From assembly GCA_003524085.1 (NCBI GenBank), contig DOEC01000006.1, forward strand, positions 1,146-65,145: a DNA stretch of 64,000 nt. Direction: 5' to 3'. Of the stretch, positions 1 to 64,000 are shown piece after piece. Source of the DNA: Bacillota bacterium (GTDB taxonomy: Bacteria; Bacillota_I; Bacilli_A; RF39; UBA660). A program made the translations under genes and the position numbers. Under the pieces are notes generated by a model, which was not told the origin of the DNA, did not search any database, and saw only the letters and a list, made by a program, of their open reading frames with translations. Each line of letters opens with the position of its first letter. Positions within the stretch are counted from its first letter, which is position 1.

Positions 1-605
1 CAGTGACTACCCCATGAAATTATACCAAAACTTAAAAATGCAATTGCAGCTAGTCCTCCAGCAAGTCCGTCTTCTCCATCAGTTATATTAACCGCATTTG
101 ATGAGCCTACTAAAAGGAATAATATAAAGAAGCCATATGCCCATTTAAGGTCAATATCTAAGTTTAAACTTGTTACTATTAAATGAGTACTTCCACCATC
201 TTTCATATAAATATAAAAGAAAACTATTGCTATTAATATTTGTACAATTAACTTTTGTACAACAGTTAATCCATCATTATGATGCCTTTTAATCTTCTTT
301 AAATCATCTGCTAGTCCAAGTAGACTATAACTAATAAATACAAATAGTATAATTATAAGTGAAGACGATATTTCAAGTGATCCTCTTATATAAAGAAGTA
401 ACATTGCAATTATAGTAGGAATTATAAATATAAGTCCCCCTATAGTTGGAGTTCCTTCCTTTTGTAAGTGTCTTTCTGTAATCATTGTACAGATAGTTTG
501 TCTAAAATTTAATTTTTTCAATAATGGTAAAAGAATTAAGCCTGCGAATACTGATAAAAAGAAACCAAGCATTAACCCCAAAATTGATTTTGCTAGTATT
601 AACAT
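1..605 (-). CDS. mraY: phospho-N-acetylmuramoyl-pentapeptide transferase MraY, N-terminal part (gene continues beyond window start)
   Basis: Not in ORF track (runs off the window). Minus-strand translation from ATG at 605 gives MLILAKSILGLMLGFFLSVFAGLILLPLLKKLNFRQTI...HLQKEGTPTIGGLIFI, a typical MraY N-terminus. RBS AAGGAGGA sits 7 nt upstream. Lies downstream of the PBP gene as in dcw clusters. Confidence 0.8.
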   Translation of the reverse strand, partial: MLILAKSILGLMLGFFLSVFAGLILLPLLKKLNFRQTICTMITERHLQKEGTPTIGGLIFIIPTIIAMLLLYIRGSLEISSSLIIILFVFISYSLLGLADDLKKIKRHHNDGLTVVQKLIVQILIAIVFFYIYMKDGGSTHLIVTSLNLDIDLKWAYGFFILFLLVGSSNAVNITDGEDGLAGGLAAIAFLSFGIISWGSH

Positions 606-678
606 TGTGTCTTCCTCCTTACTTCTAATTATACACTACTAATCACTATTATTTCAAATGTTTTAGTATAACTAATCA

Positions 679-2589
679 TTAATTTAACATTAATTTTACA
701 ACCGACCCTTCTTTTACACGTTTCCCACTTTCAGGATTAGTCATTATTACAGTTTCACCACTTCCAGAATATTCTAGTTTAAAACCATTTAATAGTTGTT
801 TTGCTTCTTTTATAGTTTTTCCCCTTACATCTGGTACTGTGGTATACTTTGTCTCATACCAAAAGTATTCTCTTGGCATACCTTCAGTTGTTGATTCTAA
901 GTTGTGTAGGTTAATTATTCCGTTAAATACGTTTCTTGCAATCGGAGCTGAAGTAGAGCCACCATATTGTGTTGCGCCTTTTGCTCCATCTACTCCGATA
1001 TAAACAATATATTCTGGATCGTTAGCTGGCATAAAGCCTATAAATGACAAAATGTAATTTCCAATCATGTATCTTCCATCACTTCCAACTTTTTGTGCTG
1101 TTCCAGTTTTTCCGCCTATTCTATATCCTTCAATGTATGCATTATGTCCACTTCCATTTGCAACAACGCTTTCTAGTGCGTATTTGACTAAGTTGCTTGT
1201 TTCTTTTGTAATTAAATTTTCTTTTTTTAATGTAGGATATATTTCTTTTATGATTAGTCCAGTTTCTCTTTCACTAATGCTTTTCATTACATATGGTGTA
1301 TACATATTTCCGTCATTTATTATACTACTTACGGCTAAGACTTGCTGCATTGCCGTTACTGAGACACCTTGACCAAAACTAGTTGTCGCAAGTTCTAGTG
1401 GTCCTACTTTATCTAAGGGAAATATAATTCCTTTGCTTTCTCCATTTAGATCTATTCCAGTTTTCTTACCAAAACCAAATTTATCTATGTAGTTAAAAAG
1501 CACATCTTTCCCAAGTTTATTACCAAGAACTACAAAACCGGGGTTACAAGAGTTTTCTACTACTTCTAAAAACGTTTCTTCACCGTGACCTCCTGCTTTC
1601 CAACAATGTAAAGTACTACCTGCTACTTTTATTTTTCCTGTGTCATAGTACTTATCTTCAAATAAATTAACCTTTCCCTCATTTATGGATGCGGCTAGTG
1701 TTAAAATTTTGAATGTTGAACCGGGCTCAAAGCTACTCCAAATAGCTAAGTTTCTATTTATTACTTCTACACTATAACTCTGGTATTTCTCTGGTTCAAA
1801 ACTAGGACGACTAGCCATTGCAAGTATTTCTCCAGTTTTAGGTTTCATAACTATTCCAATTGCGCCTTCCATGTTGTACTTAACCTCGGCATTATCAAGT
1901 TCACTTTCTAACATTAGTTGTAAATCTAAATCAATTGTTAAATTTATATCTAAACCTGATACTGGACTTGCGTATACTTCAGGCACTGAAAGTTTTTTAC
2001 CTTTGCCATCACTATAATATTTAATACTTCCATCTGTACCTGTCAAGTATTTGTCATACATTAACTCTAGCCCACTTAAACCTTGATTATCTATTCCAAC
2101 ATAACCGATTACATGGCTAAGTGTTTTACCGTATGGATAATTTCTTTTAGTTTCTTTAAGTAAATATACTCCGTCATAGTTTAGTTCATTAATTTTTGAT
2201 GCGATTTCGTAACTTAAATCTCTTCCTTCTGGGTGTACTCTTTCTATTGATGTTTTTTTAGAAACGTGTTTATACATATCTTCATAGCTTACTCCAAGAA
2301 TTTCACTAATATTTTTTGCAACAGTTTCTTTATCTTTAATCTGTGCTGGAATTAATATAAGGCTAGAAGTTGTTACGTTTCCTGCTATTACTTTCCCGTT
2401 TCTATCAAGTATTCTACCACGGTCAGCTCCAACGGGTAAGTTTCTACTCCATAAACTATTAGCGAGTGTATTTAATTTTCTGTATTCTATAACTTGTATG
2501 TAAAAAACTTTAATAATGACTATTAAAAATATCGCTATTACTATTAGAAAAACCAATTTAATTCTACTATTTTGCGTATTTTGAAACAT
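679..2589 (-). CDS. class B penicillin-binding protein (FtsI/SpoVD-like transpeptidase) with C-terminal PASTA domain
   Basis: N-terminal TM anchor, transpeptidase motifs (STFK, SCN, KTGT) and a C-terminal PASTA-like segment. The ORF track begins at GTG 2598; ATG at 2589 with a GGTGA RBS is the more likely start. Confidence 0.85.
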   Translation of the reverse strand: MFQNTQNSRIKLVFLIVIAIFLIVIIKVFYIQVIEYRKLNTLANSLWSRNLPVGADRGRILDRNGKVIAGNVTTSSLILIPAQIKDKETVAKNISEILGVSYEDMYKHVSKKTSIERVHPEGRDLSYEIASKINELNYDGVYLLKETKRNYPYGKTLSHVIGYVGIDNQGLSGLELMYDKYLTGTDGSIKYYSDGKGKKLSVPEVYASPVSGLDINLTIDLDLQLMLESELDNAEVKYNMEGAIGIVMKPKTGEILAMASRPSFEPEKYQSYSVEVINRNLAIWSSFEPGSTFKILTLAASINEGKVNLFEDKYYDTGKIKVAGSTLHCWKAGGHGEETFLEVVENSCNPGFVVLGNKLGKDVLFNYIDKFGFGKKTGIDLNGESKGIIFPLDKVGPLELATTSFGQGVSVTAMQQVLAVSSIINDGNMYTPYVMKSISERETGLIIKEIYPTLKKENLITKETSNLVKYALESVVANGSGHNAYIEGYRIGGKTGTAQKVGSDGRYMIGNYILSFIGFMPANDPEYIVYIGVDGAKGATQYGGSTSAPIARNVFNGIINLHNLESTTEGMPREYFWYETKYTTVPDVRGKTIKEAKQLLNGFKLEYSGSGETVIMTNPESGKRVKEGSVVKLMLN

Positions 2590-2661
2590 ATAATTCACCG
2601 CTTAAGTATATGTTGCTTTTATAAATTTATAACTTTAGATAGGATAGTCTCTTTTTGATTC

Positions 2662-2747
2662 CTTAAAATCTTACGGTTAAAAGTCTTAAAATCTTACGGT
2701 TGAAAATCTTAAAATCTTACGGTTAGAATTCTTAAAAGTGTACGGTT
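2662..2747. repeat. four tandem copies of a ~23-bp direct repeat (RAAAnTCTTAAAATCTTACGGTT) in the divergent PBP/ATPase intergenic region
   Basis: Read directly: cttaaaatcttacggtt / aaaagtcttaaaatcttacggtt / gaaaatcttaaaatcttacggtt / agaattcttaaaagtgtacggtt. Confidence 0.8.
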
Positions 2748-2800
2748 ATTATTGAAAATATGCTTATTTTATGGTAAAATTAATACAGGAGATGAGATAT

Positions 2801-4072
2801 ATGACTTTAACAAAAGAAGGATATAAAGATAGATTAATTGATAAAAAAATTAATGAGTGTTTGAAAGTTTTTGGGGCTGTTTCTATAAATGGACCTAAAT
2901 GGTGTGGGAAAACTTGGACTAGTTTAAATCACGCTAAAACAGTTAAGTATATTAATACAAACGATAAAAAATTATTTAATCTAGCTCAAATGGATGTTAA
3001 TCAAATACTTGTAGGTGATTATCCAATACTAATAGATGAATGGCAATTAATTCCACAGATATGGGATAGTGTTAGAAGAAAATGTGATGAAGATAAAATT
3101 AAAGGAAAATTCATTTTAACTGGCTCAGCTGTAGAAAAAGAAAATACAGTAGACCACTCAGGTGCTGGAAGAATATGCAAGTTAAATATGAAAACAATGT
3201 CTCTTTATGAATCTGGTGACTCAGATGGTTCTGTTTCTTTAAATGATTTGTTTAAAAATGCTGAAATTAAAAATCAACCTACTAGGGAATTAACACTTCT
3301 AGAAATATCAGATTTAATATTAAAAGGTGGTTGGCCTGAAAATACTGATAAATCAGCGAAGGACTCACAATTGATAGCTAAAAGTTATATTGAAGATATT
3401 TTAGATAAAGATATTAACGAAATAGATGGCGTTCAAAGAGATAGAAATAAGATGGAAATGTTGTTAAAGTCTCTTGCTAGAAATGAGTCAACATTAGCTT
3501 CTAACGAAACTTTAATAAAAGATATTATAGAGAATGAATATGACTCAATAAATAAAGAAACTGTTGGAGAATATTTAAATGTTTTAGATAAATTATTTTT
3601 AATTGAAAACCAACAAGCTTTTAATCCAAACGTCCGTTCAAGAGATAATGTAGGAAAAACTGCAAAGAGACACTTGACTGACCCTTCTTTAGCTTGTGCT
3701 TTACTTGGCTTAAACTATAATAAATTAATTAACGATTTAAATACTTTTGGTTTCTTGTTTGAAGCTCTAGTTGAAAGAGACTTAAGGATTTATTCAGAGT
3801 ATAATGACGGGGAATTAAGACACTTTAGAAATAATGTTAGTGGTTTAGAAGTTGACGCTATTGTAATTAACGAAGATGGAGAATATGGTGCTGTTGAAAT
3901 TAAGTTAGGTGCTAACCAAATTGAGGAAGCTAAGGAAAACCTTTTAAAATTTTATGAAAAAGTTGATAAGAAACCCAAGTTTATGTGTATCATATGTGGT
4001 TTATGGGGAAATGTAGTTAAGGACCCTGTTAGTGGAATTTATATATTACCTATAACTTCATTAAGACCTTAA
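2801..4072 (+). CDS. AAA+ ATPase of the DUF4143/COG1373 family
   Basis: Walker A-like GPKWCGKTW and Walker B ILIDEW, followed by a C-terminal DUF4143-like region. Start moved to ATG 2801, which has an AGGAG RBS. Confidence 0.6.
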   Translation: MTLTKEGYKDRLIDKKINECLKVFGAVSINGPKWCGKTWTSLNHAKTVKYINTNDKKLFNLAQMDVNQILVGDYPILIDEWQLIPQIWDSVRRKCDEDKIKGKFILTGSAVEKENTVDHSGAGRICKLNMKTMSLYESGDSDGSVSLNDLFKNAEIKNQPTRELTLLEISDLILKGGWPENTDKSAKDSQLIAKSYIEDILDKDINEIDGVQRDRNKMEMLLKSLARNESTLASNETLIKDIIENEYDSINKETVGEYLNVLDKLFLIENQQAFNPNVRSRDNVGKTAKRHLTDPSLACALLGLNYNKLINDLNTFGFLFEALVERDLRIYSEYNDGELRHFRNNVSGLEVDAIVINEDGEYGAVEIKLGANQIEEAKENLLKFYEKVDKKPKFMCIICGLWGNVVKDPVSGIYILPITSLRP

Positions 4073-4124
4073 AATGTGATTAAACAAAATCGCATTTTTT
4101 TATGTCATAAAAAAAGCATTTGAA

Positions 4125-4640
4125 TTAGTTACATTCAAACACTTTATCACCAAACACATATACATTATCACTTTTTTTAGCAGTGTATTCTTTATCTTTA
4201 TACTTAAAAGTTATTTTCTTTCCTTTAATCTTACTAATTGTAACGTCTTTTTTTAGATTATCCATTAATGTATCATCTATTTGATAATCTAATATACATC
4301 CACCTGTTCCTGTAGTATAAAGTTCTGCATCTATTTCTCTATATTTTCTAGCTAAAACTTTGTTTAACTCTTCATTTAATTTTCCAGTAAATACTGAATT
4401 TATAGTATCCTCTATTTTTTCATAACTGTTATATGTACTATTAGCTGTTTTATACCAATTAACATCTTTTAATGTGACTTTTGAGTCTTCATAAACAGGT
4501 AACCCTACTCCTTCAGTAATATAAATTGACGCATAAGCTTTTTCTAATGAGTCATAAAACATTGTAGTTTTTTCTTCATCAGTTGTTCCGCATCCAGTTA
4601 ATAACACAAGTGATAAAATAACAATAATAATCTTTTTCAT
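4125..4640 (-). CDS. lipoprotein (hypothetical)
   Basis: Signal peptide with lipobox LLTGC. Confidence 0.6.
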   Translation of the reverse strand: MKKIIIVILSLVLLTGCGTTDEEKTTMFYDSLEKAYASIYITEGVGLPVYEDSKVTLKDVNWYKTANSTYNSYEKIEDTINSVFTGKLNEELNKVLARKYREIDAELYTTGTGGCILDYQIDDTLMDNLKKDVTISKIKGKKITFKYKDKEYTAKKSDNVYVFGDKVFECN

Positions 4641-4698
4641 TTCTTCATACTCTCCTTTATATTAATAATTTTATCATATTTTTTTATATTTTTATAGA

Positions 4699-6612
4699 CT
4701 ATTTTAACAATTTTTCTATTTTTTCTAATAGTAAGTCAAAATCAAATCCACTAGTTTCTAATACTTCTCTTTCTCTATTAGAATATACATAATCATTTAA
4801 AGTTATTAAATATTTATCACTATAAACAAATTTATTCCAAATATTATCACTACTCATTTCAATAGCTACCACTTTAGCGCCTACTGGAAATAACTCTTGC
4901 TTATACTCTTTTTCATTCTTTAAATATAAGTTAACGCTTGGCATTGATACTACTCTTGTAAATAAGCCTCTGTTTTCTAATTCATCACTTATTCTTAAAG
5001 ATAATTCTACTTCATTACCTGTTGAAACTATTACACCACCAAGTCTACCTTTTTCTTTCTTAATGATGTATGCTCCTTTACTTACTTCATTGATAGAAGA
5101 ATTATCTAACATTCCTTTATATTTTTTAGTTATAATTAATGCACTTGGTATTTTTTTATTTATAATATAGTCCCAAGAACCAACTAATTCATTCACATCA
5201 GCAGATCTCATTACATTTAAATTAGGAATACTTCTTAAATCGCTTAATTCATTAACTACTTCAGTATATTTATTATTACTTGTATCTATAAAAGTATCGT
5301 TAACAAAGATATAACTTACTGATTTTTTAATTATACTAGACATTTTAAGTGAAGACTTCATGTAGCTAGAATTACTTAAAGTTGTTTCTATTACTGGTTT
5401 TAAGTTTAGTAAAGACATTCCATTTGCTATCATACCACCTGATAAATATTTAGTACCTAAATATATAGTTTTATCTTTATCAAATTCTATTTTAGTTTCA
5501 TTTTTATTATATAAATCAATATTAATCATTAACGGGCACATACTAGAAATAGCATTAAGTAAATTATTATTTGTTTCTCTTAAGTCTTCTTGCATATTTT
5601 CATCAAATCCAACTTTGATATTTTTAATATTCATTTTAAAGTTATCTTCTTCTAATAAACTTATTATTTTTTTCTTTTCTTCATTCACTTCAATAATCTT
5701 ATTATATGTACTTACCCATTCATTATAGTAAGTGTTATTTTTTTCTAAGATATTTTTAAATTCATTATATGAACTTGCTGATATGTGATATGGCACTTGT
5801 GTAATACTCATTTTTTCTTTAACTAAAGCTAAATCGTTTTCACTTATTACATACTCATGACCCTTTGGACTTGCTTGCATACTTGTACCTATTGCTATCA
5901 TTGTTTTAATTTCAATTATGCTAGGTTTACCACTTTCTTTAGCTCTTGTAATAGCTTTATCTATTAAAGTATAATCTTCTGCATTAGTTACTGTTTCAAC
6001 AAAATAGCCTAGGCTTTCTAAATATTTAAGTTTGTTTGTGTAGCTAGATGTATCTTTTTTACCATCCACTGTAGTTTCAAATGAATTATATAAAATAATT
6101 AGATTATTTAAGTTTTCTTTAGCAGCTACTTCTAAAGATTCCATTGCTACAGGACTAGAGATGCACTCATCTGTTACTAATGTATAAGTGTAGAAATTAA
6201 TTAGTTCTTTACCAAGCAACTTTTGCATGTATTTACTACCAAGTGTAACTCCTACAGCCAAAGACAACCCTTCACCATTTTTTCCAGTTGTACTTTCAAT
6301 ACCAATACTAGGGTTAAGTTCAGGATACACACTTAGTTTACCACTTCCATAATTTTTAACATCTTCTAGTGTTATGTTGTAGCCTGAATATAAAAGTATA
6401 CTATATAATAAAGGTGCAGCACCTGGTGTGGACAATATAAATCTGTCTCTATTTATCCAAGTTGGATCAGTACTTACAAAATGCATGTGTTTTGTAAATA
6501 CCGTATATATTGTCGGTGCTAGAGAAAGCGTTAGTCCAGCGTCACCTAGTCCCCTATTATAAATCATGTCTACACTCAAACTTCTTAAAGAATTAATTAA
6601 CTTAGTATCCAT
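4699..6612 (-). CDS. transketolase-family protein with all catalytic/ThDP-binding residues substituted (likely non-catalytic)
   Basis: Full-length colinear similarity to transketolase (NRDRFILS, TTG..GEGLS, VVSMPS blocks). But SGHPG is GLGDA, NGHGS is TPGAA, GHPE is YPEL, GDG is TDE, and the DGPTHQ His region is NNKYTE. Confidence 0.75.
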   Translation of the reverse strand: MDTKLINSLRSLSVDMIYNRGLGDAGLTLSLAPTIYTVFTKHMHFVSTDPTWINRDRFILSTPGAAPLLYSILLYSGYNITLEDVKNYGSGKLSVYPELNPSIGIESTTGKNGEGLSLAVGVTLGSKYMQKLLGKELINFYTYTLVTDECISSPVAMESLEVAAKENLNNLIILYNSFETTVDGKKDTSSYTNKLKYLESLGYFVETVTNAEDYTLIDKAITRAKESGKPSIIEIKTMIAIGTSMQASPKGHEYVISENDLALVKEKMSITQVPYHISASSYNEFKNILEKNNTYYNEWVSTYNKIIEVNEEKKKIISLLEEDNFKMNIKNIKVGFDENMQEDLRETNNNLLNAISSMCPLMINIDLYNKNETKIEFDKDKTIYLGTKYLSGGMIANGMSLLNLKPVIETTLSNSSYMKSSLKMSSIIKKSVSYIFVNDTFIDTSNNKYTEVVNELSDLRSIPNLNVMRSADVNELVGSWDYIINKKIPSALIITKKYKGMLDNSSINEVSKGAYIIKKEKGRLGGVIVSTGNEVELSLRISDELENRGLFTRVVSMPSVNLYLKNEKEYKQELFPVGAKVVAIEMSSDNIWNKFVYSDKYLITLNDYVYSNREREVLETSGFDFDLLLEKIEKLLK

Positions 6613-6672
6613 ATTTTCACCTTCTTATTATAATTTAATTATAACACATGAGAAAATACTAAGCAACTATTT

Positions 6673-6828
6673 TTATGCGTAGTAAACTTCTACCTCTATT
6701 GGAGTTTTCACATTACTAGCATTTACATCTTCTATCTTTTTAGTAAGCATAAATGCAAGTATCGCTATAATAAAATAGAATAACAATATACCTTTCATAC
6801 TATTAAATAATTTTTCAACTTTTTCCAT
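6673..6828 (-). CDS. small single-pass membrane protein (51 aa), divergent from lexA; candidate SOS-linked small protein
   Basis: Not in ORF track. Sequence MEKVEKLFNSMKGILLFYFIIAILAFMLTKKIEDVNASNVKTPIEVEVYYA with RBS GGAGAGTGA. Divergent orientation from lexA is reminiscent of the yneA position in Bacillus. Confidence 0.3.
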   Translation of the reverse strand: MEKVEKLFNSMKGILLFYFIIAILAFMLTKKIEDVNASNVKTPIEVEVYYA

Positions 6829-6900
6829 TTCATTCACTCTCCTTATGCACCTATTTTATAACATATATTAGTTTGTGTCAATATTAAATCGCAAAAATGT

Positions 6901-6929
6901 TTGACAAATTTACATTTGTGTGTTAAACT
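6901..6929 (+). promoter_or_regulatory. putative lexA promoter (TTGACA-17-TGtTAAACT) with inverted repeat ACAAAT-N4-ATTTGT in the spacer (possible operator)
   Basis: Read directly. The palindrome spans 6904-6919. No canonical GAAC-N4-GTTC Cheo box is present. Confidence 0.4.
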
Positions 6930-6952
6930 ATTATCAGAAAGGATGTGAAACT

Positions 6953-7570
6953 ATGGAAAAATTAACTAAAAAACAAGAAGAAGTCTTGACAGTTATTAAA
7001 AAATACATAGCTGAACACGGCTATGCTCCAAGTGTAAGAGAAGTTTGTGAACTTATGAATTTAAGTTCAACTGCAACTGTATTCGTACATATGAGACATC
7101 TTATGAAGAAAGGATATTTAAAACAAACAGATAATAAATTTAGAACACTAGAAGTTTTAGTACCAAACGAATACTTAGAAAAAAATGAAGACGTTGTAAA
7201 CGTTCCACTACTTGGAAAAGTTACATGTGGTAACCCTATTGAAGCTATTGAGTTTCCTGATGAATACATAGCTTTACCAGCATTCATGATACCTAAGAAA
7301 GAAGAAATATTTACATTAAAAACTGAAGGAATGAGCATGAAGAACGTTGGAATATATGATGGAGATATAGTTATAGTAAAAAGACAAAAGAATGCAAAAA
7401 ATGGAGATTATGTTGTAGCACTTGATGAAAATGGATTTACTACATTAAAGACATTTTATAAAGAAAATGGATATTTTAGACTACAACCAGAAAACGAAAC
7501 TATGGACCCTATTATACTTGATAAAGTTGAGATACTTGGAATTGCAATAGGTCTATATAGAAAGTTTTAG
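6953..7570 (+). CDS. lexA: LexA repressor (S24 peptidase)
   Basis: N-terminal wHTH and a C-terminal S24 domain with Ser (GMSMKN) and Lys (TLKTFYKE). The cleavage-site dipeptide is Cys-Gly (VTCGNP) rather than Ala-Gly. Start placed at MEKLTKK. Confidence 0.85.
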   Translation: MEKLTKKQEEVLTVIKKYIAEHGYAPSVREVCELMNLSSTATVFVHMRHLMKKGYLKQTDNKFRTLEVLVPNEYLEKNEDVVNVPLLGKVTCGNPIEAIEFPDEYIALPAFMIPKKEEIFTLKTEGMSMKNVGIYDGDIVIVKRQKNAKNGDYVVALDENGFTTLKTFYKENGYFRLQPENETMDPIILDKVEILGIAIGLYRKF

Positions 7571-7616
7571 TAAAAAAATATAGAAGCTAACTGATAACTT
7601 CTATATTTTTTTATGT

Positions 7617-8156
7617 CTAGCATTTGCTAATTTGAACTAAATCTACTTCTACTGGTGTTTCTTGTCCAAATAAATCTATTAAAACATTTAACTTTTCGTT
7701 TTCTAAATCAATACTTTGAACTTTACCAAACATTCCATTAAATGGTCCATCAACAATTTTAACTGAATCGCCTTCTTGTAAGTCTGTTTCAATGTCAAGT
7801 CTACTAAGTCCTTCACTAGCTAGAATTTTATCTATTTCTTGTGGAGATAATGGAATTGGTTTAGCACCCTTACCACTACTACCGATAAATCCAGTAACTC
7901 CTGGAGTATTTCTAACTGCATACCAAGCTTCGTCACTCATAATCATTTCAACAAGTACATAACCTGGAAACATCTTCTTTGTTTTTTCTTTCTTAATGCC
8001 ATCTTTAATTTCAACTTCTTTAGTTTCTGGAACAATAACTCTAAAAATATTATTTCCCATACCCATTGAGTCTTTTCTCATAAGTAAGTTTTCTTTTACT
8101 TTACTTTCATGGCCTGAATAAGTATTAACAACATACCATAACTTTTGATTTTCCAT
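7617..8156 (-). CDS. nusG: transcription termination/antitermination factor NusG
   Basis: Near-colinear with Bacillus NusG (WYVVNTYSGHE, NGN and KOW domains). Confidence 0.9.
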   Translation of the reverse strand: MENQKLWYVVNTYSGHESKVKENLLMRKDSMGMGNNIFRVIVPETKEVEIKDGIKKEKTKKMFPGYVLVEMIMSDEAWYAVRNTPGVTGFIGSSGKGAKPIPLSPQEIDKILASEGLSRLDIETDLQEGDSVKIVDGPFNGMFGKVQSIDLENEKLNVLIDLFGQETPVEVDLVQISKC

Positions 8157-8159
8157 AAT

Positions 8160-8339
8160 TTATCCCACGATTCCTTTCAAGAAAGTAAATAATACATCTA
8201 GTAAGTAAAAATATCCACCAAAGAACACCATTAAAGTAAGAACCATTACTGAATACTTAAATAAATCTTTACCACTAGGCCACCTTACCATCTTTTTTTC
8301 TTTACTAACACCTTTAAAAAATGCCTTGATTTTTTTCAT
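8160..8339 (-). CDS. secE: preprotein translocase subunit SecE (59 aa)
   Basis: MKKIKAFFKGVSKEKKMVRWPSGKDL plus a TM helix. Start at 8339 with a GGAGGG RBS; the ORF-track start is further upstream. Confidence 0.85.
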   Translation of the reverse strand: MKKIKAFFKGVSKEKKMVRWPSGKDLFKYSVMVLTLMVFFGGYFYLLDVLFTFLKGIVG

Positions 8340-8418
8340 AAGTCCCTCCATAAAAAAAACACTTACGTGTTTCAGTAATTTAAATATACTACAAATTAAA
8401 GAAAAATACAAGTGTTTT

Positions 8419-9105
8419 TTAAACTTTCATTAAACTTTTTAGCCTTTTTATAGCTTTTTTTTCAATTCTTGAGATATAGCTTTGACTTATACCTAACATA
8501 TCAGCTACTTCTTTTTGAGTATATTCTTTTTGATTATATAAGCCATACCTAAGTGTTAGTATTTCTTTATCTCGTTTATTTAAGTTTTCTATTTCTTTAA
8601 TTAGAAGTTCTTTATCAACAATACTTTCATATTCCTTTTCTACTATATCATCAGGTGTTCCTAAAACATCTTCTAAATGTAGTTCGTTACCATCTTGATC
8701 TAAATTAATAGAGTCTTCAAATGAAATTTCAACTTTCCTTCTTTTATTCTTTCTTAAAAACATAAGTATTTCATTATCAATACATCTACTAGCGTATGTT
8801 GCTAGTTTTATGTTCTTGTCTAGTTTATATGTCTTAACTCCTTTGATAAGCCCGATTGTACCAATGCTAACTAAATCTTCTAAGTCATACATTGTATTAT
8901 CATACTTTTTAGCAAGAAAAACTACAAGTCTTAAGTTGTGCTCGATTAGTTTGTTTCTTGCATGCATATCTCCATTATTACTCTTAATGACTAGCTCTTC
9001 TTCCATGCTTTTTTCTAAAGGTGGTGGAAGTATATCGGTACTTCCTAAGTAAAAAACTTTTTCTTTATCCTTAAACAAACTACTTATAAAATCAAATATT
9101 TTCAT
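8419..9105 (-). CDS. sigE: sporulation sigma factor sigma-E (pro-sigma-E)
   Basis: Pro-sequence followed by ILPPPL, NLRLVV and IGTIGLIKGV, and a C-terminal QSYISRIEK. Strong match to SigE; also immediately downstream of spoIIGA. Confidence 0.85.
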   Translation of the reverse strand: MKIFDFISSLFKDKEKVFYLGSTDILPPPLEKSMEEELVIKSNNGDMHARNKLIEHNLRLVVFLAKKYDNTMYDLEDLVSIGTIGLIKGVKTYKLDKNIKLATYASRCIDNEILMFLRKNKRRKVEISFEDSINLDQDGNELHLEDVLGTPDDIVEKEYESIVDKELLIKEIENLNKRDKEILTLRYGLYNQKEYTQKEVADMLGISQSYISRIEKKAIKRLKSLMKV

Positions 9106-9106
9106 G

Positions 9107-9895
9107 TTATCCCTCCATTAATAAATAATTTAATAAAACTTCTACTTTGTTAGACTTTAACTTATCTTTTACTACACCTACTACTATATTCTTTTTTACT
9201 CCAATACCTTCTATAAATATTTTCTTAACTTTGTAACACCTCAACAATCCACCCTCATTAATACTTTGGTATGGTATATAGAAAAATGGAGTGTTTTTAA
9301 TTATACTTTCAAACTTTTTAGAATTAGTTATGATAACTGGTCTATTTGTATATGGATCTATTAAAGTGTTTCCTGTGTCCATGTAGCCTATGAGTTCTAG
9401 TTTACTTTCATTAATATAGATATCCACTTTATAATATAAACTATTAATTTCACGAATAACTTTCATTTGTTTATAATAGATATACATTATAATTGGAGTA
9501 CATATTAATATAAAGATGTAATTAATACTTATGCCTTTATGAAAAAATACCATACCAATATTCTTATAACTAAAGCTTACGTTTAAATAATATATAAACC
9601 CTCCTAAGATTATGCTTATTAAATAAAAATATACCAAGTTAGTTATAAAATACTTAAAGTCAGAATAACCAAATGTTATGAGTATTATCAAAACTGATAA
9701 AAATACCTTAAGTAAAAAGAGTGTTAAAGTAGTTAAGGGCACGAATAAAACAATGATAGTTATACTTCCTAGTAAAGAACCCAATACTATTTTTTTAATA
9801 GAAGTTCTTCTTTTAAGGACAATACTTGTAGTAAGTAAAAGTATAAAATCAAAAAAGAAGTTTAAAAATATTATTAAGTCAACATACACTTTCAT
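9107..9895 (-). CDS. spoIIGA: sigma-E processing peptidase SpoIIGA
   Basis: Polytopic membrane N-terminal half and an aspartic protease motif GYMDTGN in the C-terminal half. Adjacent to and co-oriented with sigE. Confidence 0.8.
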   Translation of the reverse strand: MKVYVDLIIFLNFFFDFILLLTTSIVLKRRTSIKKIVLGSLLGSITIIVLFVPLTTLTLFLLKVFLSVLIILITFGYSDFKYFITNLVYFYLISIILGGFIYYLNVSFSYKNIGMVFFHKGISINYIFILICTPIIMYIYYKQMKVIREINSLYYKVDIYINESKLELIGYMDTGNTLIDPYTNRPVIITNSKKFESIIKNTPFFYIPYQSINEGGLLRCYKVKKIFIEGIGVKKNIVVGVVKDKLKSNKVEVLLNYLLMEG

Positions 9896-9954
9896 GTAAC
9901 CACCAATACAAGTATAATAAAAACGACAAGCATATTTTGTCGTTTTATAGTTTT

Positions 9955-10761
9955 TTATTTTCTTTTTAATCCTTTAGAATATAATTCGTTATATGACCCA
10001 TCCATTAAAGCTATTTGCATGTCTTCATAAATAGACTTTAATTCTTCTAAAGCAATATCTTTAAACATAGTCTGTCCATATATTTCTTCATTAACAGGCT
10101 CTAAAATATTTAAGTGACTCTTTAAAGTACTAGCTATTAATCTAAAGTTAAAGTAATTAAACTTACCTTTTTCATTGATAAACTTATGATAGAAATCAAT
10201 TAATGGACTAATAGATACTAATGTAGGATCATTATATTTTAGTGAGTCTCTTAAACATCTAAGTAAATCAAACTCATCTATACTGTCTCTTGAAGATGAC
10301 ATTATTTCTTTGCTTTTAATTAAGCTTTCAATATATTTTATGTCTCTTGAGTTTTCTCTAAGAGTTTTTTCTAACATTCCTCGGTTTAACAAATCCTTGT
10401 CTTTCTTATAAAATATTGGAAGTGTTCTAACATCTTTTTTAGCACGATACATAATTACTAATTTATGATTATTTCTTAAGTCAACGTCATAGTTAGACTT
10501 TAGTTCAAAGTCATTATTAAATCTAGTAGTAAAATTATCAATTTCTTCTAGTGTTGAAGGCATGGTTACTTTTAAATATTTAGTAAATTCTGCATAGCCT
10601 TCACTATAATGAAAGACTAAATTTCCAAGAAAATACTTGTTTTTAGCATCATCATTATATTTAGCAATTAACCTTTTAATTTCAGAAGTACTATACTTTT
10701 TAAAACTTCTAGTTTCAACCCCAGCCTTAATTCCAATACTATATCTATTAACTTTACCCAT
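9955..10761 (-). CDS. hypothetical protein
   Basis: ORF with RBS; no recognisable motifs. Confidence 0.5.
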   Translation of the reverse strand: MGKVNRYSIGIKAGVETRSFKKYSTSEIKRLIAKYNDDAKNKYFLGNLVFHYSEGYAEFTKYLKVTMPSTLEEIDNFTTRFNNDFELKSNYDVDLRNNHKLVIMYRAKKDVRTLPIFYKKDKDLLNRGMLEKTLRENSRDIKYIESLIKSKEIMSSSRDSIDEFDLLRCLRDSLKYNDPTLVSISPLIDFYHKFINEKGKFNYFNFRLIASTLKSHLNILEPVNEEIYGQTMFKDIALEELKSIYEDMQIALMDGSYNELYSKGLKRK

Positions 10762-10847
10762 AAGACACCCCTTATCTAGTTAAAATTATACCATATTTTG
10801 TACAATATGTCAACTTTACACATAAAGGTACTTTATTTGAATATGAT

Positions 10848-10931
10848 TAATTTATGATAATTCTTAGCTGCTACTTTAGCATTTTCATTTATTATTTCAG
10901 TCTTTATATTACTTAAATATTTTTCTTCCAT
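10848..10931 (-). pseudogene. 5' remnant (~28 codons) of a fourth tandem DUF1016 paralog, truncated
   Basis: DNA at 10858-10931 is homologous to the first ~75 nt of the DUF1016 copies (MEEKYLSNIKTEIINENAKVAAKNY...), then reads into unrelated sequence and a stop. The same RBS junction (CCTCCT) is found between copies. Confidence 0.6.
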
Positions 10932-10943
10932 AAGCTTTTCCTC

Positions 10944-11852
10944 CTAACTAATTTGCACAGTTTTATTTATTTTAAATTCTACTATAGTTACTTGATTATC
11001 TTTTACGTAATGAGCTTCAAACTTATTTACTGACTTTGTTATAATTATTCCAATAGTACTATTTTGAGTTATATTTTTTAAGTGTTCGTCAATATAGTTC
11101 ATATACGTTTTTATTTGACCATAGTCACTTTTCTTATATTCTCTTGATTTTATCTCTACTACACAATATCTACTTTCAACCACATTATAAAATAGATAGT
11201 CTATATAATTCTTTTTGTCTCCAATGTTAAGTTTATATTCTCTTCCGACGTAAAAATATCCACCGCCTAATTGTTTCATAAAACTATCTAAGTTTTCATA
11301 AATAATTTCTTGTAATATTTTTTCAGTATAAACTTCATAACTTTTATTAGGTGTTAACACTATTGGACTGGGGACACTTTGAATTAAAGAAAGTTCTTCT
11401 TTATTTAAAAGACTTTCTTTTGCTTCAGTTGAGAGTCTACCATACTCATTACTCTTTATTCTTTCAGCTAATGCTCTTTTACTTAAATTATCTCGTTTAG
11501 TAATATGAATATAATACTTAATTTCTTTGATATCTCTTAGTGATAATAAAATCTTGTAATGACTCCACGTCAATTGTCGCTCCAGTGGAGCGACTTTTTG
11601 AATTAATAAATAAAATTGTTGTATCTTATATAAATCTTTTTCCTTATATCCACTTCCAAATTCCTTAGTTAAAATACTTGCATATTTTTTTACTATTCCT
11701 TCTCCATAGTGTTTACCTGCTTCTACTAGTTCCCTTCCTATATTATAATTCATTGTAAGTTTTACATTATTTATCTGATAATTCTTAGCTACTACTTTAG
11801 CATTTCCATTTATTATTTCAGTCTTTATATTACTTAAATATTCGTCTATCAT
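10944..11852 (-). CDS. DUF1016/YhcG-family PD-(D/E)xK nuclease-like protein, tandem copy 1
   Basis: N-terminal YhcG-like block (NYNIGRELVEAGKHYGEGIVKKYA...QLTWSHY). C-terminal PD-(D/E)xK core (IDYLFYN...CVVEIKSREYKKSDYGQ). Confidence 0.7.
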   Translation of the reverse strand: MIDEYLSNIKTEIINGNAKVVAKNYQINNVKLTMNYNIGRELVEAGKHYGEGIVKKYASILTKEFGSGYKEKDLYKIQQFYLLIQKVAPLERQLTWSHYKILLSLRDIKEIKYYIHITKRDNLSKRALAERIKSNEYGRLSTEAKESLLNKEELSLIQSVPSPIVLTPNKSYEVYTEKILQEIIYENLDSFMKQLGGGYFYVGREYKLNIGDKKNYIDYLFYNVVESRYCVVEIKSREYKKSDYGQIKTYMNYIDEHLKNITQNSTIGIIITKSVNKFEAHYVKDNQVTIVEFKINKTVQIS

Positions 11853-11864
11853 AAATTTTCCCTC

Positions 11865-12773
11865 CTAACTAATTTGCACAGTTTTGTTTATTTTAAATTC
11901 TACTATAGTTACTTGATTATCTTTTACATAATGTGCTTCAAACTTGTTTACTGATTTTGTTATAATTATTCCAATAGTATTATTTTGAGTTATATTTTTT
12001 AAGTGTTCGTCAATGTAGTTCATATACGTTTTTATTTGACCATAATCGCTTTTTCTATATTCTCTTGCTTTTATTTCAACTACACAATATCTACTGTCAA
12101 CTACATTATAAAATAGATAATCTATATAATTCTTTTTGTCTCCAATGTTAAGTTTATATTCCCTACCAATAAAAGCGTAGCCTCCACCAAGTTGATGCAT
12201 AAAATCTTCTATATTTTCAAAGATTATTTCTTGTAATATTTTTTCAGTATAAACTTTATAACTTTTATTAGATGTCAACACTATTGGACTTGGGACACTT
12301 TGAATTAAAGAAAGTTCTTCTTTATTTAAAAGACTTTCTTTTGTTCCATCTGAAAGTCTATCATACTCATCACTTCTTATTATTTCAGCTAATTTTCTAT
12401 AACTTAAATTATCTCTTATAGAAATATTAGTATAATAATTGATTTTATTGATATCTTTTAAAGGTAAAAGTAATCTTATGTGTTCCCAAGTCAATTGGTG
12501 CGGCAATGCCGCACCTTTTTCAAAAAGAACATAAAATTGACGCATTCTCTTTAAATTAGATACAGAATATCCACTTCCAAATTCCTTAGTTAAAATACTT
12601 GCATATTTTTTTACTATTCCTTCTCCATAGTGTTTACCTGCTTCTACTAGTTTCCTTCCTATATTATAATTCATTGTAAGTTTTACATTATTTATCTGAT
12701 AATTCTTAGCTGCTACTTTAGCATTTCCATTTATTATTTCAGTCTTTATATTACTTAAATATTCGTCTATCAT
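11865..12773 (-). CDS. DUF1016/YhcG-family PD-(D/E)xK nuclease-like protein, tandem copy 2
   Basis: Over 85% identical to copy 1, with 12-nt intergenic gaps; differences are concentrated in aa ~68-130. Confidence 0.7.
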   Translation of the reverse strand: MIDEYLSNIKTEIINGNAKVAAKNYQINNVKLTMNYNIGRKLVEAGKHYGEGIVKKYASILTKEFGSGYSVSNLKRMRQFYVLFEKGAALPHQLTWEHIRLLLPLKDINKINYYTNISIRDNLSYRKLAEIIRSDEYDRLSDGTKESLLNKEELSLIQSVPSPIVLTSNKSYKVYTEKILQEIIFENIEDFMHQLGGGYAFIGREYKLNIGDKKNYIDYLFYNVVDSRYCVVEIKAREYRKSDYGQIKTYMNYIDEHLKNITQNNTIGIIITKSVNKFEAHYVKDNQVTIVEFKINKTVQIS

Positions 12774-12785
12774 AAATTTTCCCTC

Positions 12786-13694
12786 CTAACTAATTTGCAC
12801 AGTTTTGTTTATTTTAAATCCTACTATAGTTACTTGATTATCTTTTACATAATGAGCTTCAAACTTATTTACTGATTTTGTTATAATTATTCCAATAGTA
12901 CTATTTTGAGTTATAGTTTTCAAGTGTTCGTCAATGTAGTTCATATACGTTTTTATTTGGCCATAATCGCTTTTCTTATACTCTCTTACTTTTATTTCAA
13001 CTACACAAAAACAGTTCATTTTGTAATTGTATAAAAGATAGTCTATATAATTCTTTTTATCTCCAATATTGAGTTTATATTCTCTACCAATAAAAGAGTA
13101 TTCTCCACCAAGTTGATGCATAAAATCTTCTATATTTTCAAATATTATTTCTTGTAATATCTTCTCATTATAAAATTCATAGCTTTTATTTGGTGTCAAT
13201 ACTATCGGACTGGGTATGCTTTGAATTATTGAAAGCTCTTCTTTGTTTAAAATACCCTCTTTCGTTTCAGTTGAAAGTCTGCCATACTCATTACTTCTTA
13301 TTCTTTCAGCCAATGCTCTTTTGCTTAAATTATCTCGTTTAGTAATACTAATATAATACTTGATTTCTTCTACATTTTTTAATGGTAAAAGTAATTTATA
13401 ATGAGACCAAGTCAAAAGTTGCCCCACTGGAGCAACTTTTTGACTTAAATCATAAAATTGCTTCATTCTTGTTAATTCTGTAAAAGTATATCCCTTACCA
13501 AATTCTACCGTTAATTCCTTTGCATATTTTTTTACTATTCCTTCTCCATAATGTTTACCAGCTTCTGCTAGTTCCTTACCAATATTATAGTTCATTGTAA
13601 GTTTTACATTGTTTATCTGATAATTTTTAGCTATTACTTTAGCATTACCATTTATTATTTCATTCTTTATATTTTCTAAATAATTGTCTATCAT
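12786..13694 (-). CDS. DUF1016/YhcG-family PD-(D/E)xK nuclease-like protein, tandem copy 3
   Basis: As copy 2. Confidence 0.7.
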   Translation of the reverse strand: MIDNYLENIKNEIINGNAKVIAKNYQINNVKLTMNYNIGKELAEAGKHYGEGIVKKYAKELTVEFGKGYTFTELTRMKQFYDLSQKVAPVGQLLTWSHYKLLLPLKNVEEIKYYISITKRDNLSKRALAERIRSNEYGRLSTETKEGILNKEELSIIQSIPSPIVLTPNKSYEFYNEKILQEIIFENIEDFMHQLGGEYSFIGREYKLNIGDKKNYIDYLLYNYKMNCFCVVEIKVREYKKSDYGQIKTYMNYIDEHLKTITQNSTIGIIITKSVNKFEAHYVKDNQVTIVGFKINKTVQIS

Positions 13695-13702
13695 AAATTT
13701 TT

Positions 13703-13777
13703 CCTCCTAATATATTTATTCGACAAAAAACGCGAAAAGTCTTTTTTTTATTTTGACTTTACGCGAAATTCGACGTG
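13703..13777. repeat. 75-bp leader/promoter block, copy A (direct repeat partner at 26208-26281)
   Basis: cctcctaatatatttattcgacaaaaaacgcgaaaagtctttttttt...acgcgaaattcgacgtg is about 90% identical to 26208-26281. Contains an imperfect inverted repeat CGCGAAAAGTC...GACTTTACGCG. Confidence 0.8.
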
Positions 13778-13864
13778 TTTTTTTACATGTTTTGTGTAAA
13801 CTAAGTTATAAAAAAAGAAAGGATAAACAACTTATAAAAGCTATTTGCTCCTTCCCCATAAAAA

Positions 13865-13900
13865 TTGATGCTTTAGCAAAAGTAAGCATCAATTATTTTT
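13865..13900 (-). terminator. rho-independent terminator downstream of the arc operon transporter gene
   Basis: 9-bp stem TTGATGCTT/AAGCATCAA, flanked by an A-run on plus (U-run on the minus transcript) and a T-run on plus, so possibly bidirectional. Confidence 0.6.
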
Positions 13901-13925
13901 TATTTTTTTTTGATTATTTGATTTT

Positions 13926-15368
13926 TTAAACAATTGAGAATAACATCAATACTAAAATGTTTACTATTGCAATTGTTATAACTACTTTTAATGCCCATTT
14001 GAACCAAGTTGAATAGTCTACTTTAGCAAGAGCAAGTCCTCCCATTATTGCTCCACAAGTTGGAGTTATTAAGTTTACTAATCCATTTGCACTTACAATA
14101 GTCATAGCCGCTACTTCAGTTGAATAACCTAAGCTTGCAGCAAGTGGTCCAGTTATTGGAGTTGAAAGTGTTGCAAGTCCACTACTTGATGGTACTAAGA
14201 ATGATAACACTATATGTAGTAAGTAGTTTAGTGGAACGAATACTAATTCTGGTAGTTTACTTAAATGTTCAGTTGCATTATAAATAATGTAATTGTCTAA
14301 GTAAGTTTGTTTCATTAATACAGAAGCTCCTCTTGCTACTGCTATTACTAAGATAACACCTATCATATCTTTTGTTCCATCAATAAATGTATCTACAAAC
14401 TCTTTTTCTTTGTAACCATTGATTAAAGATATTACTATACTCATTAAGAAGAACCAAAGTGCAGACTCGTAGAAGTACCAGTTACCTAAACTAGAGCCTG
14501 TAAGCCATCCAGTAAATCCATCAAAGAAAGTTATGTCAAATTCTCCCCATGGAATAAATCCTATAATCATTATTAAGAATGTTAAAGCAAAAACACATAA
14601 AGTTATTTTTTGTTTTGTAGTTAAAACTTCTTTTTGCTTTGATTTTTCCTCAAATTTACCAAATTCTTTTTCAGCTTCTTCTTGCTCTCTTAAAGAAAGT
14701 ATAGTTGAACCTTTATCTTTTTTAACTTTACTTGCATAAGCTAACACAAACAATGTTGATATTAGGTAAGCTAATAACCATAAGATTATGCCTATAAATA
14801 ATACAGTTCCTTGATTATATTCTACACCAGCTGCTCTTAAAGCAGATAATACAGCTCCTGTTGCAAATGGGTTAACTGTTGAACCAAGAACACCAGTACC
14901 AGCACCTAATAAAACTACTGCTGCACCTACAAGTGGGTCCATTCCTGCGGCAAACATCGTAGCTGCTAGAAGTACGTAGAAGCCAACTGTTTCTTCAAGC
15001 ATTCCATATGTTGTACCACAAATTGAGAAGATAAACATTAATATTGGTATTAACCATAATTCTTTACCTTTTAATTTTTGTACTAAAACTTTGATACCTG
15101 TTTCTAAAGCCTTAGTTTTGTCTATTATTTTAAGGAATCCTCCTAAAATAAGTACGAATATTGCAACATCTACAGCATTTTCAAATCCCAATATTGGTGC
15201 TAGTAAGATTTGGCTTAATTTAGCCCCTACTGTACCACTTCCATTTACTATTTCTTCACCAACGAATTTAGCATCTGGTAGTAAATGTGAAAGAATTCCA
15301 AGTACTACTATAACTATCATTATAATAGTATATGCTGATAACATGCTTCTATTCTTTTTCTTTGTCAT
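13926..15368 (-). CDS. YfcC/DcuC-like membrane transporter (putative arginine/ornithine antiporter of the ADI operon)
   Basis: Polytopic protein with YfcC-family signatures (NPF, YASKVKK); last gene of the arc operon. Confidence 0.55.
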   Translation of the reverse strand: MTKKKNRSMLSAYTIIMIVIVVLGILSHLLPDAKFVGEEIVNGSGTVGAKLSQILLAPILGFENAVDVAIFVLILGGFLKIIDKTKALETGIKVLVQKLKGKELWLIPILMFIFSICGTTYGMLEETVGFYVLLAATMFAAGMDPLVGAAVVLLGAGTGVLGSTVNPFATGAVLSALRAAGVEYNQGTVLFIGIILWLLAYLISTLFVLAYASKVKKDKGSTILSLREQEEAEKEFGKFEEKSKQKEVLTTKQKITLCVFALTFLIMIIGFIPWGEFDITFFDGFTGWLTGSSLGNWYFYESALWFFLMSIVISLINGYKEKEFVDTFIDGTKDMIGVILVIAVARGASVLMKQTYLDNYIIYNATEHLSKLPELVFVPLNYLLHIVLSFLVPSSSGLATLSTPITGPLAASLGYSTEVAAMTIVSANGLVNLITPTCGAIMGGLALAKVDYSTWFKWALKVVITIAIVNILVLMLFSIV

Positions 15369-15369
15369 A

Positions 15370-16305
15370 TTATTTTCCTCCTTTTATGACTGTACCATTT
15401 TTATATTCTAATGCGTCACTAGCGCATTCTAGCGATGTAATTATTGCAGTTTTATTTCTGTTTTCTACAAAATTTATACATGCTTCTATTTTAGGCAGCA
15501 TACTTCCAGGAGCAAACTGGTTATCACTTATATACTTTCTTGCTTCTTCTACTGTGATAGTATCTAACCCAGTCATATTTTCTTTATTGTAGTTTAAGTA
15601 TACTTTATCAACAGCAGTTAATATAAGTAACACATCAGCATCTACTTCTTTAGCAAGTAAACTAGCTGACTTATCTTTATCAATTACTGCATCTACTCCT
15701 TTTAGAAGATTATTTTCCATTATAACTGGAACTCCTCCACCTCCAGCACATATAACAATTACATCATCTTCAACAAGTTTTTTTATAACTTTGTCATTTA
15801 GTATTTTTTTAGGTATAGGAGATGGTACTACTCTTCTATATCCACGGCCTGCGTCTTCTTTAAAAATGTAACCTTTTTCACTTTCTATTACACTGGCTTC
15901 TTCTTTAGTGTAAAACATTCCAATAGGTTTAGTAGGATTTTTAAAACATCCATCATTTTTATCAACTAAGACCTCTGTTATTAAGGCTACTATAGATTTG
16001 TCAATGTCTCTTTTGTTTAGTTCATTCATTATTGACTGTTCTATATGGTAACCAATATAACCTTCACTCATACTACCACACTCTGCAAATGGCATTGATG
16101 GAGTAGCAGCACTTCCATTACTAGCATACTCCATTGCAAGAGAGATTTGCCCAACTTGCGGTCCATTTCCATGTGTAAGTATTACTTTGTTACCTTTTTC
16201 TATAAGGTCCACTATTACTTTAGAAACACCCTCTAGAATAGATAATTGTTCACTAGGAGTCTTCCCTAGAGCATTTCCTCCTAGAGCTATAACTATTTTA
16301 CTCAT
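15370..16305 (-). CDS. arcC: carbamate kinase
   Basis: [14 protein letters not shown]... family signature; operon context. Confidence 0.85.
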   Translation of the reverse strand: MSKIVIALGGNALGKTPSEQLSILEGVSKVIVDLIEKGNKVILTHGNGPQVGQISLAMEYASNGSAATPSMPFAECGSMSEGYIGYHIEQSIMNELNKRDIDKSIVALITEVLVDKNDGCFKNPTKPIGMFYTKEEASVIESEKGYIFKEDAGRGYRRVVPSPIPKKILNDKVIKKLVEDDVIVICAGGGGVPVIMENNLLKGVDAVIDKDKSASLLAKEVDADVLLILTAVDKVYLNYNKENMTGLDTITVEEARKYISDNQFAPGSMLPKIEACINFVENRNKTAIITSLECASDALEYKNGTVIKGGK

Positions 16306-17297
16306 TACTCTTCCCTCATTGTTAGATATATTACAGCTTTAATTGTATGTAATCTATTTTCAGCTTCATCAAATACTTTTGATTTTGGACTATTAAATAC
16401 TTCGTCAGTTACTTCCATTTCTTTTAGACCAAATTTTTCATATATCTCTTTTCCAATTGTTGTATTTAAATCATGAAATGATGGTAAGCAGTGTAAAAAT
16501 ATTGCGTTTTCGCTTGCATTTGACATAACACTCATGTTTACTTGATATGGACTAAGTAATTTAATACGACTAGCCCATACTTCATCTGCTTCTCCCATTG
16601 AAACCCATACGTCAGTATATATTACGTCAGCACTCTTAGTAGCAACATTTACGTCTTCTTCTAAAGTTATAGTACACCCATTAGTACTAGCAATTTCCTT
16701 ACAAGTATTAACTAACTCTTCTTGTGGCCATAATTCACGTGGAGCACATGCTACAAAGTTTATTCCCATTTTAGCACATACTACCATAAGTGAATTTGCA
16801 ACGTTGTTTCTAGCATCTCCCATAAATACTAACTTTAAGCCCTTTAAATATCCAAAGTTTTCTTCAATAGTCATAATATCTGCAAGCATTTGTGTTGGAT
16901 GAAATTCTGTTGTAAGTCCGTTCCATACAGGTACTCCAGCATTTTTGGCTAACTCTTCTACTATTGTTTGACTGTATCCACGATATTCTATTCCATCATA
17001 CATTCTACCTAATACTTTAGCAGTATCAGCAATACTTTCTTTTTTACCCATTTGACTAGCATTAGGATCTAAATACGTCACTCCCATACCAAGGTCAAGT
17101 GCAGCAACTTCAAAAGCACATCTTGTTCTAGTTGAAGTTTTTTCAAATAAAAGTACAATGTTTTTATTTGGTAAATATTTATGTTCAATATGTAATTTCT
17201 TTTTTTCTTTAAAATCTTTAGATATGTCTAGTAAAAACCTTATTTCTTCAGGTGTATAATCTAATAATTTTAAGAAATGTCTTCCTGTTAAATCCAT
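16305..17297 (-). CDS. arcB: ornithine carbamoyltransferase (catabolic)
   Basis: STRTRCAFE and HCLP motifs. Confidence 0.9.
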
Positions 17298-18541
17298 TAT
17301 ATATCCTCCCTAACTAGTGGCATACTCATACATCTTGGGCCACCTCTTCCACGTGATAATTCAGCACTTGGCATTTCAAGAACTTTTATTCCGTGTTCTC
17401 TTAGTATATTGTTAGTCATGTTGTTTCTATCGTATACTACTACTACACCAGGCGCTATACAAAGAGTGTTTGTTCCGTCATTCCATTGTTCTCTTTCACT
17501 AGATATTTTTTCTCCTCCAGCACATGGAATAAGTGTAATTTTCTTTCCAAGATATTTTTCTAATATTTCTTCTAAACTACCTTCTACTTTTTTAACATTT
17601 AAGTCTTCAAATGTAGTTGGATCATCTCCTTCAGTAATTTCGTAAACTTCTAGAGTGTTCATTATTCCTGGATGGTATGTAAACTTATCATAATCTATTT
17701 GTGTAAATACAGTGTCTAAATGCATAAATGCACGACTTTCTGGTATTTTGAAAGATAGTACTGTTTCTACTTCACAAGTAGGTTCTTTAAATAAGTTTTT
17801 AGCAAGTTCATCAATTGCGGCAGGCTCTGTTCTTTGTGAGATACCTACAGCAATAACTTTATTACTTATGTTTAATACGTCTCCACCTTCAATGTGGTAA
17901 GGTAGGTTTCTACTATAGTACCTTTTTACTTTACCCTTGAAGTCAGGATGATACTTGAATATAAAGTCAGCATATATAGTTTCTCTATTTCTAGTAACTG
18001 AATACATTCTATTTAGTATTGCCCCGTTACCACAGCTTGCGAATGGGTCTCTTGTAAAGTAGAGGTTTGGTATTGGGTCAGCTAAGAAGTCACTCTCATC
18101 ACTTACAAAGTCAACTAAGCTTTTTTCTACTTCTCTTTTTCTTAATGGTATTTCTTCTATTTTTATACCACTCATTGTTTTTAATACTAATTCTTTTTTA
18201 TCAGTAAAGCTATGTAAGTAGTCATATACTAGAGTTCTATATTTAGGAGTAGTTATTCCAGCTTCATAGATAAATTCTTTTAGAAATTCGTCTAGTATTT
18301 CTTCACTAATACTTAATACTTCACTAACTAGGTCTTCTAGATATACTACTTCTATACCATTTTCTTTTAGAATTCTTGCGAATTCGTCGTGTTCAGCTTG
18401 CGCGACTGGTAAGAAAGGTATATCATCAAATAAAAGTCTTCCTAATGTATCTGGAGTTAGATTAAGCAGTTCATTTCCAGGTCTATGAAGAAGTACTTTC
18501 TTAAGTGGACCTATTTCACTTTTAACATTAATTCCTTGCAT
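17297..18541 (-). CDS. arcA: arginine deiminase
   Basis: [22 protein letters not shown]..., 414 aa. Confidence 0.9.
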
Positions 18542-18908
18542 AAATCATTTCCTTTCTTTTGTAGTGTTCCTACTATAATAAGTATACCAGTAAAACTTAA
18601 GTTTTTCAACTAAAAAAACATATAAACTATTATTAATTTATATATTTTAATTTTAAATTATTTATTATATTAATGCACTCTGTAAGTTGACAAGAAGTTT
18701 TCTTTTTTCTTACAAAACGCAAGAAAGAAAGACGTCTATCTGTTAGTATTAAGATAAATGTTAACAAATAACCAAAGATTGGCGTCTAATCACTAAACGT
18801 TCCTTACGTTTATATTGTATACTATTTTTTGTTTTATGCAAGTATTTTTACTATTATGTTAATTATTTCATCTTTCATTGCATTGTAATTTAAATCATGA
18901 TGTTTATG

Positions 18909-19310
18909 TTATACTACTACATAACAATAATTATCTACTAGTCCAATAATTATATGCACTTGTTCATTAATATGATATTCATTAAATCCATTATTTAAAA
19001 GTATTGTACTTATTTTTTCAGTTATCAATTGTTCTCTACTTTTAAATATATCACTTATTTCTGGGTCTAAGTGACTCATTGCCATTAATTCTTCGTGAGC
19101 TTCTTTTTTTATATTGTGTACACTAATAAACTTTTCTATTATTTTACTTAGTAGTAAATTAATACTAGTTTTATCAATTATTACATTGTCTATTATATCT
19201 ATCATTGGAAACATTATTTTATCAGTATAATCTTTTACTCCATGAATAAATATTTCTCTTTTATCTTTAAAATACTGATATATTATTCCAGTAGAAAAAC
19301 GTGCATATTT
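18909..19310 (-). pseudogene. TetR/AcrR-family regulator lacking a start codon (5'-truncated remnant?)
   Basis: TetR HTH (VTCVDIAKYARFSTGIIYQYFKDKREIF) is in frame upstream of the ORF-track start at 19214, but the frame hits a stop at about 19311 with no ATG/GTG/TTG before the HTH. Confidence 0.4.
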
Positions 19311-19413
19311 CGCAATATCAACACATGTTACATTATGGTAAGCTTTTTAACACATTAATAAAAAACCTTTTTCAATAATTGTTTTTTTCTTTTTTATTTA
19401 AGTCTTTTTTATA

Positions 19414-19437
19414 GGTTCATGTACATTCATATGAACC
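19414..19437. promoter_or_regulatory. inverted repeat GGTTCAT-N10-ATGAACC (possible TetR-type operator; not a canonical terminator)
   Basis: Read directly; there is no U-run in either transcript orientation. Confidence 0.25.
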
Positions 19438-19440
19438 TCC

Positions 19441-20370
19441 TTATATTTTAGTATAGCATTTGGTTTTCAAAAAACTTTTAATTTCTTTTATATTTTTACT
19501 TTCATAATAATTAATTAAAAGAAGTTTAAATTCATCAGTTAATTCTGAAGGTATACTAATTATTCCTAAACCATTTTTAATAAGATAATGATTAGCAAAT
19601 ATAACTGCAGTTCTTTTGTTACCATCTACATATATTTGTTTTTTCATCGTATATAAAAGTAGTTCTATTGCTTTGTCAACTTTATTATTTTTTTTATTTA
19701 TAATTTTGTTAAGTTCGTCTTTAACATCACTTTCAATGGGTATACCAGGCATCCAAGAAGTTCCACCTATTTTAACTGGAACGCTTCTTATTTTGCCAGC
19801 TGTGCTATAAAATCCTTCTATACATAGTTTATTAATTTCACAAAGTAAATTATAGTCTGTTGGTGAAAGTAATACTCCTTCACTTAGAACAAATTCCCAT
19901 GCATGTTTTAAATCAAGAACTTTTAAAACGTCAGTAGAAGATATTCCACTTACTTCCCCACCTTCAATTATTGTTTCAGTAAGAGCAAAAGTTGTTGATA
20001 TTCCTTCTAAGACTGCTTGTTTGTAAATTGTATCAACTAAATTTCTTTTTGCAAAGTCAACATTTAATTTAACTTTATCGCTAAGAACAAAATTATCTAC
20101 ATTTTCTTCTTTTAAAATATTATTTAATCTTTTTATCTCTTTTTTTAATTCTTTAACTTTTATATTATTATTTAGTATTAGGTTATATAATTCATCACTA
20201 TATTCTCCTACATATCTACTTATTAGTTTTCCATTATCTCTATAGTGAACATAAATATATTTATTACATTCCTTATCTCTAACTTCAATTGAGCCATGTA
20301 TAATAGAAGAAACTTGAGTTTCTAATCTTTTTTTATCATCTAACATACCAATTAATTCAACATTTTTCAT
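19441..20370 (-). CDS. Fic/Doc-family-like protein with non-canonical motif (QIYVDGNKR instead of HxFxDGN(G/K)R)
   Basis: Has the Fic-fold pattern G.IR.VPV.IGG...P and then DGNKRTAVIFANHYL, but the catalytic His position is Gln. Confidence 0.45.
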   Translation of the reverse strand: MKNVELIGMLDDKKRLETQVSSIIHGSIEVRDKECNKYIYVHYRDNGKLISRYVGEYSDELYNLILNNNIKVKELKKEIKRLNNILKEENVDNFVLSDKVKLNVDFAKRNLVDTIYKQAVLEGISTTFALTETIIEGGEVSGISSTDVLKVLDLKHAWEFVLSEGVLLSPTDYNLLCEINKLCIEGFYSTAGKIRSVPVKIGGTSWMPGIPIESDVKDELNKIINKKNNKVDKAIELLLYTMKKQIYVDGNKRTAVIFANHYLIKNGLGIISIPSELTDEFKLLLINYYESKNIKEIKSFLKTKCYTKI

Positions 20371-20469
20371 ACTATATCTCCTTTATATACATTATAACAC
20401 ACCTTTAAAAAAATGTGAAACATTTTAAGTGTTTTTTCACTGATTTTGTTTCACATTTTGTTATACTAA

Positions 20470-21480
20470 TTATTTATTACTTTTTATTTCATTAACTAAG
20501 TCTTTAATTGTATATTTAATACTTCTTGTTTGATAATCTAAATCTTTTTTTGCTTTAGCATTTGTAAAGTTAGAATTAGCATTTAATGTATACAATGAAT
20601 ACCTAGTAAATAATGGTGTTGTTTTTCTAAGTCTATAATATAATTCAAATAAAAACGCAATATTTTTAACCATGTTTATTGAAATAACTTTTTTTATTGG
20701 TTTAGCTTTTCCATACTCACAAACCAAATCAGCTATTTTTTTAATAGTTACATATTCACCTGATAAAATATATCCTTCTCCTTTTTTACCTTTAGTACAA
20801 GCATTAATAACACCTCTAGCAACATCTCTTACATCAACAAAGTCATACCCACCCTCAGTTAATAAAGGAACTTTTTCATTTAAGATTTTTTTTATTAAAA
20901 CTGTCATATTAGTATTGGTAAAATCATTTACCCCTAATAAACCTGAGGGGAAAACAACACAAGCATTTAAATTATTGTTTTTAACTTCATTAAATACATA
21001 CCTAGTTGTTTCAGCTTTAGTCTTTGCATATAAACCAACAATTTTATTTGGATCAAAACTTGCATTTTCATCCATTACTTCATGATTTAATTTTTCTTCT
21101 ATTGCATGTACACTACTAACATAGATTAGTTTAGCATTTATTTCTTTGGCTTTTTTTATAATGTTTTTAGTACCTTCAACATTAACTTGATATACTCTTT
21201 CGTTATATTTACTATCAAGGTATACTATTGAAGCACAATGAATAACATAAATATTTGTTTTTTCTTTAACACTTTCATCAATATTAAATATATCCTTTAA
21301 TGTTTCTATCTTTGTTACATCACCAAGGAATTTTTCGCATTTAAGCCCTTTAAGAGCATCTATTTTATCGTTAGGCAAAACTAATGCTCTTATTTCATTT
21401 TCATTATTTTTTTCTAGTAACCTTACAATATTATTTCCAAGAAAGCCATTAGCGCCTGTTATTATATAAATATTTTTCAT
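20470..21480 (-). CDS. NAD-dependent epimerase/dehydratase (extended SDR) family protein
   Basis: N-terminal ITGANGFLG Rossmann motif. Confidence 0.65.
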   Translation of the reverse strand: MKNIYIITGANGFLGNNIVRLLEKNNENEIRALVLPNDKIDALKGLKCEKFLGDVTKIETLKDIFNIDESVKEKTNIYVIHCASIVYLDSKYNERVYQVNVEGTKNIIKKAKEINAKLIYVSSVHAIEEKLNHEVMDENASFDPNKIVGLYAKTKAETTRYVFNEVKNNNLNACVVFPSGLLGVNDFTNTNMTVLIKKILNEKVPLLTEGGYDFVDVRDVARGVINACTKGKKGEGYILSGEYVTIKKIADLVCEYGKAKPIKKVISINMVKNIAFLFELYYRLRKTTPLFTRYSLYTLNANSNFTNAKAKKDLDYQTRSIKYTIKDLVNEIKSNK

Positions 21481-21641
21481 ATATTACACCACCATTTCCT
21501 TATAAATTTTTCTAGAAATACCACCCCATCATAGTGTTCTTGTTCAAATATTAGTAATATATTTGAAATCTATTATTTAAATTCTTAGTAGACCTTTATA
21601 ACCAATTTAATATACAATATTTATTATTACACGTATTTTAT

Positions 21642-22364
21642 TTACCTTTTATGACTTTTCATAAAATCTTTTATTCTTTTATTTTTAGTTGTTTTTAATT
21701 CTTCACTTGTTCCATTAAATATAATATTACCATTTTCTAAAAACAATACTCTCGTTGATACTTCAGTTACAAATCTCATTTCATGACTTACTATAATAAG
21801 AGTCATTTTTTTATTTGCAAGTTCTTTTATTAAATCAAGTACCTCTTTTACCATTTCCGGATCAAGCGCACTAGTGGGTTCATCAAACAAGATTACTTCA
21901 GGTTTCATAATTAATGCTCTTACTATTGCTACTCTTTGTTTTTGACCACCTGAAAGTTCAGATGGATACGCATCTTTCTTATCAAGTAAACCAACACTTT
22001 CTAAAAGTTTTAATGCTTCACTAGTAGATTTTCCTTTACTCATAATTTTTAAATTTATAGGTGCTAAAGTAATGTTTTCTAATACTGTTAAATGTGGAAA
22101 CAAGTTAAAACTTTGAAATACCATACCCATTTTTTCTCTTACATGACTTACATTAATATTGTTTTTAGTTATATCCACTTTATGAAAAAGTATTGTTCCA
22201 TCATCAGGCTTTTCTAATAAATTTAAACATCTTAAAAGTGTTGATTTACCACATCCACTTGGACCAATTATACTTATAACATCTCCCTTTTTAACATCAA
22301 AAGAGACACCTTTTAGTACTTCTAAAGAACCAAAGCTTTTCTTCAAATTCTTAATTTTTAGCAT
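21642..22364 (-). CDS. polar amino-acid ABC transporter ATP-binding protein
   Basis: Walker A GPSGCGKST, ABC signature LSGGQKQRV, Walker B ILFDEPTSALD. Confidence 0.85.
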   Translation of the reverse strand: MLKIKNLKKSFGSLEVLKGVSFDVKKGDVISIIGPSGCGKSTLLRCLNLLEKPDDGTILFHKVDITKNNINVSHVREKMGMVFQSFNLFPHLTVLENITLAPINLKIMSKGKSTSEALKLLESVGLLDKKDAYPSELSGGQKQRVAIVRALIMKPEVILFDEPTSALDPEMVKEVLDLIKELANKKMTLIIVSHEMRFVTEVSTRVLFLENGNIIFNGTSEELKTTKNKRIKDFMKSHKR

Positions 22365-23031
22365 TGTTTAGTCTCCTTTCCATTAGGTTTACTAATTTAG
22401 AAAGACCTAAAGTCATTATTAAATATATTATTGCTACAATTATAAGTGGGAAAAAGTAGTCATATGTTCTAGAAGAAATTATGTCCGAAGCTTTTGTTAG
22501 TTCTAAAATTCCAATATATGCTCCTACTGATGTTTCTTTTAAAAGTGTTATAAACTCATTACCTAATGCTGGAAGTATATTTTTTATAGCTTGTGGCAAG
22601 ATTATTAACTTCATAGTCTTATGATAGTTTAATCCTAAACTTAAACCTGCTTCTAATTGTCCGTTGTCTATGCTATTAATTCCAGAACGGATTATTTCAC
22701 TTACATAAGCACCCGAATTTATTCCAAAAGCTATTATCCCAACTAATGTTATATTAATGTTTACACTTTTAAATATTACATAATAGATTATCATTAACTG
22801 AAGTATTACTGGAGTTCCCCTTATTACATTAACATAAATTTCACATATTTTATTTAATATTTTTCCTTTTTTATTTACTTCATAATTATTTCTTATTAAT
22901 GAGACTAACGTTCCAATTATTATACCTATTATAACAGCAAAAAAAGCAATTATAACTGTAGTTGTTAATCCACTCAAAATATATTTATATCTATCATCTA
23001 CAATTAATGTTTTATATAAACTATCTTTCAC
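22351..23031 (-). CDS. amino-acid ABC transporter permease
   Basis: HisM/GlnP-like TM protein with an EAA-like loop; overlaps the ATPase gene start. Confidence 0.75.
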   Translation of the reverse strand: MKDSLYKTLIVDDRYKYILSGLTTTVIIAFFAVIIGIIIGTLVSLIRNNYEVNKKGKILNKICEIYVNVIRGTPVILQLMIIYYVIFKSVNINITLVGIIAFGINSGAYVSEIIRSGINSIDNGQLEAGLSLGLNYHKTMKLIILPQAIKNILPALGNEFITLLKETSVGAYIGILELTKASDIISSRTYDYFFPLIIVAIIYLIMTLGLSKLVNLMERRLNNAKN

Positions 23032-23044
23032 TCTTTACTCCTTT

Positions 23045-23761
23045 TTATTTTGTATGATTAATTATATATTCTTCTATTTTCCCACTACTTTTTAACTCTT
23101 CTAAACACTCATTAATACTATTAAGTAATTCAGTATTTCCTTTTCTAACTATCATTCCATAAGAGTCAGTTACTAAGTAACCTGGTAATATTTTAAGTTC
23201 TGTATTTTCTTTTACAATTTCTTTAGCTGGTAACTCATCCATAACTAGTACAGTAACTTTTCCTCTTTTTAAGTCCTCTACTGCACTTAAATATTTCTTT
23301 TGTCTTACTATTTCAGTATCTTTAAAGTTTTTTGTTACATAAGAGTCAGCAATTGTACCTAGTTGTACTGCAATTTTTTCTTTTGAAATATTGTTTATAC
23401 TTTCTATATTGCTATCAGTTTTCACTAATACAACCTGTTTAGATGTAACATAATTTATGCTAAAGTCTACTTCTTCGTCTCTTTCAGGAGTATAACTAAT
23501 TCCTGCTGCAGCAAAGTCTGCCTTTTTAGTTTTCACTTCATTTATAAGTGAGTCAAAAGCCACATCCTTAATTACTAATTTCTTGTTTAATTTTTCAGCA
23601 ATATATTTAGCTATGTCAACATCTACTCCTACAATTTCCCCGTTTTCATAATATTCATAAGGAGCAAAACCTGCTTCTGTAACCATTACTAATTCATCAC
23701 TATTTTTAGTACATCCACATAGAATAAAAGTTATAACAATTAACACAAAAATTTTTTTCAT
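23045..23761 (-). CDS. amino-acid ABC transporter substrate-binding lipoprotein
   Basis: Lipobox LCGC and an SBP_bac_3-like sequence. Confidence 0.75.
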   Translation of the reverse strand: MKKIFVLIVITFILCGCTKNSDELVMVTEAGFAPYEYYENGEIVGVDVDIAKYIAEKLNKKLVIKDVAFDSLINEVKTKKADFAAAGISYTPERDEEVDFSINYVTSKQVVLVKTDSNIESINNISKEKIAVQLGTIADSYVTKNFKDTEIVRQKKYLSAVEDLKRGKVTVLVMDELPAKEIVKENTELKILPGYLVTDSYGMIVRKGNTELLNSINECLEELKSSGKIEEYIINHTK

Positions 23762-23835
23762 AATATACCTACTTTCTTAATAATAAATATACCACAAATT
23801 AGTTTCTTTTACAATAAAAAAAGTTAGACTTAACA

Positions 23836-25266
23836 CTAACTTTCTATATATTTTCCATTTAAGCTAAAACTATGAGCTTCAGTAATTATAACATCTACTA
23901 TTTGTCCGATTAAATCTTTATCACTTTCAATATTAACTAGCTTCATATTTTCAGTATATCCCATGTATTTTTTAGGATCTTTTTCGCTTGGAGAAACAAC
24001 TAGGCATTTAACAACTTTATCTACCATTTTTAAGTTACTCTCTAGGCTATATTTATTTACTAGTTCATTTAATTTGTATAGTCTACTTTCTTTTTCTTCT
24101 TTTGGAGTATCATCAGGTAGTTTCATAGCTGGTGTACCCACTCTTGGACTAAATATAAATGTGAAAGCTCCATCAAATTTGCAAGTGTTTACTACGTCAA
24201 GTGTCTCATTAAAATCACTTTCTGTTTCGCCTGGAAATCCAACTATTATATCAGTTGTTATACTTACACCTTTTACTTTAGTTCTTATTTTGTTATATAA
24301 AGTAAGATACTCTTCTTTTGTATACTTTCTTCCCATAAGTTTTAATATTCTATCGCTTCCACTTTGAATTGGTAAGTGCACGTATGGCATAACGTTATCA
24401 TATTTACTTATCACATCTATCATTTCATCAGTAAAGTCCCAAGGATGTGACGTAACAAACCTAATTCTCTCAATATTAGTTTTTGCTACATCTATAAGCA
24501 AGTTTGCTAAAGTATAGTCTTCATACAAGTCTTTTCCATAAGCGTTTACGTTTTGTCCAAGAAGAGTTACTTCTTTGTAGCCTTCACTTTTAAGTTTTTT
24601 TATTTCTTTAATGATGCTTTCCTTTTTTCTACTTCTTTGAGTACCTCTAGTGTAAGGGACTATACAGTATGTACAGAATTTATCACAACCTAATTGTATA
24701 TCTACCCATGCAGAATACTTGCTTTCTCTTTTTTCAGGTATTCCCTCACATATATTACCTTCTATACTATATACTTCTACGTTTTGTTTACCAGTTTTTA
24801 TAGAGTTATTTATTACATTAACCATATTATCTAAGTTGTGTGTTCCAAATACAAAGTCTACATATTTATATTTAGACATAATTTCATTTACTACACTTTC
24901 TTCTTGAGCCATACATCCACATATTCCAAGTAGTATATCATGATTTTCTTTTAATTTTTTAACTAGACCTAGAAAACCAAAGACTTTGTCATGGGCATTT
25001 TCTCTAATAGCACAGGTGTTTAAAATAACTATGCTTGCTTCTTCAATATTGTCAGTTTCAACCATTCCATTTTGTGATAATACTCCTTTTACTCTTTCTC
25101 CATCGTGGACGTTCATTTGACATCCATAAGTTCTTACATAGTATTTTTTCCCTATTAAACTTTCATCTAAACTTACATCTTTATATTCATAATTTATTGG
25201 TTTACTATTGTTTCTTTTTTTTGCTTCTAACATATTAGGTACTTGCATAAATTCACTTCCTTTCAA
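23836..25266 (-). CDS. miaB: tRNA-i6A37 methylthiotransferase MiaB (radical SAM + TRAM)
   Basis: YVRTYGCQMNVHDGE in the N-terminal MTTase domain, radical-SAM CxxxCxxC (CDKFCTYC), and a C-terminal TRAM domain. Confidence 0.8.
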   Translation of the reverse strand: MKGSEFMQVPNMLEAKKRNNSKPINYEYKDVSLDESLIGKKYYVRTYGCQMNVHDGERVKGVLSQNGMVETDNIEEASIVILNTCAIRENAHDKVFGFLGLVKKLKENHDILLGICGCMAQEESVVNEIMSKYKYVDFVFGTHNLDNMVNVINNSIKTGKQNVEVYSIEGNICEGIPEKRESKYSAWVDIQLGCDKFCTYCIVPYTRGTQRSRKKESIIKEIKKLKSEGYKEVTLLGQNVNAYGKDLYEDYTLANLLIDVAKTNIERIRFVTSHPWDFTDEMIDVISKYDNVMPYVHLPIQSGSDRILKLMGRKYTKEEYLTLYNKIRTKVKGVSITTDIIVGFPGETESDFNETLDVVNTCKFDGAFTFIFSPRVGTPAMKLPDDTPKEEKESRLYKLNELVNKYSLESNLKMVDKVVKCLVVSPSEKDPKKYMGYTENMKLVNIESDKDLIGQIVDVIITEAHSFSLNGKYIES

Positions 25267-25454
25267 GTAGTTACAAATATATCACTAAATGTGGTTATTG
25301 TCAATTATTTTAGGTGTTTTATAAGTTACAAAATTAAGTGAATTCATTGGAAAACCTTTAACAAAACTAAAGGCAGCTAAATCTTTGATTTCTGTCAAAA
25401 AGGTGTGACAGTTTCGCACTTTTTTGAAAACATCTTATATGAGCCATTTAAATT

Positions 25455-25480
25455 TCCAACCACTGGTTGGAATTTTTTTG
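25455..25480 (+). terminator. perfect 9-1-9 hairpin TTCCAACCA-C-TGGTTGGAA followed by TTTTTTTG (terminator-like; possible 3' end of a small plus-strand transcript)
   Basis: Read directly. It has the same CCA-N-TGG core architecture as the intragenic palindromes of the DUF1016 copies. A TTGTCA-17-TATAAG promoter-like site lies ~160 bp upstream. Confidence 0.4.
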
Positions 25481-25604
25481 AAATTTGTTAGATGGTATTA
25501 TTATAGTACTAGGTACCATTTCTTTTGCTTGAGTTTCTGTTTTTTTCTTTTAATTTGATTTCTTGTTTTCAAAGATAATTTATCGTATTCATTAATTTTT
25601 ATTT

Positions 25605-25997
25605 TTTTCTCTAAGTGCACGCTCACTTAAATTACCTCGTTTAAGTTATATTAATGTAATACTTGATTTCTCCTAAGTTTTTTAAAGGTAAAAGTAATTT
25701 ATAATGTGACCAAGTCAATTGGTCATCCAATGGATGACCTTTTTCAATAAAATTATGGAATAATCTCATGTATTTAAGATTTGTAATCCCGTAATTTGTA
25801 CCAAATTCTTTTGTTAATTCTTTTGCATACTTTTTAACTATACCTTCGCCGTAGTGTTTACCAGCTTCTGCTAATTCCTTTCCAATATTATAATTCATTG
25901 TTAGTTTTACATTGTTTATCTGATAATTCTTAACTATTAATTTAGCATTACCATTTATTATTTCACTCCTTATATTCTCTAAATAATTTTCTTCCAT
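25605..25997 (-). pseudogene. decayed DUF1016/YhcG paralog (copy 4), truncated at 118 codons with in-frame stops
   Basis: The N-terminal 118 aa are ~80% identical to copies 1-3. Where copy 3 has AAA, an in-frame TAA occurs (…KYYINIT*), more stops follow, and homology is lost near 25605. Confidence 0.7.
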
Positions 25998-26207
25998 GAT
26001 TACATCCTTTCACCATTACAATTGCGTCTGTTTTAAATCTAGTGACAAAAATATTTTGTTTTAATATTCACGTATGTTTTCAAAATTAGTTTTCTCATAT
26101 TTTAAATATGAAATATAAACTTAGATAAATTCTTAATAAGAAATCTACTAGTTATCTTAAAAAATAATCTCATAATTTACTCTCCTTTCTAGGAAAGGCT
26201 TTTTAAC

Positions 26208-26281
26208 CCTCCTAATATATTTATTCGACAAAAAACGTGAAAAGCCTTTTTTTATTTTAACTTTACGCGAAATTTAACGTG
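26208..26281. repeat. 75-bp leader/promoter block, copy B (direct repeat partner of 13703-13777)
   Basis: See copy A. Here it lies ~210 bp upstream of the decayed copy 4. Confidence 0.8.
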
Positions 26282-26371
26282 AAATTTTACACAAAAATGT
26301 AAAATTTACTAGTGTTTTTATCATTGTCACTTAGTTGTCACTTTATATGTGATAAAATGACATAAATTTAG

Positions 26372-26400
26372 TTGATAAGTAAATTGATTTTTGCTATAAT
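26372..26400 (+). promoter_or_regulatory. sigma-A-type promoter TTGATA-17-TATAAT for the dlt-like operon
   Basis: Read directly, 30 bp upstream of the RBS AAGGAAG. Confidence 0.55.
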
Positions 26401-26429
26401 ATTGATGTTTAAAAAAGGAAGTAAGAAGT

Positions 26430-27926
26430 ATGAAACAAGTATTAGAATATTTAGAAAAAAATGACAAAAATAAAACAGCAGTTATATGTGAAAATGAATC
26501 TATTACATATGAAGAGTTAATTAGTAAATCCAAACTAGTTGGGTCTAACCTTATAAATAAAGTTAAAATTAATGAACCAGTAATAGTTTTTATGGATAAA
26601 GGTATAACTACACTAGAAGTATTTTTTGGTATTTTATATAGTGGTGGGTGTTATAGTTTAGTAAATCCAGAGTTTCCTCAAAATAGAATTAAATCTATTT
26701 TAAATACTCTTGAAGCAAAATGCGTTATTACAAATATAGAAAACTATGAAAAAGCTAAAGAAGTTTTTAATGGAATAAATATAATTAAGTGTGAAGATTT
26801 AGTTAGTGGTAGTATTTTAGAAAGTGAATTAGAAAACATTAGAAGATCTAAACTAGACATAGACCCAGTATATATTAATTTTACAAGTGGTAGTACTGGG
26901 GTACCAAAAGGTGTTGTAGTAAGTAATAGAAGTATAATTGATTTTATTGATGTATTTACTAACCTATTTGATATTAAAGAAAGTGACATAATTGCAAACC
27001 AAGCACCATTTGATTTTGATGTTTCAGTAAAAGACATCTATAGCGCACTTTGTAAAGGTTCTACTTTGTTAATAGTACCAAAGAAATTATTTAGTAGTCC
27101 TGCTAATTTGCTTGATTACTTAGTTATAAACAACGCTACTACACTTATCTGGGCAGTCAGTGCATTATGTTTAATTACTACATTCCACGGCCTAGACTAC
27201 AAAGTTCCAACAAGTGTTAACAAAATAATCTATAGTGGTGAAGTAATGCCTCTTAAACACTTGAAAATATGGATGGATAAATTACCTAATGTAAGAGTAA
27301 TTAACGTATATGGTCCAACTGAAATAACTTGTAATTGTACATATCATGAAGTTGACAGAAGTAGAACTTATGTAGAAAATATTCCTATTGGTAAAAGTTT
27401 TCCTAATGAAAAAGTTTTCTTACTTGATGAAGAAAACAAACTAGTTAATACTCCTAATATTTCTGGAGAAATATGTGTAAGTGGAACTTGTCTTAGTTTA
27501 GGATACTATAATAATAAAGAAGTTACAGATAAAGTATTTATGCAAAACCCACTAAACAATAAATACATTGAACCTATTTATAAAACTGGAGACCTAGCAA
27601 TGTATGATGAAAATATGGACTTGTTTTTTAAAGGAAGAAAAGACTTTCAAATTAAATATATGGGCCACAGAATAGAGCTTGAAGAAATAGACACAGAAGT
27701 ACTTAAGTTAGATGGTGTTAAAAGATGTCTCACATTATTTGATGAAAAGAAAAGTAAACTTTGGTGTTTCTATGTAGGAGAAGTTACTAAAGAGGATATT
27801 ATATCTTTCTTAAAAGTAAATGTTCCAGAATACATGGTGCCTACTAAGTATGTTAAGTTAGAAGAGTTTACTCTTACTAAAAATGGTAAAATAGATAGAA
27901 ATGTATTAAAGGAGATGATTAAATGA
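26430..27926 (+). CDS. DltA-like amino acid--carrier protein ligase (adenylation enzyme)
   Basis: FTSGSTGVPKG, NQAPFDFDVSVKDIY, GRKDFQIKYMGHRIELEEID and TKNGKIDR blocks, colinear with DltA. Confidence 0.8.
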   Translation: MKQVLEYLEKNDKNKTAVICENESITYEELISKSKLVGSNLINKVKINEPVIVFMDKGITTLEVFFGILYSGGCYSLVNPEFPQNRIKSILNTLEAKCVITNIENYEKAKEVFNGINIIKCEDLVSGSILESELENIRRSKLDIDPVYINFTSGSTGVPKGVVVSNRSIIDFIDVFTNLFDIKESDIIANQAPFDFDVSVKDIYSALCKGSTLLIVPKKLFSSPANLLDYLVINNATTLIWAVSALCLITTFHGLDYKVPTSVNKIIYSGEVMPLKHLKIWMDKLPNVRVINVYGPTEITCNCTYHEVDRSRTYVENIPIGKSFPNEKVFLLDEENKLVNTPNISGEICVSGTCLSLGYYNNKEVTDKVFMQNPLNNKYIEPIYKTGDLAMYDENMDLFFKGRKDFQIKYMGHRIELEEIDTEVLKLDGVKRCLTLFDEKKSKLWCFYVGEVTKEDIISFLKVNVPEYMVPTKYVKLEEFTLTKNGKIDRNVLKEMIK

Positions 27927-29083
27927 ACTATGAAAATATTTTAAGTAAGTACTCTACTCCACTTTTTATCTATGACTGTGATAAGTTAGAACAAAGAGTT
28001 AATTACTTAAAAAATATGTTAGATACTGATTTATGTTATGCAATTAAAGCTAACTCATTTGTTATAAAAGAAATTGAACCATTAGTATCAAGAATTGAAA
28101 TATGTTCTTATGGAGAATACATGATATGTAAAGATAATGGTGTTAAAAATGATAAGATGGTATTAAGTGGGGTTAATAAAAACTATGATGAGTTTGAAAA
28201 AATTATAAAAGAAGAAAATAATATATTAAGATACACCATTGAAAGTATTACTCAGTTTAATATGTTAAAAGAGTTATCTAGTAAATATAAGAAGAATATT
28301 AATATACTACCTAGAATTACAAGTGGTAACCAGTTTGGAATTACAAAAGAAGAACTATATTATATAATAGAGAACTTAACAGAATTTATGACTTTAACAG
28401 GTATAGAATTCTTTAGTGGAACACAAAAACACAGTATTAAGAGAATTGTTAATGAGTTTACTCTAGTTAATGAGATATTTGATTATATAGAAAACACTTA
28501 TAAACTAACTGATTTAGAGTTAGAGTATGGTCCTGGGTTACCTGTTTACTATTTTGAAGAAGAGAGTTTTAATGAAGAAGAATTTTTAAATGAAGTTAAA
28601 AACAATATTCATACATTCTTTAAAGGTAGAAAAGTTATTCTTGAAATTGGAAGAAGTTTAGTAGCAAATTGTGGTGAATATATTACTAAAGTTGTTGATT
28701 TAAAAGAAAATAAGACTGGAAAATACGCTATTATTGATGGTGGAATTAATCATTTAGTATATTATGGTGGCACGATGGGAATGATGAGACCAAAGTTTGA
28801 AATACTAAACAAAAGTAATACCAAAGAAAATATATACAACATATTTGGGTCTCTTTGCACTATTAACGATATAATTGTTAAGAATGTAAGCTTGCCTGAG
28901 TTAGAAATAAATGATACATTTGTGTTTAAGAATACTGGAGCTTATTCAGTAACTGAAGGAATTAACCTATTTTTAAGTAGAGATATGCCTAAAGTGTTAC
29001 TGCTAAAAAATAAGAATGTGTTATTAGTAAGGGACAACATTAACACATATAAGCTAAATAGTCCTAATTATGGAGGTAAATAA
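27923..29083 (+). CDS. PLP-dependent fold-type III decarboxylase homolog (Orn/DAP/Arg decarboxylase family)
   Basis: STPLFIYDCDKL...CYAIKAN (PLP Lys), EIGRSL, IDGGINH and GSLCTIND blocks, colinear with LysA-type decarboxylases. Translationally coupled to the preceding gene (ATGA overlap). Confidence 0.65.
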   Translation: MNYENILSKYSTPLFIYDCDKLEQRVNYLKNMLDTDLCYAIKANSFVIKEIEPLVSRIEICSYGEYMICKDNGVKNDKMVLSGVNKNYDEFEKIIKEENNILRYTIESITQFNMLKELSSKYKKNINILPRITSGNQFGITKEELYYIIENLTEFMTLTGIEFFSGTQKHSIKRIVNEFTLVNEIFDYIENTYKLTDLELEYGPGLPVYYFEEESFNEEEFLNEVKNNIHTFFKGRKVILEIGRSLVANCGEYITKVVDLKENKTGKYAIIDGGINHLVYYGGTMGMMRPKFEILNKSNTKENIYNIFGSLCTINDIIVKNVSLPELEINDTFVFKNTGAYSVTEGINLFLSRDMPKVLLLKNKNVLLVRDNINTYKLNSPNYGGK

Positions 29084-29084
29084 A

Positions 29085-29315
29085 ATGGAAAAATTATTAG
29101 AAATATTAGAGGAAATCAAGCCTGGTGTAGACTATGAAAATATTGATACTTTAATTAATGACCACTACTTAGATTCACTTTCTATACTTTCTTTAATAAG
29201 TGAACTAGAAGATGAATTTGATATTGTTATACCAACAGTTGAAATAATACCAGATAACTTTAATTCAGTTAAAAGTATGATGGCTCTAATTAACAAATTA
29301 AAAGAGGAAGATTAA
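29085..29315 (+). CDS. DltC-like aminoacyl carrier protein
   Basis: LDSLSILSLISELEDEFDIVIP with the phosphopantetheine Ser in a DSL motif; 77 aa; GGAGG RBS. Confidence 0.75.
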   Translation: MEKLLEILEEIKPGVDYENIDTLINDHYLDSLSILSLISELEDEFDIVIPTVEIIPDNFNSVKSMMALINKLKEED

Positions 29316-29317
29316 TT

Positions 29318-30883
29318 ATGCAATATAGTGAGTTATCTTACTTTCTTTTTTTACCTTTAGTAATGTTACTTTACACTTTTACTCCTAAGAAATTTAGATA
29401 CATTACTTTACTAGTAGCAAGTTTATTCTTCTTTTATACATTAAGTGGAAAATTATTAATTTATGTCGTATATAGTACTCTTATAATGTACTTTGCTTCT
29501 TTATTAATTGACCACTTTAATGAGTTAGAAGATAATATAAACGAAGAAATGCCTAAAGAAGAAAAGAAAGCTTTAAAATTAAAATATAACAAATATAAAA
29601 AAATAACTTTAGTAATTAGTATACTCTTGCTTTTGTCTACACTACTACTAACTAAATATTTGAACTTCTTTATTACAGTAATAAATGATGTATTTAAAAG
29701 TGGTTTATCTTTAACACGTATTCTAGCGCCTATTGGAATTAGTTTTTATACTTTTGAAGTATTGTCTTATTTAATAGATATATATCATAAAAAATATAAA
29801 GCTAATAAAAATATTTTGAAATGTGCCTTGTATATAGTGTTCTTCCCAACTTTAATGGAAGGACCAATTGCAAGGTATGAACAAATTAAAGATAGTTTAT
29901 TTAGTGGAGAAACAATTAATTATACTAATATGTGTTTTGCTCTTCAAAGAATAGTATATGGTCTTGGTAAAAAGCTTATTATTGCAGACAGATTAAATCC
30001 TATAGTAAAAATGATATTTAATAATTATAGTAACTATAATGGTGGAGTTGTTTTATTAGGTGGAATACTTTATACCATTCAGTTATATATGGACTTTTCT
30101 GGAATTATGGACATTGTAATTGGTAGTGGGCAGATATTTAATATTAAATTACCTGAAAACTTTAAACAACCATTTTTTTCTAAAAATATAAGTGATTTTT
30201 GGTCTAGGTGGCATATCACTCTTGGAACGTTTTTTAAAGACTATATCTTCTACCCTATTTCATTATCTAGAATTTCTAGAAATATTACTAAAATCCTAAG
30301 AAAAAAACTTGGTAGTCATTTTGGACCTTTAGTAAGTGGTTCAATTGCTTTATTAGCAGTTTGGCTAAGTAATGGTTTATGGCATGGAGCAGGATACCAA
30401 TACATCTTATTTGGAATGTATCACTTTGTACTAATCTTACTTGGTAATATATGTATGCCATTAATTAATAGATTTTATGATAAGACAAAAATAAATAAAG
30501 AAAGTGTTTTTGTTAAGTGTTTTAGCATTTTAAGAACTACTATATTAGTAATATTTGGAGAAATAATATTTAGATCAAACTCTGTAAAAGATGCATTATC
30601 TATGATTAAAAGAATATTTACTAACTTTAGTTTTGATATAGTTAAACCTTTAAATAAGATAGGACTAGACATATACGATATGATTATTATTTTAGTTACT
30701 CTTATTGTTATAGTGGTTATTAGTATTTTAAAAGAAAAGAATATTAACGTTAGAGAAATTATTAGTAAAAAGCCTATCTATATTAGATGGATAATCTATT
30801 ATGCTCTTATATTATATGTTTTAATCTTTGGTGCTTATTTGGGTCCATATATTCCGGTTGACCCAATGTATGCTAATTTTTAG
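29318..30883 (+). CDS. MBOAT-family membrane O-acyltransferase (DltB/AlgI-like)
   Basis: Polytopic membrane protein carrying the MBOAT His motif WSRWHITLGTFFKDYIFYP. Confidence 0.75.
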   Translation: MQYSELSYFLFLPLVMLLYTFTPKKFRYITLLVASLFFFYTLSGKLLIYVVYSTLIMYFASLLIDHFNELEDNINEEMPKEEKKALKLKYNKYKKITLVISILLLLSTLLLTKYLNFFITVINDVFKSGLSLTRILAPIGISFYTFEVLSYLIDIYHKKYKANKNILKCALYIVFFPTLMEGPIARYEQIKDSLFSGETINYTNMCFALQRIVYGLGKKLIIADRLNPIVKMIFNNYSNYNGGVVLLGGILYTIQLYMDFSGIMDIVIGSGQIFNIKLPENFKQPFFSKNISDFWSRWHITLGTFFKDYIFYPISLSRISRNITKILRKKLGSHFGPLVSGSIALLAVWLSNGLWHGAGYQYILFGMYHFVLILLGNICMPLINRFYDKTKINKESVFVKCFSILRTTILVIFGEIIFRSNSVKDALSMIKRIFTNFSFDIVKPLNKIGLDIYDMIIILVTLIVIVVISILKEKNINVREIISKKPIYIRWIIYYALILYVLIFGAYLGPYIPVDPMYANF

Positions 30884-30894
30884 GAGGTAATGTT

Positions 30895-31818
30895 ATGAAA
30901 AATATATTAAAATCCACATTATTTTTAAGTATACTTTTAGTTATCATTATATATATGGGAAAAATCTTTACTCCTAAAGATAACACTTTAGAAAGTGGGA
31001 TGAATGAAGTAAGAGCTAATGGAATACTTGGAGAAAAAGATGATATTGATGTTATTATAATTGGAGACTCTTTAACATACAGTTCATTTATACCAATTGA
31101 GATGTATAAAGAATACGGGTTTACTTCATATGTAATGGGTACTCATGCACAAAGAAGTCATGATACTTATAAGTTACTTAAGAATGCTCTTAATTATCAA
31201 AAACCTAAAGTTGTAGTACTTGAAACTAATCTTTTATTTAGAAAATATAGTTTTAATAGAGATATGCTTAGTAAGCTTGAAACAATACTACCTTTCTTTG
31301 ATTATCATAATAGATGGAAAAATCTAAGTTTTAAAGATTTTACTAGTGAAATTAATTATACTTACACTGACCCGACTAAAGGATATATGTTAAAGAAAAG
31401 TGTTAAAAGTGGAAAGACTTATAATTATATGAAAAAAGATAGTAAAGTTACTCATATAGTTAATAGAAATTATGTTTATTTAGAGAAAATAAAAAAGTTA
31501 TGCAGTGAAAATAATATCAAGCTAATTTTGGTAAGCGCATCAAGTGAAAGGAATTATAACTTTAGTAAACATGAAAGTATTGAAAAATATGCAACCAAGA
31601 ATAAAATAGACTATATTGATTTAAACTTAGAAGATGTTAAAATTGACTGGGAAAAAGATACTACTGATAAAGGAGATCATTTGAATTATTTGGGAGCTTT
31701 AAAAGAAAGCAAGTTTTTTGGTAATATTTTAAAAGATAGGTATAATCTGGTAGATAAAAGAGGTACACTAGAAAGTTGGGATAAACTAGAAATGGTGTAC
31801 AATAAAAAAGCTAGATAG
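30895..31818 (+). CDS. membrane-anchored SGNH/DltD-like protein (putative acyl-transfer partner of the MBOAT)
   Basis: N-terminal TM anchor and a GDS-type block (VIIIGDSLTYSS); sits where dltD would be in a dlt operon. Confidence 0.45.
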   Translation: MKNILKSTLFLSILLVIIIYMGKIFTPKDNTLESGMNEVRANGILGEKDDIDVIIIGDSLTYSSFIPIEMYKEYGFTSYVMGTHAQRSHDTYKLLKNALNYQKPKVVVLETNLLFRKYSFNRDMLSKLETILPFFDYHNRWKNLSFKDFTSEINYTYTDPTKGYMLKKSVKSGKTYNYMKKDSKVTHIVNRNYVYLEKIKKLCSENNIKLILVSASSERNYNFSKHESIEKYATKNKIDYIDLNLEDVKIDWEKDTTDKGDHLNYLGALKESKFFGNILKDRYNLVDKRGTLESWDKLEMVYNKKAR

Positions 31819-32170
31819 TATAACATACTACACTAGCTACTGCATAAACTTCATCATGCGTAATTGAAAGGCTAAATTTTAGTCTTTCTTTTTTTATGTA
31901 TTCACTTAGTTTTCCATAGAAATTAAAGTAAGGCATGCCATTATTATGTAACACTTCTATATCAAGGATACTATATACGCTTAAATTTACTCCTAAGCTT
32001 TTTAAAAGAGCTTCTTTGGCAGCGAATACTCCCGCCTTTGTTTCTATGCTTTTATGACTAGCAAAATACTCTAATTCACTACTTGTAAACACACTACTTA
32101 ATTTTTTTATTTTGTTTATACTTTCAACCCTGACTATATCTATTCCATTAGTTATCATTTTTTTCCTCAA
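31811..32170 (-). CDS. acpS: holo-[acyl-carrier-protein] synthase (4'-phosphopantetheinyl transferase)
   Basis: GIDIVRVESI...FAAKEALLKSLG...SITHDEVYAVASV; 119 aa. Confidence 0.8.
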   Translation of the reverse strand: MRKKMITNGIDIVRVESINKIKKLSSVFTSSELEYFASHKSIETKAGVFAAKEALLKSLGVNLSVYSILDIEVLHNNGMPYFNFYGKLSEYIKKERLKFSLSITHDEVYAVASVVCYTI

Positions 32171-34127
32171 GAGTACTTTCTTTTTGCGCTACTTTTTTAA
32201 AGTAGTCTGTTTTTAATGTTAAATCATTCTTCTTTATTAATTCACTTATATAGTGGTTCATGTTTTCTAAGTCAGTTATATTTATCCATTTACCATTAGT
32301 TACTTCTCCACCCTCAACATAAACTTTTCCGTTATACCAAGAGTAATCACTAAAGAATACGTATCCATTATAATTTTTAGATAGAGCATTAGTACCTATA
32401 TAATTATTAGAATTATAGTCTATCCCATATAAATTAAGTATTGTTGGAAGTATATTTAACTGACTTGTTACATCAGTAACTGTCTTTTTACTCTTACCAT
32501 CATATATAAAGAATGGTGTATGATTTATCAAGTTATTTGATGTTTCCTTGTATTTATCTAGTATAGTTTGGTCACTTAATGTATATAAGTAATGATCAGT
32601 AAATACGACTATTGCTGTGTTAGACATAAGATTTTTTTCTTCAAGTTTATTTAGAAGAAGTTCTACCATATAGTCTGTTTCTTTTGCTTGTCTTAAAGCA
32701 CATTCTTCTTCTGTTAATGTAGGTAATTTATAGTCTTTTGGAAGTTTGTCAACATTCAAGTTTTCTAAAGCATCTAATTCTACTAATCTTTTACATACAC
32801 CTTTTTCAGTACTAAATGGTAAGTGACTACTATAAGTAATGATATAGTCTACAAATTTTTTTTCACTAAACATTCTATTACTAAAGTCCTCATTTAAAAT
32901 TAGTTCTCTATCTAACTCATATTCTTTATTTTTATACTCATACATATCAACTAGACCATAATAGTTATCATATCCCCAGTTTTTATAGTTAACTCCCCTA
33001 CTATAGAATTCGCTTGTATTCATGTGAAATGCATTAACCGAATAGCCTAAGTTCTTAAATAGTTTTGACAAAGTATAAGGAAATGTGTTTTTACTAAATG
33101 AATAAGCGTTTTGTGTATAACTTAGTGGTGTTATAAAACCAGTATTAACAGCAAATTCACTATTAAAAGTACTTCCTCCACCATTATAATATGAGTAATG
33201 ATTTTTAAAGTTTATTCCTTTATTCATTAGTTTATATAAAGTTGGAGTGTTTTCTTTAGTTAACATCCACGAGTCTACACCTTCTAATTGAAGTATTATT
33301 AAGTTTTTGTCTTTTAATAAACCAGTGTACCTATCTGTAGTTTTTTCATCTTCCATGTTATAAATACCATCTAAAAATGACATTTCTTCTTCGCTAGTTG
33401 TTTTTTTAGGTTTTAAGAATGTTACATAAAAATTTCTTACATTGTATTCATAAAATCCACTTATTCTCATACTTTTATTGTTATCATTAAAGCTTATGTA
33501 AATGTTTCTAGGATTACGCCAGGTTGACCAAGTAAGTTCTTTGTCAGATTTTCCGTACACTAGTGGTGTAAGAGTGTGTCCTACTAAGAAGATTACTAAA
33601 ATTACTGCTAGTTTTTTATATCTATTTTTTTCTACTTTTGGATAAAATTTAAATAAGTATATAGTTAAAGATAATATTAAAAGCATAAGTATGTAAACCC
33701 ATATGTTACAGTTAATAATCGCATCCATGAAGTAGCCTGAGCCTTCTCCTGCAAGTAATACTAGAGAAAAATCAAAGAATGTATCTGTCATACTATAGTA
33801 GACATTGTTTACTGTAAACAAGGCAAAACTAAGGATAAAAAATACTACGTATATAGATTTACCTATTTTTCCCTTAAATGAAGTACTAAGTCCAATTATT
33901 AGAGTTACCCATAATAAAGTAAATAAATTTGGGGCTAATCTATATATGCCATAAAAGTTTATTTTATATCCTAAAATTCTTGTAAACAAGTCCATCAATA
34001 TAAATGGAATACTTATTAATATTATACTTTTATTTCTTATAAAAAAGGCGATTATCTTTTTAAATATGTTATCTTTTTCTTTTATATTTTTCTTTTTTTC
34101 TTTCACATCTTTTTTCATTTTAATCAC
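32148..34127 (-). CDS. LtaS-family sulfatase-domain membrane protein (lipoteichoic acid synthase-like)
   Basis: Five N-terminal TM helices followed by an extracellular sulfatase/phosphoglycerol-transferase domain. Confidence 0.7.
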   Translation of the reverse strand: MIKMKKDVKEKKKNIKEKDNIFKKIIAFFIRNKSIILISIPFILMDLFTRILGYKINFYGIYRLAPNLFTLLWVTLIIGLSTSFKGKIGKSIYVVFFILSFALFTVNNVYYSMTDTFFDFSLVLLAGEGSGYFMDAIINCNIWVYILMLLILSLTIYLFKFYPKVEKNRYKKLAVILVIFLVGHTLTPLVYGKSDKELTWSTWRNPRNIYISFNDNNKSMRISGFYEYNVRNFYVTFLKPKKTTSEEEMSFLDGIYNMEDEKTTDRYTGLLKDKNLIILQLEGVDSWMLTKENTPTLYKLMNKGINFKNHYSYYNGGGSTFNSEFAVNTGFITPLSYTQNAYSFSKNTFPYTLSKLFKNLGYSVNAFHMNTSEFYSRGVNYKNWGYDNYYGLVDMYEYKNKEYELDRELILNEDFSNRMFSEKKFVDYIITYSSHLPFSTEKGVCKRLVELDALENLNVDKLPKDYKLPTLTEEECALRQAKETDYMVELLLNKLEEKNLMSNTAIVVFTDHYLYTLSDQTILDKYKETSNNLINHTPFFIYDGKSKKTVTDVTSQLNILPTILNLYGIDYNSNNYIGTNALSKNYNGYVFFSDYSWYNGKVYVEGGEVTNGKWINITDLENMNHYISELIKKNDLTLKTDYFKKVAQKESTLEEKNDN

Positions 34128-34252
34128 GTATATATTGTACCAAATATCTTACTGTTTGTCTAGATGGTCTTAACATATTTAAATATAACTAGTATTATTT
34201 TTTTCTAAATAAAAAGAAAAAACTTTAGTTAATTTTTATTTACTTTTAATAA

Positions 34253-34570
34253 TTATTTGACTAACTTTATATCAATTATATCTTTAATGTCTATTACTTC
34301 GTTGTTTATTGTTAATAATTTAGTTTTATCCCTAGCTATTAAAGTGCAAGATTTGTCTCCATTTTTTGTGGTTACACACACATTTACTTTATATATAAAG
34401 TTGTTACTTGAAAATATATCGTTAATCTTTTTTCTTATTAGTATTTCTTTCATGTTATCATCTATTATTTTTGTTTCATTTAAATTATCTTTTCCATAGT
34501 AAAATTCTTCATTGTTTTTTATTATTCCAGTATTTTTATTTACAAATATATTAGGTAGTTTTTTATTCAT
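34253..34570 (-). CDS. hypothetical small protein
   Basis: ORF with a strong AGGGGG RBS. Confidence 0.45.
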   Translation of the reverse strand: MNKKLPNIFVNKNTGIIKNNEEFYYGKDNLNETKIIDDNMKEILIRKKINDIFSSNNFIYKVNVCVTTKNGDKSCTLIARDKTKLLTINNEVIDIKDIIDIKLVK

Positions 34571-34685
34571 AGTTTCCCCCTAGTAAAGTGTATGATTATT
34601 TTTTTATTTAATTCCATAATTTAGCAGTTGACTATACAAACAAAGACGTGTTATACTTAATGCGAACAAAGGATGGTGTTTGTCA

Positions 34686-35929
34686 TGGAAGAAAGAAATA
34701 TTTTATGTATTGATTTAAAGAGTTTTTTTGCTTCAGTTGAATGTATTGAAAGAAATTTAGACCCGTTTACTACTCCCTTAATTGTTGCTGATCCATCTAG
34801 AAAAGGTGGGGCGATTACTCTTGCAGTTACTCCATATATGAAAACTCTTGGTGTACCTTCTCGTGGAAGAGTTTTTGAGATACCTAAAGGAATTAAATAT
34901 ATTACAGCTACTCCTAGAATGAGTTTGTATGTTAAGAAAAGTAAAGAAGTTATTAATTGTTTTTTAGATTTTGTAAGTAAAGAAGATATGCATGTGTACT
35001 CTATAGACGAAGCGTTTTTAGATGTTACTGATTATTTAAAGTTATATAAGATGGATGATGTTACTTTAGCTAAAAACATAATGGCTAGAATTAAAGAGAA
35101 GACAGGACTTACTAGTACGTGTGGAATTGGGCCCAACTTACTTCTTGCTAAGGTTGCACTTGATATTGAGAGTAAACATAGTCCTGACTTTATCGCTAAG
35201 TGGACTTATGAAGATGTGAAGACTAAGTTATGGAATATAACACCATTAGACGAGATGTGGGGAATTGGATCTAAAACTATGAAAAAACTAAATGATCTAG
35301 GAATATATAAGGTTGGAGATATTAATAAGTATGGTAAAGAGTTTTATAAGAAAAGATTTGGTGTGTTAGGCGAAGAGTTGTATTTGCACGCGAATGGGAT
35401 AGATTATAGTAATATTAAAAATGATAGATATGAAGTTAAAAATAAAAGTTATGGACTTAGTCAGATATTATATAAAGATTATACTCCTAGTGAAGTTATT
35501 TTAATTGTTAAAGAGATGTGTGAGACCGCTACTAAAAGACTTAGAAGTAATAAAAAAGCATGCGAAGTAGTTGGTTTTGGTATTGGATACTCTAGAAGTG
35601 TTGGTGGTGGGTTTTATCATTCTAAGAAGTTATCTTCTCCTACTGATAAAGATAGCGTTATTTATGAAGTGTGCAAAAGTATACTTGATGCGTATATTGA
35701 AGAACTTCCTATTAGAAAGGTAAGTATTTCTCTTGGTAAATTAAGTGATAATAATTATGTACAGTTAAATTTATTTGATACAAACGAAGAAAGTTATGAT
35801 GAGACTATGAAAACAATTGACGAGATAACTAAGAGATTTGGGGATAATGCTATTTTAAAAGCGTCTAGTTTACTTGATTATAGTACAATTAAAATGCGTA
35901 ATAAGAAGATGGGTGGACATAATAAGTAA
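34686..35929 (+). CDS. Y-family (translesion) DNA polymerase, UmuC/UvrX/YqjW-like
   Basis: ILCIDLKSFFASVEC...LIVADPSRKGGAITLAVTPYMK; start at MEERN with an AAAGGA RBS. Confidence 0.8.
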
Positions 35930-35939
35930 TGGTGATATT

Positions 35940-36245
35940 ATGTATAGAAAAATGATTAAATGGAAACCATTTAATACCTTACTTAAGTATAAAGATATTT
36001 TAGAAATTGATAAAAATAGACAGTTAGTTGATAAGCCTGTTATTATGGAAGACAGGATATATGAAATTAATGATGTGTTAAAGAGTGTGAATTCTTCTAC
36101 TTTAGTTAGAGTAAAATATTTTAATAAAGGAATGCTATTATATAAAGAAGGATATGTTAGTAAAATTGATACAATAGAAAAATATATTCTAATAGATAGA
36201 TTTAGAATATATTTTAGGGAACTTATTAAAATTGAAGTTATTTAG
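35940..36245 (+). CDS. YolD-like protein (accessory partner of Y-family polymerases)
   Basis: About 100 aa, immediately downstream of the polymerase gene, as the yolD/yqjX genes are in Bacillus. Confidence 0.55.
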   Translation: MYRKMIKWKPFNTLLKYKDILEIDKNRQLVDKPVIMEDRIYEINDVLKSVNSSTLVRVKYFNKGMLLYKEGYVSKIDTIEKYILIDRFRIYFRELIKIEVI

Positions 36246-36759
36246 TTAATGAATGTACGACCATGTTGTCTTGATATTCTACTAAGTCTGGATATATTTT
36301 AAATAGAGTGTCTAAATCTTTCTTCTCTACTACTCTGTGTCCTAGAGTGTTAAAGTGAGTGGGATTTCCCATTACTGCTAGTGAAGTATCTATTACTACT
36401 TTCTTGTTATTAAGTACTGTTTCTACTACCCAGTGGCCGCCGAAAGAGCTACCCTCCGTACCTTTGAAGTGTGGGTTTACTACGTACACGGCTTCACTAT
36501 ATATTCCAAGTTTATCTAGTAAAAGAACAAGTTCATATGAACAGGTTTTGCATCTTCCACCAGTTAAGCCTAGTCTAAAAAGGTCAATAAATGCAAGAGG
36601 GCCATACCCAGTTATTCTAATTGGTGTTTTGTCTTTTGAAATTATATCCCATAAAAGCTCGTCAAACTCAGTTAGTTTGTTTTTACTATAAAGTTCATTA
36701 AATACTTTTTTAAATTCTTTATTGTTTCTTAATAACTCTTCTCTAAATACATTTTTCAT
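36238..36759 (-). CDS. transglutaminase-like cysteine peptidase superfamily protein
   Basis: GGRCKTCSYELVLLLDKLGI...GGHWVVE...VIDTS matches the Cys-His-Asp core pattern. Confidence 0.45.
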   Translation of the reverse strand: MKNVFREELLRNNKEFKKVFNELYSKNKLTEFDELLWDIISKDKTPIRITGYGPLAFIDLFRLGLTGGRCKTCSYELVLLLDKLGIYSEAVYVVNPHFKGTEGSSFGGHWVVETVLNNKKVVIDTSLAVMGNPTHFNTLGHRVVEKKDLDTLFKIYPDLVEYQDNMVVHSLTK

Positions 36760-36793
36760 TTGTTTTCTCCTAGAAATATTGTATCAATAAATT

Positions 36794-37102
36794 CTATAGT
36801 TTTAAAGTCTTTTCTTTACCTTTAATGATAATGTTGTTATTTTGTGTAAATGACATGTCATATTCCTTAAAGTTTATCTTATCTAAAATTTGTTTTGGAA
36901 TTTTTATTTTGTTACCTACTTTTTCAACACTATAAGTATTTGCTAGTATTATTCTATAAACTTTTCTATTTTGACTAGTCATACTTAAATTTATGTTTTG
37001 TTTTAAGTTTGAAAGGATAAGAGTGTTTTCGTCTATCAAAGTAATGGATGTGAAATTTAAGTTTTCTGGTATTATCAAAAAATTATTTTTTATTTCAAAC
37101 AT
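36794..37102 (-). CDS. hypothetical protein
   Basis: ORF only. Confidence 0.4.
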   Translation of the reverse strand: MFEIKNNFLIIPENLNFTSITLIDENTLILSNLKQNINLSMTSQNRKVYRIILANTYSVEKVGNKIKIPKQILDKINFKEYDMSFTQNNNIIIKGKEKTLKL

Positions 37103-37220
37103 AATGTAGCCCCCTTAATTACTATAATTATACCATATTTGGTACTGTTTTGTCAAAAATTTGTGCTTTTATTTTTTAGGGTTAATTGATATAATTATAA
37201 TAGGTAAAGGTAGGGATTAT

Positions 37221-39230
37221 ATGGACAACGTTTTAAGTGAACTAGTGAAAAAACTAGAAAAAGGAGAAAGTGTAAGTAATTTAGTCAGTGAATTTAAAAT
37301 CAGTGAGTTTGAGCTTTTTGGTTATGTAAGAAAGTTAAAGGAAACTGGTATTAATGTTATTAGGACTGAAAAGAATAATGAAGTTAGACTAATAATTAAT
37401 CACCATCCTGATTATACAAAAGAAAATGTATATAATATTAATGTGGACGTAAACTTGAATACTAAGTTTGCTGTTATAAGTGATACTAGATTTGGTTCAA
37501 CAAACGAGCAAATTGCTATTTTAAATGACTTATATAAAAAGTTTTTAGAGTGTGGTGTTACATATGTAATTGTAGCAGGAAATTTACTTGAAGGCGAATA
37601 TAAAAACAACGATGTTTATGAATATGGTAAAAGTTTAATTAGTAATACTAGTATTGGGCAAGCTAATCATTTATTAGAGTTTTATCCTAAGGTAACTGGT
37701 ATTACTACTCTTTTTATTACAGGAAAAACTGACCATACTTGGAGTAAAGAGTTAAATGTTGGAGAATATATTAGTAGTAACAGAGATGATTTAATTTATT
37801 TAGGGCCTAAAAGTGCAACTATTAATTTTAATAAAGTTATGTTTAGGGTTGAGAATTTGAAAAAGCAAGGAGAAAGCTATACTATCGCATATCCACCACA
37901 GAAGTATTCTAGAAGTATGCCTAGTTATGAAGATTATGACGCGATATTTTTAGGTGGCACATTGACTGCACAGGAGTTTCCCACAATTAGAGATACTAAG
38001 ATGTTTGCAATACCTTCTGTAGTTGCTAGAACTCCAAAGATGAGAAATTTAAGTCAACAAAATACTATAGGTGCGTATGTTTTTGATATTAGTTATACTA
38101 AAAATGGAAAATTAAAGAGTATGAAGTCTACACTTATTCCCTACTACGTTCCTAGTAAAGAAAACTATATTACAATAAAGCCTCTTATAATAAGTGATAG
38201 TAAAGATAATGTTAAAGTTAAGCCTGTTAAAGATAATATGACTAGTATGTTAGATAGAATATATAGAAATATTAAGAAGGAAGAGAGTTTTAGTGATTTG
38301 ATGAATAGACTTTCAATTAATGAAAATGAACTTTATGGCGTGATTGACCTACTTCAAGAAAGAGGAAGAGATATTGGTATTAGTGAAATTGATGGGGTTC
38401 TTGTCGTTAGAAAAAATGTTAAAAAAATTAGAAAGACTGAGATAAAGCTACCTAAAGAAGAATTACATAAAAAGGTGTTTCTAGTTGTAAGTGATACGCA
38501 TTACGGAAGTATTTATAGTCAGCCTTCTATGGTAAATACATCTGTTTATGAAGCTTATAACCGTGGAATTACTGATATATTTCATGTTGGAGATATTACT
38601 GATGGAGATTATAGTAGAATTAGGCCAATACATAATTATGAAGTGTTTTTATATGGTGCGACTGGACAGCTTGAGTACACCTTAAATACTTTGCCTAAGT
38701 TTCCTGGAATGAAGTGGCACATTATTACTGGAAGTCATGATCAAACTCACCTATTTAATTATGGAGTCGATATTGGAAAAGAATTAGAAAAAAGAAGAGA
38801 CGATATTGAGTTTCTTGGGCAAGACAGAGGCTTTTATTATTTTGACAACTGCAAGATGGAGCTATTTCATCCAGGTGGTGGGACAAGCAGAATACTTTCT
38901 ACAAAGCCACAGAACGGAATTGATCAGATACCAAGTCATACTAAACCTAAAATCAGTTTAAGAGGACATTACCACAAGTCTTATTATATGTTTTATAGAA
39001 ATGTTCACACTTTCTTGTGTCCATGTAATGTTGATACATCTTCATTTATGATGAAAAATGAGATACCTAATTTGATGGGAAATTATTTCATTACTATTTG
39101 GTATGACGATAATGGAGATATTGAATATTTAGAAACTGAACCTATGATTTTTACTAATGAAGATGTGACTTACAGAGATTTTGAAAATCCTAAAAAGTTT
39201 ATAAAAAGCAAAATTAATAAAAAAATTTAA
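37221..39230 (+). CDS. internally duplicated [winged-HTH + calcineurin-like metallophosphoesterase] protein; N-terminal phosphoesterase copy degenerate
   Basis: C-terminal half has complete MPP motifs (VVSDTHYG, HVGDITDGDY, ITGSHDQ, GHYHKS). N-terminal half has the same blocks mutated (VISDTRFG, VAGNLLEGEY, ITGKTDHT). Each half is preceded by a BirA-like wHTH segment. Start at MDNVLSEL (RBS AAAGGTAGGG). Confidence 0.6.
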   Translation: MDNVLSELVKKLEKGESVSNLVSEFKISEFELFGYVRKLKETGINVIRTEKNNEVRLIINHHPDYTKENVYNINVDVNLNTKFAVISDTRFGSTNEQIAILNDLYKKFLECGVTYVIVAGNLLEGEYKNNDVYEYGKSLISNTSIGQANHLLEFYPKVTGITTLFITGKTDHTWSKELNVGEYISSNRDDLIYLGPKSATINFNKVMFRVENLKKQGESYTIAYPPQKYSRSMPSYEDYDAIFLGGTLTAQEFPTIRDTKMFAIPSVVARTPKMRNLSQQNTIGAYVFDISYTKNGKLKSMKSTLIPYYVPSKENYITIKPLIISDSKDNVKVKPVKDNMTSMLDRIYRNIKKEESFSDLMNRLSINENELYGVIDLLQERGRDIGISEIDGVLVVRKNVKKIRKTEIKLPKEELHKKVFLVVSDTHYGSIYSQPSMVNTSVYEAYNRGITDIFHVGDITDGDYSRIRPIHNYEVFLYGATGQLEYTLNTLPKFPGMKWHIITGSHDQTHLFNYGVDIGKELEKRRDDIEFLGQDRGFYYFDNCKMELFHPGGGTSRILSTKPQNGIDQIPSHTKPKISLRGHYHKSYYMFYRNVHTFLCPCNVDTSSFMMKNEIPNLMGNYFITIWYDDNGDIEYLETEPMIFTNEDVTYRDFENPKKFIKSKINKKI

Positions 39231-39248
39231 AAAATATTATAAAAAGTA

Positions 39249-39278
39249 TTGACATAGGCACTAATTTTATGGTACACT
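39249..39278 (+). promoter_or_regulatory. putative tRNA-Ala promoter TTGACA-18-TACACT (shares an ATGGTACACTT block with the tRNA-array promoter)
   Basis: Read directly. Confidence 0.45.
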
Positions 39279-39310
39279 TTTAATGCTTGATTTAATCAAG
39301 TGCCTACCGT

Positions 39311-39387
39311 GGGGAATTAGCTCAGTTGGCTAGAGCACCTGCCTTGCACGCAGGGGGTCGCGGGTTCAAGTCCCACATTCTCCACCA
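39311..39387 (+). tRNA. tRNA-Ala (anticodon UGC), CCA encoded
   Basis: Cloverleaf readable by eye with G3:U70 and anticodon loop CTTGCAC; one C:A mismatch in the T-stem. Confidence 0.8.
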
Positions 39388-39401
39388 AATATATCTATAG
39401 A

Positions 39402-39428
39402 AGTCCTTTTTTCTAAGGACTTTTTTTG
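39402..39428 (+). terminator. rho-independent terminator after tRNA-Ala
   Basis: AGTCCTT-TTTTCT-AAGGACT followed by TTTTTTTG. Confidence 0.7.
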
Positions 39429-39519
39429 TTATACTACTAGTGAAGTGTTAATTAATTTAGTTAAAGATACAAAAGACGTTAAAGTAAAAACTATGAGACT
39501 TTGATGTCTTTTTTTAAAG

Positions 39520-39542
39520 AAAAAAAAGAACTATTTGGTTCT
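39520..39542 (-). terminator. rho-independent terminator downstream of yvcK
   Basis: AGAAC-TATTTG-GTTCT preceded on plus by A7 (U-run on the minus transcript). Confidence 0.55.
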
Positions 39543-39544
39543 TC

Positions 39545-40489
39545 TTAGTATTTAAAGACTTCTACAAATATGTTAAAAGCTACTTTAAGAGCGTCATGTC
39601 TTACCATGCCATTATCTATTATAAAATAGTTGTCTTCTATTACAGTGATGTCTTTTAAGTTTTCTTTATCTAGTAAGACTTGGTCTTTTTGTTCACTAGT
39701 TTGATATTTTTCTAATATATTTTTATCTATCTTTTTATTGTTTGCAAGTACTACGTCTACTTTTCTTTTGCCTAAGTATGAGTTTAATAAATTTACGTGG
39801 TCGCTTACTTTAAAGTTATCTGTTTCGCCTGGTTGAGTAACCATGTTTGATACGTATATTATTTTGGCATTTGACTCGTCTATTGCGTCTATGATTTCTT
39901 TGTTTATTAAATTTGGTATGATACTTGTAAATATGCTACCCATGCTTAGTATGATGGCGTCTGCATTTTTAATTACTTTTATTGCTTCAGGTGTTATTAC
40001 TGGTGCTTCCTTATAGAAAACTTTTTTTATTTTCTTTGGACTTAGAGATATTTCTTTTTCGCCTTCAACAATTGTTTTATCTTTCATCTCTGCCATTAAT
40101 GTAACGTTATCTTCTGTTAATGGAACAACTTTTCCTTTCAAGTTAAATACTTTTGATAAAGCTTCTATTCCATCACTTAAATTGCCAGTTATTTCTTTTG
40201 CAGCTGTTAATATTAAATTCCCTACTGCGTGACCATTTAAATCGCTATATGTGCTGAACCTGTAATTAAATAGTTTTTCTACGAGTGGCTCAGTTTCACT
40301 TAGTGAAATTAATACTCTTCTAATGTCGCCTACTGCTGGCGTTTTAAATTCTTCTCTTAATTTACCAGTTGAAGAACCATTATCGCATACACTTACTATT
40401 GCAGTTATGTCTAACGGAAATTTTTTAAGGCCCTGTAAAAGTACAGAAAGGCCTGTTCCTCCACCTAGTACTACTACTTTTTTATTCAT
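39545..40489 (-). CDS. yvcK: gluconeogenesis factor YvcK (UPF0052/CofD-like)
   Basis: VVVLGGGTGLSVLLQGLK...SVCDNGSSTGKLRE. Confidence 0.8.
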   Translation of the reverse strand: MNKKVVVLGGGTGLSVLLQGLKKFPLDITAIVSVCDNGSSTGKLREEFKTPAVGDIRRVLISLSETEPLVEKLFNYRFSTYSDLNGHAVGNLILTAAKEITGNLSDGIEALSKVFNLKGKVVPLTEDNVTLMAEMKDKTIVEGEKEISLSPKKIKKVFYKEAPVITPEAIKVIKNADAIILSMGSIFTSIIPNLINKEIIDAIDESNAKIIYVSNMVTQPGETDNFKVSDHVNLLNSYLGKRKVDVVLANNKKIDKNILEKYQTSEQKDQVLLDKENLKDITVIEDNYFIIDNGMVRHDALKVAFNIFVEVFKY

Positions 40490-41443
40490 TTATCCCCCAT
40501 AATTAATATAATATTCATAATATTCATCAAATGTTATATTCTCATTATGTATAATTCTTGCAGCATTTGAGCCAACATATCTTAGTCTCCATGCATCATA
40601 TGAGAATCCTGTTATGTTTTCTTTATCCTTTGGATATCTTAAAATAAAGCCATATTTGTAAGCATTTTCCAAAATCCATGTGTGTTCTGGACTGTTTTCC
40701 ATGTCTGAGCCTTCTGTATAAAGTGGCTTTACTACAACACTTAGACCAGTTTGATATTCTGAGTGACCAGGACGTGCTGCAACTTTATCGGCATAGTCTA
40801 CACCACTACTTGCTTCAATATCATTATATGCTTCTTCTTGATCAGCATAACTTCTATATCCTTGACTTACTACTAAATTATATCCACTTTCTTTAGCAGC
40901 GTCTAGCATATTTGTAAGACTATCATACATCATTTTACTTACTTGTTTTCCTTCATATGCATAGCTTAAACTAACGTCTACTAAATCACTTGGCACGTAG
41001 GTTTCTGATAGCTTGTAAAATTTATTTACTAACATCAATTCTCCTTTTGAAGTGTCTGTATCTGCTATACTTTTGTACCAGCCTAAAGATGCTTTTGTGT
41101 TTACTTTAGCTACTATATCAGTTAAATTACCATTATTTTCATTTATATAATCCAAGTATTTATCTAAGTTTGCAAATATAAACTTTTTTTCTTTCATTAG
41201 TTTTGTTATGTTTACATTGTATTTATGATTTAGTAATGTGTTAATCTCGTCTTCTTTTAAAGTCTTAATGTATTCTATTTCATTATCAGAATAGCCTACT
41301 TCGCCCAGTTTGTATTCTATGGTTTTTCTCAAATTGCTTTCATCTATTAAAGATTTAATACCTATTATAACTACTACCAAAATTACTACAACAATACCTA
41401 CAAATACTCCTAATTTTTTAACATTTAATTTTTTCTTTGTCAA
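40490..41443 (-). CDS. M15B D-alanyl-D-alanine carboxypeptidase (VanY-like), membrane anchored
   Basis: N-terminal TM; ARPGHSEYQTGLSV and DAWRLRYVG zinc-peptidase blocks. Confidence 0.7.
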   Translation of the reverse strand: MTKKKLNVKKLGVFVGIVVVILVVVIIGIKSLIDESNLRKTIEYKLGEVGYSDNEIEYIKTLKEDEINTLLNHKYNVNITKLMKEKKFIFANLDKYLDYINENNGNLTDIVAKVNTKASLGWYKSIADTDTSKGELMLVNKFYKLSETYVPSDLVDVSLSYAYEGKQVSKMMYDSLTNMLDAAKESGYNLVVSQGYRSYADQEEAYNDIEASSGVDYADKVAARPGHSEYQTGLSVVVKPLYTEGSDMENSPEHTWILENAYKYGFILRYPKDKENITGFSYDAWRLRYVGSNAARIIHNENITFDEYYEYYINYGG

Positions 41444-41513
41444 ATCTTATCACCTTAAGTATATTATACAAAAAAACTTCAAATTTCTCAATATTAAAAG
41501 AAGACTTTTTAAA

Positions 41514-42242
41514 CTAAGTTGTTAAAATTAGGTCTTTTAATTTTTTTAGTTTATCTTTGTCTTCTTTTGATACTCTAAATGAGTCATTCACTTTGCTTGT
41601 TGCTTTTCTTACAATAAAATCCGGTAATTTAGTGTTTTTTATAAATTCGTAAGTGTCACTTGTAAACTTTACGTATAGTTCACAAAGTAGCCACGATATT
41701 GCCATGTCTACGTAATAAGCATGTGTTGTCTCTTTTTTTATTAAATCAAATATGACGCTTAAATTTTCTTTTTTTAAATAATGGTCTAATATTATAACGT
41801 AGCCAAATCTTTTTGTAAATTCATGAGAACTTTTTAGAAAATTGAATGAATATTCAATAGTTGTGTTATCTAATATTTTTGAAGAATTGCTAATCATGTC
41901 AGTAAAGCTCCACGAGTCCATTTTCTTTGTATAATTCTTTATGTATTTGGTATACTCTTTTAAATCTGACATGTTTGAAATCACTAATCCTGACAAAATT
42001 TGTACTTCATATATATTAGAACTATTTGCAAAAGTTATGAAATCCAAGTAATTAGTTTTCATTATTTCCTTTGAAATTTTTTTCAAAACTGGAATACGCA
42101 AACCTAGAGTTTTGTAACTGGTATTAATTATTTTATCGTTAAAGTTTTTGTATTTTTCATCACTCAATGTTTGTAAATAATTGGTTAACTCAAGAAAGGT
42201 TTGTTCCTTCCATTCATTACACATTAATATTGTATTCCCCAT
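41514..42242 (-). CDS. DNA alkylation repair enzyme family (AlkD-like HEAT-repeat protein)
   Basis: Typical N-terminus of the family; 242 aa. Confidence 0.6.
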   Translation of the reverse strand: MGNTILMCNEWKEQTFLELTNYLQTLSDEKYKNFNDKIINTSYKTLGLRIPVLKKISKEIMKTNYLDFITFANSSNIYEVQILSGLVISNMSDLKEYTKYIKNYTKKMDSWSFTDMISNSSKILDNTTIEYSFNFLKSSHEFTKRFGYVIILDHYLKKENLSVIFDLIKKETTHAYYVDMAISWLLCELYVKFTSDTYEFIKNTKLPDFIVRKATSKVNDSFRVSKEDKDKLKKLKDLILTT

Positions 42243-43645
42243 ACCACTACTTCTTTAGCTGGTCTACCACATATTGCACATTTTCCTGTTATTTTTTCTT
42301 CATTTTCAAGTATGCATCTAGATTTTATGCCTGTTTTGTCCTTTAGTTTAATTTCACATTCAGTATTTCCACACCAGTCTGCTTTTATAAACCCCGGATG
42401 TTGTTTAATAATTGATGACATTTCATCCATATTTGTAGCAGTGTATGTTAGTGTATTCATTCTTTCTAGAGCTTTTTTGTATAAGTTATTTTGAATGTCT
42501 TCTAATAAAAATTCTATTTTGTTTAAAAGTTCTTCTATTTTTACTGTTATTTTTTCTCTACTATCTCTTCTTACTAATGTGACTTCGTTATTTTCTAGAT
42601 CTCTTGTACCCATTTCTATTCTAATAGGTGTGCCATTAACTTCACTTTCGGCAAATTTGAAACCTGGTGATTTTTCTGAGTCATCCACTCTAAATGTTAT
42701 GTTATTTTCTTTTAATTTAGTTTTTATTATTTCTAGAGCACTACTTACAGAAATGTCACTGCCAATCGGAATTATATCAACTTTTATTGGAGCTACTTTT
42801 GGTGGAAGAACAAGTCCATAATCATCTCCGTGTACCATAATAACTGCACCTATCATTCTATTTGATGAACCCCAAGAAGTTTGATATGCATATTCATAGT
42901 TGTTGTCTTTATTTAAGAATTTTATGTCGTAAGCTTTGCTAAATTTTTGTCCAAAATAATGTGACGTTCCACTTTGAAGGCATATTCCATTATACATTAA
43001 CGCTTCAATTGTTAAAGTGTATTCTGCACCTGCAAATTTTTCTTTTTCTGTTTTTCTTCCTGACATAACTGGTACTGCTAGATAGTCAGTAAAGAACTTT
43101 TTATAGATATTTAGCATATCGTGTGTTTCTTTTTCAGCTTCTATTTGTGTTGCATGTACTGTGTGACCTTCTTGCCAAAAAAATTCTCTACTTCTTAAAA
43201 ATGGCCTTGTTTCCTTTTCCCATCTTACTACACTGCACCATTGATTGTATTTAAGTGGTAAATCTCTATATGATTTTACTACATCGTGGTAGTAATCGCT
43301 AAATAACGTCTCACTTGTTGGGCGAACAGCTAATTTTTCTTCAAGTGGTTTCGAACCACCTATTGTTACCCAGGCTACTTCTGGTGCAAAACCTTCTACT
43401 AACTCGCCTTCCTTTTTTAGTAAGTTTTCTGGTATAAACATTGGCATCATGACATTTTTATGTCCAGTTTCTTTAAACATTTTATCCATGTTTTCTTTAA
43501 TACTTTCCCATAAAGCACATCCATTTGGTTCAAAAATTGTGCAACCTTTCACATTTGAATATCTTGCTAAATGAGCTGCGTTAACTACATCTGTGTACCA
43601 AGCTGCAAAGTCAACATCTCTACTTGTTATTTTGTTATTTTTCAT
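42224..43645 (-). CDS. proS: prolyl-tRNA synthetase (archaeal/eukaryotic-type class II)
   Basis: Length about 474 aa, class II motifs, C-terminal zinc-binding-like CxxC. Start at MKNNKIT with an AGGAGG RBS; the ORF-track start lies inside the leader. Confidence 0.85.
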   Translation of the reverse strand: MKNNKITSRDVDFAAWYTDVVNAAHLARYSNVKGCTIFEPNGCALWESIKENMDKMFKETGHKNVMMPMFIPENLLKKEGELVEGFAPEVAWVTIGGSKPLEEKLAVRPTSETLFSDYYHDVVKSYRDLPLKYNQWCSVVRWEKETRPFLRSREFFWQEGHTVHATQIEAEKETHDMLNIYKKFFTDYLAVPVMSGRKTEKEKFAGAEYTLTIEALMYNGICLQSGTSHYFGQKFSKAYDIKFLNKDNNYEYAYQTSWGSSNRMIGAVIMVHGDDYGLVLPPKVAPIKVDIIPIGSDISVSSALEIIKTKLKENNITFRVDDSEKSPGFKFAESEVNGTPIRIEMGTRDLENNEVTLVRRDSREKITVKIEELLNKIEFLLEDIQNNLYKKALERMNTLTYTATNMDEMSSIIKQHPGFIKADWCGNTECEIKLKDKTGIKSRCILENEEKITGKCAICGRPAKEVVVWGIQY

Positions 43646-43649
43646 AAAA

Positions 43650-43875
43650 TCTTTCCTCCTAAAATAAAAAGGACAGCATAAGGAGTGCAAAAGTGCACGG
43701 TGCCATCCCTTGTTTTTCTTTATTATTTATAACGGTTTTTAGCCGGGAATACTTTTATATTCCACTTTAGAAAGTAGGAAAATTTATTCTTATTATTAGT
43801 TTTCACCAAACACTAACTCTCTATAAATAAAAAGATAAATTCATTCTTTCATCACAAGTTTTACATTGTTATTTT
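43650..43875 (-). promoter_or_regulatory. T-box leader (tRNA-Pro responsive) upstream of proS
   Basis: On the minus strand there is an AGAGAG stem-I element, a loop with a candidate CCU specifier (…AAAUUUUCCUACU…), a T-box-like AACAAGGGAUGGCACCGUG block, and a terminator hairpin with a U-run before the RBS. Confidence 0.65.
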
Positions 43876-43876
43876 A

Positions 43877-44641
43877 TCATTTTTTTCTTAAAGTTGCAAC
43901 ATAATTGTATGAGTTTGTGTCCTGAACAGCGTCAACTTTATCAATAATATAGCCGTTTTCTTTAAAACCAGTGAAAAAGTCACTGTATTCATGCCACACA
44001 TAGTTTGCCTGAACTTCGCCAGTTTCGTTTAAATGTGTAAAAACATTCTTCATAATTTCGTTGTACTTCGTCACATCTATTCCTAAAAATGAATAAATAT
44101 TTGACAATAAGATTAAATCATAGTCATTAGTTATTTCATTTAATATATTTGGAAATACTCCTATAATGAAGTTTGGAAGTGGCTTGATGTGCAATAGTTC
44201 TTTTAACTCATTGTAGTTATTTTTATCTAAATAAGGTATTACTCTTCCAGACATAGTGTTTACTTTATTGTTAAATCCGATTACAATATATGTTAGTTTG
44301 TTAAGTCCACGCTTGTAAGCAAAATCAAAGAAAGTTTTTACATCTTTTGGTAAATGTTTTCTTAGTTTTTGATATATAGCTTTGTTTTTCATATTTGATT
44401 TAATAAAAAATTCTACAAATTCTTCATATGTCAAAACTTTAATTGCAATGTATTTAAAAATTAAATAGTACTTTGAAGGAGCGAACATATCAAAACAGGT
44501 AACTTCTTCTGCTCCATATAAAATGCTTGAAAAATACTGATCTCCACTGCCTATTACACTCAAGACTTTCTTGTTTTTGAAATCGTATAAATCTTGATAA
44601 CTCGTTAAGTTTTCGTTACTAAATCTATATAATTTATTCAT
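43877..44641 (-). CDS. class I SAM-dependent methyltransferase-like protein (hypothetical)
   Basis: Motif I-like VLSVIGSGDQ...VTCFDMF. Confidence 0.35.
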   Translation of the reverse strand: MNKLYRFSNENLTSYQDLYDFKNKKVLSVIGSGDQYFSSILYGAEEVTCFDMFAPSKYYLIFKYIAIKVLTYEEFVEFFIKSNMKNKAIYQKLRKHLPKDVKTFFDFAYKRGLNKLTYIVIGFNNKVNTMSGRVIPYLDKNNYNELKELLHIKPLPNFIIGVFPNILNEITNDYDLILLSNIYSFLGIDVTKYNEIMKNVFTHLNETGEVQANYVWHEYSDFFTGFKENGYIIDKVDAVQDTNSYNYVATLRKK

Positions 44642-44656
44642 ACCAAGACCCCATTT

Positions 44657-45145
44657 TTATTTTCTGACTGCATTTTTTTGAAATTCAGGAAATTTGTCAT
44701 AGTCTAATTTGTTTATTATTTCTATTGTTGGCTTTTTATTAGAATATGAACTAAACCTTGTATAGTTACCATCCTCATATGAAAAACTTATAATTTCGCC
44801 TAATTCTGTTGTGGTTGTAATGTTGTTGTACCTCGTTATATTAAACAATAATATCACTTCACCATTTTTAAATTTTATAGTTCCAGTGATATCTCTATTT
44901 TCTATGATTTCTCCATCTGTTACATAATATATGCCACTTATATACCCATATTCTTTTCCTTCAGGTGTAACTTGTAAACCCATTAGCACACTTTTGACAG
45001 GTTTACTACTAATTTTTAATTCAGTGTCTGTAAACTCTTTACTGTTTAAAATAACGCGTATTATATTGTTCAAATCAAGTCCACTATTTATGTTGTCTTT
45101 GCTAAAGCAAAAGAAATTTTCAAACAAAATATTATATTCATTCAT
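44657..45145 (-). CDS. hypothetical protein
   Basis: ORF only. Confidence 0.4.
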   Translation of the reverse strand: MNEYNILFENFFCFSKDNINSGLDLNNIIRVILNSKEFTDTELKISSKPVKSVLMGLQVTPEGKEYGYISGIYYVTDGEIIENRDITGTIKFKNGEVILLFNITRYNNITTTTELGEIISFSYEDGNYTRFSSYSNKKPTIEIINKLDYDKFPEFQKNAVRK

Positions 45146-45278
45146 TTTAACTCCCCCTCAATCAAAATAATTATACCATATTTGGTACAAAAAAGTCAAA
45201 TTTTAAATTAAATTATTAATAAGTAAAAACATTTTAACTATTGGTTATTTAAATAAAAGTCTTATTTATAAACATTCA

Positions 45279-46043
45279 CTAATGAGTTTTTTTGGTTTTC
45301 TGCTTTTCTTTAAAGCCTTTAATATCATTTTCTGGAGATACCCATTTGACACATACTTCATATCTGTCTTTTGTCTTATTTTCAGTTGTTAAACATCTCT
45401 TTTTAGGGCCAATTGTTAAACAAGAAATATGAGGAGTTTTATAATTCAAACATTTTTTATCTAAAAATAAATCATATAAATCATATTTGTTAATCCAAAC
45501 ATATTTGTCAGGTGTTCCACAAATTAAAGCATCAATATCGTATTTTGAATTTCTTCCTCTTATAACAAATCTATCAACCATTTCTATTATTATTTTCGTC
45601 TTATTAATATATTTGTTAAATATATCTACTTCGTCTTGATATAATAGGCGATAATCTTCAGAACTTAATTTTTTACTGTAATCACGAGTTCCATCACTAT
45701 TTCTTCTATAGCCATAATGAAAACTTAAATAATAATCTATCACTTTGTATGGGATATTTAAATTAATCAAAAACCTTTCAAACTCTTTAACTGGTTCTTG
45801 ACTAACTGAATTATAATGTCCTGATTTTATGCTAATACCTTTAGTATATTTTTTAAATTGAATAAATATATCAGCTTTCTGAAGTTTTTTGTTTTTATAG
45901 CAAATTATTGGTTCACTATTATCAATGGTGCCATCAAATATATTGGTTAAGAATTCTTGAGTGTTAGAATCAAATTCATATAAATATTTTTTATTAAAAA
46001 AATTTACAAAATCTCTTTCGTTTTTAAAACCATTATTGCGCAT
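45279..46043 (-). CDS. hypothetical protein (adjacent to the tRNA array end)
   Basis: ORF only; no recognisable motifs. Confidence 0.4.
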   Translation of the reverse strand: MRNNGFKNERDFVNFFNKKYLYEFDSNTQEFLTNIFDGTIDNSEPIICYKNKKLQKADIFIQFKKYTKGISIKSGHYNSVSQEPVKEFERFLINLNIPYKVIDYYLSFHYGYRRNSDGTRDYSKKLSSEDYRLLYQDEVDIFNKYINKTKIIIEMVDRFVIRGRNSKYDIDALICGTPDKYVWINKYDLYDLFLDKKCLNYKTPHISCLTIGPKKRCLTTENKTKDRYEVCVKWVSPENDIKGFKEKQKTKKTH

Positions 46044-46130
46044 TCAACACCTCCTTTATAAATTGAAAATCAATACCTAAATAGAACCTAAAAAAATAAA
46101 ACCCCGTAAACATGGAGTTAAATTACTAAA

Positions 46131-46207
46131 TGGTCGGGAAGACAGGATTTGAACCTGCAACCACTCGGTCCCAAACCGAGTGCTCTACCAAGTTGAGCCA
46201 CTTCCCG
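46131..46207 (-). tRNA. tRNA-Pro (UGG)
   Basis: Cloverleaf by eye: CGGGAAG acceptor, anticodon loop UUUGGGA, CCA encoded. Confidence 0.85.
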
Positions 46208-46212
46208 ATAAA

Positions 46213-46289
46213 TGGCGTCCCCAAGAGGAGTCGAACCCCTAACCTTTTGATCCGTAGTCAAACGCTCTATCCAGTTGAGCTATGAGGAC
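46213..46289 (-). tRNA. tRNA-Arg (ACG)
   Basis: GTCCTCATAGCTCAACTGGATAGAGC..., anticodon loop CUACGGA. Confidence 0.85.
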
Positions 46290-46332
46290 AGCCTGTCCAA
46301 AATATATATAAGCTCCGGCTGGCTTTTAAAAA

Positions 46333-46408
46333 TGGTGGCTTCAGTTGGAATCGAACCAACGACACCAAGATTTTCAGTCTTGTGCTCTGCCAACTGAGCT
46401 ATGAAGCC
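46333..46408 (-). tRNA. tRNA-Phe (GAA)
   Basis: GGCTTCATAGCTCAGTTGG..., anticodon loop CUGAAAA. Confidence 0.85.
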
Positions 46409-46412
46409 ACAA

Positions 46413-46488
46413 TGGCGGTTCCGACGGGAATTGAACCCGCGATCCCTCGCGTGACAGGCGAGTGTGATAACCGCTACACCACGGAACC
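46413..46488 (-). tRNA. tRNA-Asp (GUC)
   Basis: GGTTCCGTGGTGTAGCGG..., anticodon loop CUGUCAC. Confidence 0.85.
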
Positions 46489-46495
46489 TTATTTT

Positions 46496-46572
<77 letters not shown>

Positions 46573-46590
46573 ATGTTAGTTTTTTAATTT

Positions 46591-46683
46591 TGGCGGAGGA
46601 AAAGGGATTTGAACCCCTGCGCCGCTTTCACGACCTCCTGGTTTTCAAGACCAGTCCCTTCAGCCAGACTTGGGTATTCCTCC
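46591..46683 (-). tRNA. tRNA-Ser (UGA), long variable arm
   Basis: GGAGGAATACCCAAGTCTGG..., anticodon loop CUUGAAA, 93 nt. Confidence 0.85.
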
Positions 46684-46690
46684 AACAAGA

Positions 46691-46779
46691 TGGTGCCTCG
46701 GGCCGGACTTGAACCGGCACGGTATTTAACTACCGAGGGATTTTAAGTCCCTTGCGTCTACCAATTTCGCCACCGAGGC
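46691..46779 (-). tRNA. tRNA-Leu (UAA), long variable arm
   Basis: GCCTCGGTGGCGAAATTGGTAGACGC..., anticodon loop CUUAAAA, 89 nt. Confidence 0.85.
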
Positions 46780-46803
46780 GTGTCACAATTTTTTATTAAA
46801 AAA

Positions 46804-46879
46804 TGGTGACCCGCTGGAGATTCGAACTCCAGACCCCTTGATTAAAAGTCAAGTGCTCTACCGGCTGAGCTAGCGGGTC
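46804..46879 (-). tRNA. tRNA-Lys (UUU)
   Basis: GACCCGCTAGCTCAGCCGG..., anticodon loop CUUUUAA. Confidence 0.85.
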
Positions 46880-46891
46880 AATATTATAAAT

Positions 46892-46967
46892 TGGTTGCCT
46901 CGGCGGGATTCGAACCAGCGAAATGCACGAGTCAAAGTCGTGTGCCTTACCACTTGGCTACGAGGCA
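46892..46967 (-). tRNA. tRNA-Gln (UUG)
   Basis: TGCCTCGTAGCCAAGTGGTAAGGC..., anticodon loop CUUUGAC; one U:C mismatch in the T-stem. Confidence 0.75.
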
Positions 46968-46974
46968 ATCTAAG

Positions 46975-47058
46975 TGGTGGAGAGACATGGATTCGAACCA
47001 TGGAACCCGAAGGAACAGATTTACAGTCTGCCGCGTTTAGCCTCTTCGCTATCTCTCC
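46975..47058 (-). tRNA. tRNA-Tyr (GUA), long variable arm
   Basis: GGAGAGATAGCGAAG..., anticodon loop CUGUAAA, 84 nt. Confidence 0.85.
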
Positions 47059-47065
47059 AAAAAAA

Positions 47066-47141
<76 letters not shown>

Positions 47142-47147
47142 AAATTA

Positions 47148-47224
47148 TGGTGGGCGACGAGAGACTCGAACTCCCGACCTCCTGCTTGTAAGGCAGATGC
47201 TCTAACCAACTGAGCTAGTCGCCC
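47148..47224 (-). tRNA. tRNA-Val (UAC)
   Basis: GGGCGACTAGCTCAGTTGG..., anticodon loop CUUACAA. Confidence 0.85.
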
Positions 47225-47245
47225 ATGTCACTGCTGACATGATTA

Positions 47246-47274
47246 AGTGTACCATTTTATTTTTAATATGTCAA
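47246..47274 (-). promoter_or_regulatory. promoter of the 12-tRNA array: TTGACA-17-(TGG)TACACT
   Basis: On the minus strand TTGACATATTAAAAATAAAATGGTACACTT. The -10 lies about 20 bp before the 5' end of tRNA-Val. Confidence 0.55.
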
Positions 47275-47284
47275 CATTTTTTCG

Positions 47285-47647
47285 TTAATTTTCTTTGTTT
47301 TTTTTTATTTCTTTTATTTTTTGGTTTGTCCAGTTCTTCAAATTAGCATGCAACAGTCCAAAACCACTGCCAGATTCCGGTATCATTGACAATTGTTGCT
47401 CAACTTTGTAGTCTATTTTCTTTATAGAAAGTTTGACTTCTCTTTTATCCTCATTAATATCTAAAACCTTAACATTTATTATATCTCCAATGCTAAACAA
47501 ATCGTTAAGATTTTTAACAAATTGGTTTGAAACCTCAGAAATATGAACTAACCCACTATAATCATCTTCCAAGCTCACAAAAACACCATAAGGGGTTATA
47601 CCTGTTACCTGACCTTTCACAATATTGTTAAGTTTAATACTATTCAT
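47285..47647 (-). CDS. S1 RNA-binding domain protein (YabR/GSP13-like)
   Basis: KGQVTGITPYGVFVSLEDDYSGLVHISEV... Confidence 0.75.
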   Translation of the reverse strand: MNSIKLNNIVKGQVTGITPYGVFVSLEDDYSGLVHISEVSNQFVKNLNDLFSIGDIINVKVLDINEDKREVKLSIKKIDYKVEQQLSMIPESGSGFGLLHANLKNWTNQKIKEIKKNKEN

Positions 47648-47689
47648 ACGACATCACATGTACATTATACCAAATTTTTGTTATTTAGT

Positions 47690-48592
47690 CTACATATTTT
47701 CTAACCATTCTACTTTGGGTATGTTATATTTTTTGTTAATCATATTAAACACATCAAATAATAGTATTTCATAATCCCTAGACTTACTTATAAACTTCAT
47801 AAGCGTTTTCTCATCAACTTCTTCTTCTAAAATTAATTTAACCTGGTCGAAATAATATACCGGATACAGTAATCTAGAAAACAATAATCTTAAATTTACA
47901 CGATTAAATTTTTTTAACGTTTCAACAACTTCCTCTAAATCCAATGTCCCATCAAAAAATTTTGTTTCAATATAAAGCGCTGTATCTCTTATTTCATAGT
48001 CAAATGTAAAGTTAATCGCGTTGTTAATTAAACCACTTAAAACATATTTGTTTAGTCTCTTATGGCCTAATGAAACCTTAGCGTCGTTCATATTTTCAGT
48101 TTCTTTTATATCAACATAGTAACTAATTGCGTTTTCAGCTAGGCCTACATAATAATCAAATGATTCTTGAATAAGTGGATAGTCTATGTTAAGGTCTGCC
48201 ATTTCACTTTCAAACACATCTATTTTCTTGCCCCATAGAACATCATAAGGTACGACATTATTGTTTTTTAGTATTAATAAATTATTAAAGTATATTAAAT
48301 CTTTTAACGAATATTTATCATTTTCTAGTGAATTTACCCTTAATAATACATATATCTTATCATTTAGTGCTACATAGAAAGTCTTGTTTTTATTAATTAT
48401 AAATGTGTCCACGAATATATTTCTTTTATATAACGAATTTGTTACTTTTACTAAAAATTCTATTTCTTCTATAGATTTTGACGTTTCTACAAAGTAATAT
48501 TTAAAGTCATTAAAATAAAAGTAGCAACCATTGTTAATTTCTACTATTTTACTAGGATAAATATTGTAATAATAGTTTATTGTTTCTTTCAT
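47690..48592 (-). CDS. CotS/YutH-like spore-coat-associated (kinase-fold) protein, putative
   Basis: N-terminal pattern typical of the YutH/CotS family; weak. Confidence 0.3.
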   Translation of the reverse strand: MKETINYYYNIYPSKIVEINNGCYFYFNDFKYYFVETSKSIEEIEFLVKVTNSLYKRNIFVDTFIINKNKTFYVALNDKIYVLLRVNSLENDKYSLKDLIYFNNLLILKNNNVVPYDVLWGKKIDVFESEMADLNIDYPLIQESFDYYVGLAENAISYYVDIKETENMNDAKVSLGHKRLNKYVLSGLINNAINFTFDYEIRDTALYIETKFFDGTLDLEEVVETLKKFNRVNLRLLFSRLLYPVYYFDQVKLILEEEVDEKTLMKFISKSRDYEILLFDVFNMINKKYNIPKVEWLENM

Positions 48593-48628
48593 AGTATCAC
48601 TAGTAAATTATATACAAAAAAACTGCAA

Positions 48629-49621
48629 TTATGCAGCTTGTTTATATGATAATGTTTGGTCAGGCATTGATTTTTGGTAATTCATGTTCTGTGCACTTTC
48701 CAACTTTTTTATTTTAGCTTGAAGTTCAGCTATTATTTCGTCTTTTTTCATTAGCTCTGCTCTTATTCTCTCAAAGCATATTTCTACGGCGTCTTTTTGT
48801 TTTTCTGTCTTTTCTTCTTGTTTGTATAATTCTTGTGGTGTAACAAGTTTTTCACTGCTTACTTCAGGCATATCAAATGCAGGCTCAGACACTGGTCCTG
48901 ATGTGACATCAACTACTGGTTCATTAGCAGATTCAGGTATAGGTGTTGATGTTTCTGTAGAAGGTACATCTACAACTGGTTCAGAAATAGCTGGCATTGC
49001 TGAAACTTCTGGGGTTACAGGTACAACTGGTTCTGCTGGACTAGCAGCTGCGATTTGGTCAAATATATTAGTACTTTCTAATGCAGGTTCAGCTTCTGCT
49101 GGTTTTACTTCTTCTTTTGCTTCTGACACTACTGGAGTTGGTTCTTGTACTGGTGCTGGTTCAGCAGGTGTTTGTACTATTGTTTCAGGGGTAACAGCAG
49201 GTTCTGGTGTTACACTCACTTCTGGTGTTTCAGAAGGAGTTTCAATTGTAAATGAGCTTTCCAAAGAAATACTTGCAAATTTTTCTTTATCAGTATCTTT
49301 TATTCCAATTACTCTTGAACCTAATAATTCTACAACACCACTTATATTCTTTGAACTATCCATTTTATTTCCTTGAATAATTGATTTCATAGCTGCTTTT
49401 ACATTATCCCATACGCTTTCATCAGTTATAGCAACAAATTTAAATAACCCTGGAGTTTCTTCAGTTACTTCAGAAATATAAACTTTACTCATTCCTTCTT
49501 TTAATCTCTCATTTTTTGATATTATAGCAAATGTCTTATTTAAATCTTTTATATCAAAATAATATACTATTTCTACATTTTCATTTGTTCCATCTAAATT
49601 TTTAACAGTGATTGTTTTCAT
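48629..49621 (-). CDS. hypothetical protein with a Pro/Thr/Glu/Val-rich low-complexity linker and a C-terminal coiled coil
   Basis: TPETIVQTPAEPAPVQEPTPVV... repeats. Confidence 0.45.
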   Translation of the reverse strand: MKTITVKNLDGTNENVEIVYYFDIKDLNKTFAIISKNERLKEGMSKVYISEVTEETPGLFKFVAITDESVWDNVKAAMKSIIQGNKMDSSKNISGVVELLGSRVIGIKDTDKEKFASISLESSFTIETPSETPEVSVTPEPAVTPETIVQTPAEPAPVQEPTPVVSEAKEEVKPAEAEPALESTNIFDQIAAASPAEPVVPVTPEVSAMPAISEPVVDVPSTETSTPIPESANEPVVDVTSGPVSEPAFDMPEVSSEKLVTPQELYKQEEKTEKQKDAVEICFERIRAELMKKDEIIAELQAKIKKLESAQNMNYQKSMPDQTLSYKQAA

Positions 49622-49693
49622 TATCTCACTCTCCTACTATTAACATCATACCATAAAAAAACATTTTTTACAAATGTTTTTTGAATTTTTTAG

Positions 49694-49963
49694 CTATTTT
49701 TTTTCTAAAATGAAGTATTTACAACCATAAGCACAATTTTCTTCTATATATTTATCTATTTTTTGATAGTCATTTATGCTATTATTAATCTTGTTTTCTT
49801 TTTTTGTAAATCCTTTTAGTCTTAATTTTGAATAAGCATAATCTCCCACAATATAATCGTAATCTTTAAAGTAATCAGTTACCAATTGTGTTACTTCTTC
49901 AATATCAAAACATTCACCTTTATCTTTTATTAATTTATATTCTTGCTCTAATAAGGTCATCAT
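49694..49963 (-). CDS. small hypothetical protein (about 90 aa)
   Basis: ORF; start probably at MMTLLEQ. Confidence 0.4.
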   Translation of the reverse strand: MMTLLEQEYKLIKDKGECFDIEEVTQLVTDYFKDYDYIVGDYAYSKLRLKGFTKKENKINNSINDYQKIDKYIEENCAYGCKYFILEKK

Positions 49964-49997
49964 TTTCCTCCTAATAAAATTATACAACAAATTTATA

Positions 49998-50726
49998 CTA
50001 ATTGCTACTAGTAATTGGACTAGTTACTGCATAAGACCCACCGTACACGTTTGGAATTTTACCCTGTATTATTTTTACCACTAACGGAATACTATTATTT
50101 ACTAATACGTCTTTTGAAATAAGTGGTAACATAAATCTCATATTTACTGTCACGTCAATGTAAACTTTTAGTAAAGAGTTGTTTATTCCATATGATGACA
50201 CTTCTGTTTTAATATTGCTTACTATACTACCTATTACTTTAGCTTTTAGTGGAACTTTTGGGCCAATATTTGAAAGTGTATAGTTTCCTGTAATATATCC
50301 CAATGGTATTTTGTATATTAAGTCCTCTGTTTCAATCTCGGTATCTTCAAGTTTATATCTTCCGTTTTCAAATGATTTTAAATCTTTGTATACTGCTTTA
50401 TTTAATTTCACTAGGCTTTTATTTATTTTAGCTGTGTTAAAGTCTACGCTTATTACTTCATCATTCTTATTTGTAAGTGTATTAAAAAAAGACATTGTTT
50501 CTTCTTCAGAAAATGAAATACTTTCTACAGCGTCACTTATTATTAATGAACTTATCTTTTTTACTTCGTTTTCGGCATACACTTCTAATGGTGGCACAAT
50601 TTTCGTATTTATGTATTTAAAGGTTAAACTGACTATTAGTAAAACTAGAAATGTCACAATTAAAATGGTATCTTTTTTTGTTAGTTTTATTAACAAATTT
50701 CGTTTTAATCTCATTTTCTTTTTCAT
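49998..50726 (-). CDS. yunB: sporulation protein YunB
   Basis: N-terminal TM, then the conserved YunB core (…ISSLIISDAV...KIPLGYITGN...VYIDVTVNMRF…); 242 aa. Confidence 0.65.
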   Translation of the reverse strand: MKKKMRLKRNLLIKLTKKDTILIVTFLVLLIVSLTFKYINTKIVPPLEVYAENEVKKISSLIISDAVESISFSEEETMSFFNTLTNKNDEVISVDFNTAKINKSLVKLNKAVYKDLKSFENGRYKLEDTEIETEDLIYKIPLGYITGNYTLSNIGPKVPLKAKVIGSIVSNIKTEVSSYGINNSLLKVYIDVTVNMRFMLPLISKDVLVNNSIPLVVKIIQGKIPNVYGGSYAVTSPITSSN

Positions 50727-50760
50727 ATTAAATTATATAATAAAAATAAAAGAACTATTA

Positions 50761-51672
50761 CTAAAATAGTTCCAAATCAAACACGTAGTTACCTATTATT
50801 ATTAGTGAAGCCACTATTGATAAAATAAGTATTATTATCAAGAATGTTTTTATAAATGAAGACTTTTTCACACTTTTTTCTAATTCATCAAAACCTTCAA
50901 AATCATCTTTACTAAATGTCATTGAGTTTGTGTAAAAGCTCTTGTCTAAGTCACTCATTTTTTCTTTTAGGTTAACTAATTCTTCAGTTTTTTGTTCTTG
51001 TAAACTTTCAGTTTCTTTAGTCTCAAGCTTTTTAGCGTCAATGTACTCGCTTATTTCATTTGTTAAGTCTTTTTTACTTTGTTCTTCTTCAATTGGTCCA
51101 GTTGTATCTCCGCCTGCCATTAATTCTTCTAGTAAGTTTACGTCTCCTTTATGTATTGTTACAGTGTTTATTAAATCCACTATTGTTCTTTCGTCTGTAT
51201 TCAAAGTTGCTGTTGGCTCATCAACGTCATCGTTGTCTATCTCTTTATACATCTTTATTTTGTCAAGAATATCATATTCACTACTTCTTACTTGTTTATA
51301 TCTTTCTTCACTATATTCAATACTTCTATTTTCTCTTGCTTTTTCTAAAACGGAATTAATGTCATAAACTTTTTTAACTTCAGTTTTTGGTAGCGAAGTT
51401 GGTTCTTCTTCAGGTAAGGAAATCATTTTTCTTCTAACTTTATTTTTTTCGTTATTTTCATTAATGTATTTTTTAATTTTTTCTAGGTCAATTGTTTTAC
51501 CAGTTTGCTCAATTATTTTAACATTTGAATTATTGTTTACACGTGAAAGCTCACACTCTTTTACTTCGTCATATAAAGCAATATTTTTGCTTACTCTACT
51601 TTGAGTGTTTTCTACTTGCTCATTATTTAAATAATTATATTTTTCCATTCTAGAACTCATATTTTTCACCAT
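50761..51672 (-). CDS. acidic coiled-coil protein with a C-terminal TM anchor (hypothetical)
   Basis: ORF; C-terminal hydrophobic helix. Confidence 0.45.
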   Translation of the reverse strand: MVKNMSSRMEKYNYLNNEQVENTQSRVSKNIALYDEVKECELSRVNNNSNVKIIEQTGKTIDLEKIKKYINENNEKNKVRRKMISLPEEEPTSLPKTEVKKVYDINSVLEKARENRSIEYSEERYKQVRSSEYDILDKIKMYKEIDNDDVDEPTATLNTDERTIVDLINTVTIHKGDVNLLEELMAGGDTTGPIEEEQSKKDLTNEISEYIDAKKLETKETESLQEQKTEELVNLKEKMSDLDKSFYTNSMTFSKDDFEGFDELEKSVKKSSFIKTFLIIILILSIVASLIIIGNYVFDLELF

Positions 51673-51757
51673 ACTAATTTTATCATATTTTTTGCGAAAA
51701 TAGAAGTATATTAATTGATTTTCTTTAAATTTAATTATATAATATTTTTAGGAGGAA

Positions 51758-51961
51758 ATGAAAATGGAAAAGATAGAAATTAATAAGGATGCGTGTATCG
51801 GATGTGGAATGTGTGTGCATGACCACCCAAATTATCTAATTTTTGATGAAAACGGGCAAGCTGAGCCTGTTGGAAAGGAAGTTAAACCAGAGGACAAGAA
51901 AAGCTTTTTAGATACAATTGAAAGCTGCCCTACAGAAGCTATTTCAATAGTTCAAGAATAG
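51758..51961 (+). CDS. 4Fe-4S single-cluster ferredoxin
   Basis: CIGCGMC...C motif. Confidence 0.7.
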   Translation: MKMEKIEINKDACIGCGMCVHDHPNYLIFDENGQAEPVGKEVKPEDKKSFLDTIESCPTEAISIVQE

Positions 51962-51991
51962 AAATAAAGTCTTACATAATGTAAGGCTCTT

Positions 51992-52702
51992 TTATTTTAG
52001 ACTGTATAATTTTTTTACTTCTTTTAAAGATAACTCTCTATATTCTCCACTTTTTAATCCACTTAAATCTAAAAATGCGTACTTTTCTCTTTTTAATTTT
52101 TCTACGTCATAATTTAAAGCGTTAAACATATCTTTTACTTGATGGTTTCTACCTTCAGTTATTACAACTTTAACATAACTTACGTCTGTTTTTTTGTCGT
52201 ACCTATCTAATTTAAAGATAGCTTTCTTTGTTTTTTTACCATTTAAAAGTATTCCACTACTTAAAGTAAGAGCGTCTTCTTTTTTAAAGAAACCTTTAAC
52301 TTTTGCGTAGTACTCTTTTGTAACATCATGTTTTGGATGAGTTAAAATATTAGATAGTTCTCCATCATTTGTAAGTAAGATTATGCCTGTTGTATCATAG
52401 TCAAGTCTGCCAACTGAAAACACTCTTTTTTCACTTTTTACTAAATCGCAAACTGTTTTTCTTCCCTTATCATCTGTTACTGAACTTATTACGCTGCGTG
52501 GTTTATAAAGAAGAAAATATGAGTGATCCTGTTTTCTTAAAATTTGATTATCTATTTCTATTAAATCTGCGTCAGTTACTTTAGTACCAAGCTCTTTTAC
52601 AACACTTCCATTTACTTTTACTTTTCCTTTTAAAATTAATTCTTCAGCTTTTCTTCTGCTAGTATAGCCGCATTCACTTATATATTTTTGTAATCTTTCC
52701 AT
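51992..52702 (-). CDS. rluB: rRNA pseudouridine synthase (RluB/RsuA family) with an S4 domain
   Basis: RLQKYISECGYTSRRKAEELI (S4) and the RLDYDTTGIILLTNDGE catalytic Asp block. Confidence 0.8.
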   Translation of the reverse strand: MERLQKYISECGYTSRRKAEELILKGKVKVNGSVVKELGTKVTDADLIEIDNQILRKQDHSYFLLYKPRSVISSVTDDKGRKTVCDLVKSEKRVFSVGRLDYDTTGIILLTNDGELSNILTHPKHDVTKEYYAKVKGFFKKEDALTLSSGILLNGKKTKKAIFKLDRYDKKTDVSYVKVVITEGRNHQVKDMFNALNYDVEKLKREKYAFLDLSGLKSGEYRELSLKEVKKLYSLK

Positions 52703-52726
52703 AAATAACACCACTTACATTATAAA

Positions 52727-53782
52727 TTATTTTTTCCAAAAAAACAACTTACTTTTTAGTGAATGTTCTTTTTGATGTTTAGAAATTATAAATATATTAG
52801 CTTCTGTTACATATTTATTGTCAACATAAACTATGGCTTTTCCTATTACTTCTTTATCTTTTACTTTCTTCTTTTTTATAATATCTATATCTATTTTGAT
52901 CTTGTCTCTTTCATCTTTTTTTAGCATTACTTCCACGTCTTCATTGATATATAAATGGTAACTCTTATAATATTCACTTTTTACATTAAATGTTTTTTTA
53001 TTCAATATTTTATAACTATCATACTCTTTAAAATATTCTTCATATAACTTTTTGTGAGTATTAAATCTATCTTTTTCTTTCATTGTTACTACAATTAAGT
53101 TTTCTCCTGCTTTAGTTGCACTTGAAACAAACATATACCCTGCTTTTTCTGTATAGCCAATTTTTCCACCTGTTAAAAATTTATAACTTCTTAATAGTTC
53201 GTTTTTGTTATACCAAATGTGAGCTTCTATGTTCGAAGTAAGCATATACTTTTTTAATTTTGTAATTTCCATAAATGTCTTATTTGTAGTTGCATATCTC
53301 ATTAGAAGAGCTAAATCATGGGCAGTGCTTATATTTTCTGTTTCATTATCTAGTCCATGCGGATTTTTAAAATTGGTAGATGTCATTCCTAGCTTATTTG
53401 CAAGGATATTCATTTCTTTTATAAAGTTATCATACCCAATAGTCTCTGTAGCTATTACCATTGCCGCGTCATTACCACTTCGTAAGTTGAGTCCAACCAG
53501 TAAATCATATAAAGTCATGCATTCTCCAATATCTAAATAAATCATTGAACCGTAGACACTTAGTACTTCTTTTCCAGCACAAAGTACGTCAGTAGTGCTT
53601 GCGTTTTCTAAAGCCACCAAAGACGTCATTATTTTTGTAGTACTTGCAATTAACATCTTTTCGTCCATGTTTTTTGAAGACAAAATTCTAGAACTTTTAG
53701 TGTCCATTACAACGTAACTTTCTAGTGCATCAATTTTTAAAATTGGAATTAATAAAATAACAAATAATATAATCTTTTTCAT
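52727..53782 (-). CDS. D-alanyl-D-alanine carboxypeptidase (S11, PBP5/DacF-like)
   Basis: Signal peptide; SxxK (ASTTK), SGN and KTG-like motifs. Confidence 0.75.
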   Translation of the reverse strand: MKKIILFVILLIPILKIDALESYVVMDTKSSRILSSKNMDEKMLIASTTKIMTSLVALENASTTDVLCAGKEVLSVYGSMIYLDIGECMTLYDLLVGLNLRSGNDAAMVIATETIGYDNFIKEMNILANKLGMTSTNFKNPHGLDNETENISTAHDLALLMRYATTNKTFMEITKLKKYMLTSNIEAHIWYNKNELLRSYKFLTGGKIGYTEKAGYMFVSSATKAGENLIVVTMKEKDRFNTHKKLYEEYFKEYDSYKILNKKTFNVKSEYYKSYHLYINEDVEVMLKKDERDKIKIDIDIIKKKKVKDKEVIGKAIVYVDNKYVTEANIFIISKHQKEHSLKSKLFFWKK

Positions 53783-53817
53783 AGCAAATTTTATGTTTTA
53801 AATAAAGAAAAAAGAAC

Positions 53818-54363
53818 TTATTCTTGTTCATAATTATAAGTTCCATGTATTTTTTCTAATGTGGTTTTGTCAAGTGGCGACACTTTCCAACTACCATCTT
53901 CTTTAGTTAAATTTATTTCTATTGTGTATTCTACTCGGTCAGTAGTGTTTTGCATAGATTTAAGTTTGTAATCCATAAATTTGTCGTTATCGTATGAGTC
54001 ATTTGTTAAAAATTCACTTTCATGAGTACTCTTATAACTTTCAGCATCTTTTTGTGCTTTATAGAAATCGTACACAGTAATTTTAGCTTTAACCGTTGCA
54101 TCGTCACCATTTACTGTTTCGTCTTCTATAGTATACTTTAAGTCTGAGTACTGCATTTTCATAATATTAGTGTATGTAGTTTTTTGATAATCAGTTGTTA
54201 ATGTTGTTCCTTCTACAACTAATTCTAAATCGTCTAAAACTGCATTATCTAGATTTTGATATTTTTTAAATAACTCTTCTACTTTCTTTGTTGGAGTATT
54301 TTTATTTAGACTACACCCTACTAATAAGAACACACTTAAACATATAACTAAAATTTTCTTCAT
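53818..54363 (-). CDS. lipoprotein (hypothetical)
   Basis: Lipobox LLVGCS. Confidence 0.55.
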   Translation of the reverse strand: MKKILVICLSVFLLVGCSLNKNTPTKKVEELFKKYQNLDNAVLDDLELVVEGTTLTTDYQKTTYTNIMKMQYSDLKYTIEDETVNGDDATVKAKITVYDFYKAQKDAESYKSTHESEFLTNDSYDNDKFMDYKLKSMQNTTDRVEYTIEINLTKEDGSWKVSPLDKTTLEKIHGTYNYEQE

Positions 54364-54408
54364 TATTCCACCTCTAGTTATAGATTAACCAAAAATTTCT
54401 AATATATA

Positions 54409-55041
54409 CTATTTTTTTACAGTTAACATATTTAATAGAGAATAGAATTCACGATGTTTATCTGTATAATCTTTTTTTATAGATTTTACTAGCAAAGTGT
54501 AGGCATTTATTGCTGCTTCTTTATTAAACCATTCATAATATAAATAATTAATTTTTTCTTCATCTAATTTTATAATTTCTAATTCTTCTAGTATTTTGTC
54601 GACTAAACTGTTTTCGTCTCTTAGCATTTTGTTTTTAGTGATATTATTATTAATTACATTATATGCTAAAGCAGTCATTCTCATTGTTTTAGACATATTA
54701 GATATTTCTACTTCTTCATTAATTAAAAACTTACTTTTCTTAATAACTAAACCCTTTTTATCAACTAGCACCATAAGGCTATTTATTCCATCAGTTACTA
54801 TAAATGAATACTCTAGTGTTTCTACATTTTTGGATGTAAAGACCTGGGTTTTATCTTTTACTACACTTAGAAACTCTTTATCTATTCTTACTTTTTTGTA
54901 TGTCAAATCTCCTAAAATATTAGTTTTCACCTTAAATAATGGGCACCTTCTTACGTGATAAAAATCGTCTGTTGTTTTCCAGTCATAAAAATCATAAAGC
55001 ATATCATTAAAATTTACTAATATATCGTACACATATACCAT
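54409..55041 (-). CDS. hypothetical protein
   Basis: ORF; start probably at MVYVYDIL. Confidence 0.4.
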   Translation of the reverse strand: MVYVYDILVNFNDMLYDFYDWKTTDDFYHVRRCPLFKVKTNILGDLTYKKVRIDKEFLSVVKDKTQVFTSKNVETLEYSFIVTDGINSLMVLVDKKGLVIKKSKFLINEEVEISNMSKTMRMTALAYNVINNNITKNKMLRDENSLVDKILEELEIIKLDEEKINYLYYEWFNKEAAINAYTLLVKSIKKDYTDKHREFYSLLNMLTVKK

Positions 55042-55313
55042 TGTTATTTTCCTTTCCTTAAAGCATAAATTATTAAAAGTACTCCAGGAATTATAAGTAA
55101 GCATTCCCACCTTCTAGATATATAGTTTACATAATTTATAAAAGTATACCCGATGCTTAATAAATTTATGTATATTATAATGAATGTTAAACTAAATCCA
55201 GTTAGAAGTATTCCTATAATTAAAGTTAAAAATTTGAATAACATATTTACACTCCCTACTTAAATAGTATTTATTTATCACAAGTTTTAGTATATAATTA
55301 TATTGGTGATATT

Positions 55314-56117
55314 ATGAAAGAAATATTAATTTATGTATTTTTGGGAATTGTGCAAGGTTTAACCGAGCCATTACCAATTAGTTCAAGTGGACACGTTTTT
55401 GTTTTGAAGAAACTTCTTGGAATTACCGCAAGTGACTTAAACTTTGAAATTGTTGTTAATTTTGGTAGTTTACTTGCAATTTTGCTTATTTATAAAGACG
55501 ATTTGATTAGACTTATTAAGAATTTCTTTATGTATTTTAAGGTAAAGAATGAAGAAACTAAAAGAGATTTTAAGTATTGCTGGTTAATTGTACTTGGTAG
55601 TATTCCAGTTGGTATAATGGGATTATTATTTAAAGACATGATAGAAGAAAAACTTAATAATATGACAATTGTAGGAATTGCATTTTTAGTTACAAGTTTA
55701 TTTTTACTTTTAGTTAGTAACATCAGAGGTAAAAGAAAAGAAAGTGATATGAACATAATGGACTCAGTTGTTATTGGACTTACTCAAGTTGTAGCTTTAA
55801 TTCCTGGAATTAGTAGAAGCGGTTCTACACTAATTGGTGGCTTATTTAGAAAACTTGATAGAGAAACAGCATTAAAATACTCATTTATGCTTTATATTCC
55901 AGTCAGTGTTGGTACTACACTACTTGGTTTCAAAGACTTATTAGAAACATCTAACTTACACGACATCGTACTTCCTTATGGACTTGGATTTATTGCTTCA
56001 ATGGTAGTGTCATACTTTACTTTAAGATGGTTTATAGGCGTGGTTAAAAAAGGTAATTTAAAATATTTCAGTTTATACACTTTAATACTTGGAATTTTAA
56101 TTCTAATATTTATGTAA
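55314..56117 (+). CDS. uppP: undecaprenyl-diphosphatase
   Basis: LTEPLPISSSGH plus eight TM segments. Confidence 0.85.
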   Translation: MKEILIYVFLGIVQGLTEPLPISSSGHVFVLKKLLGITASDLNFEIVVNFGSLLAILLIYKDDLIRLIKNFFMYFKVKNEETKRDFKYCWLIVLGSIPVGIMGLLFKDMIEEKLNNMTIVGIAFLVTSLFLLLVSNIRGKRKESDMNIMDSVVIGLTQVVALIPGISRSGSTLIGGLFRKLDRETALKYSFMLYIPVSVGTTLLGFKDLLETSNLHDIVLPYGLGFIASMVVSYFTLRWFIGVVKKGNLKYFSLYTLILGILILIFM

Positions 56118-56179
56118 GCAAAAGAAAACTCTAGAATAATATCTAGAGTTTTTTAATAAAAAAAGCCTTATTTAGGCTC

Positions 56180-57715
56180 TTATTCAAAATAATCAATATC
56201 TTCTAGAAAGTCGTCGTCAGTATTTTCTTCTTTGGTTTCTTGTTCTTCACTACTATTTACTTTTTTCTCAGTTGTATTTTCAATTTCTACAGGCTCTTCA
56301 CTAGATGTTTCTTGAGTCTCTACAGAACTACTTTCTTTAGTTTCTTCTTCGTCTTCATCATACATTGAAGTTTTAACTAATTCTTCTTTTATTTTAGGAG
56401 CTTTATTTGTTTGTGTGTCGTCTCCTCTAGACCAAATACTTTCTATTTCTTCTTTTATAACATCAACGTTAACATATAAGTATTGTTGTTCATTATATAA
56501 ACTATTTATTCTGTTAGTGTATTCAAGTTGTTTAATCTTGTCTTCAAATTTACTTAAAGTATCTACTCCATCATTTTGAATTCTATCGTTAAGTATCTCT
56601 AGACTTCTTTCTTCTTTAATTATTTCGTTATGTAAGTTATTGTAGTTTATATCCAAGTTTCTTAACTCTTCATTAAAGTTTTCTATATCTAGTTCATACT
56701 TATTTTCTAAGAATTTATCACTATTTATTTCGTCGTTTAATAAATTTATGATACTAGCATATTCGCTTTCTAAGTTGTTTAAATTTGACTCATTAAATAA
56801 TAATTCTTCAAGAGTTTTAAGCTTTTCTTCTTTTTTAAGTCTTTCAATTCTAGTACTAAGGAAAAGATTTTTTGACTCGTCAATAAGAGTATTTAACTCT
56901 TCTTTTCTTTTTTCTATTCCAGTAATAGTACTTTTAAATGTTTCAATTCTTTTGTTATGATATTTAGTTTTCTCAAATAAACTTTCTTTGATTTCGTCAC
57001 TTGAGTAATTATTTTTTTCTAAAACGTTAGTTATATCATTTTTCTTGTTGTTGTATAGATCAATTAATTCAAAGATATTGCTACCTTTTATTTCATCTAA
57101 AGTACGTTCGTAATTATTTTTAGCACGTTCTGTTAAAGTATCAAGTAAGTCTTTTACTTCCACTAAAGATCTATTGTTTTTAAAAGCACTAAGTAGTTCA
57201 GTTCCAATTAATATAGAATTCTTTTCTTTGTTATCAAGTGCTTCATTTACTAAAGATAATTCTCTTTCTAAAGTGTTAAGATAAACTTCATCCTTACTTT
57301 TGTCTGAATCATCAGTATAACTTAAATTATCAAGTTTGTAGTTTACTACTTCTATTAGTTCTTCAACACTATTAAGTTCTTTAGTAATAACTTCAATGTC
57401 GCCAGTAGTTTTTGCTTTAACTTTGCATTTTAAAGTTTTATCATTTAGCTTAAGTTCTAATTCACTCTTCTGATTTTTTAAATTGTTTAATGTTTCTGTT
57501 AAGTATTTTTTTTCTTCTTCGTCTTTAATCTTCTTATCTTTGTCAATATAGTCGTGAGTGTCTAGCTTACTTTTAATACTATCTATTTCTTCAGTTAAGT
57601 AGTTCTTTCTTGACTCTAGATAGTCAGTATCTTCTAGTACTCTTAAGTCAGTTATTTTGTAACCACTCTTTTTGACAAGTATACCAATTAAGTCTTCTAA
57701 TGCACGATAGTTCAT
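56180..57715 (-). CDS. large acidic coiled-coil protein (hypothetical), paralog of the next gene
   Basis: N-terminus LVKKSGYKI resembles LVKKAGFDI of the 57720 gene; very acidic EE-rich C-terminus. Confidence 0.5.
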   Translation of the reverse strand: MNYRALEDLIGILVKKSGYKITDLRVLEDTDYLESRKNYLTEEIDSIKSKLDTHDYIDKDKKIKDEEEKKYLTETLNNLKNQKSELELKLNDKTLKCKVKAKTTGDIEVITKELNSVEELIEVVNYKLDNLSYTDDSDKSKDEVYLNTLERELSLVNEALDNKEKNSILIGTELLSAFKNNRSLVEVKDLLDTLTERAKNNYERTLDEIKGSNIFELIDLYNNKKNDITNVLEKNNYSSDEIKESLFEKTKYHNKRIETFKSTITGIEKRKEELNTLIDESKNLFLSTRIERLKKEEKLKTLEELLFNESNLNNLESEYASIINLLNDEINSDKFLENKYELDIENFNEELRNLDINYNNLHNEIIKEERSLEILNDRIQNDGVDTLSKFEDKIKQLEYTNRINSLYNEQQYLYVNVDVIKEEIESIWSRGDDTQTNKAPKIKEELVKTSMYDEDEEETKESSSVETQETSSEEPVEIENTTEKKVNSSEEQETKEENTDDDFLEDIDYFE

Positions 57716-57719
57716 ATTA

Positions 57720-59045
57720 TCACCAATCCAATTCTATTCTTTTATTTTTCTTTTCTTCTGCTTTTACTTCTTCTTTAATAACTTCTTTAGTTTCTTCTTT
57801 TACAGGTTTTTCTTCTAAAGCTAGTTCTTCTTTTCCTAAAATTTCTTCTAAACTTTTAACAGGTTCAGCTTTAATAACTTCTGGGACTATTTGTTTAGTC
57901 TCTTCTATTACTTCACTAGGTATTTCTTCTTCACTGCTAATAACTACTTCTTTATCAACATTTTTTTCTGTAAAAGTATCACTTTCTTTAAAATCATTGT
58001 TAACAACTTCTTGTTTATCCACATTTATTTTTGTGTTTGACCATTCTTTTATAAGTTCTTCTTTAACTTTACTAGCGTCAACATAGATTACATCTTTTTT
58101 ATTTTTTAAATAATCTATTTCAAGTCTAATCTTTTCTTTCTCATTGATGTCTATTATTCTTTCCGTCGTGTTAACGTAATTATCTTCTTTTAGTTTGTTA
58201 GATACATTATTCATTTTTGTAGTACATTTATCAAGCTCGTCTAGTAAAATTTCTTTTTTATTATTATTGTTAGTTCTGTTATTTCTAACATTTTCTAACA
58301 TCTTTTCTGCTTTTTCTAATGTATCTTTATTTCTTTCTTGTTTGCTTTCTAAATCATTTTTTGCATTTTCTAGTCTTTCGTATACTTCAAATGAGATGTC
58401 TGTATTTACTCCTTCATTAAGAACTCTGTCTATTCTTGTAAGGTCTTTATCTAACTTATCAATGTAATCTTTTATCTTATTAACAATGTTTACATCTTTT
58501 AACTCTACTTCTCTTAATTCGTCTAATTCCTTATTAACTGTTTTTAATTCAGCATTAAGTGAGTCTATTTTGTTGTCAAGATAAGCTTTGTATTTCTCGT
58601 CCATTTCTCTTTCTTCAGTATTCTTGTATTCGTAAGTATTAATTTTATCATTTAGTTCATTATACTTACTTTCAAGTTCATTAAGTCTTGTGTAAAGATT
58701 ACCAGCACTTAAGTTTTCTGTTCCTTTACTTGCAAGATTACCAAGAAGTTCTATTCTAGCTTTAACACTTGTATACTCTTTCCCTTCTTTATATGCATTA
58801 AGTAAGCTTTTACCAACTATTTCAGCGTTGTTTTCCCAATTTGCTTGTCTTAGTTTTAATGCATCTATTATTTTACTAAGAGTTTTTTGATTATTGCTAC
58901 CTTCTTTTTCACTTTGTAATTTCTTTATACTTTCTTTTGTCTTAGCAAGTTCTTCTTCACTATAGTTACTGTTAATGTCAAATCCAGCTTTCTTTACAAG
59001 TAAACTTACTAAACTTTTTATTGCTTCAAAATTATTGTTCATCAC
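57720..59045 (-). CDS. large acidic coiled-coil protein (hypothetical), paralog of the previous gene
   Basis: As above. Confidence 0.5.
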   Translation of the reverse strand: MMNNNFEAIKSLVSLLVKKAGFDINSNYSEEELAKTKESIKKLQSEKEGSNNQKTLSKIIDALKLRQANWENNAEIVGKSLLNAYKEGKEYTSVKARIELLGNLASKGTENLSAGNLYTRLNELESKYNELNDKINTYEYKNTEEREMDEKYKAYLDNKIDSLNAELKTVNKELDELREVELKDVNIVNKIKDYIDKLDKDLTRIDRVLNEGVNTDISFEVYERLENAKNDLESKQERNKDTLEKAEKMLENVRNNRTNNNNKKEILLDELDKCTTKMNNVSNKLKEDNYVNTTERIIDINEKEKIRLEIDYLKNKKDVIYVDASKVKEELIKEWSNTKINVDKQEVVNNDFKESDTFTEKNVDKEVVISSEEEIPSEVIEETKQIVPEVIKAEPVKSLEEILGKEELALEEKPVKEETKEVIKEEVKAEEKKNKRIELDW

Positions 59046-59178
59046 TAACCACCTTATTTTCCTATTAATATGATATCATAATTATTTGTCAATTACAATT
59101 TTCATTTTTTAGACAATGAGTTTACAAAAAAAGCTAGACAAAGTGTCTAGTTAAAATGTCTTATTTTTGTAAATTATA

Positions 59179-60177
59179 CTATAATGTTTTCGTTTCATTA
59201 TTAAGTTCAGTTTTGTATGAAGTGATAGCTTCTTTTAAATCACTTTCTATTTTATATATTCCTAATGCTTTAGAAAAACTTTGTAAGTCAGTCCTGTAAG
59301 GTATGGAGAATGCTTGGTAAATGTTGTTTATATATGCTTTATCACTCTTTAATTTATCATACATATAATAACCATACACACATCCGAAAATATAATATAA
59401 ACTTCTTTGTGGGTGTAAGTCTTCTATTTCACTAGCAAAATAATCTTTTATTTTTGATAACTCTCTGTTATAGCTTTCTTCAGTCATTTTCCCGTATAGT
59501 TTTTTATAACTATCATACTCGAAGTCTCCAAAAGTAAAGTAAACATTAATGAATGCCATAATACGTATTAAATAACTTTTATTTAAAGTGTTCTTAAACC
59601 TTAGTTTTCTAACATACTTCATTTCTTCATTGTATCCCATACTGGATAACTCGTCTTCCATCAAGAATTCAGTAAATATTGCTAGGCTTTCACTCACCAT
59701 ATGGTCAGTTGTATTTTCAGGTATTCCAACAGTGTAATGAGCTAGTTCATGGGCAAATATTACTGCGTCAGTTATGTATCCTGAGTTTGGTATAGAGATA
59801 AATCTAAAATCGTCTTTTATTCCTGCACATCCAGCAACTATACCTTCATGTATACTTGGTAAATAGTCTTTATCATACTCATATTCTCTAAAATCAATTG
59901 TACCATCAGATAATATTTTATCAATTGTTTCATTACTTATTGGATAGTTATACTTTTTAAAAATTTTTTTAACTAAATCTATTTTTGTAAGTAAATCAAG
60001 TCTTTTATAATTTTCTAAGTCAACTTTGCTAAACTTTACATCAGCTAATTCTTCTTTTAGGTCTAAATATAATTCACTTATTTTAATAATTAAATTCAAG
60101 TTAGCTAATGTAATACCACTTAGTTTATTTTTAGATAAAAATTCATCTAACTTTATCTTTAATTCTTCGTTAGTCAT
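59179..60177 (-). CDS. HExxH-motif protein (putative zinc metallopeptidase), paralog A
   Basis: ITDAVIFAHELAHYTVGIPE; about 35% identical to 60958..61959. Confidence 0.5.
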   Translation of the reverse strand: MTNEELKIKLDEFLSKNKLSGITLANLNLIIKISELYLDLKEELADVKFSKVDLENYKRLDLLTKIDLVKKIFKKYNYPISNETIDKILSDGTIDFREYEYDKDYLPSIHEGIVAGCAGIKDDFRFISIPNSGYITDAVIFAHELAHYTVGIPENTTDHMVSESLAIFTEFLMEDELSSMGYNEEMKYVRKLRFKNTLNKSYLIRIMAFINVYFTFGDFEYDSYKKLYGKMTEESYNRELSKIKDYFASEIEDLHPQRSLYYIFGCVYGYYMYDKLKSDKAYINNIYQAFSIPYRTDLQSFSKALGIYKIESDLKEAITSYKTELNNETKTL

Positions 60178-60922
60178 TCTTTTTAGTCAATCCTTCTATT
60201 GCTTTTAATACTTCAATAGGAAGTGCAAATATTACTGTGTTACTTTGATCACTACTTAAATCGTTTAGAGTTTCAAGAGTTCTTAAATGTAAAGCACCAG
60301 GCGCCATGCTTAAGTTTTCTGCTGCCTTTTTAAGGTTCTCACTTGCTTCTACTTCACCGTGGGCTTTTGTGATAACTGCTAGTTTTTCTCTTTCAGCTTC
60401 TGCAACACGAGCAATTACTCTTTTCATTTCTTCAGGTAAACTGATATCTTTTAATTCTACGTTTTCAACTTTTATTCCCCATGGGTCAGTTGCCTCGTCT
60501 ACTATTTTACATATTTCAGTACTTATTTTATCTCTTTCACTTAATAATTCGTCTAGGCTTACACTACCAACTGCATTTCTCATTGTTGTCTGCGCTAGTT
60601 GACTTACTGCATAATTAAAGTTTTCAACTGCAAGTATTGCTTTAGATGCATCAAATATCTTATAGTATAATACTGCATTAATTTTAATTGATACGTTATC
60701 TTTTGTAATTGCTTCTTGTTCTGGTACGTCCACTGCTTTTGTTCTTATGTCAACTTTTTTAAATGAGTCAATAACCGGTAAGATTAAATTCCAACCTGGG
60801 TTCATTATCTTTTTAAACTTACCAAATCTAAATTTTATTCCCCTTTCATATTCGTTAATTTGTCTTATAGAACTAAATATTACAATTAGTACTATAACTG
60901 CTACAGGTATTAACAATTCCAT
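60170..60922 (-). CDS. SPFH/band-7 (stomatin/prohibitin-like) membrane protein
   Basis: N-terminal TM and an SPFH core, with a C-terminal coiled coil (EAEREKLAVITKAHGE). Confidence 0.8.
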   Translation of the reverse strand: MELLIPVAVIVLIVIFSSIRQINEYERGIKFRFGKFKKIMNPGWNLILPVIDSFKKVDIRTKAVDVPEQEAITKDNVSIKINAVLYYKIFDASKAILAVENFNYAVSQLAQTTMRNAVGSVSLDELLSERDKISTEICKIVDEATDPWGIKVENVELKDISLPEEMKRVIARVAEAEREKLAVITKAHGEVEASENLKKAAENLSMAPGALHLRTLETLNDLSSDQSNTVIFALPIEVLKAIEGLTKKND

Positions 60923-60957
60923 ATTCTTCTCCTCCTTTATTTTAACGGTACTATTTT

Positions 60958-61959
60958 TTACCTTATTTTTTCATGTCTATTTAATTCATCTATTGTGTCA
61001 GCAACCTCTTTTTTTAAATCAAACAACGTTACTTCTATTGCTTTTAAAAACTCAATTAGATCGTATTCACTATACTTATAAGACTTTTTAATTACATTAA
61101 TATACGACTTATCACTTATAAATCTTTTTGCAATATTTCTACCTACTAGACATCCAATTAAGTATCTCATTTTAATTGTAATGTTAGTTCTTCTATCATA
61201 TGCATCTTCTGTTTCATTTTCTCTCTTTTCTAGAAAATACTTTACATCATTTATTATATAATCATATTCTTCAAAAGATAACCCAGGAAACAATCTAGAC
61301 ATTCTTTCTTTTGAAATATCTTTAAAAGCCATATATGTTTCTAAAACGTATAATGTGTTATAGATTTCTTTAGTGCAGCTATATGCATTAGCAACTCTTA
61401 TTTTTGTAAATAAACGTGTATCTTTTTGATAGCCCATTTTATCAAGATTTTCAAGCATTAAACTTTCTACAAAAATTGCATATATTTCTGACTTAAATGT
61501 GTCGTTATAAGATTCTGGACAACCATAAATGTAATGTGCTAGCTCATGTGAAAGCATTACTGCATCTGTAACTTTGCCATTGTTTGTTATAGTTACTTTG
61601 GGAGTTTCATTCCAAACCACACTAGTAGAACCAATAATTTTATCATAGTCACTTCTACTATTTGATGGGTCATTAAATACAATTACACCATTATTAATTA
61701 GCTTATCTATATCAATATTTTCAAGCTGCACACAATATTTAGAAAACAATTCTTTAGTTAACTTAATTGAACTACTAATATCCATGTCACTTATTTGTCT
61801 CATATTAATATCTTTATATTTAAAATCTATTAAATATGGTCCTAATTTAATATACTTTTTGGCTATTTGTATAAATGCGCCTAAATCATTTAATAATTCT
61901 TCGTCGTCTATTTTATCAACTAGTTCTTTTACTTTTTCTTTTAGCTCATCATCACTCAT
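60958..61959 (-). CDS. HExxH-motif protein (putative zinc metallopeptidase), paralog B
   Basis: VTDAVMLSHELAHYIYGCPE. Confidence 0.5.
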   Translation of the reverse strand: MSDDELKEKVKELVDKIDDEELLNDLGAFIQIAKKYIKLGPYLIDFKYKDINMRQISDMDISSSIKLTKELFSKYCVQLENIDIDKLINNGVIVFNDPSNSRSDYDKIIGSTSVVWNETPKVTITNNGKVTDAVMLSHELAHYIYGCPESYNDTFKSEIYAIFVESLMLENLDKMGYQKDTRLFTKIRVANAYSCTKEIYNTLYVLETYMAFKDISKERMSRLFPGLSFEEYDYIINDVKYFLEKRENETEDAYDRRTNITIKMRYLIGCLVGRNIAKRFISDKSYINVIKKSYKYSEYDLIEFLKAIEVTLFDLKKEVADTIDELNRHEKIR

Positions 61960-61963
61960 TTAT

Positions 61964-63034
61964 TCACTCCCCTATTTCTTTATTTTTCTCTATATTAACA
62001 CTACTAATCTCGTCAAATCTTTTGCTTATTTTATCAGTAGTAATATGGATATCTCTAACATCTTTGTTAACTGTCTCCATGTGTTGACTAAGTTTATCCC
62101 ACCTTTCTTTATAACGCATAAATTCTTCTCCTAGTTTATTTAATTCAGTGTGAATAATACTTGTATATTTATCTCTTTCCATACCCATTAAAATTGCTTG
62201 AACAAGTGTAAGTAAACTCATTAATGTAGTAGGACTTGCAATATAAACGTGCCTTGAATAGGCGTAGTTGATAAGGTTTGGATGGTATGCATTTATTTCA
62301 GCAAATATAGCTTCAGCTGGTAAAAACATTATTGCTTCATCTGATGTTTCTCCACTTATTATGTACTTACTTCCAATTGCATCAATATGTTTTTTCACAT
62401 CACTTTCAAACATCTTTTCTCTTCTTATTCTTTCTTCATCTGTTATTCCTTTTTCTAGCATATATCTATAGTTCTCCAATGGAAACTTTGAGTCAATACA
62501 AATTCTACCTAATGGAGATGGTGCAAAAACTATCGCGTCAGCAATAACGCCCGTACTTAAAGAATATTGTAAACTATAAACTTTATCATTCTTATCTCCG
62601 AAAACACTAGATAATATTTGATGCAAATTAACTTCTCCAAAAATACCACGACTTTTCTTATCCGTTAACACTGACTGTAAACTCACTATATCATTAGATA
62701 GCCCATCTATTTTCTTTTGTGCCTCGTCTATTTTAGCAAGACGCTCTAAAACTGACGCAAAAGTCTTGTTAGTCTTTTCAAAATTCACATCAAGTCTTTC
62801 ATTAACTTTATCATTAATCATATTAAGTTTGTGCTCTATTCTATCATTTAGTTTATCAAAGTCACTAGTTAAATCTCTAGAAAAATTTAACTTAAAATCT
62901 CCAATTTCCCTTATAATATCTCCTTCTACCTTACTTAAAGAAATATCATTTTCCTTATTCTTTTTAATATTTAATAACACTATAATTAACAATATTACTA
63001 CTAATACAACTAAACCTAATATTACATACTCCAT
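61964..63034 (-). CDS. rmuC: DNA recombination protein RmuC
   Basis: N-terminal TM, coiled coil and the RmuC core (ADAIVFAPSPLGRICIDSKFPLENY). Start at MEYVIL with a GAGGAG RBS; the promoter TTGACA-17-TAAAAT lies just upstream. Confidence 0.75.
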   Translation of the reverse strand: MEYVILGLVVLVVILLIIVLLNIKKNKENDISLSKVEGDIIREIGDFKLNFSRDLTSDFDKLNDRIEHKLNMINDKVNERLDVNFEKTNKTFASVLERLAKIDEAQKKIDGLSNDIVSLQSVLTDKKSRGIFGEVNLHQILSSVFGDKNDKVYSLQYSLSTGVIADAIVFAPSPLGRICIDSKFPLENYRYMLEKGITDEERIRREKMFESDVKKHIDAIGSKYIISGETSDEAIMFLPAEAIFAEINAYHPNLINYAYSRHVYIASPTTLMSLLTLVQAILMGMERDKYTSIIHTELNKLGEEFMRYKERWDKLSQHMETVNKDVRDIHITTDKISKRFDEISSVNIEKNKEIGE

Positions 63035-63159
63035 ACTATCACTCCTCATAATTCAATTTTAACATAAGCCAATTACATTGTCAACCTTTTGTTCGCTAAT
63101 TTTGTAATAAAAAAATTCTACTACAAACATCTTTCACTTCTCATATTTAAATAACAAAT

Positions 63160-63187
63160 ATAAAACAGTAGAGTTTTAGTTCTACTG
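63160..63187 (-). terminator. hairpin CAGTAGA-GTTTTAG-TTCTACTG with a downstream U-run on the minus transcript
   Basis: Read directly. Confidence 0.4.
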
Positions 63188-63314
63188 CTTTATATTGGTA
63201 AATACCTAGATCCGTTATTTACTCTGTTTCGGGTTTCCTACTAAAGAGTAAGGACTGACATTTACTGTATTCAAGTTATTTCTAACTTAGGAAATAAACT
63301 TGTTTCTCTACATC

Positions 63315-63533
63315 TTAGTCTACTATAACATTTGTTATGACTTTTCTTTTAAATTTAAACTCATTAACGAAATAATTTTTACAATATATTTCAAGCTTAA
63401 CTCTAGAGAAGTTGGCGGGACGCACGGCGTTAGTGTTGTCCACGTTGTTGTTGTTCAAATTCGCATTGTCGGAATTCCAGTTCCACACGTTCGCGTTCCC
63501 ATTGTTCCAATTGTTAGGAGACAAGGACCACAC
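63315..63533 (-). pseudogene. degenerate C-terminal fragment of a DUF1566/Lcl-like domain (Asn-rich); GC-rich core
   Basis: WSLSPNNWNNGNANVWNWNSDNANLNNNNVDNTNAVRPA matches the YWSST...W.V.F..G......VRCVR end of DUF1566-type domains. It has no proper start, and stops lie upstream in frame. Confidence 0.4.
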
Positions 63534-63740
63534 GAGTAAGGCAAGCTGAAGCCACGCGTACTTTATAGCTTATTCCTATATCAAAAGTGTTTTCACACTT
63601 GATACCAAAATTAAATTTTCACAACTGGCACTCACGCGCCAGAAAGTATTAGTCTTTCTAGCACAGGTTAGTCAGTATTCATTTTTTTGCTTACCACCAA
63701 CTTACGTCGGTGGAGCCGTCCGGATTACAAGAGTCTCAGT

Positions 63741-64000
63741 TTAGCATCCACTTGAAGTTTCCACTATTTCATATGGTGTCTCATATGTCCCATCTCCTGT
63801 ACTATATTTGATACAAGATTTGAGAGAAATGGCGGGACGCACGGCGCTTGCGGGGCGGACGCGGCGGTAGTCCAAGTACACATTGCCGGAAGCCCAGTAC
63901 CACACGTACGCGCTAGACCCATACCATTGAATAGGCGACAAGGACCACCAATATGTTGATACTTGAGAACCAGTACTATTACTAATAAACCATGCATATG
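63741..64000 (-). CDS. C-terminal part of a DUF1566/Lcl-like domain protein (gene continues beyond window end)
   Basis: The frame is open to the window edge: ...FISNSTGSQVSTYWWSLSPIQWYGSSAYVWYWASGNVYLDYRRVRPASAVRPAISLK... Contains a 55-60% GC patch in a <30% GC genome. Confidence 0.5.
   Translation of the reverse strand, partial: YAWFISNSTGSQVSTYWWSLSPIQWYGSSAYVWYWASGNVYLDYRRVRPASAVRPAISLKSCIKYSTGDGTYETPYEIVETSSGC

Follow-up and report, generated by a model that had tools for sequence, protein, structure and literature searches.

A Probable Transketolase Pseudoenzyme Encoded at the Housekeeping tkt Locus of Uncultured Gut Bacilli

The Locus of the tkt-Like Gene

The stretch of DNA analysed here, referred to as the window, comprises 64 kb with a GC content of 28%. 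It contains an open reading frame with homology to transketolase (TK), designated the tkt-like gene, which is located between the gene for a lipoprotein and the region of lexA. The following features were identified at this locus:

4125..4640, minus strand: open reading frame for a lipoprotein of 171 aa (MKK...LLTGC), 58 bp downstream of the tkt-like gene
4699..6612, minus strand: tkt-like coding sequence, 637 aa, ATG start, zero internal stops
4741..5076, minus strand: transketolase C-terminal domain (aa 513-624), identified by Transketolase_C_1
5098..5562, minus strand: degenerate pyrimidine-binding (Pyr) domain (aa 351-505), placed by motif alignment, with Transket_pyr below its gathering score
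5668..6609, minus strand: diphosphate-binding (PP) domain (aa 2-315), identified by Transketolase_N, pLDDT mostly 81-97, with a remodelled cofactor site and a well conserved fold
6618..6624, minus strand: Shine-Dalgarno-like GAAGGTG, read from the sequence, 5 nt before the ATG of the tkt-like gene
6638..6646, minus strand: candidate extended -10 promoter element TGTTATAAT, a consensus match just upstream of the tkt-like gene
6673..6828, minus strand: orf51, coding for a small single-pass membrane protein, divergent from lexA and 60 bp upstream of the tkt-like gene
6853..6881, minus strand: promoter-like site TTGACA-17-TAAAAT upstream of orf51, matching 11 of 12 consensus positions and overlapping a conserved near-palindrome
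6953..7570, plus strand: lexA, its 205-aa product containing Pfam LexA_DNA_bind and Peptidase_S24, divergent from the orf51-tkt-lipoprotein cluster

In a preliminary description, the tkt-like gene was considered to be monocistronic. This is not borne out, as the tkt-like gene shares its strand with orf51 and the lipoprotein gene, from which it is separated by gaps of 60 and 58 bp, respectively, and a site scan revealed no terminator-like site in either gap. The spacer towards the lipoprotein gene is AT-rich. A promoter-like site at 6654-6627, obtained in the scan, overlaps the candidate -10 element, and an alignment of the window with loci L088, L002 and L091 revealed a counterpart of this element in catalytically intact relatives. 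Overall, the region upstream of the tkt-like gene aligns with that of the intact relatives, and the intergenic region between lexA and orf51 shows conservation in four species. No SOS box of the Bacillus type (GAAC-N4-GTTC) was identified in this intergenic region, and over the entire window its matches are about as frequent as expected by chance. Conserved palindromes of the type AAACA-N6-TGTT were also seen in the intergenic region.

The tkt gene is found adjoining lexA also in other Bacilli. The catalytically intact relatives of the tkt-like protein, with 45-50% identity, share the arrangement of lexA, a small membrane ORF, tkt and a lipoprotein gene. The order lexA, orf48-54, tkt and lipoprotein gene (or PBP-MraY-FtsW) was identified for the intact proteins P0018, P0021 and P0043 and for the degenerate P0003. 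For P0009 and P0016, whose contigs are short, tkt followed by the lipoprotein gene is all that is covered, and at the locus of P0064 the tkt-PBP-MraY-FtsW side is common, with polA rather than lexA upstream. The lipoprotein gene is present downstream of both intact and degenerate tkt genes (L088, L090, L092, L002, L091), orf51 is called as a gene in L082-L089 with 47-58% identity to its counterparts at the intact-tkt loci L002 and L091, and LexA of the window shares 88% identity with its counterpart from the species with an intact tkt. This gene order marks the tkt-like gene and the housekeeping tkt as orthologs by position.

A second tkt was not found in the 64-kb window by tblastn with an intact relative and E. 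coli TktA as queries, the only match being the gene itself, and none of 80 related loci contains a tandem copy within 10 kb. Genes for the pentose phosphate pathway or for thiamine were not identified nearby by Pfam annotation of about 60 kb of the window.

Homology to Transketolase

The tkt-like protein had been described as a full-length TK homolog, colinear over three domains, and this was confirmed by Pfam, NCBIfam and PDB comparisons, in which the homology extends from end to end over the PP, Pyr and C-terminal domains, the Pyr domain being weak. Transketolase_N matches aa 2-315 with an E-value of 2e-57 (195 bits) and Transketolase_C_1 matches aa 513-624 with 1.6e-21, while Transket_pyr, with 24.0 bits, misses its gathering score of 27. 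The equivalog model TIGR00232 aligns with residues 4-636 of 637 at 401.1 bits, below its cutoff of 682.25, and NF004558 gives 386.8 bits, below its cutoff of 788. The top PDB sequence match is the TK from Streptococcus pneumoniae (8r3r, E = 2.3e-85, residues 5-633). With E. coli TktA the identity is 23-24%. The protein is about 14 residues shorter than its intact sister proteins.

An AF2 model of the protein has a mean pLDDT of 73.6, and its best Foldseek matches are bacterial TKs with TM scores of 0.72-0.74. The confidence is low in the C-terminal domain, probably because the alignment is shallow.

Loss of Catalytic and Cofactor-Binding Residues

Residue states were assigned in a MAFFT alignment comprising the tkt-like protein, E. 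coli TktA and 118 relatives, using the numbering of E. coli TktA. The alignment is anchored by the conserved flanks DRFILS, LIILY and YIFxxD, and identical anchor residues flank each motif. HMMER alignments to TKs from the PDB gave the same substitutions.

Of 21 positions involved in cofactor binding or catalysis, about 16-17 carry a different residue than E. coli TktA. On the PP side these are H26D, H66G, H100Y, L116N, G156E, E160S, N185F and I187T; in the rest of the protein they are S385E, E411Y, F434T, F437N, H461N, D469N, H473T and R520K. G114, D155, H261, R358 and Y440 are kept, Y440 within the clade by the window protein only. The claim that every catalytic and thiamine diphosphate (ThDP) binding residue is lost thus holds for most positions, but not for G114, D155 (the Asp of GDG), H261 and R358. 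In the numbering of the window protein, H261 corresponds to H252 and R358 to R345.

The ThDP/Mg2+ motif of TK is GDG-X(25-30)-N, with Asp155, Asn185 and the carbonyl of Ile187 as the metal ligands. In the PP domain, GHPG is changed to GDAG, GHPE to VYPE, GDG to TDE and YDSNN to YNSFE. The previously noted correspondence of GDG to TDE (T147-D148-E149) agrees with the alignment, in which the second Gly is gone (G156E) and the Asp is kept; the pairing of GHPE with YPEL was correct in its exchange of His for Tyr, but was off by one residue, since G-H-P-E aligns with V-Y-P-E. Two of the three Mg ligands are gone (N185F, I187T) and D155 is kept, with the same states across the clade. In the Pyr domain, E411, F434, F437, H461, D469, H473 and the GGSADL loop are lost. 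Here, E411 is the cofactor-activating Glu (E418 in yeast), and F434, F437 and Y440 are the aromatic residues stacking on the pyrimidine. Five of the six catalytic His residues are gone, with H261 remaining, and from the catalytic and substrate-binding set (H26, H66, H100, H261, H461, H473, D469, R358, S385 and R520) H261 and R358 alone are kept, the latter being a residue that binds the substrate phosphate. A check for a shifted alignment left the activating Glu, five of six catalytic His, two of three Mg ligands and the second Gly of GDG absent.

All these residues are present in equally AT-rich relatives with 45-50% identity (loci L002 and L091, 27.6% GC). The protein had also been described as very rich in Lys and Asn. 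Its contents of 9.1% Lys and 8.5% Asn are indeed higher than the 8.0% and 6.0% of the intact sister P0018, but this mostly reflects the genome-wide AT bias; clearer shifts relative to P0018 are the decreases of His from 1.8 to 0.6% and of Gly from 8.3 to 5.3%.

Purifying Selection and Redistribution of Constraint

The degenerate clade (P0001-P0017) consists of proteins with 54-100% identity to the tkt-like protein, with full-length members of 632-641 aa and cluster sizes that include 428 and 631 sequences. Orthologs with the same losses, as had been proposed to be looked for, were found at 89, 73 and 54-56% identity; all are intact reading frames. The alignment with the 89% identical ortholog contains no indels, and 2-3 gap columns are present at about 55% identity. 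From the cluster of 428 members, 14 population variants were read, each of which codes for 637 aa and carries 2-6 amino acid changes.

For the tkt-like gene and its 89% identical ortholog, a dN/dS of 0.081 (NG86) or 0.056 (YN00) was obtained, similar to the values of 0.02-0.14 for 11 neighbouring genes, each lineage being represented by one species pair with a dS of 0.68-0.97. By domain, the values are 0.070 for PP, 0.114 for Pyr and 0.090 for the C-terminal domain. In neutral simulations the frame remained open in 0 of 20,000 cases, even at 13% nucleotide divergence. Decay to a pseudogene, by which the preliminary description would have failed, is thus contradicted by the open frame in relatives and variants, the dN/dS of 0.06-0.08 and the simulations, and judged by these data the ORF is not a decaying pseudogene. 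The tkt-like gene is the fastest-evolving one in its neighbourhood, with 88.8% identity to its ortholog versus 91-99% for the neighbours.

The degenerate clade evolved about 2.5-3 times faster than its intact relatives, with root-to-tip distances of 0.67-0.77 compared to 0.24-0.40. At 169 positions a residue is conserved in at least 90% of 59 intact TKs; in the degenerate clade, 75 of these are kept, 12 are fixed anew and 82 are variable. The positions newly fixed throughout the clade include H26D, P27A, H100Y, D183N and N185F, and E179 and T180 are invariant. The invariant fraction of the PP domain is 0.36, equal to that in the intact relatives, that of the Pyr domain is 0.17 compared to 0.37, and that of the C-terminal domain is 0.32 compared to 0.27. 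These fractions indicate that the loss of constraint is mainly located in the Pyr domain, while the constraint on the PP and C-terminal domains is undiminished. For the inter-domain linker the invariant fraction is increased, with 0.40 versus 0.13; this difference was set aside, since the sets compared are unmatched for divergence.

Recurrence in Other Gut Lineages

At least seven further lineages of gut Bacilli, represented by metagenome-assembled genomes, have lost 4-10 of 14 catalytic positions in a gene at the same kind of locus, all at full length. The catalytic degradation of the same gene is independent in those lineages. In the lineage of P0112 (locus L017), with a dN/dS of 0.055, 9 of 14 catalytic positions are changed at an overall identity of 80-83% to an intact relative; for the comparison of intact to degenerate proteins, dN/dS is raised to 0.10-0.19.

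A Probable Non-Catalytic Role and Its Alternatives

Since the tkt-like gene is under strong purifying selection while its cofactor-binding and catalytic residues are nearly all lost, it is probably kept for another function. The explanation that we regard as likely is that the gene stands in direct positional orthology to the housekeeping TK of an uncultured family of low-GC, spore-forming gut Bacilli, and that its product is a pseudoenzyme with a non-catalytic role. The earlier proposal of a pseudoenzyme is in line with this, as catalytic residues are lost, yet the homology is clear, selection is strong and the ORF is intact in relatives; homology to an active family with loss of essential residues and purifying selection are the features by which the protein would be assigned to this class. 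The cofactor site is abolished: G156E together with N185F and I187T eliminates the diphosphate/Mg2+ site, E411Y takes away the glutamate activating ThDP, and F434T and F437N end the stacking of the pyrimidine. From established TK enzymology, ThDP binding and ketol transfer would be impossible, so that the protein would act non-catalytically. Most probably, it would have inherited a binding or scaffolding role of TK in these bacteria, exerted via the PP and C-terminal domains. A more tentative extension is that the lexA-linked TK of Bacilli fulfils a second, non-catalytic function of ancestral origin, for example with a partner in the envelope, division or stress control, which was preserved instead of the pentose phosphate flux; the occurrence of a dead, full-length and strongly selected TK in at least eight separate lineages of gut Bacilli with reduced genomes would thereby be accounted for.

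Neofunctionalisation is an unlikely alternative in which a remodelled pocket binds another ligand, for example as a sugar-phosphate sensor, or carries out ThDP-independent chemistry. The retention of D155, H261 and R358 across most of the clade, together with the 12 once-conserved positions in a new clade-wide state, means that a remodelled ligand site may be present; the invariance of E179 and T180 is in keeping with it, as is the turnover of the catalytic positions in P0112, much faster than in the rest of the protein and with the raised dN/dS. However, only 9 of 51 changed conserved positions of the PP domain (18%) are newly fixed, compared to 36% invariance for the domain, and the Pyr half differs by sub-lineage (E411 to Y/I/P, H473 to T/V/L/S), which is unexpected for a shared site, while the remaining phosphate-binding residues S385, H461 and R520 are unconserved. 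A reading of the new clade-wide residues as a new active site was dropped as the main one, the former active-site positions being less constrained than the domain average.

It is improbable that the tkt-like gene is a redundant copy, tolerated or being lost, while a second active TK encoded elsewhere carries the flux. In favour of this reading, a split tkt or two or more tkt copies occur in many Bacillota, the tkt-like gene diverges faster than the genes around it, and the search for a second tkt in the same genome spans the 64-kb window. Tolerated redundancy would predict neutral evolution, against which the observed dN/dS counts, as do the ORF kept across lineages at 54% identity with 2-3 gap columns, the simulations in which no frame survived, and the lack of a second copy within 10 kb at the 80 related loci. 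P0018, P0021, P0043 and P0064 are all encoded at the same locus, with nothing to suggest that a paralog family is involved, and a second tkt would explain why catalysis is dispensable, but not why the dead copy is conserved. The least probable reading by far is that of an ordinary active TK, the losses resulting from AT-biased divergence and misalignment, as might be suspected from the 28% GC and the 23-24% identity to E. coli TktA. It was effectively refuted by the MAFFT and HMMER alignments, with their common substitutions and anchored motifs; in addition, the equally AT-rich relatives at L002 and L091 keep every residue, and the TIGR00232 score (401 vs 682) and the Pyr domain are below the respective thresholds.

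The reading as a non-catalytic housekeeping ortholog has consequences beyond this locus. TK is a universal enzyme of central metabolism. Automatic annotation would normally label the gene as transketolase, and in metabolic reconstructions of these abundant uncultured human-gut Bacilli the non-oxidative pentose phosphate pathway would be counted as present by mistake. The repeated conversion of the housekeeping ortholog, and not of a spare paralog, into a conserved dead enzyme would point to a non-catalytic function of TK in bacteria. If this is true, the dead proteins would be natural separation-of-function variants, with which the hidden function is directly testable.

Comparison to Known Transketolases and Pseudoenzymes

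A literature search, within the library covered, revealed nothing relevant on a bacterial TK pseudoenzyme or a non-catalytic role of TK, and papers on genome-reduced gut lineages contained no statement on tkt in the group of the tkt-like gene. The view that TK pseudoenzymes are uncharacterized in bacteria agrees with the search, in which no paper describing one was found.

With bacterial TKs of the TktA type (TIGR00232; E. coli 2R5N/1QGD, S. pneumoniae 8R3R, Staphylococcus aureus 8R3S), the tkt-like protein shares the architecture and the length, being colinear over 630 residues, the locus of the active tkt of sister species, and 75 of the 169 family-conserved positions. In contrast to these enzymes, it is devoid of the activating Glu, five of six catalytic His, the stacking Phe residues and the GGSADL loop, and scores far below the equivalog cutoff.

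Human TKTL1 and TKTL2 are likewise TK homologs of doubtful catalytic competence with missing active-site elements, for which non-canonical roles are discussed. In TKTL1, 38 residues are absent, including cofactor-binding and catalytic ones, and a model TKT with the delta-38 deletion showed no activity (PMC3485151); the inactivity of TKTL1 and TKTL2 is contested (PMC6334435). However, both are paralogs beside an active TKT, whereas the tkt-like gene is the housekeeping ortholog itself. Further, TKTL1 is degenerate by one deletion, while the bacterial protein is degenerate by about 17 point substitutions over two domains, conserved in its clade.

According to Domain et al. (2007, as cited in PMC3905653), active E. 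coli TktA binds the MarR repressor. This is a precedent for a regulatory, protein-binding role of a bacterial TK apart from catalysis, as the preferred explanation assumes for the tkt-like protein. E. coli TktA is fully active, MarR binding being an added function there, and a MarR-type partner is not indicated for the tkt-like protein.

As with pseudoenzymes in general, the tkt-like protein is a homolog of an enzyme family that has lost catalytic residues and is under purifying selection. Documented pseudoenzymes are mostly paralogs of an active enzyme. Here, unlike in most of these cases, it is the ancestral locus of the housekeeping gene that contains the dead copy, and several related lineages show the same degeneration.

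Homology and Catalytic Residues

The gene under study was identified at the following position:

4699..6612, minus strand: tkt-like coding sequence, a full-length transketolase (TK) homolog in a single ORF of 637 amino acids

Pfam searches identified Transketolase_N (2e-57, amino acids 2-315) and Transketolase_C_1 (1.6e-21, amino acids 513-624), with the central Pyr domain remaining below threshold (24.0 bits versus a gathering score of 27). The NCBIfam model TIGR00232 aligned to residues 4-636 with 401 bits versus an equivalog cutoff of 682. Among 41 matching PDB sequences, S. pneumoniae TK (8r3r) ranked first (2.3e-85, residues 5-633). An AlphaFold2 model based on a 12-sequence alignment had a mean pLDDT of 73.6, with confident PP and Pyr domains and a poor C-terminal domain; its Foldseek matches were bacterial TKs (TM 0.72-0.74).

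Alignment with E. coli tktA and 118 relatives revealed the substitutions H26D, H66G, H100Y, L116N, G156E, E160S, N185F, I187T, S385E, E411Y, F434T, F437N, H461N, D469N, H473T and R520K (E. coli TktA numbering). The preliminary description had reported the loss of every catalytic and ThDP-binding residue; this essentially holds but is overstated, as G114, D155, H261, R358 and Y440 are kept. The GHPE motif is likewise replaced, in a pairing shifted by one position from the one proposed. That the losses merely reflect an alignment artefact is scarcely credible, since identical anchor residues flank each motif and leave the alignment not in doubt. The Lys/Asn richness mentioned earlier is mostly due to the AT bias of the genome, and shifts in His (1.8 to 0.6%) and Gly (8.3 to 5.3%) are clearer in comparison to an intact sister protein.

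From yeast and E. coli TK structures, we take E411 to activate ThDP, D155, N185 and I187 to be the ligands holding Mg2+-diphosphate, F434 and F437 to stack on the pyrimidine ring, and the histidines to serve in substrate binding and deprotonation. On enzymological grounds, the joint loss of E411, Mg2+-diphosphate ligands, stacking Phe residues and histidines would be incompatible with ThDP catalysis, and the protein is predicted to be unable to bind ThDP or to catalyse the reaction.

Purifying Selection on the Reading Frame

Relatives drawn from a search of 5.8 billion proteins formed a graded identity series. The losses are common to all members of a degenerate clade (proteins P0001-P0017, 54-100% identity, full-length members of 632-641 amino acids), so that orthologs with the same losses, as sought in the preliminary description, are present. 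From about 50% identity downward, most of the proteins (P0018-P0038) have all catalytic positions intact. Clustered at 90% identity, the degenerate form comprises clusters of 428, 631, 142 and 63 sequences, and all 14 variants taken from the gene's own cluster have 637 amino acids, with 2-6 amino-acid differences.

In comparison to the 89%-identical degenerate ortholog in L088, dN/dS was 0.081 (NG86) or 0.056 (YN00), inside the 0.02-0.14 spanned by 11 neighbouring genes, and all three domains were constrained (0.070, 0.114 and 0.090). No indels separate the two genes, and 2-3 gap columns were found versus orthologs at 55% identity. When neutral substitution was simulated 20,000 times at nucleotide divergences matching those observed (13-40%), the open frame survived in no run. 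A decaying pseudogene, considered initially as the outcome that would overturn the pseudoenzyme interpretation, is ruled out by the intact relatives, these dN/dS values and the simulations.

Locus and Orthology

The order lexA (divergent), a membrane ORF of 48-54 amino acids, tkt and a lipoprotein of 171-180 amino acids was identified for the gene and its identical copies (L082-L087), for degenerate P0003, and for the catalytically intact P0021 (L002) and P0018 (L091). The contigs of P0009 and P0016 are short; as far as readable, tkt is followed there by the lipoprotein gene. Intact P0043 (L095) shows lexA, orf48 and tkt, followed by PBP-MraY-FtsW, and in intact P0064 (L096) tkt is also followed by PBP-MraY-FtsW. 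Among the matches listed, LexA lies directly upstream of tkt at 27 of 80 related loci, several other degenerate ones included. The gene therefore descends from the housekeeping tkt, has stayed at the ancestral locus and is an ortholog, not a paralog. No other tkt or other pentose-phosphate genes were found within the 64-kb window. A neighbourhood of lexA, a division inhibitor and tkt is also familiar from Bacillus subtilis.

The upstream DNA is alignable between degenerate and intact species. Two features lie upstream of the tkt-like gene:

6646-6638, minus strand: promoter-like extended -10 TGTTATAAT before the tkt-like gene, within the DNA alignable with intact species
6673-6828, minus strand: orf51, a single-pass membrane protein gene (MEKVEKLFNSMKGILLFYFIIAILAFMLTKK...); also at L002 9778-9933, L091 5802-5954 and L095 9796-9942 (48-54 amino acids across these species)

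A strong Shine-Dalgarno sequence, also part of the alignable DNA, precedes the tkt-like gene. Its description as monocistronic is unsupported, because no terminator-like site was found between orf51, the tkt-like gene and the lipoprotein gene.

The orf51 homologs are divergent from lexA and immediately upstream of tkt in the window species, L002, L091 and L095. The protein had no Pfam match; its position and size recall the SOS-induced cell-division inhibitors adjoining lexA in Bacilli, like YneA or SosA. The lexA-orf51 intergenic region (6829-6952) hardly varies among four species with a Tkt identity of only 46-49%. The classical Bacillus SOS box GAAC-N4-GTTC is missing from it; present instead are AAACA-N6-TGTT(T)-like palindromes, one of them inside the promoter-like site of orf51, between its -35 and -10, and these may represent a variant LexA operator.

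Evolution of the Degenerate Clade

Neighbour joining recovered the degenerate proteins as a monophyletic clade nested among intact ones, with root-to-tip distances of 0.67-0.77 versus 0.24-0.40 for intact relatives. Between the window species and an intact-tkt species, identity is 88% for LexA, 81% for MraY, 75-77% for PBP and 46-49% for Tkt. Between two degenerate species, the Tkt-like proteins are 88.8% identical and the neighbours 91-99%.

The degenerate clade keeps 75 of the 169 positions conserved to at least 90% in 59 intact TKs; another 12 have become fixed in a new state and 82 are variable, the latter concentrated in the G156-Y164 loop and nearly the entire catalytic part of the Pyr domain.

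Invariant fraction by domain (degenerate clade; intact relatives)
PP: 0.36; 0.36
Pyr: 0.17; 0.37
C-terminal: 0.32; 0.27

Outside the former pocket, constraint persists. A remodelled ligand-binding site would be an unlikely explanation, since positions of the former active site show less constraint than an average site, which speaks for a relaxed pocket and against the building of a new active site.

Recurrence in Other Lineages

Replacement of 4-10 of the 14 catalytic positions, with His frequently exchanged for Tyr, Phe or Asn, also affects further full-length proteins in separate parts of the family (proteins P0023, P0032/P0040, P0039, P0061, P0078-81 and P0100-P0120; genome loci L017, L034/L046, L038/L043, L048 and L051). 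Several of these loci again adjoin lexA. The genomes carrying such genes are MAGs of uncultured gut Bacilli or of Mycoplasmatota type. For at least seven groups, the closest sequence is an intact TK, not another degenerate group; the sequence comparison showed degeneration to have been repeated independently in related lineages.

In the P0112/L017 lineage, which is 80-83% identical to intact L015, 9 of the 14 positions are lost. Its dN/dS was 0.055 between its two members and 0.10-0.19 versus the intact relative, which would fit a burst of change at the loss of catalysis, followed by renewed constraint. In L097, of the same lineage, the LexA homolog upstream of tkt (9352-9864) has only 170 amino acids, with the LexA DNA-binding domain alone on record and Peptidase_S24 not listed.

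Other Features of the Window

7617-9895 and 47690-50726, minus strand: sporulation genes (SpoIIGA protease with adjacent sigma factor, YunB, YutH)
10944-13694, minus strand: three tandem 302-amino-acid paralogs, DUF1016_N + YhcG_C (PD-(D/E)XK nuclease-like family)
13926-18541, minus strand: arginine deiminase pathway operon (ADI, ornithine carbamoyltransferase, carbamate kinase, DcuC-type transporter)
26430-31818, plus strand: dlt-like operon (AMP-binding ligase, 76-amino-acid carrier-like protein, MBOAT, 307-amino-acid protein)
39311-39384, plus strand: separate single tRNA
46134-47224, minus strand: tRNA array, 12 genes within 1.1 kb

The paralogs, located between the arginine deiminase operon and sporulation sigma-factor genes, number three in the window as in L083, and L084-L087 carry two; at this position, L088 contains phage-integrase-family genes, three in tandem, and L082 unrelated genes. 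The region appears to be a variable hotspot and may act as a recombinase-driven switch. The arginine deiminase operon fits a fermentative, genome-reduced gut organism, which, despite small-genome traits, probably forms spores and has a cell wall (PBP, MraY, FtsW). In the dlt-like operon, an Orn/DAP/Arg-decarboxylase-fold gene is inserted after the ligase, which is unusual for a D-alanylation operon. The tRNA array and the separate tRNA account for a local GC peak of 0.40.

Interpretation and Precedents

The best-supported reading, which we consider probable, is that of a pseudoenzyme, a dead transketolase ortholog kept for a non-catalytic role. This proposal of the preliminary description is strengthened by the observed residue losses, orthology, selection and recurrence. 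The protein might retain an ancestral binding or scaffolding role. That the gene is a tolerated redundant copy appears quite improbable.

Pseudoenzymes are well known; in the present case it is a central enzyme's housekeeping ortholog that is dead and conserved throughout a clade, with degeneration having arisen repeatedly and independently in related lineages as well. No description of a bacterial transketolase pseudoenzyme was found in the literature searched. The nearest precedents include human TKTL1, a contested case (PMC3485151, PMC6334435), and the MarR-binding function of E. coli TktA (Domain et al. 2007, cited in PMC3905653); there, the non-catalytic role belongs to an active enzyme.

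What the first reader, a model, noticed from the sequence alone, without database searches (positions are those of the whole stretch)
10848..13790. Tandem array of three near-identical DUF1016/YhcG-type PD-(D/E)xK nuclease genes with a localized hypervariable segment, plus remnants of a fourth and a fifth copy
Three 302-aa paralogs sit head-to-tail with 12-nt spacers. Their N-terminal ~65 aa and C-terminal ~170 aa are almost identical, down to the nucleotide level at the 3' ends, which points to ongoing gene conversion. Residues ~68-130 differ strongly, and this region precedes the conserved QLTW(S/E)H block. An 84-bp 5' fragment of a further copy lies downstream at 10848-10931, and a decayed copy with its own duplicated leader sits 12 kb away at 25605-25997. 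This pattern looks like a diversifying, specificity-determining region in a nuclease family that often occurs in defence islands and type I R-M loci. The array could therefore be a multi-specificity defence or exclusion module or a variable-target nuclease set. The short intergenic gaps imply co-transcription from the leader at 13703-13777.
Basis: partly seen in the sequence, partly recalled or inferred. Interest (0 to 1): 0.8.

Follow-up and report, generated by a model that had tools for sequence, protein, structure and literature searches.

The report
Nuclease genes carrying their own target
Three tandem copies of an uncharacterised nuclease gene (YhcG/DUF1016 family) each contain a different perfect DNA palindrome inside the part of the gene that encodes a ParB-like DNA-reading domain. 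Palindrome and reading residues change together across the family, so each protein most likely recognises a site inside its own gene, which can now be tested.

Summary
Three 302-aa ORFs sit head to tail on the minus strand (921-nt period, 12-nt spacers). A 5' stump follows the array, and a decayed copy lies 12 kb away. All three are YhcG/DUF1016 proteins with an intact PD-(D/E)xK motif.

Related strains carry 1, 2 or 3 copies at this locus, with mosaic gene-conversion tracts. Two further chromosomal loci hold similar arrays.

The "hypervariable segment" is more than protein variation. At codons 87-93 every copy carries a perfect GC-rich palindrome: 68% GC in a 24% GC gene. Its sequence differs between copies but its pairing is strictly kept.

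- 98 of 119 relatives carry it at the same site.
- 14 of 17 distant members from several phyla carry it, including E. coli yhcG.
- The covariation score is 0.65, against 0.14 in shuffles.

Individual base pairs track specific residues. Pair k3 tracks residue 125 (C with K/R, A with V/I, G with Y; p down to 1e-14). k8 tracks residue 75 and k6 tracks residue 76. The stretch holding residues 100, 125 and 129 resembles the ParB/Spo0J DNA-binding domain.

Best reading: each paralog is a site-specific nuclease whose cognate site lies in its own gene, and the array holds three orthogonal pairs. Binding, cleavage and any defence role are untested.

The parts
13703..13787 (-). Conserved 85-nt leader upstream of copy A, ending in the ribosome-binding site. 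It holds an inverted repeat CGCGTAAAGTC-N13-GACTTTTCGCG followed by T6.
   Evidence: Repeated at 26208-26291. Conserved at other DUF1016 loci, L003 and L004. Folds at -18.2 kcal/mol, z = -2.9.
12786..13694 (-). Copy A, 302 aa: DUF1016_N plus YhcG_C nuclease. Residues T72, T75, R76, K100, K125.
   Evidence: The exact protein occurs on 23 metagenome contigs.
13305..13511 (-). Variable cassette of copy A (codons 62-130): the DNA-reading module.
   Evidence: Windowed nucleotide identity and dN/dS; entropy profile.
13418..13436 (.). Palindrome of copy A. Sense strand: GTTGCTCC-AGT-GGGGCAAC, 8 pairs with one T.G wobble.
   Evidence: A perfect version, GGAGCAAC, occurs in L117.
11865..12773 (-). Copy B, 302 aa. 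Residues S72, K75, R76, R100, Y125. Absent from the 2-copy strains.
12384..12590 (-). Variable cassette of copy B (codons 62-130).
12497..12515 (.). Palindrome of copy B. Sense strand: GGTGCGGC-ATT-GCCGCACC, perfect.
10944..11852 (-). Copy C, 302 aa. Residues K72, Y75, K76, K100, K125.
11463..11669 (-). Variable cassette of copy C (codons 62-130).
11576..11594 (.). Palindrome of copy C. Sense strand: GTCGCTCC-ACT-GGAGCGAC, perfect. It differs from the perfect A-type palindrome by one compensated base pair and the central base.
10833..10931 (-). 5' stump of a fourth copy (32-aa ORF) that closes the array.
   Evidence: Present in all related strains.
25540..25997 (-). Decayed N-terminal copy at a second array locus: a 118-aa ORF at 25641-25997 followed by a frameshifted remnant.
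   Evidence: The same locus (dltA | miaB) holds 2 intact and 2 decayed copies in L015.
25721..25739 (.). Perfect palindrome kept in the decayed copy. Sense strand: GGTCATCC-ATT-GGATGACC.
25454..25472 (.). Orphan palindrome of the DUF1016 type (TTCCAACC-ACT-GGTTGGAA), with no recognisable gene left around it.
   Evidence: A near-identical palindrome (same arms, different central base) sits in an intact gene in L043.
26208..26291 (-). Second copy of the leader, upstream of the decayed copy.

Best explanation
**What it is.** The locus is a co-transcribed tandem array of three intact paralogs of the YhcG/DUF1016 family, plus a 5' stump. Each protein joins an N-terminal helical DNA-binding domain, related to the ParB/Spo0J HTH domain, to a C-terminal PD-(D/E)xK nuclease resembling Hjc, NucS and Cas4.

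**How it most likely works.** The variable segment (codons 62-130) is the DNA-reading module. At its centre (codons 87-93) each gene carries a perfect, GC-rich, odd-centred palindrome of about 19 bp. The palindrome differs between copies. Its base pairs change in step with particular residues on the flanking helices: 72/75/76, 100 and 125/129. Each paralog is therefore most likely a homodimeric, site-specific DNA-binding nuclease whose cognate site lies inside its own gene. The array then holds three mutually orthogonal protein-site pairs.

**How the array evolves.** It grows and shrinks by unequal crossing-over, and its ends are homogenised by gene conversion.

**Shown versus inferred.** Shown: family membership, an intact catalytic motif, the palindrome, its covariation, the amino acid to base pair correspondence, the copy-number polymorphism and the mosaicism. 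Inferred: that the protein binds the palindrome. More speculative: that the site serves self-recognition of a potentially toxic nuclease (autorepression by roadblock, or tethering), and that the family acts in defence or exclusion.
For: **Family and catalytic motif**
- Pfam and PADLOC PDC-S02 hits.
- E205, D218, E233 and K235 are invariant in all three copies.

**The palindrome is real and under selection**
- 98 of 119 relatives have a perfect stem of at least 7 bp centred about 11 nt before the L(T/S)W(S)H codons. That bin holds 97 hairpin centres; no other bin holds more than 11.
- In 84 distinct sequences, core pairs k3-k8 are formed in 94-99% of sequences. The 9-pair helix as defined is 87% paired overall, because its outermost pair is mostly unpaired.
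- All 9 pairs show double-sided changes. Covariation is 0.654, against 0.139 +/- 0.012 in shuffles (0 of 500 reach it) and at most 0.104 when the partner is slid.
- The stem is 68% GC in a 24% GC gene. The synonymous base A33 is kept in 79 of 84 sequences, against 44% expected.
- It is the only trough of synonymous variation in the gene (observed/expected 0.43-0.47) and the only GC3 peak (0.48-0.59, against a baseline of about 0.12).

**Family-wide**
- 12 of 17 members at 23-31% identity carry a perfect palindrome at the homologous site, and 2 more carry one with a single G.T. They come from Clostridium, Cetobacterium, Citrobacter, Enterobacter, Nostoc, Pseudanabaena, Vibrio, Legionella, Burkholderia, Rhodococcus, Curtobacterium and others.
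- E. coli K-12 yhcG has 15 bp arms.

**Types are discrete and kept**
- Identical 19-mers persist in proteins only 67-72% identical. Genes 90-92% identical elsewhere carry different palindromes.
- None of 49 co-located copy pairs shares a palindrome.

**Recognition code on 58 distinct palindromes**
- k3 = C with residue 125 K/R: 20/0/1/37, p = 1e-14.
- k3 = A with V/I/L/M: p = 6e-13.
- k3 = G with Y: p = 9e-10.
- k8 = G with residue 75 K/R: p = 4e-13.
- k6 = G with residue 76 K/R: p = 4e-11.
- k7 with residue 72, and k4 with residues 100 and 129: about 1e-6 to 1e-7.
- Background from shared ancestry is about 3e-6.
- The code repeats on five independent palindrome backgrounds, for example TGGAAC-(G/A/C)-CA with Y/V/R.

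**Similarity to ParB**
- Pfam HTH_ParB passes its curated cut-off in homologs P0123 (28.7 bits, E 1.5e-6) and P0165.
- The best PDB sequence hit of a diverse N-domain profile is B. subtilis Spo0J, E 0.009.
- Residue 100 aligns with Spo0J R161. I equate that with Caulobacter ParB R204; the Caulobacter numbering is from memory. In ParB, helices alpha4, alpha6 and alpha8 contact parS, and R204 is among the residues that do (PMC7383237).

**Array dynamics**.
Against: - There are no binding or cleavage data.
- The three window copies do not themselves reach HTH_ParB at E <= 1. The PDB hit is marginal, and only the part after the palindrome aligns.
- The AlphaFold model is poor for residues 1-69 and 88-92, so I could not check whether the covarying residues share one surface.
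- Every base pair of the palindrome also changes a residue of loop 87-93. The correspondence could therefore be packing inside the protein. For residues 89 and 125 the side-chain volumes even compensate (my own estimate from standard residue volumes).
- Palindrome pairs that differ only at k3 come from proteins 16-53% diverged, and two unrelated positions also change in 9 of 9 pairs.
- Perfect palindromes persist in a dead copy and as an orphan. A site that matters only to its own protein should not persist there.
- 3 of 17 distant members lack the palindrome.
- A nuclease with one cognate site per genome, inside its own gene, has no obvious target.
Confidence: 0.55

Rival explanations
1. The palindrome acts as an RNA or transcription-level hairpin, independent of the protein. 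It could be an intrinsic terminator for antisense transcription, an attenuator or pause site, or a barrier to mRNA decay. The amino acid covariation would then be packing between loop 87-93 and neighbouring helices.
For: - In this lineage the hairpin is followed on the antisense strand by T5-T7, and the scan calls it terminator-like.
- In the gut subfamily, 11 of 13 transition-type mismatches are A.C on the sense strand, which would be G.U in antisense RNA.
- The palindrome persists in dead copies.
- An antisense RNA to yhcG is reported in E. coli, but at the 5' end of the gene (PMC7967276).
Against: - Distant members, including E. coli, Rhodococcus, Nostoc and Enterobacter, have no U-tract on either strand.
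- No antisense promoter is conserved: synonymous sites at codons 269-279 are unconstrained.
- G.U pairs are almost absent, 0-1 per pair. The wobbles in distant members lie on the sense strand, so no one strand is favoured.
- Identical 19-mers are kept across 30% protein divergence.
- The K/R-with-G regularity and the ParB similarity are left unexplained.
Confidence: 0.15
2. The palindrome is a recombination or mutation device. A cruciform or hairpin hotspot promotes cassette exchange, gene conversion and tandem duplication among paralogs. The Hjc-like nuclease may itself cut it, somewhat as HO cuts MAT. This would generate the diversity and the arrays.
For: - The divergence peak is centred on the palindrome.
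- Chimera L116 has a conversion tract of about 13 nt covering exactly the loop and right arm.
- Copy number varies at three loci.
- The nuclease domain resembles Holliday-junction resolvases (PMC1189080).
- N-terminal stumps could serve as donors.
Against: - Most mosaic breakpoints lie elsewhere, near codons 60, 105-135, 165 and 210.
- Solitary family members in other phyla keep the palindrome without having paralogs.
- This does not explain the position-specific amino acid to base pair code.
Confidence: 0.1
3. This is an ordinary paralog array of a defence-candidate nuclease. The variable block evolves under protein-level diversifying selection for different foreign targets. The palindrome is a functionless structure that perpetuates itself because template switching repairs quasi-palindromes.
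For: - PADLOC PDC-S02 hits.
- Plasmid homologs sit between hsdM and hsdS in 4 of the 17 distant members examined.
- The family is enriched next to phase-variable R-M systems (PMC9881135).
- Perfect palindromes occur in pseudogene remnants.
- Strict Watson-Crick pairing with few intermediates is what template switching would produce.
Against: - The palindrome is retained at the same codon position from Bacillota to Proteobacteria, Cyanobacteria and Actinomycetota, with unrelated sequences.
- Strong selection acts at synonymous and loop positions.
- Specific 19-mers are conserved for long periods.
- dN/dS stays below 1.
- The array here is not in a defence island.
Confidence: 0.12

Closest known systems
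ParB/Spo0J-parS, with the relatives Noc-NBS and KorB-OB
   Same: - The stretch L(S/T)W(S)H...LSxRxL matches Pfam HTH_ParB and B. subtilis Spo0J.
- Both use a dimer-style palindromic site.
- In ParB/Noc, specificity switches through a few residues in helices alpha4 and alpha6 (PMC7383237), which is where the covarying residues map here.
- In B. subtilis a parS site lies inside spo0J itself (my own knowledge, not checked here).
   Different: - There is no ParB N-terminal CTPase domain (no ParBc hit).
- The domain is fused to a nuclease.
- The palindromes are odd-centred and differ in every paralog.
- The site always lies between the codons of two DNA-contacting helices.
- There is no ParA partner.
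YhcG/DUF1016 (COG4804) family; PADLOC candidate PDC-S02
   Same: - Both Pfam domains score above their cut-offs and the E-D-E.K motif is intact.
- Paralog clusters have been noted before, in Rickettsia (PMC1189080, PMC4316617).
   Different: - In the papers searched I found no report of function, DNA site or palindrome.
- This array sits among housekeeping genes, not in an R-M locus or mobile element.
Archaeal Holliday-junction resolvases Hjc/Hje, NucS and Cas4 (PD-(D/E)xK nucleases)
   Same: The best fold matches of the C-terminal domain are NucS 2vld, Cas4 4ic1 and Hje 1ob8. Cas4 is also the best PDB sequence hit.
   Different: All matches are weak (Foldseek E >= 2e-3). Those enzymes recognise DNA structure and lack a ParB-like domain.
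Type IIP restriction endonucleases and PD-(D/E)xK homing endonucleases such as I-Ssp6803I (from my own knowledge)
   Same: A homodimeric PD-(D/E)xK nuclease paired with a palindromic site. The long site of about 19 bp resembles a homing endonuclease site.
   Different: - There is no methyltransferase partner in the window.
- The site is intact inside the nuclease gene, rather than in a gene-less allele.
- Cleavage has not been shown.
R-M controller (C) proteins with C-box operators; autoregulated toxin-antitoxin operators (from my own knowledge)
   Same: An HTH protein reads a short palindrome in its own operon to limit expression of a dangerous nuclease. Distinct specificities avoid cross-talk.

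Membership tests
YhcG/DUF1016 (Pfam PF17761 + PF06250) | DUF1016_N and YhcG_C domains score above the Pfam cut-offs | tested here: met
   88-96 bits and 101-108 bits, against cut-offs of about 32.5, in all three copies.
YhcG/DUF1016 (Pfam PF17761 + PF06250) | PD-(D/E)xK catalytic motif E...D...E-x-K | tested here: met
   E205, D218, E233 and K235 are invariant in A, B and C. The motif is as described in PMC1189080.
PADLOC PDC-S02 (candidate defence gene) | Match to PDC-S02 HMMs | tested here: met
   E 1e-52 to 1e-56.
PADLOC PDC-S02 (candidate defence gene) | Sits in a defence island or next to R-M genes | tested here: not met
   Neighbours are arcA-arcB-arcC-arcD on one side, and a 268-aa ORF of unknown function followed by spoIIGA-sigE-secE-nusG on the other. 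Plasmid homologs do sit between hsdM and hsdS.
PADLOC PDC-S02 (candidate defence gene) | Protects against phage or plasmid | not testable with these tools
   No experimental report was found.
ParB/Spo0J/Noc DNA-binding proteins | HTH_ParB domain (PF17762) | tested here: inconclusive
   Above the cut-off in homologs P0123 (28.7 bits) and P0165 (23.2 bits), and weak in P0124 and L114. No hit at E <= 1 in the window copies. Spo0J is the best PDB hit, E 0.009.
ParB/Spo0J/Noc DNA-binding proteins | N-terminal ParB/Srx CTPase domain | tested here: not met
   No ParBc hit in any of the 34 members scanned.
ParB/Spo0J/Noc DNA-binding proteins | A cognate palindromic site read by the HTH | tested here: inconclusive
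   The palindrome is present and covaries with residues 72, 75, 76, 100, 125 and 129. Binding is not shown.
Intrinsic terminator | GC-rich hairpin followed by a U-tract | tested here: inconclusive
   Met on the antisense strand in this lineage. Not met on either strand in E. coli, Rhodococcus, Nostoc or Enterobacter.
Programmed variation systems (DGR, shufflon or invertible cassettes) | Reverse transcriptase with a template repeat, or a recombinase with inverted repeats flanking the cassettes | tested here: not met
   No reverse transcriptase or recombinase domain within 10 kb on either side (Pfam lists). All copies are direct repeats.
Known RNA families (Rfam 15) | Match at the gathering score | tested here: not met
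   Only tRNAs were found in the window.

The most novel reading that the evidence does not exclude
Every YhcG/DUF1016 gene is a one-gene protein-site module. It encodes a ParB-like-HTH nuclease and also carries, inside the codons of its own recognition domain, the palindromic DNA site that this protein reads. Protein and site diversify together under a simple, readable code. Tandem arrays are then sets of orthogonal modules. The embedded site may act as the address or antidote of the nuclease, through autorepression, tethering or addiction.
Probability: 0.45. Interest if true: 0.9.

Novelty: new variant of a known kind. Interest (0 to 1): 0.85.

Why it matters
- **A testable handle on an unstudied family.** DUF1016/YhcG is a large, widely transferred family. 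It occurs in E. coli K-12, in R-M operons, conjugative elements and plasmids, and 468 plasmid records matched here. It has no known function, substrate or structure.
- **Predicted binding sites.** If the palindrome is the cognate site, the DNA specificity of thousands of family members can be read from their own genes. A residue-to-base code (125 with k3, 75 with k8, 76 with k6) can then be tested by simple binding assays and point mutants.
- **A natural system for co-evolution.** It would show a DNA-binding protein and its site evolving together in the tightest possible linkage.
- **A caution for variation scans.** A peak of protein "hypervariability" can be driven by a nucleic-acid element hidden in the coding sequence.

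Tried and rejected
- **Rfam at gathering threshold:** nothing but tRNAs.
- **Antisense RNA starting from a TTCAAA-18-TGnTATAAT promoter in the 3' part of each copy:** rejected as a conserved feature, because synonymous sites there are unconstrained across 68 representatives.
- **Sense-strand terminator or -1 frameshift signal at CAAAAAG plus hairpin:** rejected on my own inspection of the sequences. The hairpin starts directly after the A-run, and distant members have no A-run or U-run.
- **Internal start codon in the NTG loop:** not general. Distant members have other loops.
- **Extra target copies of the palindromes:** none in the 64-kb window, even at up to 4 mismatches or as 9-nt half-sites.
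- **Strand preference from wobble pairs:** 11 A.C against 2 G.T in the gut subfamily, but G.T in Moraxella, Deinococcus and copy A. Inconclusive.
- not significant.
- **AlphaFold2 with a shallow alignment:** the nuclease domain is confident, but the N-domain is too poor to place the covarying residues. Foldseek matches only the nuclease domain, weakly.
- **Viral contigs:** one distant relative only. Phage records: 13, mostly Wolbachia WO and gut fragments.
- **The 268-aa downstream ORF:** no hit in NCBIfam or PADLOC.


Full report
**1.

Three ORFs of exactly 302 aa lie head to tail on the minus strand: 12786-13694 (A), 11865-12773 (B) and 10944-11852 (C). The period is 921 nt. Each 12-nt spacer follows a stop codon that is part of a TAGGAGG ribosome-binding site.

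After copy C comes a 32-aa ORF at 10833-10931. It repeats the first codons of the gene and then diverges.

A second, decayed copy lies at 25540-25997. It is a 118-aa ORF followed by a frameshifted remnant. A copy of the 85-nt leader lies about 210 nt upstream of it, at 26208-26291.

All three intact copies carry DUF1016_N and YhcG_C, with E 1e-25 to 1e-31. E205, D218, E233 and K235 are invariant.

The copies are 78-81% identical, so "near-identical" overstates it. Identity is mosaic:
- B and C are 99% identical over codons 1-60 (dS 0.00).
- A and B are 90-92% identical over codons 166-210.
- All three are 94-98% identical over the last 60 codons.
- Codons 61-120 fall to 59-74%.

dN/dS in codons 68-130 is 0.42-0.77, against 0.06-0.34 elsewhere. 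It never exceeds 1.

**2. Organism, context and population**

The closest named genome is "Clostridium sp. CAG:628", and related MAGs are labelled uncultured Bacilli from human gut. The array sits between the arginine deiminase operon (arcA, arcB, arcC and an antiporter, with its own terminator near 13860-13893) and an unannotated 268-aa gene with a consensus promoter. That gene is followed by spoIIGA-sigE-secE-nusG. This is not a defence island.

The exact copy A protein occurs on 23 metagenome contigs. At the same locus:
- five of the seven loci returned by the two copy-A look-ups have three copies;
- two have two copies, lacking B;
- L116, found separately, has a single chimeric copy.

The stump is always present.

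Two more chromosomal loci hold such arrays in the lineage:
- dltA | miaB, the site of the decayed copy here, has 2 intact and 2 decayed copies in L015.
- A locus after a sigH-like gene has 1, 2 or 3 copies.

Among 87 related loci fetched, 31 hold two or more copies. For the 80 metagenome loci among them, only 1.5 kb of flank was fetched. Tandem arrays are therefore a habit of this subfamily. Paralog clusters were already noted in Rickettsia (PMC1189080).

**3. What the variable segment contains**

A scan for terminator-like hairpins flagged GC-rich perfect hairpins of different sequence at the same codons of B and C. Following this up, every copy examined has a hairpin or palindrome at codons 87-93, two codons before the conserved L(T/S)W(S)H motif. 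The stems are unrelated in sequence.

Of 119 distinct relatives with the motif, 98 have a perfect stem of at least 7 bp there. The position bin holds 97 hairpin centres, and no other bin holds more than 11.

On an ungapped alignment of 84 distinct 63-nt segments:
- Core pairs k3-k8 are formed in 94-99% of sequences. The 9-pair helix as defined is 87% paired overall, because its outermost pair is mostly unpaired.
- Every pair shows double-sided compensatory changes. For the six pairs k3-k8 this is 32-47 of 84 sequences each.
- The covariation score is 0.654, against 0.139 +/- 0.012 in shuffles (0 of 500 reach it).
- With the partner slid, the score is at most 0.104.
- G.U pairs are almost absent.

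Other signs of nucleotide-level selection:
- The stems are 68% GC in genes of 24% GC.
- The centre is C-A-N-T-G. Its A is a synonymous third position, kept in 79 of 84 sequences where codon usage predicts 44%.
- Across 68 representatives below 90% identity, codons 86-93 are the only trough of synonymous variation (observed/expected 0.43-0.47). They are also the only GC3 peak: 0.48-0.59 against about 0.12.

In the 64-kb window, the only perfect GC-rich hairpins of at least 8 bp are the following:
- those of copies B and C;
- that of the decayed copy;
- an orphan at 25454-25472;
- one inside a tRNA.

**4. The palindrome is a family trait**

E. coli K-12 yhcG is 27% identical to copy A. It has a perfect palindrome with 15-bp arms (AAAGATTTGGCAGAC-GCT-GTCTGCCAAATCTTT) at the homologous site. 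Two shorter hairpins with the same core sit in a 32-aa insertion there.

Of 17 members at 23-31% identity, 12 have a perfect palindrome of 7-15 bp arms at that site. Two have one with a single G.T, and three lack it. The 17 span Bacillota, Fusobacteriota, Gamma-, Beta- and Alphaproteobacteria, Cyanobacteria, Actinomycetota, Bacteroidota and Deinococcota.

None of the distant members has a U-tract after the hairpin on either strand. A terminator therefore cannot be the shared function. I found no mention of this palindrome in the papers searched.

**5. Palindrome types are discrete, old and never duplicated within a locus**

The same 19-mer persists in proteins only 67-72% identical, for example CTTGCGACAGTGTCGCAAC and TGGCAGACACTGTCTGCCA. 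The arm TGGCAGAC is even shared with E. coli. Conversely, genes 90-92% identical elsewhere carry unrelated palindromes.

None of 49 pairs of copies in the same locus shares a palindrome.

In this window:
- A is GTTGCTCC-AGT-GGGGCAAC, with one T.G wobble. A perfect version exists in L117.
- B is GGTGCGGC-ATT-GCCGCACC.
- C is GTCGCTCC-ACT-GGAGCGAC.
- The perfect A-type and C differ by one compensated pair plus the central base.

**6. Base pairs track particular residues**

Number base pairs by distance k from the centre, and residues as in copy A. Outside the residues that the palindrome itself encodes, the strongest associations are as follows (normalised mutual information):

| Base pair | Residue | Normalised MI |
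|---|---|---|
| k3 | 125 | 0.87 |
| k8 | 75 | 0.88 |
| k7 | 72 | 0.65 |
| k6 | 76 | 0.61 |

For k3, every other residue position outside the palindrome scores 0.45 or less; for k8 the next best is 0.57 (residue 71).

Fisher tests on 58 distinct palindromes:

| Left-arm base | Residue class | Counts (both / residue only / base only / neither) | p |
|---|---|---|---|
| k3 = C | 125 K/R | 20/0/1/37 | 1e-14 |
| k3 = A | 125 V/I/L/M | 24/2/1/31 | 6e-13 |
| k3 = G | 125 Y | 9/0/1/48 | 9e-10 |
| k8 = G | 75 K/R | 33/3/0/22 | 4e-13 |
| k6 = G | 76 K/R | 27/6/0/25 | 4e-11 |
| k7 = G | 72 K/R | 14/2/6/36 | 3.5e-7 |
| k4 = C | 100 K/R | 13/5/2/38 | 2e-7 |
| k4 = G | 129 K/R | 27/8/3/20 | 1.5e-6 |

Associations that merely reflect clades sit near 3e-6 to 1e-5 and spread over the whole protein.

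The k3 code recurs on five palindrome backgrounds:
- TGGAAC-(G/A/C)-CA with Y/V/R, in proteins 67-70% identical;
- AGCCAG-(G/A)-CA with Y/V;
- CACCAG-(G/A)-CA with T/V. T is the one exception to the G-with-Y rule on these backgrounds;
- GGTCAT-(G/C)-CA with Y/K;
- GGTGCG-(G/C/A)-CA with Y/K/I.

E. coli YhcG fits as well: k3 = A with WSVRQL (my own reading of the palindrome and protein printed).

Residues 72, 75 and 76 are spaced i, i+3, i+4 on one predicted helix. Residues 125 and 129 are spaced i, i+4 on another. The pairings Lys/Arg with G and Val/Ile with A.T match the usual chemistry of major-groove readout. That last point is from established knowledge, not a test made here.

Caveat: the single-pair comparisons come from proteins 16-53% diverged. 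Two unrelated positions also differ in 9 of 9 such pairs. The evidence is therefore the consistent mapping of base to residue class, not the change as such.

**7. The N-domain resembles the ParB DNA-binding domain**

Pfam HTH_ParB matches the stretch from LSWSH to LSxRxL in several homologs:
- P0123: 28.7 bits, E 1.5e-6, curated cut-off 22.6;
- P0165: 23.2 bits;
- weaker in P0124 and in the Enterobacter protein.

It does not match the window copies at E <= 1.

A profile of 36 diverse N-domains finds B. subtilis Spo0J (6sdk) as the best of all PDB sequences, E 0.009. The alignment pairs LSWSHY...NLSVRQL with Spo0J 152-195, LSMGHGR...LNVRQLE.

In Caulobacter ParB, recognition helix alpha4 after G170-K171-S172, together with helices alpha6 and alpha8, contacts parS. 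R204 contacts DNA, and positions 173, 179, 184 and 201 set the specificity for parS versus NBS (PMC7383237).

Residue 100 aligns with Spo0J R161. I equate this with ParB R204. Residues 72, 75 and 76 follow a GKGY motif at the same distance from L(T/S)xxH (28 residues) as GKSR lies in ParB. The Caulobacter numbering is from my memory of the sequence, so treat this mapping as a lead.

The C-terminal domain is modelled with confidence. Its best fold matches are NucS, Cas4 and Hje, all weak. Residues 88-92, encoded by the palindrome, form a low-confidence loop between two helices.

**8. Interpretation**

The most economical reading is this. DUF1016 proteins are ParB-like-HTH nucleases that read a palindrome of about 19 bp. 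The cognate site of each protein sits inside its own gene, between the codons of two DNA-contacting helices. Reader and site are thus inherited as one cassette.

This reading explains several observations:
- the divergence peak is centred on the palindrome;
- the types are discrete and long-lived;
- co-resident copies always differ;
- variability of loop 87-93 is imposed by the DNA.

The array in the window would hold three orthogonal pairs under one leader.

What the site is for is not shown. I favour self-recognition of a potentially toxic nuclease, through autorepression by a roadblock or through tethering. Cleavage that triggers gene conversion, and an addiction-like role, are alternatives. 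I put the binding claim at about 0.55 and any specific downstream role well below that.

**9. Rivals**

- **RNA-level hairpin.** In this lineage a T-run follows on the antisense strand, and mismatches favour antisense G.U. However, there is no U-tract in other phyla, no conserved antisense promoter and almost no G.U pairs.
- **Recombination hotspot.** The micro-conversion tract in L116 covers exactly the right arm. Most breakpoints lie elsewhere, though, and solitary genes keep the palindrome.
- **Self-perpetuating neutral palindrome with ordinary paralog divergence.** This would explain the perfect palindromes in the dead copy and the orphan. It does not explain the cross-phylum retention, the selection at loop and synonymous positions, or the code.
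- **Packing inside the protein.** Every base pair also changes a residue of loop 87-93, so intraprotein packing remains a formal alternative to DNA readout. It would not, however, predict K/R opposite G at four positions.

**10. Verdict**

The defence role is unproven, and the local context does not support it. The family is known but uncharacterised. The embedded, co-evolving palindrome and the ParB-like reading of the N-domain appear to be new. They turn the family, including E. coli yhcG, into a directly testable system.

Noticed in passing
window 25454-25472: An orphan perfect palindrome of the DUF1016 type, TTCCAACC-ACT-GGTTGGAA, followed by T7 on the + strand. It lies downstream of the decayed copy with no recognisable gene left around it. 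A near-identical palindrome (same arms, different central base) occurs in an intact gene in L043.
   Followed up: partly
window 13703-13787 and 26208-26291; L003, L004: The 85-nt leader is conserved at several array loci. It holds an inverted repeat, CGCGTAAAGTC-N13-GACTTTTCGCG, followed by T6 just before the ribosome-binding site. This looks like a terminator or attenuator (-18.2 kcal/mol, z = -2.9). The third locus (L002, L016, L017) has a diverged version.
   Followed up: partly
window 9955-10761 (-), promoter 10785-10813: A 268-aa ORF directly after the array has a perfect TTGACA-17-TGnTATAAT promoter. It has no hit in NCBIfam or PADLOC, and no Pfam hit on record for it in any related strain.
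   Followed up: partly
window 26040-26175 (-): Between the leader copy and the decayed gene lies about 210 nt of unrelated sequence, with a 23-aa hydrophobic ORF (MRLFFKITSRFLIKNLSKFIFHI) behind a good ribosome-binding site.
   Followed up: no
L018 (E. coli K-12 yhcG, 12828-13955): Besides the palindrome with 15-bp arms, yhcG has two shorter hairpins with the same CAGAC/GTCTG core (codons 103 and 116). They sit inside a 32-aa insertion relative to the gut proteins, as if the element had been duplicated.
   Followed up: partly
L104 (Vibrio plasmid), L114 (Enterobacter plasmid): In L114 a site-specific integrase gene overlaps the DUF1016 gene by 4 nt; in L104 it ends 9 nt before it. In either case the two look like one operon. 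Near-identical hits recur on Leclercia, Citrobacter and Enterobacter plasmids (H10-H13); a second set (H16-H19) is on Klebsiella and Pseudomonas plasmids.
   Followed up: no
L100, L101, L102, L115: In four plasmids (Clostridium, Cetobacterium, Citrobacter, Deinococcus) the DUF1016 gene sits between the methylase and the specificity subunit of a type I R-M system. In Deinococcus it is left unannotated.
   Followed up: no
P0121 (596 aa; metagenome): A homolog twice the normal length, apparently two tandem copies fused into one ORF.
   Followed up: no
L116:4001-4909: The single-copy strain carries a chimera. An A-type cassette has had about 13 nt, exactly the loop and right arm of the palindrome, replaced by C-type sequence. 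This leaves a T.G wobble in the stem.
   Followed up: yes
window 46134-47224 (-), 39311-39384 (+): A cluster of 12 tRNA genes and one separate tRNA, unrelated to the finding.
   Followed up: no

What the first reader, a model, noticed from the sequence alone, without database searches (positions are those of the whole stretch)
11576..13436. Each paralog carries a different perfect GC-rich 9-1-9 palindrome (N6-CCA-N-TGG-N6) in-frame at the same codons, with a hairpin-plus-T-run architecture on the antisense strand
The palindromes are GTCGCTCCA-G-TGGAGCGAC in copy 1 (11576-11594), GGTGCGGCA-A-TGCCGCACC in copy 2 (12497-12515), GTTGCCCCA-C-TGGAGCAAC in copy 3 (13418-13436, one arm mismatch), and GGTCATCCA-A-TGGATGACC in the decayed copy 4 (25721-25739). 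They encode the variable peptides VAPLER, GAALPH, VAPVGQ and GHPLDD. The arms differ between copies, but symmetry is kept by paired changes, which is the signature of selection on a nucleic-acid structure or a dyad recognition site rather than on the protein alone. All four share the core CCA-N-TGG. On the plus (antisense) strand all four are preceded by GTCAA(TTG) and followed by TTTTT, which is a terminator-like layout. An extragenic hairpin of the same design, TTCCAACCA-C-TGGTTGGAA followed by T7, occurs at 25455-25473. Possible roles are antisense transcription terminators, an mRNA structural element, or a dimer-protein or cruciform recognition site used in recombination between copies or by the nucleases themselves.
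Basis: seen in the sequence. Interest (0 to 1): 0.85.

Follow-up and report, generated by a model that had tools for sequence, protein, structure and literature searches.

The report
Conserved coding palindrome in YhcG nucleases
Every copy of this nuclease gene, and its relatives across many bacterial phyla including E. coli K-12 yhcG, carries a near-perfect DNA palindrome at the same codon; its sequence changes freely but its two halves always stay complementary, so a nucleic-acid signal of unknown function is hidden inside the protein code.

Summary
The four 9-1-9 palindromes are at the stated coordinates, inside three tandem 302-aa DUF1016_N + YhcG_C (PD-(D/E)XK) nuclease genes and one truncated copy.

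- **Close relatives:** 145 homologous genes from related gut Bacilli genomes (most 40-85% identical) average 8.0 of 9 complementary pairs at this codon block. Synonymous resampling gives 4.1.
- **Covariation:** 380 cells changed on both sides, against 120 in shuffles.
- **Whole family:** the palindrome recurs in plasmid homologs from five other phyla, in 47 of 80 viral-contig homologs, and in E. coli K-12 yhcG, which has three tandem 39-nt palindromic units.
- **Position:** it is always centred on codon position 1, normally six codons before the conserved Trp, in a loop after an HTH-like helix.
- **Selection acts on the nucleic acid:** rare codons are recruited, and composition stays near 50% GC whatever the genome GC.
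- **Not a plain RNA stem:** there is no G·U tolerance, and the innermost pair, which cannot form in a hairpin, is still kept.

The shared CCA-N-TGG core is wrong for copy 2. The antisense-terminator layout holds only in this clade. Function is unresolved. I favour a gene-borne DNA-level dyad or hairpin control site, with confidence 0.35. No description of it turned up in the searchable literature.

The parts
10944..11852 (-). Copy 1, a 302-aa DUF1016_N + YhcG_C PD-(D/E)XK nuclease gene
   Evidence: ORF. Pfam PF17761 at 3.7e-25 and PF06250 at 1e-28. Part of the 921-nt tandem repeat.
11865..12773 (-). Copy 2 of the nuclease gene
   Evidence: In the AF2 model m36a8b527b076, residues 86-95 form a loop between helices 71-85 and 96-105.
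12786..13694 (-). Copy 3 of the nuclease gene, first in the array
25500..25997 (-). Copy 4, a truncated and decayed copy. The ORF is 25641-25997, and recognisable similarity runs to about 25500.
   Evidence: Pfam DUF1016_N only, 1.5e-18. Alignment.
11576..11594 (.). Palindrome of copy 1, GTCGCTCCA-G-TGGAGCGAC. Perfect 9-1-9, codons 87-92 (VAPLER) plus the first base of codon 93.
   Evidence: RNA fold is -15.8 kcal/mol on the plus strand and -15.1 on the minus strand, z about -4.6.
12497..12515 (.). Palindrome of copy 2, GGTGCGGCA-A-TGCCGCACC. Perfect, encodes GAALPH.
   Evidence: It differs from the GAPLAH allele of close relatives (GGTGCGCCA-N-TGGCGCACC) by a compensated C/G swap.
13409..13446 (.). 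Palindrome of copy 3. The core is 13418-13436, GTTGCCCCA-C-TGGAGCAAC, with one arm mismatch (T·G on the sense strand, C·A on the antisense strand). The dyad extends into the flanks: AAGTCAAAA ... TTTTGACTT.
   Evidence: Folds are -21.5 kcal/mol (sense) and -17.6 (antisense).
25721..25739 (.). Palindrome of copy 4, GGTCATCCA-A-TGGATGACC. Perfect, encodes GHPLDD.
25454..25479 (.). Hairpin TTCCAACCA-C-TGGTTGGAA followed by T7, outside any ORF. Probably a relic of a further decayed DUF1016 copy.
   Evidence: Both 9-nt arms are identical to the palindrome of the DUF1016 gene in L064 (GIFQPLVGK), whose palindrome core starts at about L064:4247. Flanking similarity is weak, FQPVVGNLNGSY against FQPLVGKLSWSH, E=0.03.
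11595..11599 (+). T5 run after palindrome 1 on the plus (antisense) strand. It is the Lys-86 AAA codon plus the end of the Gln-85 codon. The equivalent runs are at 12516-12520, 13437-13441 and 25740-25744.
10855..10931 (-). 5' stub of a further tandem copy, with its ATG at 10931, 12 nt after the stop of copy 1
   Evidence: sequence. Repeat family D1, 10855-11154 against 11776-12075.

Best explanation
**Shown**
- The four palindromes are local copies of a feature of the whole YhcG/DUF1016 nuclease family.
- It is an odd palindrome with arms of 7-15 nt and a spacer of 1, 3, 5 or 7 nt.
- It is centred on the first base of a codon, usually Leu, Val or Met, that normally lies six codons upstream of the conserved Trp of the (L)(S/T)W(S/T)H motif.
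- In the model this is the loop after the second helix of an HTH-like pair in the N-terminal domain.
- Its sequence differs between paralogs and lineages, while the two arms stay complementary through double changes. Rare codons are recruited to keep it so.
- Its base composition stays near 50% GC whatever the genome GC.

**Inferred**
- It is a selected cis-acting nucleic-acid element carried inside a permissive protein loop, so it moves with this horizontally mobile and probably toxic defence-type nuclease gene.
- I think it most likely acts on DNA. It would be a dyad-symmetric site, or an extruded hairpin or cruciform, recognised by a dimeric or structure-specific protein.
- The best candidate reader is the gene's own product, which combines an HTH-like domain with a Holliday-junction-resolvase-like nuclease domain. 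That would give promoter-independent self-control, for example an intragenic roadblock.
- Arm-to-arm templated correction (template switching) would help keep the arms identical right up to the centre.

**In this AT-rich clade**
- The same element read on the antisense strand is an 8-bp G+C-rich stem with a 3-nt loop followed by T4-6. It would probably also stop antisense transcription.
- I regard that as a secondary, clade-specific property.
For: **Family-wide and fixed in position**
- 150 gene copies in 79 loci from gut Bacilli MAGs carry it.
- Plasmid homologs at 25-30% identity carry it: Vescimonas 15-1-15, Cetobacterium 12-1-12, Hymenobacter 12-1-12, Leptolyngbya 13-3-13, Rhodococcus 14-3-14.
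- E. coli K-12 yhcG has a perfect 15-3-15 plus two further units.
- It is the best palindrome of the ORF in 47 of 80 viral-contig homologs, always in phase 0.

**Covariation**
- 92.4% of cells are paired, against 57.6% in shuffles.
- 380 cells changed on both sides, against 120.
- The score is 0.751 against 0.162, and slid controls give 25-43%.

**Selection at synonymous sites**
- The block has 8.02 of 9 pairs, against 4.14 after synonymous resampling.
- GC3 is 58% against 17% in the rest of the gene, with strong codon shifts.

**Composition runs against the mutational bias in both directions**
- In low-GC genes the palindrome is 0.49 GC against 0.34 for the gene.
- In high-GC genes it is 0.41 against 0.62, r = -0.31.

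**DNA-level rather than a plain RNA stem**
- Non-Watson-Crick cells are A·C 58, G·T 22 and other 35 on the sense strand, so wobble is not tolerated.
- The innermost A-N-T pair cannot form in a hairpin, yet it is complementary in 92% of sequences. Thr is ACA 82% to ACT 2% here, against 42:45 elsewhere.
- The central base is free.
- No other conserved structure exists within 75 nt on either side.

**Candidate reader**
- In the AF2 model the block is the loop 86-95 after helix 71-85.
- It matches the C-domain to NucS, Hjc, Cas4 and HsdR-N nucleases.
- The outer half-site tracks the L-x-x residues of the preceding helix by subfamily.

**Conserved within a species**
- The E. coli unit-3 palindrome is at least 99% identical in 3500 of 3540 genomes.
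Against: - No binding, expression or structure-probing data exist. Every functional step is inference.
- The ParB/KorB-like fold rests on one AF2 model (pLDDT 78, pTM 0.52). No sequence-level match to any solved structure was found.
- Within a subfamily that keeps the same helix, the inner 5 nt of each arm still covary freely. Recognition by that helix does not explain this, but a requirement for a structure does.
- The link between helix residues and the outer half-site may be only shared ancestry and physical linkage.
- Arms of 9 bp are short for cruciform extrusion.
- Arms of 12-15 bp are longer than an HTH dimer needs.
- The arms of each palindrome occur nowhere else in the window or the loci, so there is no regulon.
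- In this clade the antisense RNA fold is slightly more stable than the sense fold, -11.9 against -11.1 kcal/mol, p = 5e-4.
- The Lys codon before the stem is AAA far more often than usage predicts. Both points favour an antisense-RNA role here.
Confidence: 0.35

Rival explanations
1. Antisense-strand intrinsic terminator. On the strand opposite the gene, the G+C-rich 8-bp stem, 3-nt loop and T4-6 stop antisense transcripts. These may be spurious transcripts in this AT-rich DNA, or a regulatory antisense RNA, kept from running into the 5' part and promoter of each nuclease gene.
For: - The consensus scan calls copies 1 and 2 terminator-like. It found 3 sites where shuffles give 0.3.
- In the whole 64-kb window the only hairpins with at least 4 G-C pairs plus a T-run are these palindromes and the relic at 25454.
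- The T-run is at least 4 in 122 of 145 clade genes.
- The Lys codon is AAA 128 to AAG 2, against 83:17 elsewhere. Glu is GAA 54 to GAG 1.
- G·U pairs on the antisense strand (58) outnumber those on the sense strand (22).
- The antisense fold is slightly more stable.
- In E. coli an antisense TSS at 3368581 lies about 345 nt 'upstream' of the yhcG palindromes (PMC7815308 supplement).
Against: - Most of the wider family keeps the palindrome with no T-run on either strand: E. coli, Hymenobacter, Vescimonas, Rhodococcus and the GC-rich viral contigs.
- No conserved antisense promoter feeds into the hairpin.
- No 3' end is listed in yhcG in the E. coli 3'-end data.
- The innermost pair and the perfect 12-15-bp arms are not needed for a terminator.
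- The A-run is largely the conserved Lys, with Glu or Gln before it, in an AT-rich genome.
Confidence: 0.2
2. Sense-mRNA stem-loop. The hairpin acts in the nuclease mRNA, as a barrier to exonucleases, an endonuclease site next to the A-run, or a translational speed bump. It tunes expression of a toxic protein using only universal host machinery.
For: - The structure is conserved while the sequence is free, which is typical of RNA elements.
- G+C enrichment in AT-rich hosts fits selection for stem stability.
- Arm length and GC content trade off, r = -0.50.
- The single mismatch in window copy 3 is a G·U on the sense strand.
Against: - On the sense strand A·C mismatches (58) outnumber G·U (22). 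This is the opposite of what a functional RNA stem shows.
- The innermost pair cannot form in RNA, yet it is conserved at a synonymous site.
- In GC-rich hosts the element is more AT-rich than its gene.
- Rfam has no match.
- No ORF-internal 3' end is reported in yhcG.
Confidence: 0.15
3. Self-perpetuating palindrome with no function. An ancient inverted duplication in a permissive loop is kept perfect by template switching or arm-to-arm conversion. It cannot be deleted without harming the protein, as was proposed for the coding palindromes of Nematomorpha mitochondria.
For: - The symmetry is perfect right up to the centre, there is no wobble preference, and spacers are odd only.
- In E. coli the units vary in copy number (1-3). 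There are deletions between units, and a common allele whose homology ends inside an arm.
- A perfect palindrome survives in what looks like a dead gene relic at 25454.
- The mechanism is documented elsewhere (PMC8794818, PMC8604942, PMC6649704).
Against: - Composition is held near 50% GC against the genome's mutational bias in both directions. Neutral conversion would not do this.
- Retention is near-universal across phyla and across hundreds of paralogs, at one fixed site. The Nematomorpha repeats are scattered and are gained and lost.
- No comparable G+C-rich coding palindrome exists in any other gene of the window.
- Arms of 9 nt are short for efficient template switching.
Confidence: 0.15
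4. Recombination signal. The palindrome is a fragile site that promotes exchange of N- and C-terminal modules between paralogs.
For: - Tandem paralogs are mosaics.
- E. coli alleles have homology ends inside palindrome 3, and deletions between units.
Against: - Change-point analysis of 6,216 gene pairs found 36 clear mosaics. All had breakpoints at aa 126-210, and none at aa 87-93.
- Single-copy family members keep the palindrome too.
Confidence: 0.05

Closest known systems
Rho-independent (intrinsic) terminators, including bidirectional ones
   Same: In this clade the antisense strand shows a G+C-rich 8-bp stem, a 3-nt loop and a T4-6 run, with the matching A-run on the other side.
   Different: - It lies inside a coding sequence at a fixed codon, not at the end of a transcription unit.
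- The palindrome is conserved across the family where no T-run exists.
- Complementarity extends to a pair that cannot form in a hairpin.
Coding palindromes of Nematomorpha mitochondrial genes (PMC6649704)
   Same: - Perfect inverted repeats sit inside functional protein-coding genes.
- Both arms are translated.
- Degenerate codon positions are used to keep pairing.
- Arm-to-arm conversion has been suggested as the maintaining process.
   Different: - Those repeats are long, up to 284 bp. They are scattered over many genes and are gained and lost between species.
- This one is short, 15-33 bp.
- It sits at one homologous codon of one protein family across bacterial phyla.
- Its composition is held against the mutational bias.
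Hairpins created and maintained by replication template switching / quasipalindrome correction (PMC8794818, PMC8604942)
   Same: Multi-nucleotide paired changes keep the stems perfect. Spacers and arms behave as template switching predicts.
   Different: Template switching is a mutational process, not a function. Alone it does not explain the fixed position, the near-universal retention or the composition held near 50% GC.
ParB-parS and KorB-OB: dimeric ParB-type HTH proteins with palindromic sites. From my own knowledge, one parS site lies inside the B. subtilis spo0J gene, and KorB's operator is a 13-bp odd palindrome. Other intragenic operators include lacO2 and those of purR.
   Same: - The modelled N-terminal domain superposes on the Spo0J and KorB DNA-binding domains.
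- The site is an odd palindrome with a free central base.
- It lies inside the protein's own gene, next to the codons of the putative recognition helix.
- The outer half-site tracks that helix by subfamily.
   Different: - There is no sequence-level homology to ParB or KorB.
- No ParB N-terminal CTPase domain was identified by Pfam.
- The partner domain is a nuclease.
- Site sequences differ in nearly every paralog.
- Binding is untested.
In-frame palindromic insertion elements (Rickettsia palindromic elements; REP/MITE-like repeats)
   Same: A palindromic DNA module is tolerated inside a protein loop. In E. coli-type genes the 39-nt unit is tandemly multiplied.
   Different: - Those elements are dispersed multi-copy repeats with a conserved sequence, inserted into unrelated genes.
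- Here each palindrome is unique in its neighbourhood.
- It is specific to one family and homologous by position.

Membership tests
YhcG / DUF1016 PD-(D/E)XK nuclease family (the host genes) | Pfam DUF1016_N (PF17761) plus YhcG_C (PF06250) above the gathering score | tested here: met
   - Copies 1-3 score 88-96 bits on PF17761 and 101-108 bits on PF06250, with cut-offs near 33.
- Copy 4 matches DUF1016_N only.
- PADLOC assigns the genes to candidate defence system PDC-S02, 4e-56.
YhcG / DUF1016 PD-(D/E)XK nuclease family (the host genes) | PD-(D/E)XK fold in the C-terminal domain | tested here: met
Intrinsic (Rho-independent) terminator | G+C-rich stem, short loop, and a U-run immediately 3' of the stem | tested here: met
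   Met on the antisense (plus) strand for the window copies, and for 122 of 145 clade genes with a run of at least 4.
Intrinsic (Rho-independent) terminator | The U-run accompanies the hairpin wherever the element is conserved | tested here: not met
   E. coli, Vescimonas, Hymenobacter, Rhodococcus, Leptolyngbya and most viral-contig homologs have the palindrome with no T-run on either strand.
Intrinsic (Rho-independent) terminator | Transcript 3' ends map to the site | not testable with these tools
   There are no transcript data for this organism. The E. coli 3'-end data set lists no 3' end in yhcG, only TSSs at 3367906(+) and 3368581(-).
Structured RNA element (Rfam-type cis-regulatory stem) | Match to a described family | tested here: not met
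   Rfam 15 with permissive E-values on 10700-14000 gave only chance snoRNA and miRNA hits at E above 3.
Structured RNA element (Rfam-type cis-regulatory stem) | Compensatory covariation, with G·U tolerated on the functional strand | tested here: inconclusive
   Covariation is very strong. G·U is not enriched on the sense strand (22 against 58 A·C), and only mildly so on the antisense strand.
Neutral template-switch / conversion-maintained palindrome | Composition and persistence follow the mutational background, with no constraint beyond symmetry | tested here: not met
   - In AT-rich hosts the palindrome is 61% GC against 22% for the gene.
- In GC-rich hosts it is 41% against 62%.
- It is retained at one site across phyla.
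Neutral template-switch / conversion-maintained palindrome | Arm changes arise as single multi-nucleotide events | not tested
   This needs ancestral reconstruction on a dense tree. Mismatched intermediates do exist: 54 of 119 distinct 19-mers have 8 of 9 pairs.
ParB/KorB-type HTH protein with a cognate palindromic site | ParB-type HTH DNA-binding fold | tested here: inconclusive
ParB/KorB-type HTH protein with a cognate palindromic site | The protein binds its palindrome specifically | not testable with these tools
   There is only a subfamily-level correlation between helix residues and the outer half-site.
Dispersed palindromic repeat (REP, RPE, MITE) | Many copies of one consensus sequence, dispersed in unrelated places | tested here: not met
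   Each 9-nt arm occurs once in the 64-kb window. Arms recur elsewhere in only 2 of 150 loci.

The most novel reading that the evidence does not exclude
Each YhcG/DUF1016 nuclease carries, inside its own coding sequence and directly after the codons of its HTH recognition helix, the palindromic DNA site (or the hairpin it forms) that its own dimer recognises. This would be a portable, promoter-independent self-operator or self-mark. Its tight linkage to the reading helix would let tandem paralogs evolve into mutually orthogonal protein-site pairs.
Probability: 0.2. Interest if true: 0.9.

Novelty: new variant of a known kind. Interest (0 to 1): 0.8.

Why it matters
- A nucleic-acid signal is superimposed on a protein code. 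It is conserved by position and symmetry, but not by sequence, through a protein family that spans bacterial phyla. The family is on PADLOC's list of candidate phage-defence genes.
- It sits in E. coli K-12 yhcG as three tandem perfect or near-perfect palindromes. My searches of open-access full text found no description of it.
- It can be tested directly in the best-studied bacterium, by synonymous recoding, binding assays and end-mapping.
- If it proves to be a self-recognition or self-control site, it would show how mobile toxic genes carry their own regulation inside the reading frame.
- If it proves to be maintained only by conversion, it would be the clearest bacterial case of an 'immortal' coding palindrome.
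- Either way it is a warning for codon-usage, dN/dS and gene-design work on this family.

Tried and rejected
- **Rfam.** A scan of the array found nothing.
- **Second copies of the arms.** I looked for a long-range partner, a target or a regulon. There is none in the window, and only 2 of 150 loci have one.
- **Extra conserved RNA structure.** Within 75 nt on either strand, only the hairpin itself is conserved.
- **G·U signature to assign a strand.** It is weak and partly driven by codon position.
- **Conserved antisense promoter feeding the hairpin.** None was found. The only positional cluster of promoter-like motifs lies beyond the hairpin, at codons 17-37, and may reflect the conserved MNYNIG codons.
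- **Recombination hot spot.** Change-points between paralogs lie at aa 126-210, so this was rejected.
- **Internal translation start at the central NTG codon.** This was rejected. In the wider family the central codon is often CTG, GCG or CCT, and no Shine-Dalgarno-like sequence is general.
- **-1 frameshift site (A-run plus hairpin).** This was rejected. The spacer is 0 nt and the A-run is only 4-6.
- **Sequence searches against solved structures.** Single sequence and profile both gave no hits.
- **Literature.** Searches for yhcG/DUF1016 with palindrome or hairpin, and for PDC-S02, found no description and no functional study.
- **E. coli 3'-end data.** No 3' end is listed in yhcG.
- **Relic hairpin at 25454.** The arms match an L064-type palindrome exactly, but flank similarity is weak, so the origin is probable, not proven.

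Full report
**1. The observation**

The window is 28.3% G+C. Three 302-aa ORFs on the minus strand (10944-11852, 11865-12773, 12786-13694) form a 921-nt tandem repeat with 12-nt spacers. A truncated fourth copy lies at 25641-25997, with decayed similarity to about 25500. Copies 1-3 match Pfam DUF1016_N and YhcG_C, a PD-(D/E)XK nuclease domain; copy 4 matches DUF1016_N only. PADLOC places them in the candidate single-gene defence family PDC-S02.

Three details need correcting:
- Copy 2 has GCA-A-TGC, so only CA-N-TG is shared.
- The extragenic hairpin is at 25454-25472.
- The flanking GTCAATTG and TTTTT are the conserved codons Gln-Leu-Thr and Lys read on the other strand.

Among the 32 9-1-9 palindromes of the window with at most one mismatch, these five are the G+C-richest. 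A stricter scan of both strands for hairpins with at least 4 G-C pairs plus a T-run returns nothing else in 64 kb. Each folds at -12.6 to -21.5 kcal/mol on either strand, with z of -3.2 to -5.9.

**2. It is not a peculiarity of these four copies**

The 120 closest proteins in the public collection (82-97% identical) show only a few peptides at this block: VAPLER 59, GAPLAH 42, GAALPH 14, VAPVGQ 2 and three single variants. GAPLAH and GAALPH differ by a Pro/Ala swap. At the DNA level this is a compensated C/G exchange in the two arms.

A scan of one genome per species returned 79 loci from uncultured gut Bacilli MAGs, including 'Tenericutes' and Clostridium sp. CAG:628 types. They hold 150 gene copies, most 40-85% identical to copy 2, often in arrays of up to seven. 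Nearly every copy has a different palindrome at the same codons.

| Measure | Observed | Control |
|---|---|---|
| Distinct 19-mers with 9 / 8 / 7 of 9 pairs | 41 / 54 / 18 of 119 | n/a |
| Mean Watson-Crick pairs of 9 | 8.02 | 4.14 (same peptides re-encoded) |
| Genes with at least 8 of 9 pairs | 80% | 0.4% re-encoded; 2.7% with codon columns drawn independently |
| Arms of 8 or more at other centres | n/a | frequency 9e-5 |
| Cells paired (142-sequence gap-free alignment) | 92.4% | 57.6% shuffled, 0 of 500 reach it; 25-43% slid |
| Cells changed on both sides | 380 | 120 |
| Covariation score | 0.751 | 0.162 |

**3. It is a feature of the whole family**

Eight plasmid homologs, only 25-30% identical, were read.
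- Six carry the palindrome at the equivalent place:
  - Vescimonas (Clostridia): 15-1-15
  - Cetobacterium (Fusobacteriota): 12-1-12
  - Hymenobacter (Bacteroidota): 12-1-12
  - Leptolyngbya (Cyanobacteriota): 13-3-13
  - Rhodococcus (Actinomycetota): 14-3-14
  - Serratia: 7-3-7, extending to 12 with one mismatch
- Granulicella has only a weak 6-3-6.
- Legionella has none.

In 47 of 80 homologs from viral contigs (gene G+C 0.24-0.65) it is the best perfect palindrome of the ORF. The centre is always codon position 1, usually of Leu, Val or Met. Where the motif is present, it normally lies six codons upstream of the Trp of (L)(S/T)W(S/T)H. The spacer is 1, 3, 5 or 7 nt and never even.

E. coli K-12 yhcG has three tandem 39-nt units centred at L088:8143, 8182 and 8221:
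- 12-1-12 with one mismatch, which is perfect in other strains
- 14-3-14 with one mismatch
- a perfect 15-3-15, AAAGATTTGGCAGAC-GCT-GTCTGCCAAATCTTT

Across Escherichia and related Proteobacteria the number of units varies from one to three, giving proteins of 348-391 aa. One strain has an 80-nt deletion that removes units 2-3. A common truncated allele loses homology inside the right arm of unit 3. The unit-3 palindrome is at least 99% identical in 3500 of the 3540 genomes that have it.

**4. What is selected**

In the clade of the window:
- The 19-mer is 61% G+C against 22% for the rest of the gene.
- GC3 of its six codons is 58% against 17%.
- Codon choice is overturned: His CAC 96% against 15%, Asp GAC 89% against 9%, Val GTG 81% against 8%, Leu CTG 46% against 1%, Ala GCG 37% against 5%, Ser TCG 37% against 3%.

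Across the wider family the palindrome stays near 50% G+C whatever the gene:
- Low-GC genes: 0.49 against 0.34.
- High-GC genes: 0.41 against 0.62, r = -0.31.
- Longer arms are more AT-rich, r = -0.50.

Composition held against the mutational bias in both directions argues for selection. It argues against a purely neutral conversion process.

**5. RNA or DNA**

Four features do not fit a plain RNA stem.
- **No wobble tolerance.** Non-Watson-Crick cells on the sense strand are A·C 58, G·T 22 and other 35. At interior positions the counts are 31, 18 and 19. That is roughly what unselected transitions and transversions would give.
- **An impossible pair is kept.** The innermost pair flanks a single central base and cannot form in any hairpin. 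It is still complementary in 92% of sequences, through a synonymous choice: Thr ACA 82% and ACT 2% here, against 42% and 45% elsewhere.
- **The central base is free:** G 37, C 34, T 25, A 23.
- **Nothing else is conserved.** RNAalifold finds no other structure within 75 nt on either strand.

These fit a dyad in duplex DNA, or arms kept identical by templated correction. Template switching is documented as a maker and keeper of hairpins (PMC8794818, PMC8604942).

In this clade some features favour the antisense RNA reading:
- A T-run of at least 4 follows the stem in 122 of 145 genes.
- The Lys codon is AAA 128 to AAG 2, against 83:17 elsewhere. Glu is GAA 54 to GAG 1.
- The antisense fold is more stable by 0.8 kcal/mol, p = 5e-4.

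But the wider family has no T-run. No conserved antisense promoter feeds the hairpin. The E. coli end-mapping data list TSSs in yhcG, including an antisense one at 3368581, but no 3' end (PMC7815308 supplement).

**6. Where it sits in the protein**

An AF2 model of copy 2 (pLDDT 78, pTM 0.52) puts residues 86-95 in a loop between helices 71-85 and 96-105. The extra units in E. coli are inserted in the same loop, so the loop is permissive.

If it holds, helices 52-65 and 71-85 are an HTH, and the palindrome directly follows the codons of the recognition helix. Sorting the genes by palindrome shows that the outer 4-5 nt of the half-site track the two residues after the conserved Leu of that helix:

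| Outer half-site | Helix residues |
|---|---|
| GGTG…CACC | LKR |
| AGTCA | LKY / LKL |
| TGGCAGACA | LRN |
| TGGTC | LRR |
| xTTGC | LTR / LSR |
| GTGTC | LFR |
| xTGGCG | LNK |

At matched overall identity, genes with the same outer half-site are more alike in aa 67-86 than genes without: 0.51 against 0.30, 0.38 against 0.20, 0.57 against 0.41 and 0.70 against 0.48. Shared ancestry and linkage are not excluded. Within a subfamily the inner 5 nt still covary while the helix stays the same. That points to a structural or templating constraint rather than base reading by the helix.

**7. Other readings tested**

- A recombination hot spot is unlikely. The 36 clear mosaics among 6,216 pairs all break at aa 126-210, which reflects homogenisation of the C-terminal halves of neighbouring paralogs.
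- The arms have no second copy nearby.
- Rfam has no match.
- The literature I could search has nothing on a yhcG/DUF1016 palindrome and no functional study of PDC-S02. The closest described phenomenon is the coding palindromes of Nematomorpha mitochondria. Those are long, scattered, and gained and lost (PMC6649704).

**8. Explanation and confidence**

I am confident, at about 0.9, that this is a selected, family-wide nucleic-acid element laid over a permissive protein loop. What it does is inferred.

My preferred reading, at 0.35, is a DNA-level dyad or hairpin that travels with this mobile and probably toxic nuclease gene. It would be read by a dimeric or structure-specific protein, most plausibly the gene's own HTH-like, junction-resolvase-like product. 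That would give self-control that does not depend on the promoter the gene lands behind. Template switching would help keep the arms identical.

| Rival | Confidence |
|---|---|
| Antisense terminator (best supported in this clade, not family-wide) | 0.20 |
| Sense-mRNA stem | 0.15 |
| Function-less self-perpetuating palindrome | 0.15 |
| Recombination signal | 0.05 |

The remainder is something not yet thought of.

**9. Verdict**

The finding is broader than reported, because it is a property of the whole YhcG/DUF1016 family, including an E. coli K-12 gene. It is directly testable. The terminator layout is clade-specific, and the CCA-N-TGG core does not hold.

Noticed in passing
L088:8131-8237 (E. 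coli K-12 yhcG, NC_000913.3 about 3368130-3368236): E. coli K-12 yhcG has three tandem 39-nt units, each a palindrome, centred at L088:8143, 8182 and 8221. The number of units varies from 1 to 3 among Escherichia and related Proteobacteria, giving proteins of 348-391 aa. One strain has an 80-nt deletion of units 2-3. A common truncated allele loses homology inside the right arm of unit 3.
   Followed up: partly
window 25454-25479: The 'extragenic' hairpin plus T7 has both 9-nt arms identical to the palindrome of the DUF1016 gene in locus L064. It is probably the last recognisable piece of a further decayed paralog next to truncated copy 4. The palindrome has stayed perfect while its flanks decayed.
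   Followed up: partly
window 10855-10931 (- strand): This is a 5' stub, about 25 codons, of another tandem copy. It starts 12 nt after the stop of copy 1, so the array once had at least four members here. A perfect-consensus promoter (TTGACA-17-TGnTATAAT, 10813-10785, minus strand) for the next gene follows it.
   Followed up: partly
window 13703-13787 and 26208-26291: An 85-nt element, 83-92% identical between the two sites, lies upstream of the first gene of the array and upstream of truncated copy 4. It contains its own inverted repeat (ACGCGAAAAGTC … GACTTTACGCG) and may be the shared promoter or operator region of these genes.
   Followed up: no
window 10944-13694; loci L014, L023, L027, L046, L059: The C-terminal halves of neighbouring paralogs are homogenised, up to 90-100% identical downstream of aa 126-210. 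The N-terminal HTH-like part and the palindrome stay distinct. This is concerted evolution of the nuclease domain with a protected variable module.
   Followed up: partly
L015:5112-5180, L049:2379-2447; also L021:316-384 and L076:264-332: In some related loci the conserved Trp codon is TGA, which could mean genetic code 4 in those MAGs. In others it is TAG, which suggests pseudogenes. The window itself uses TGG.
   Followed up: no
window, about codons 17-37 of each copy (for example 11740-11800); 94 promoter-like hits among 131 clade genes: Promoter-like motifs cluster on the antisense strand over the conserved MNYNIG codons, pointing away from the gene body. They could drive divergent antisense transcription, or they could be a by-product of AT-rich conserved codons.
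   Followed up: no
window 25707-25725: Copy 4 has a second, overlapping 9-1-9 palindrome with one mismatch, TGACCAAGT-C-AATTGGTCA. It is formed by the conserved WSH/QLT codons and the left arm of the main palindrome.
   Followed up: no
window 8419-10761 and 13926-18541: The array sits among housekeeping genes, not in an obvious mobile element. On one side are a sigma factor with SpoIIGA-type protease, which suggests a spore-former. On the other are a DcuC-type carrier and the arginine deiminase pathway (arginine deiminase, ornithine carbamoyltransferase, carbamate kinase).
   Followed up: partly
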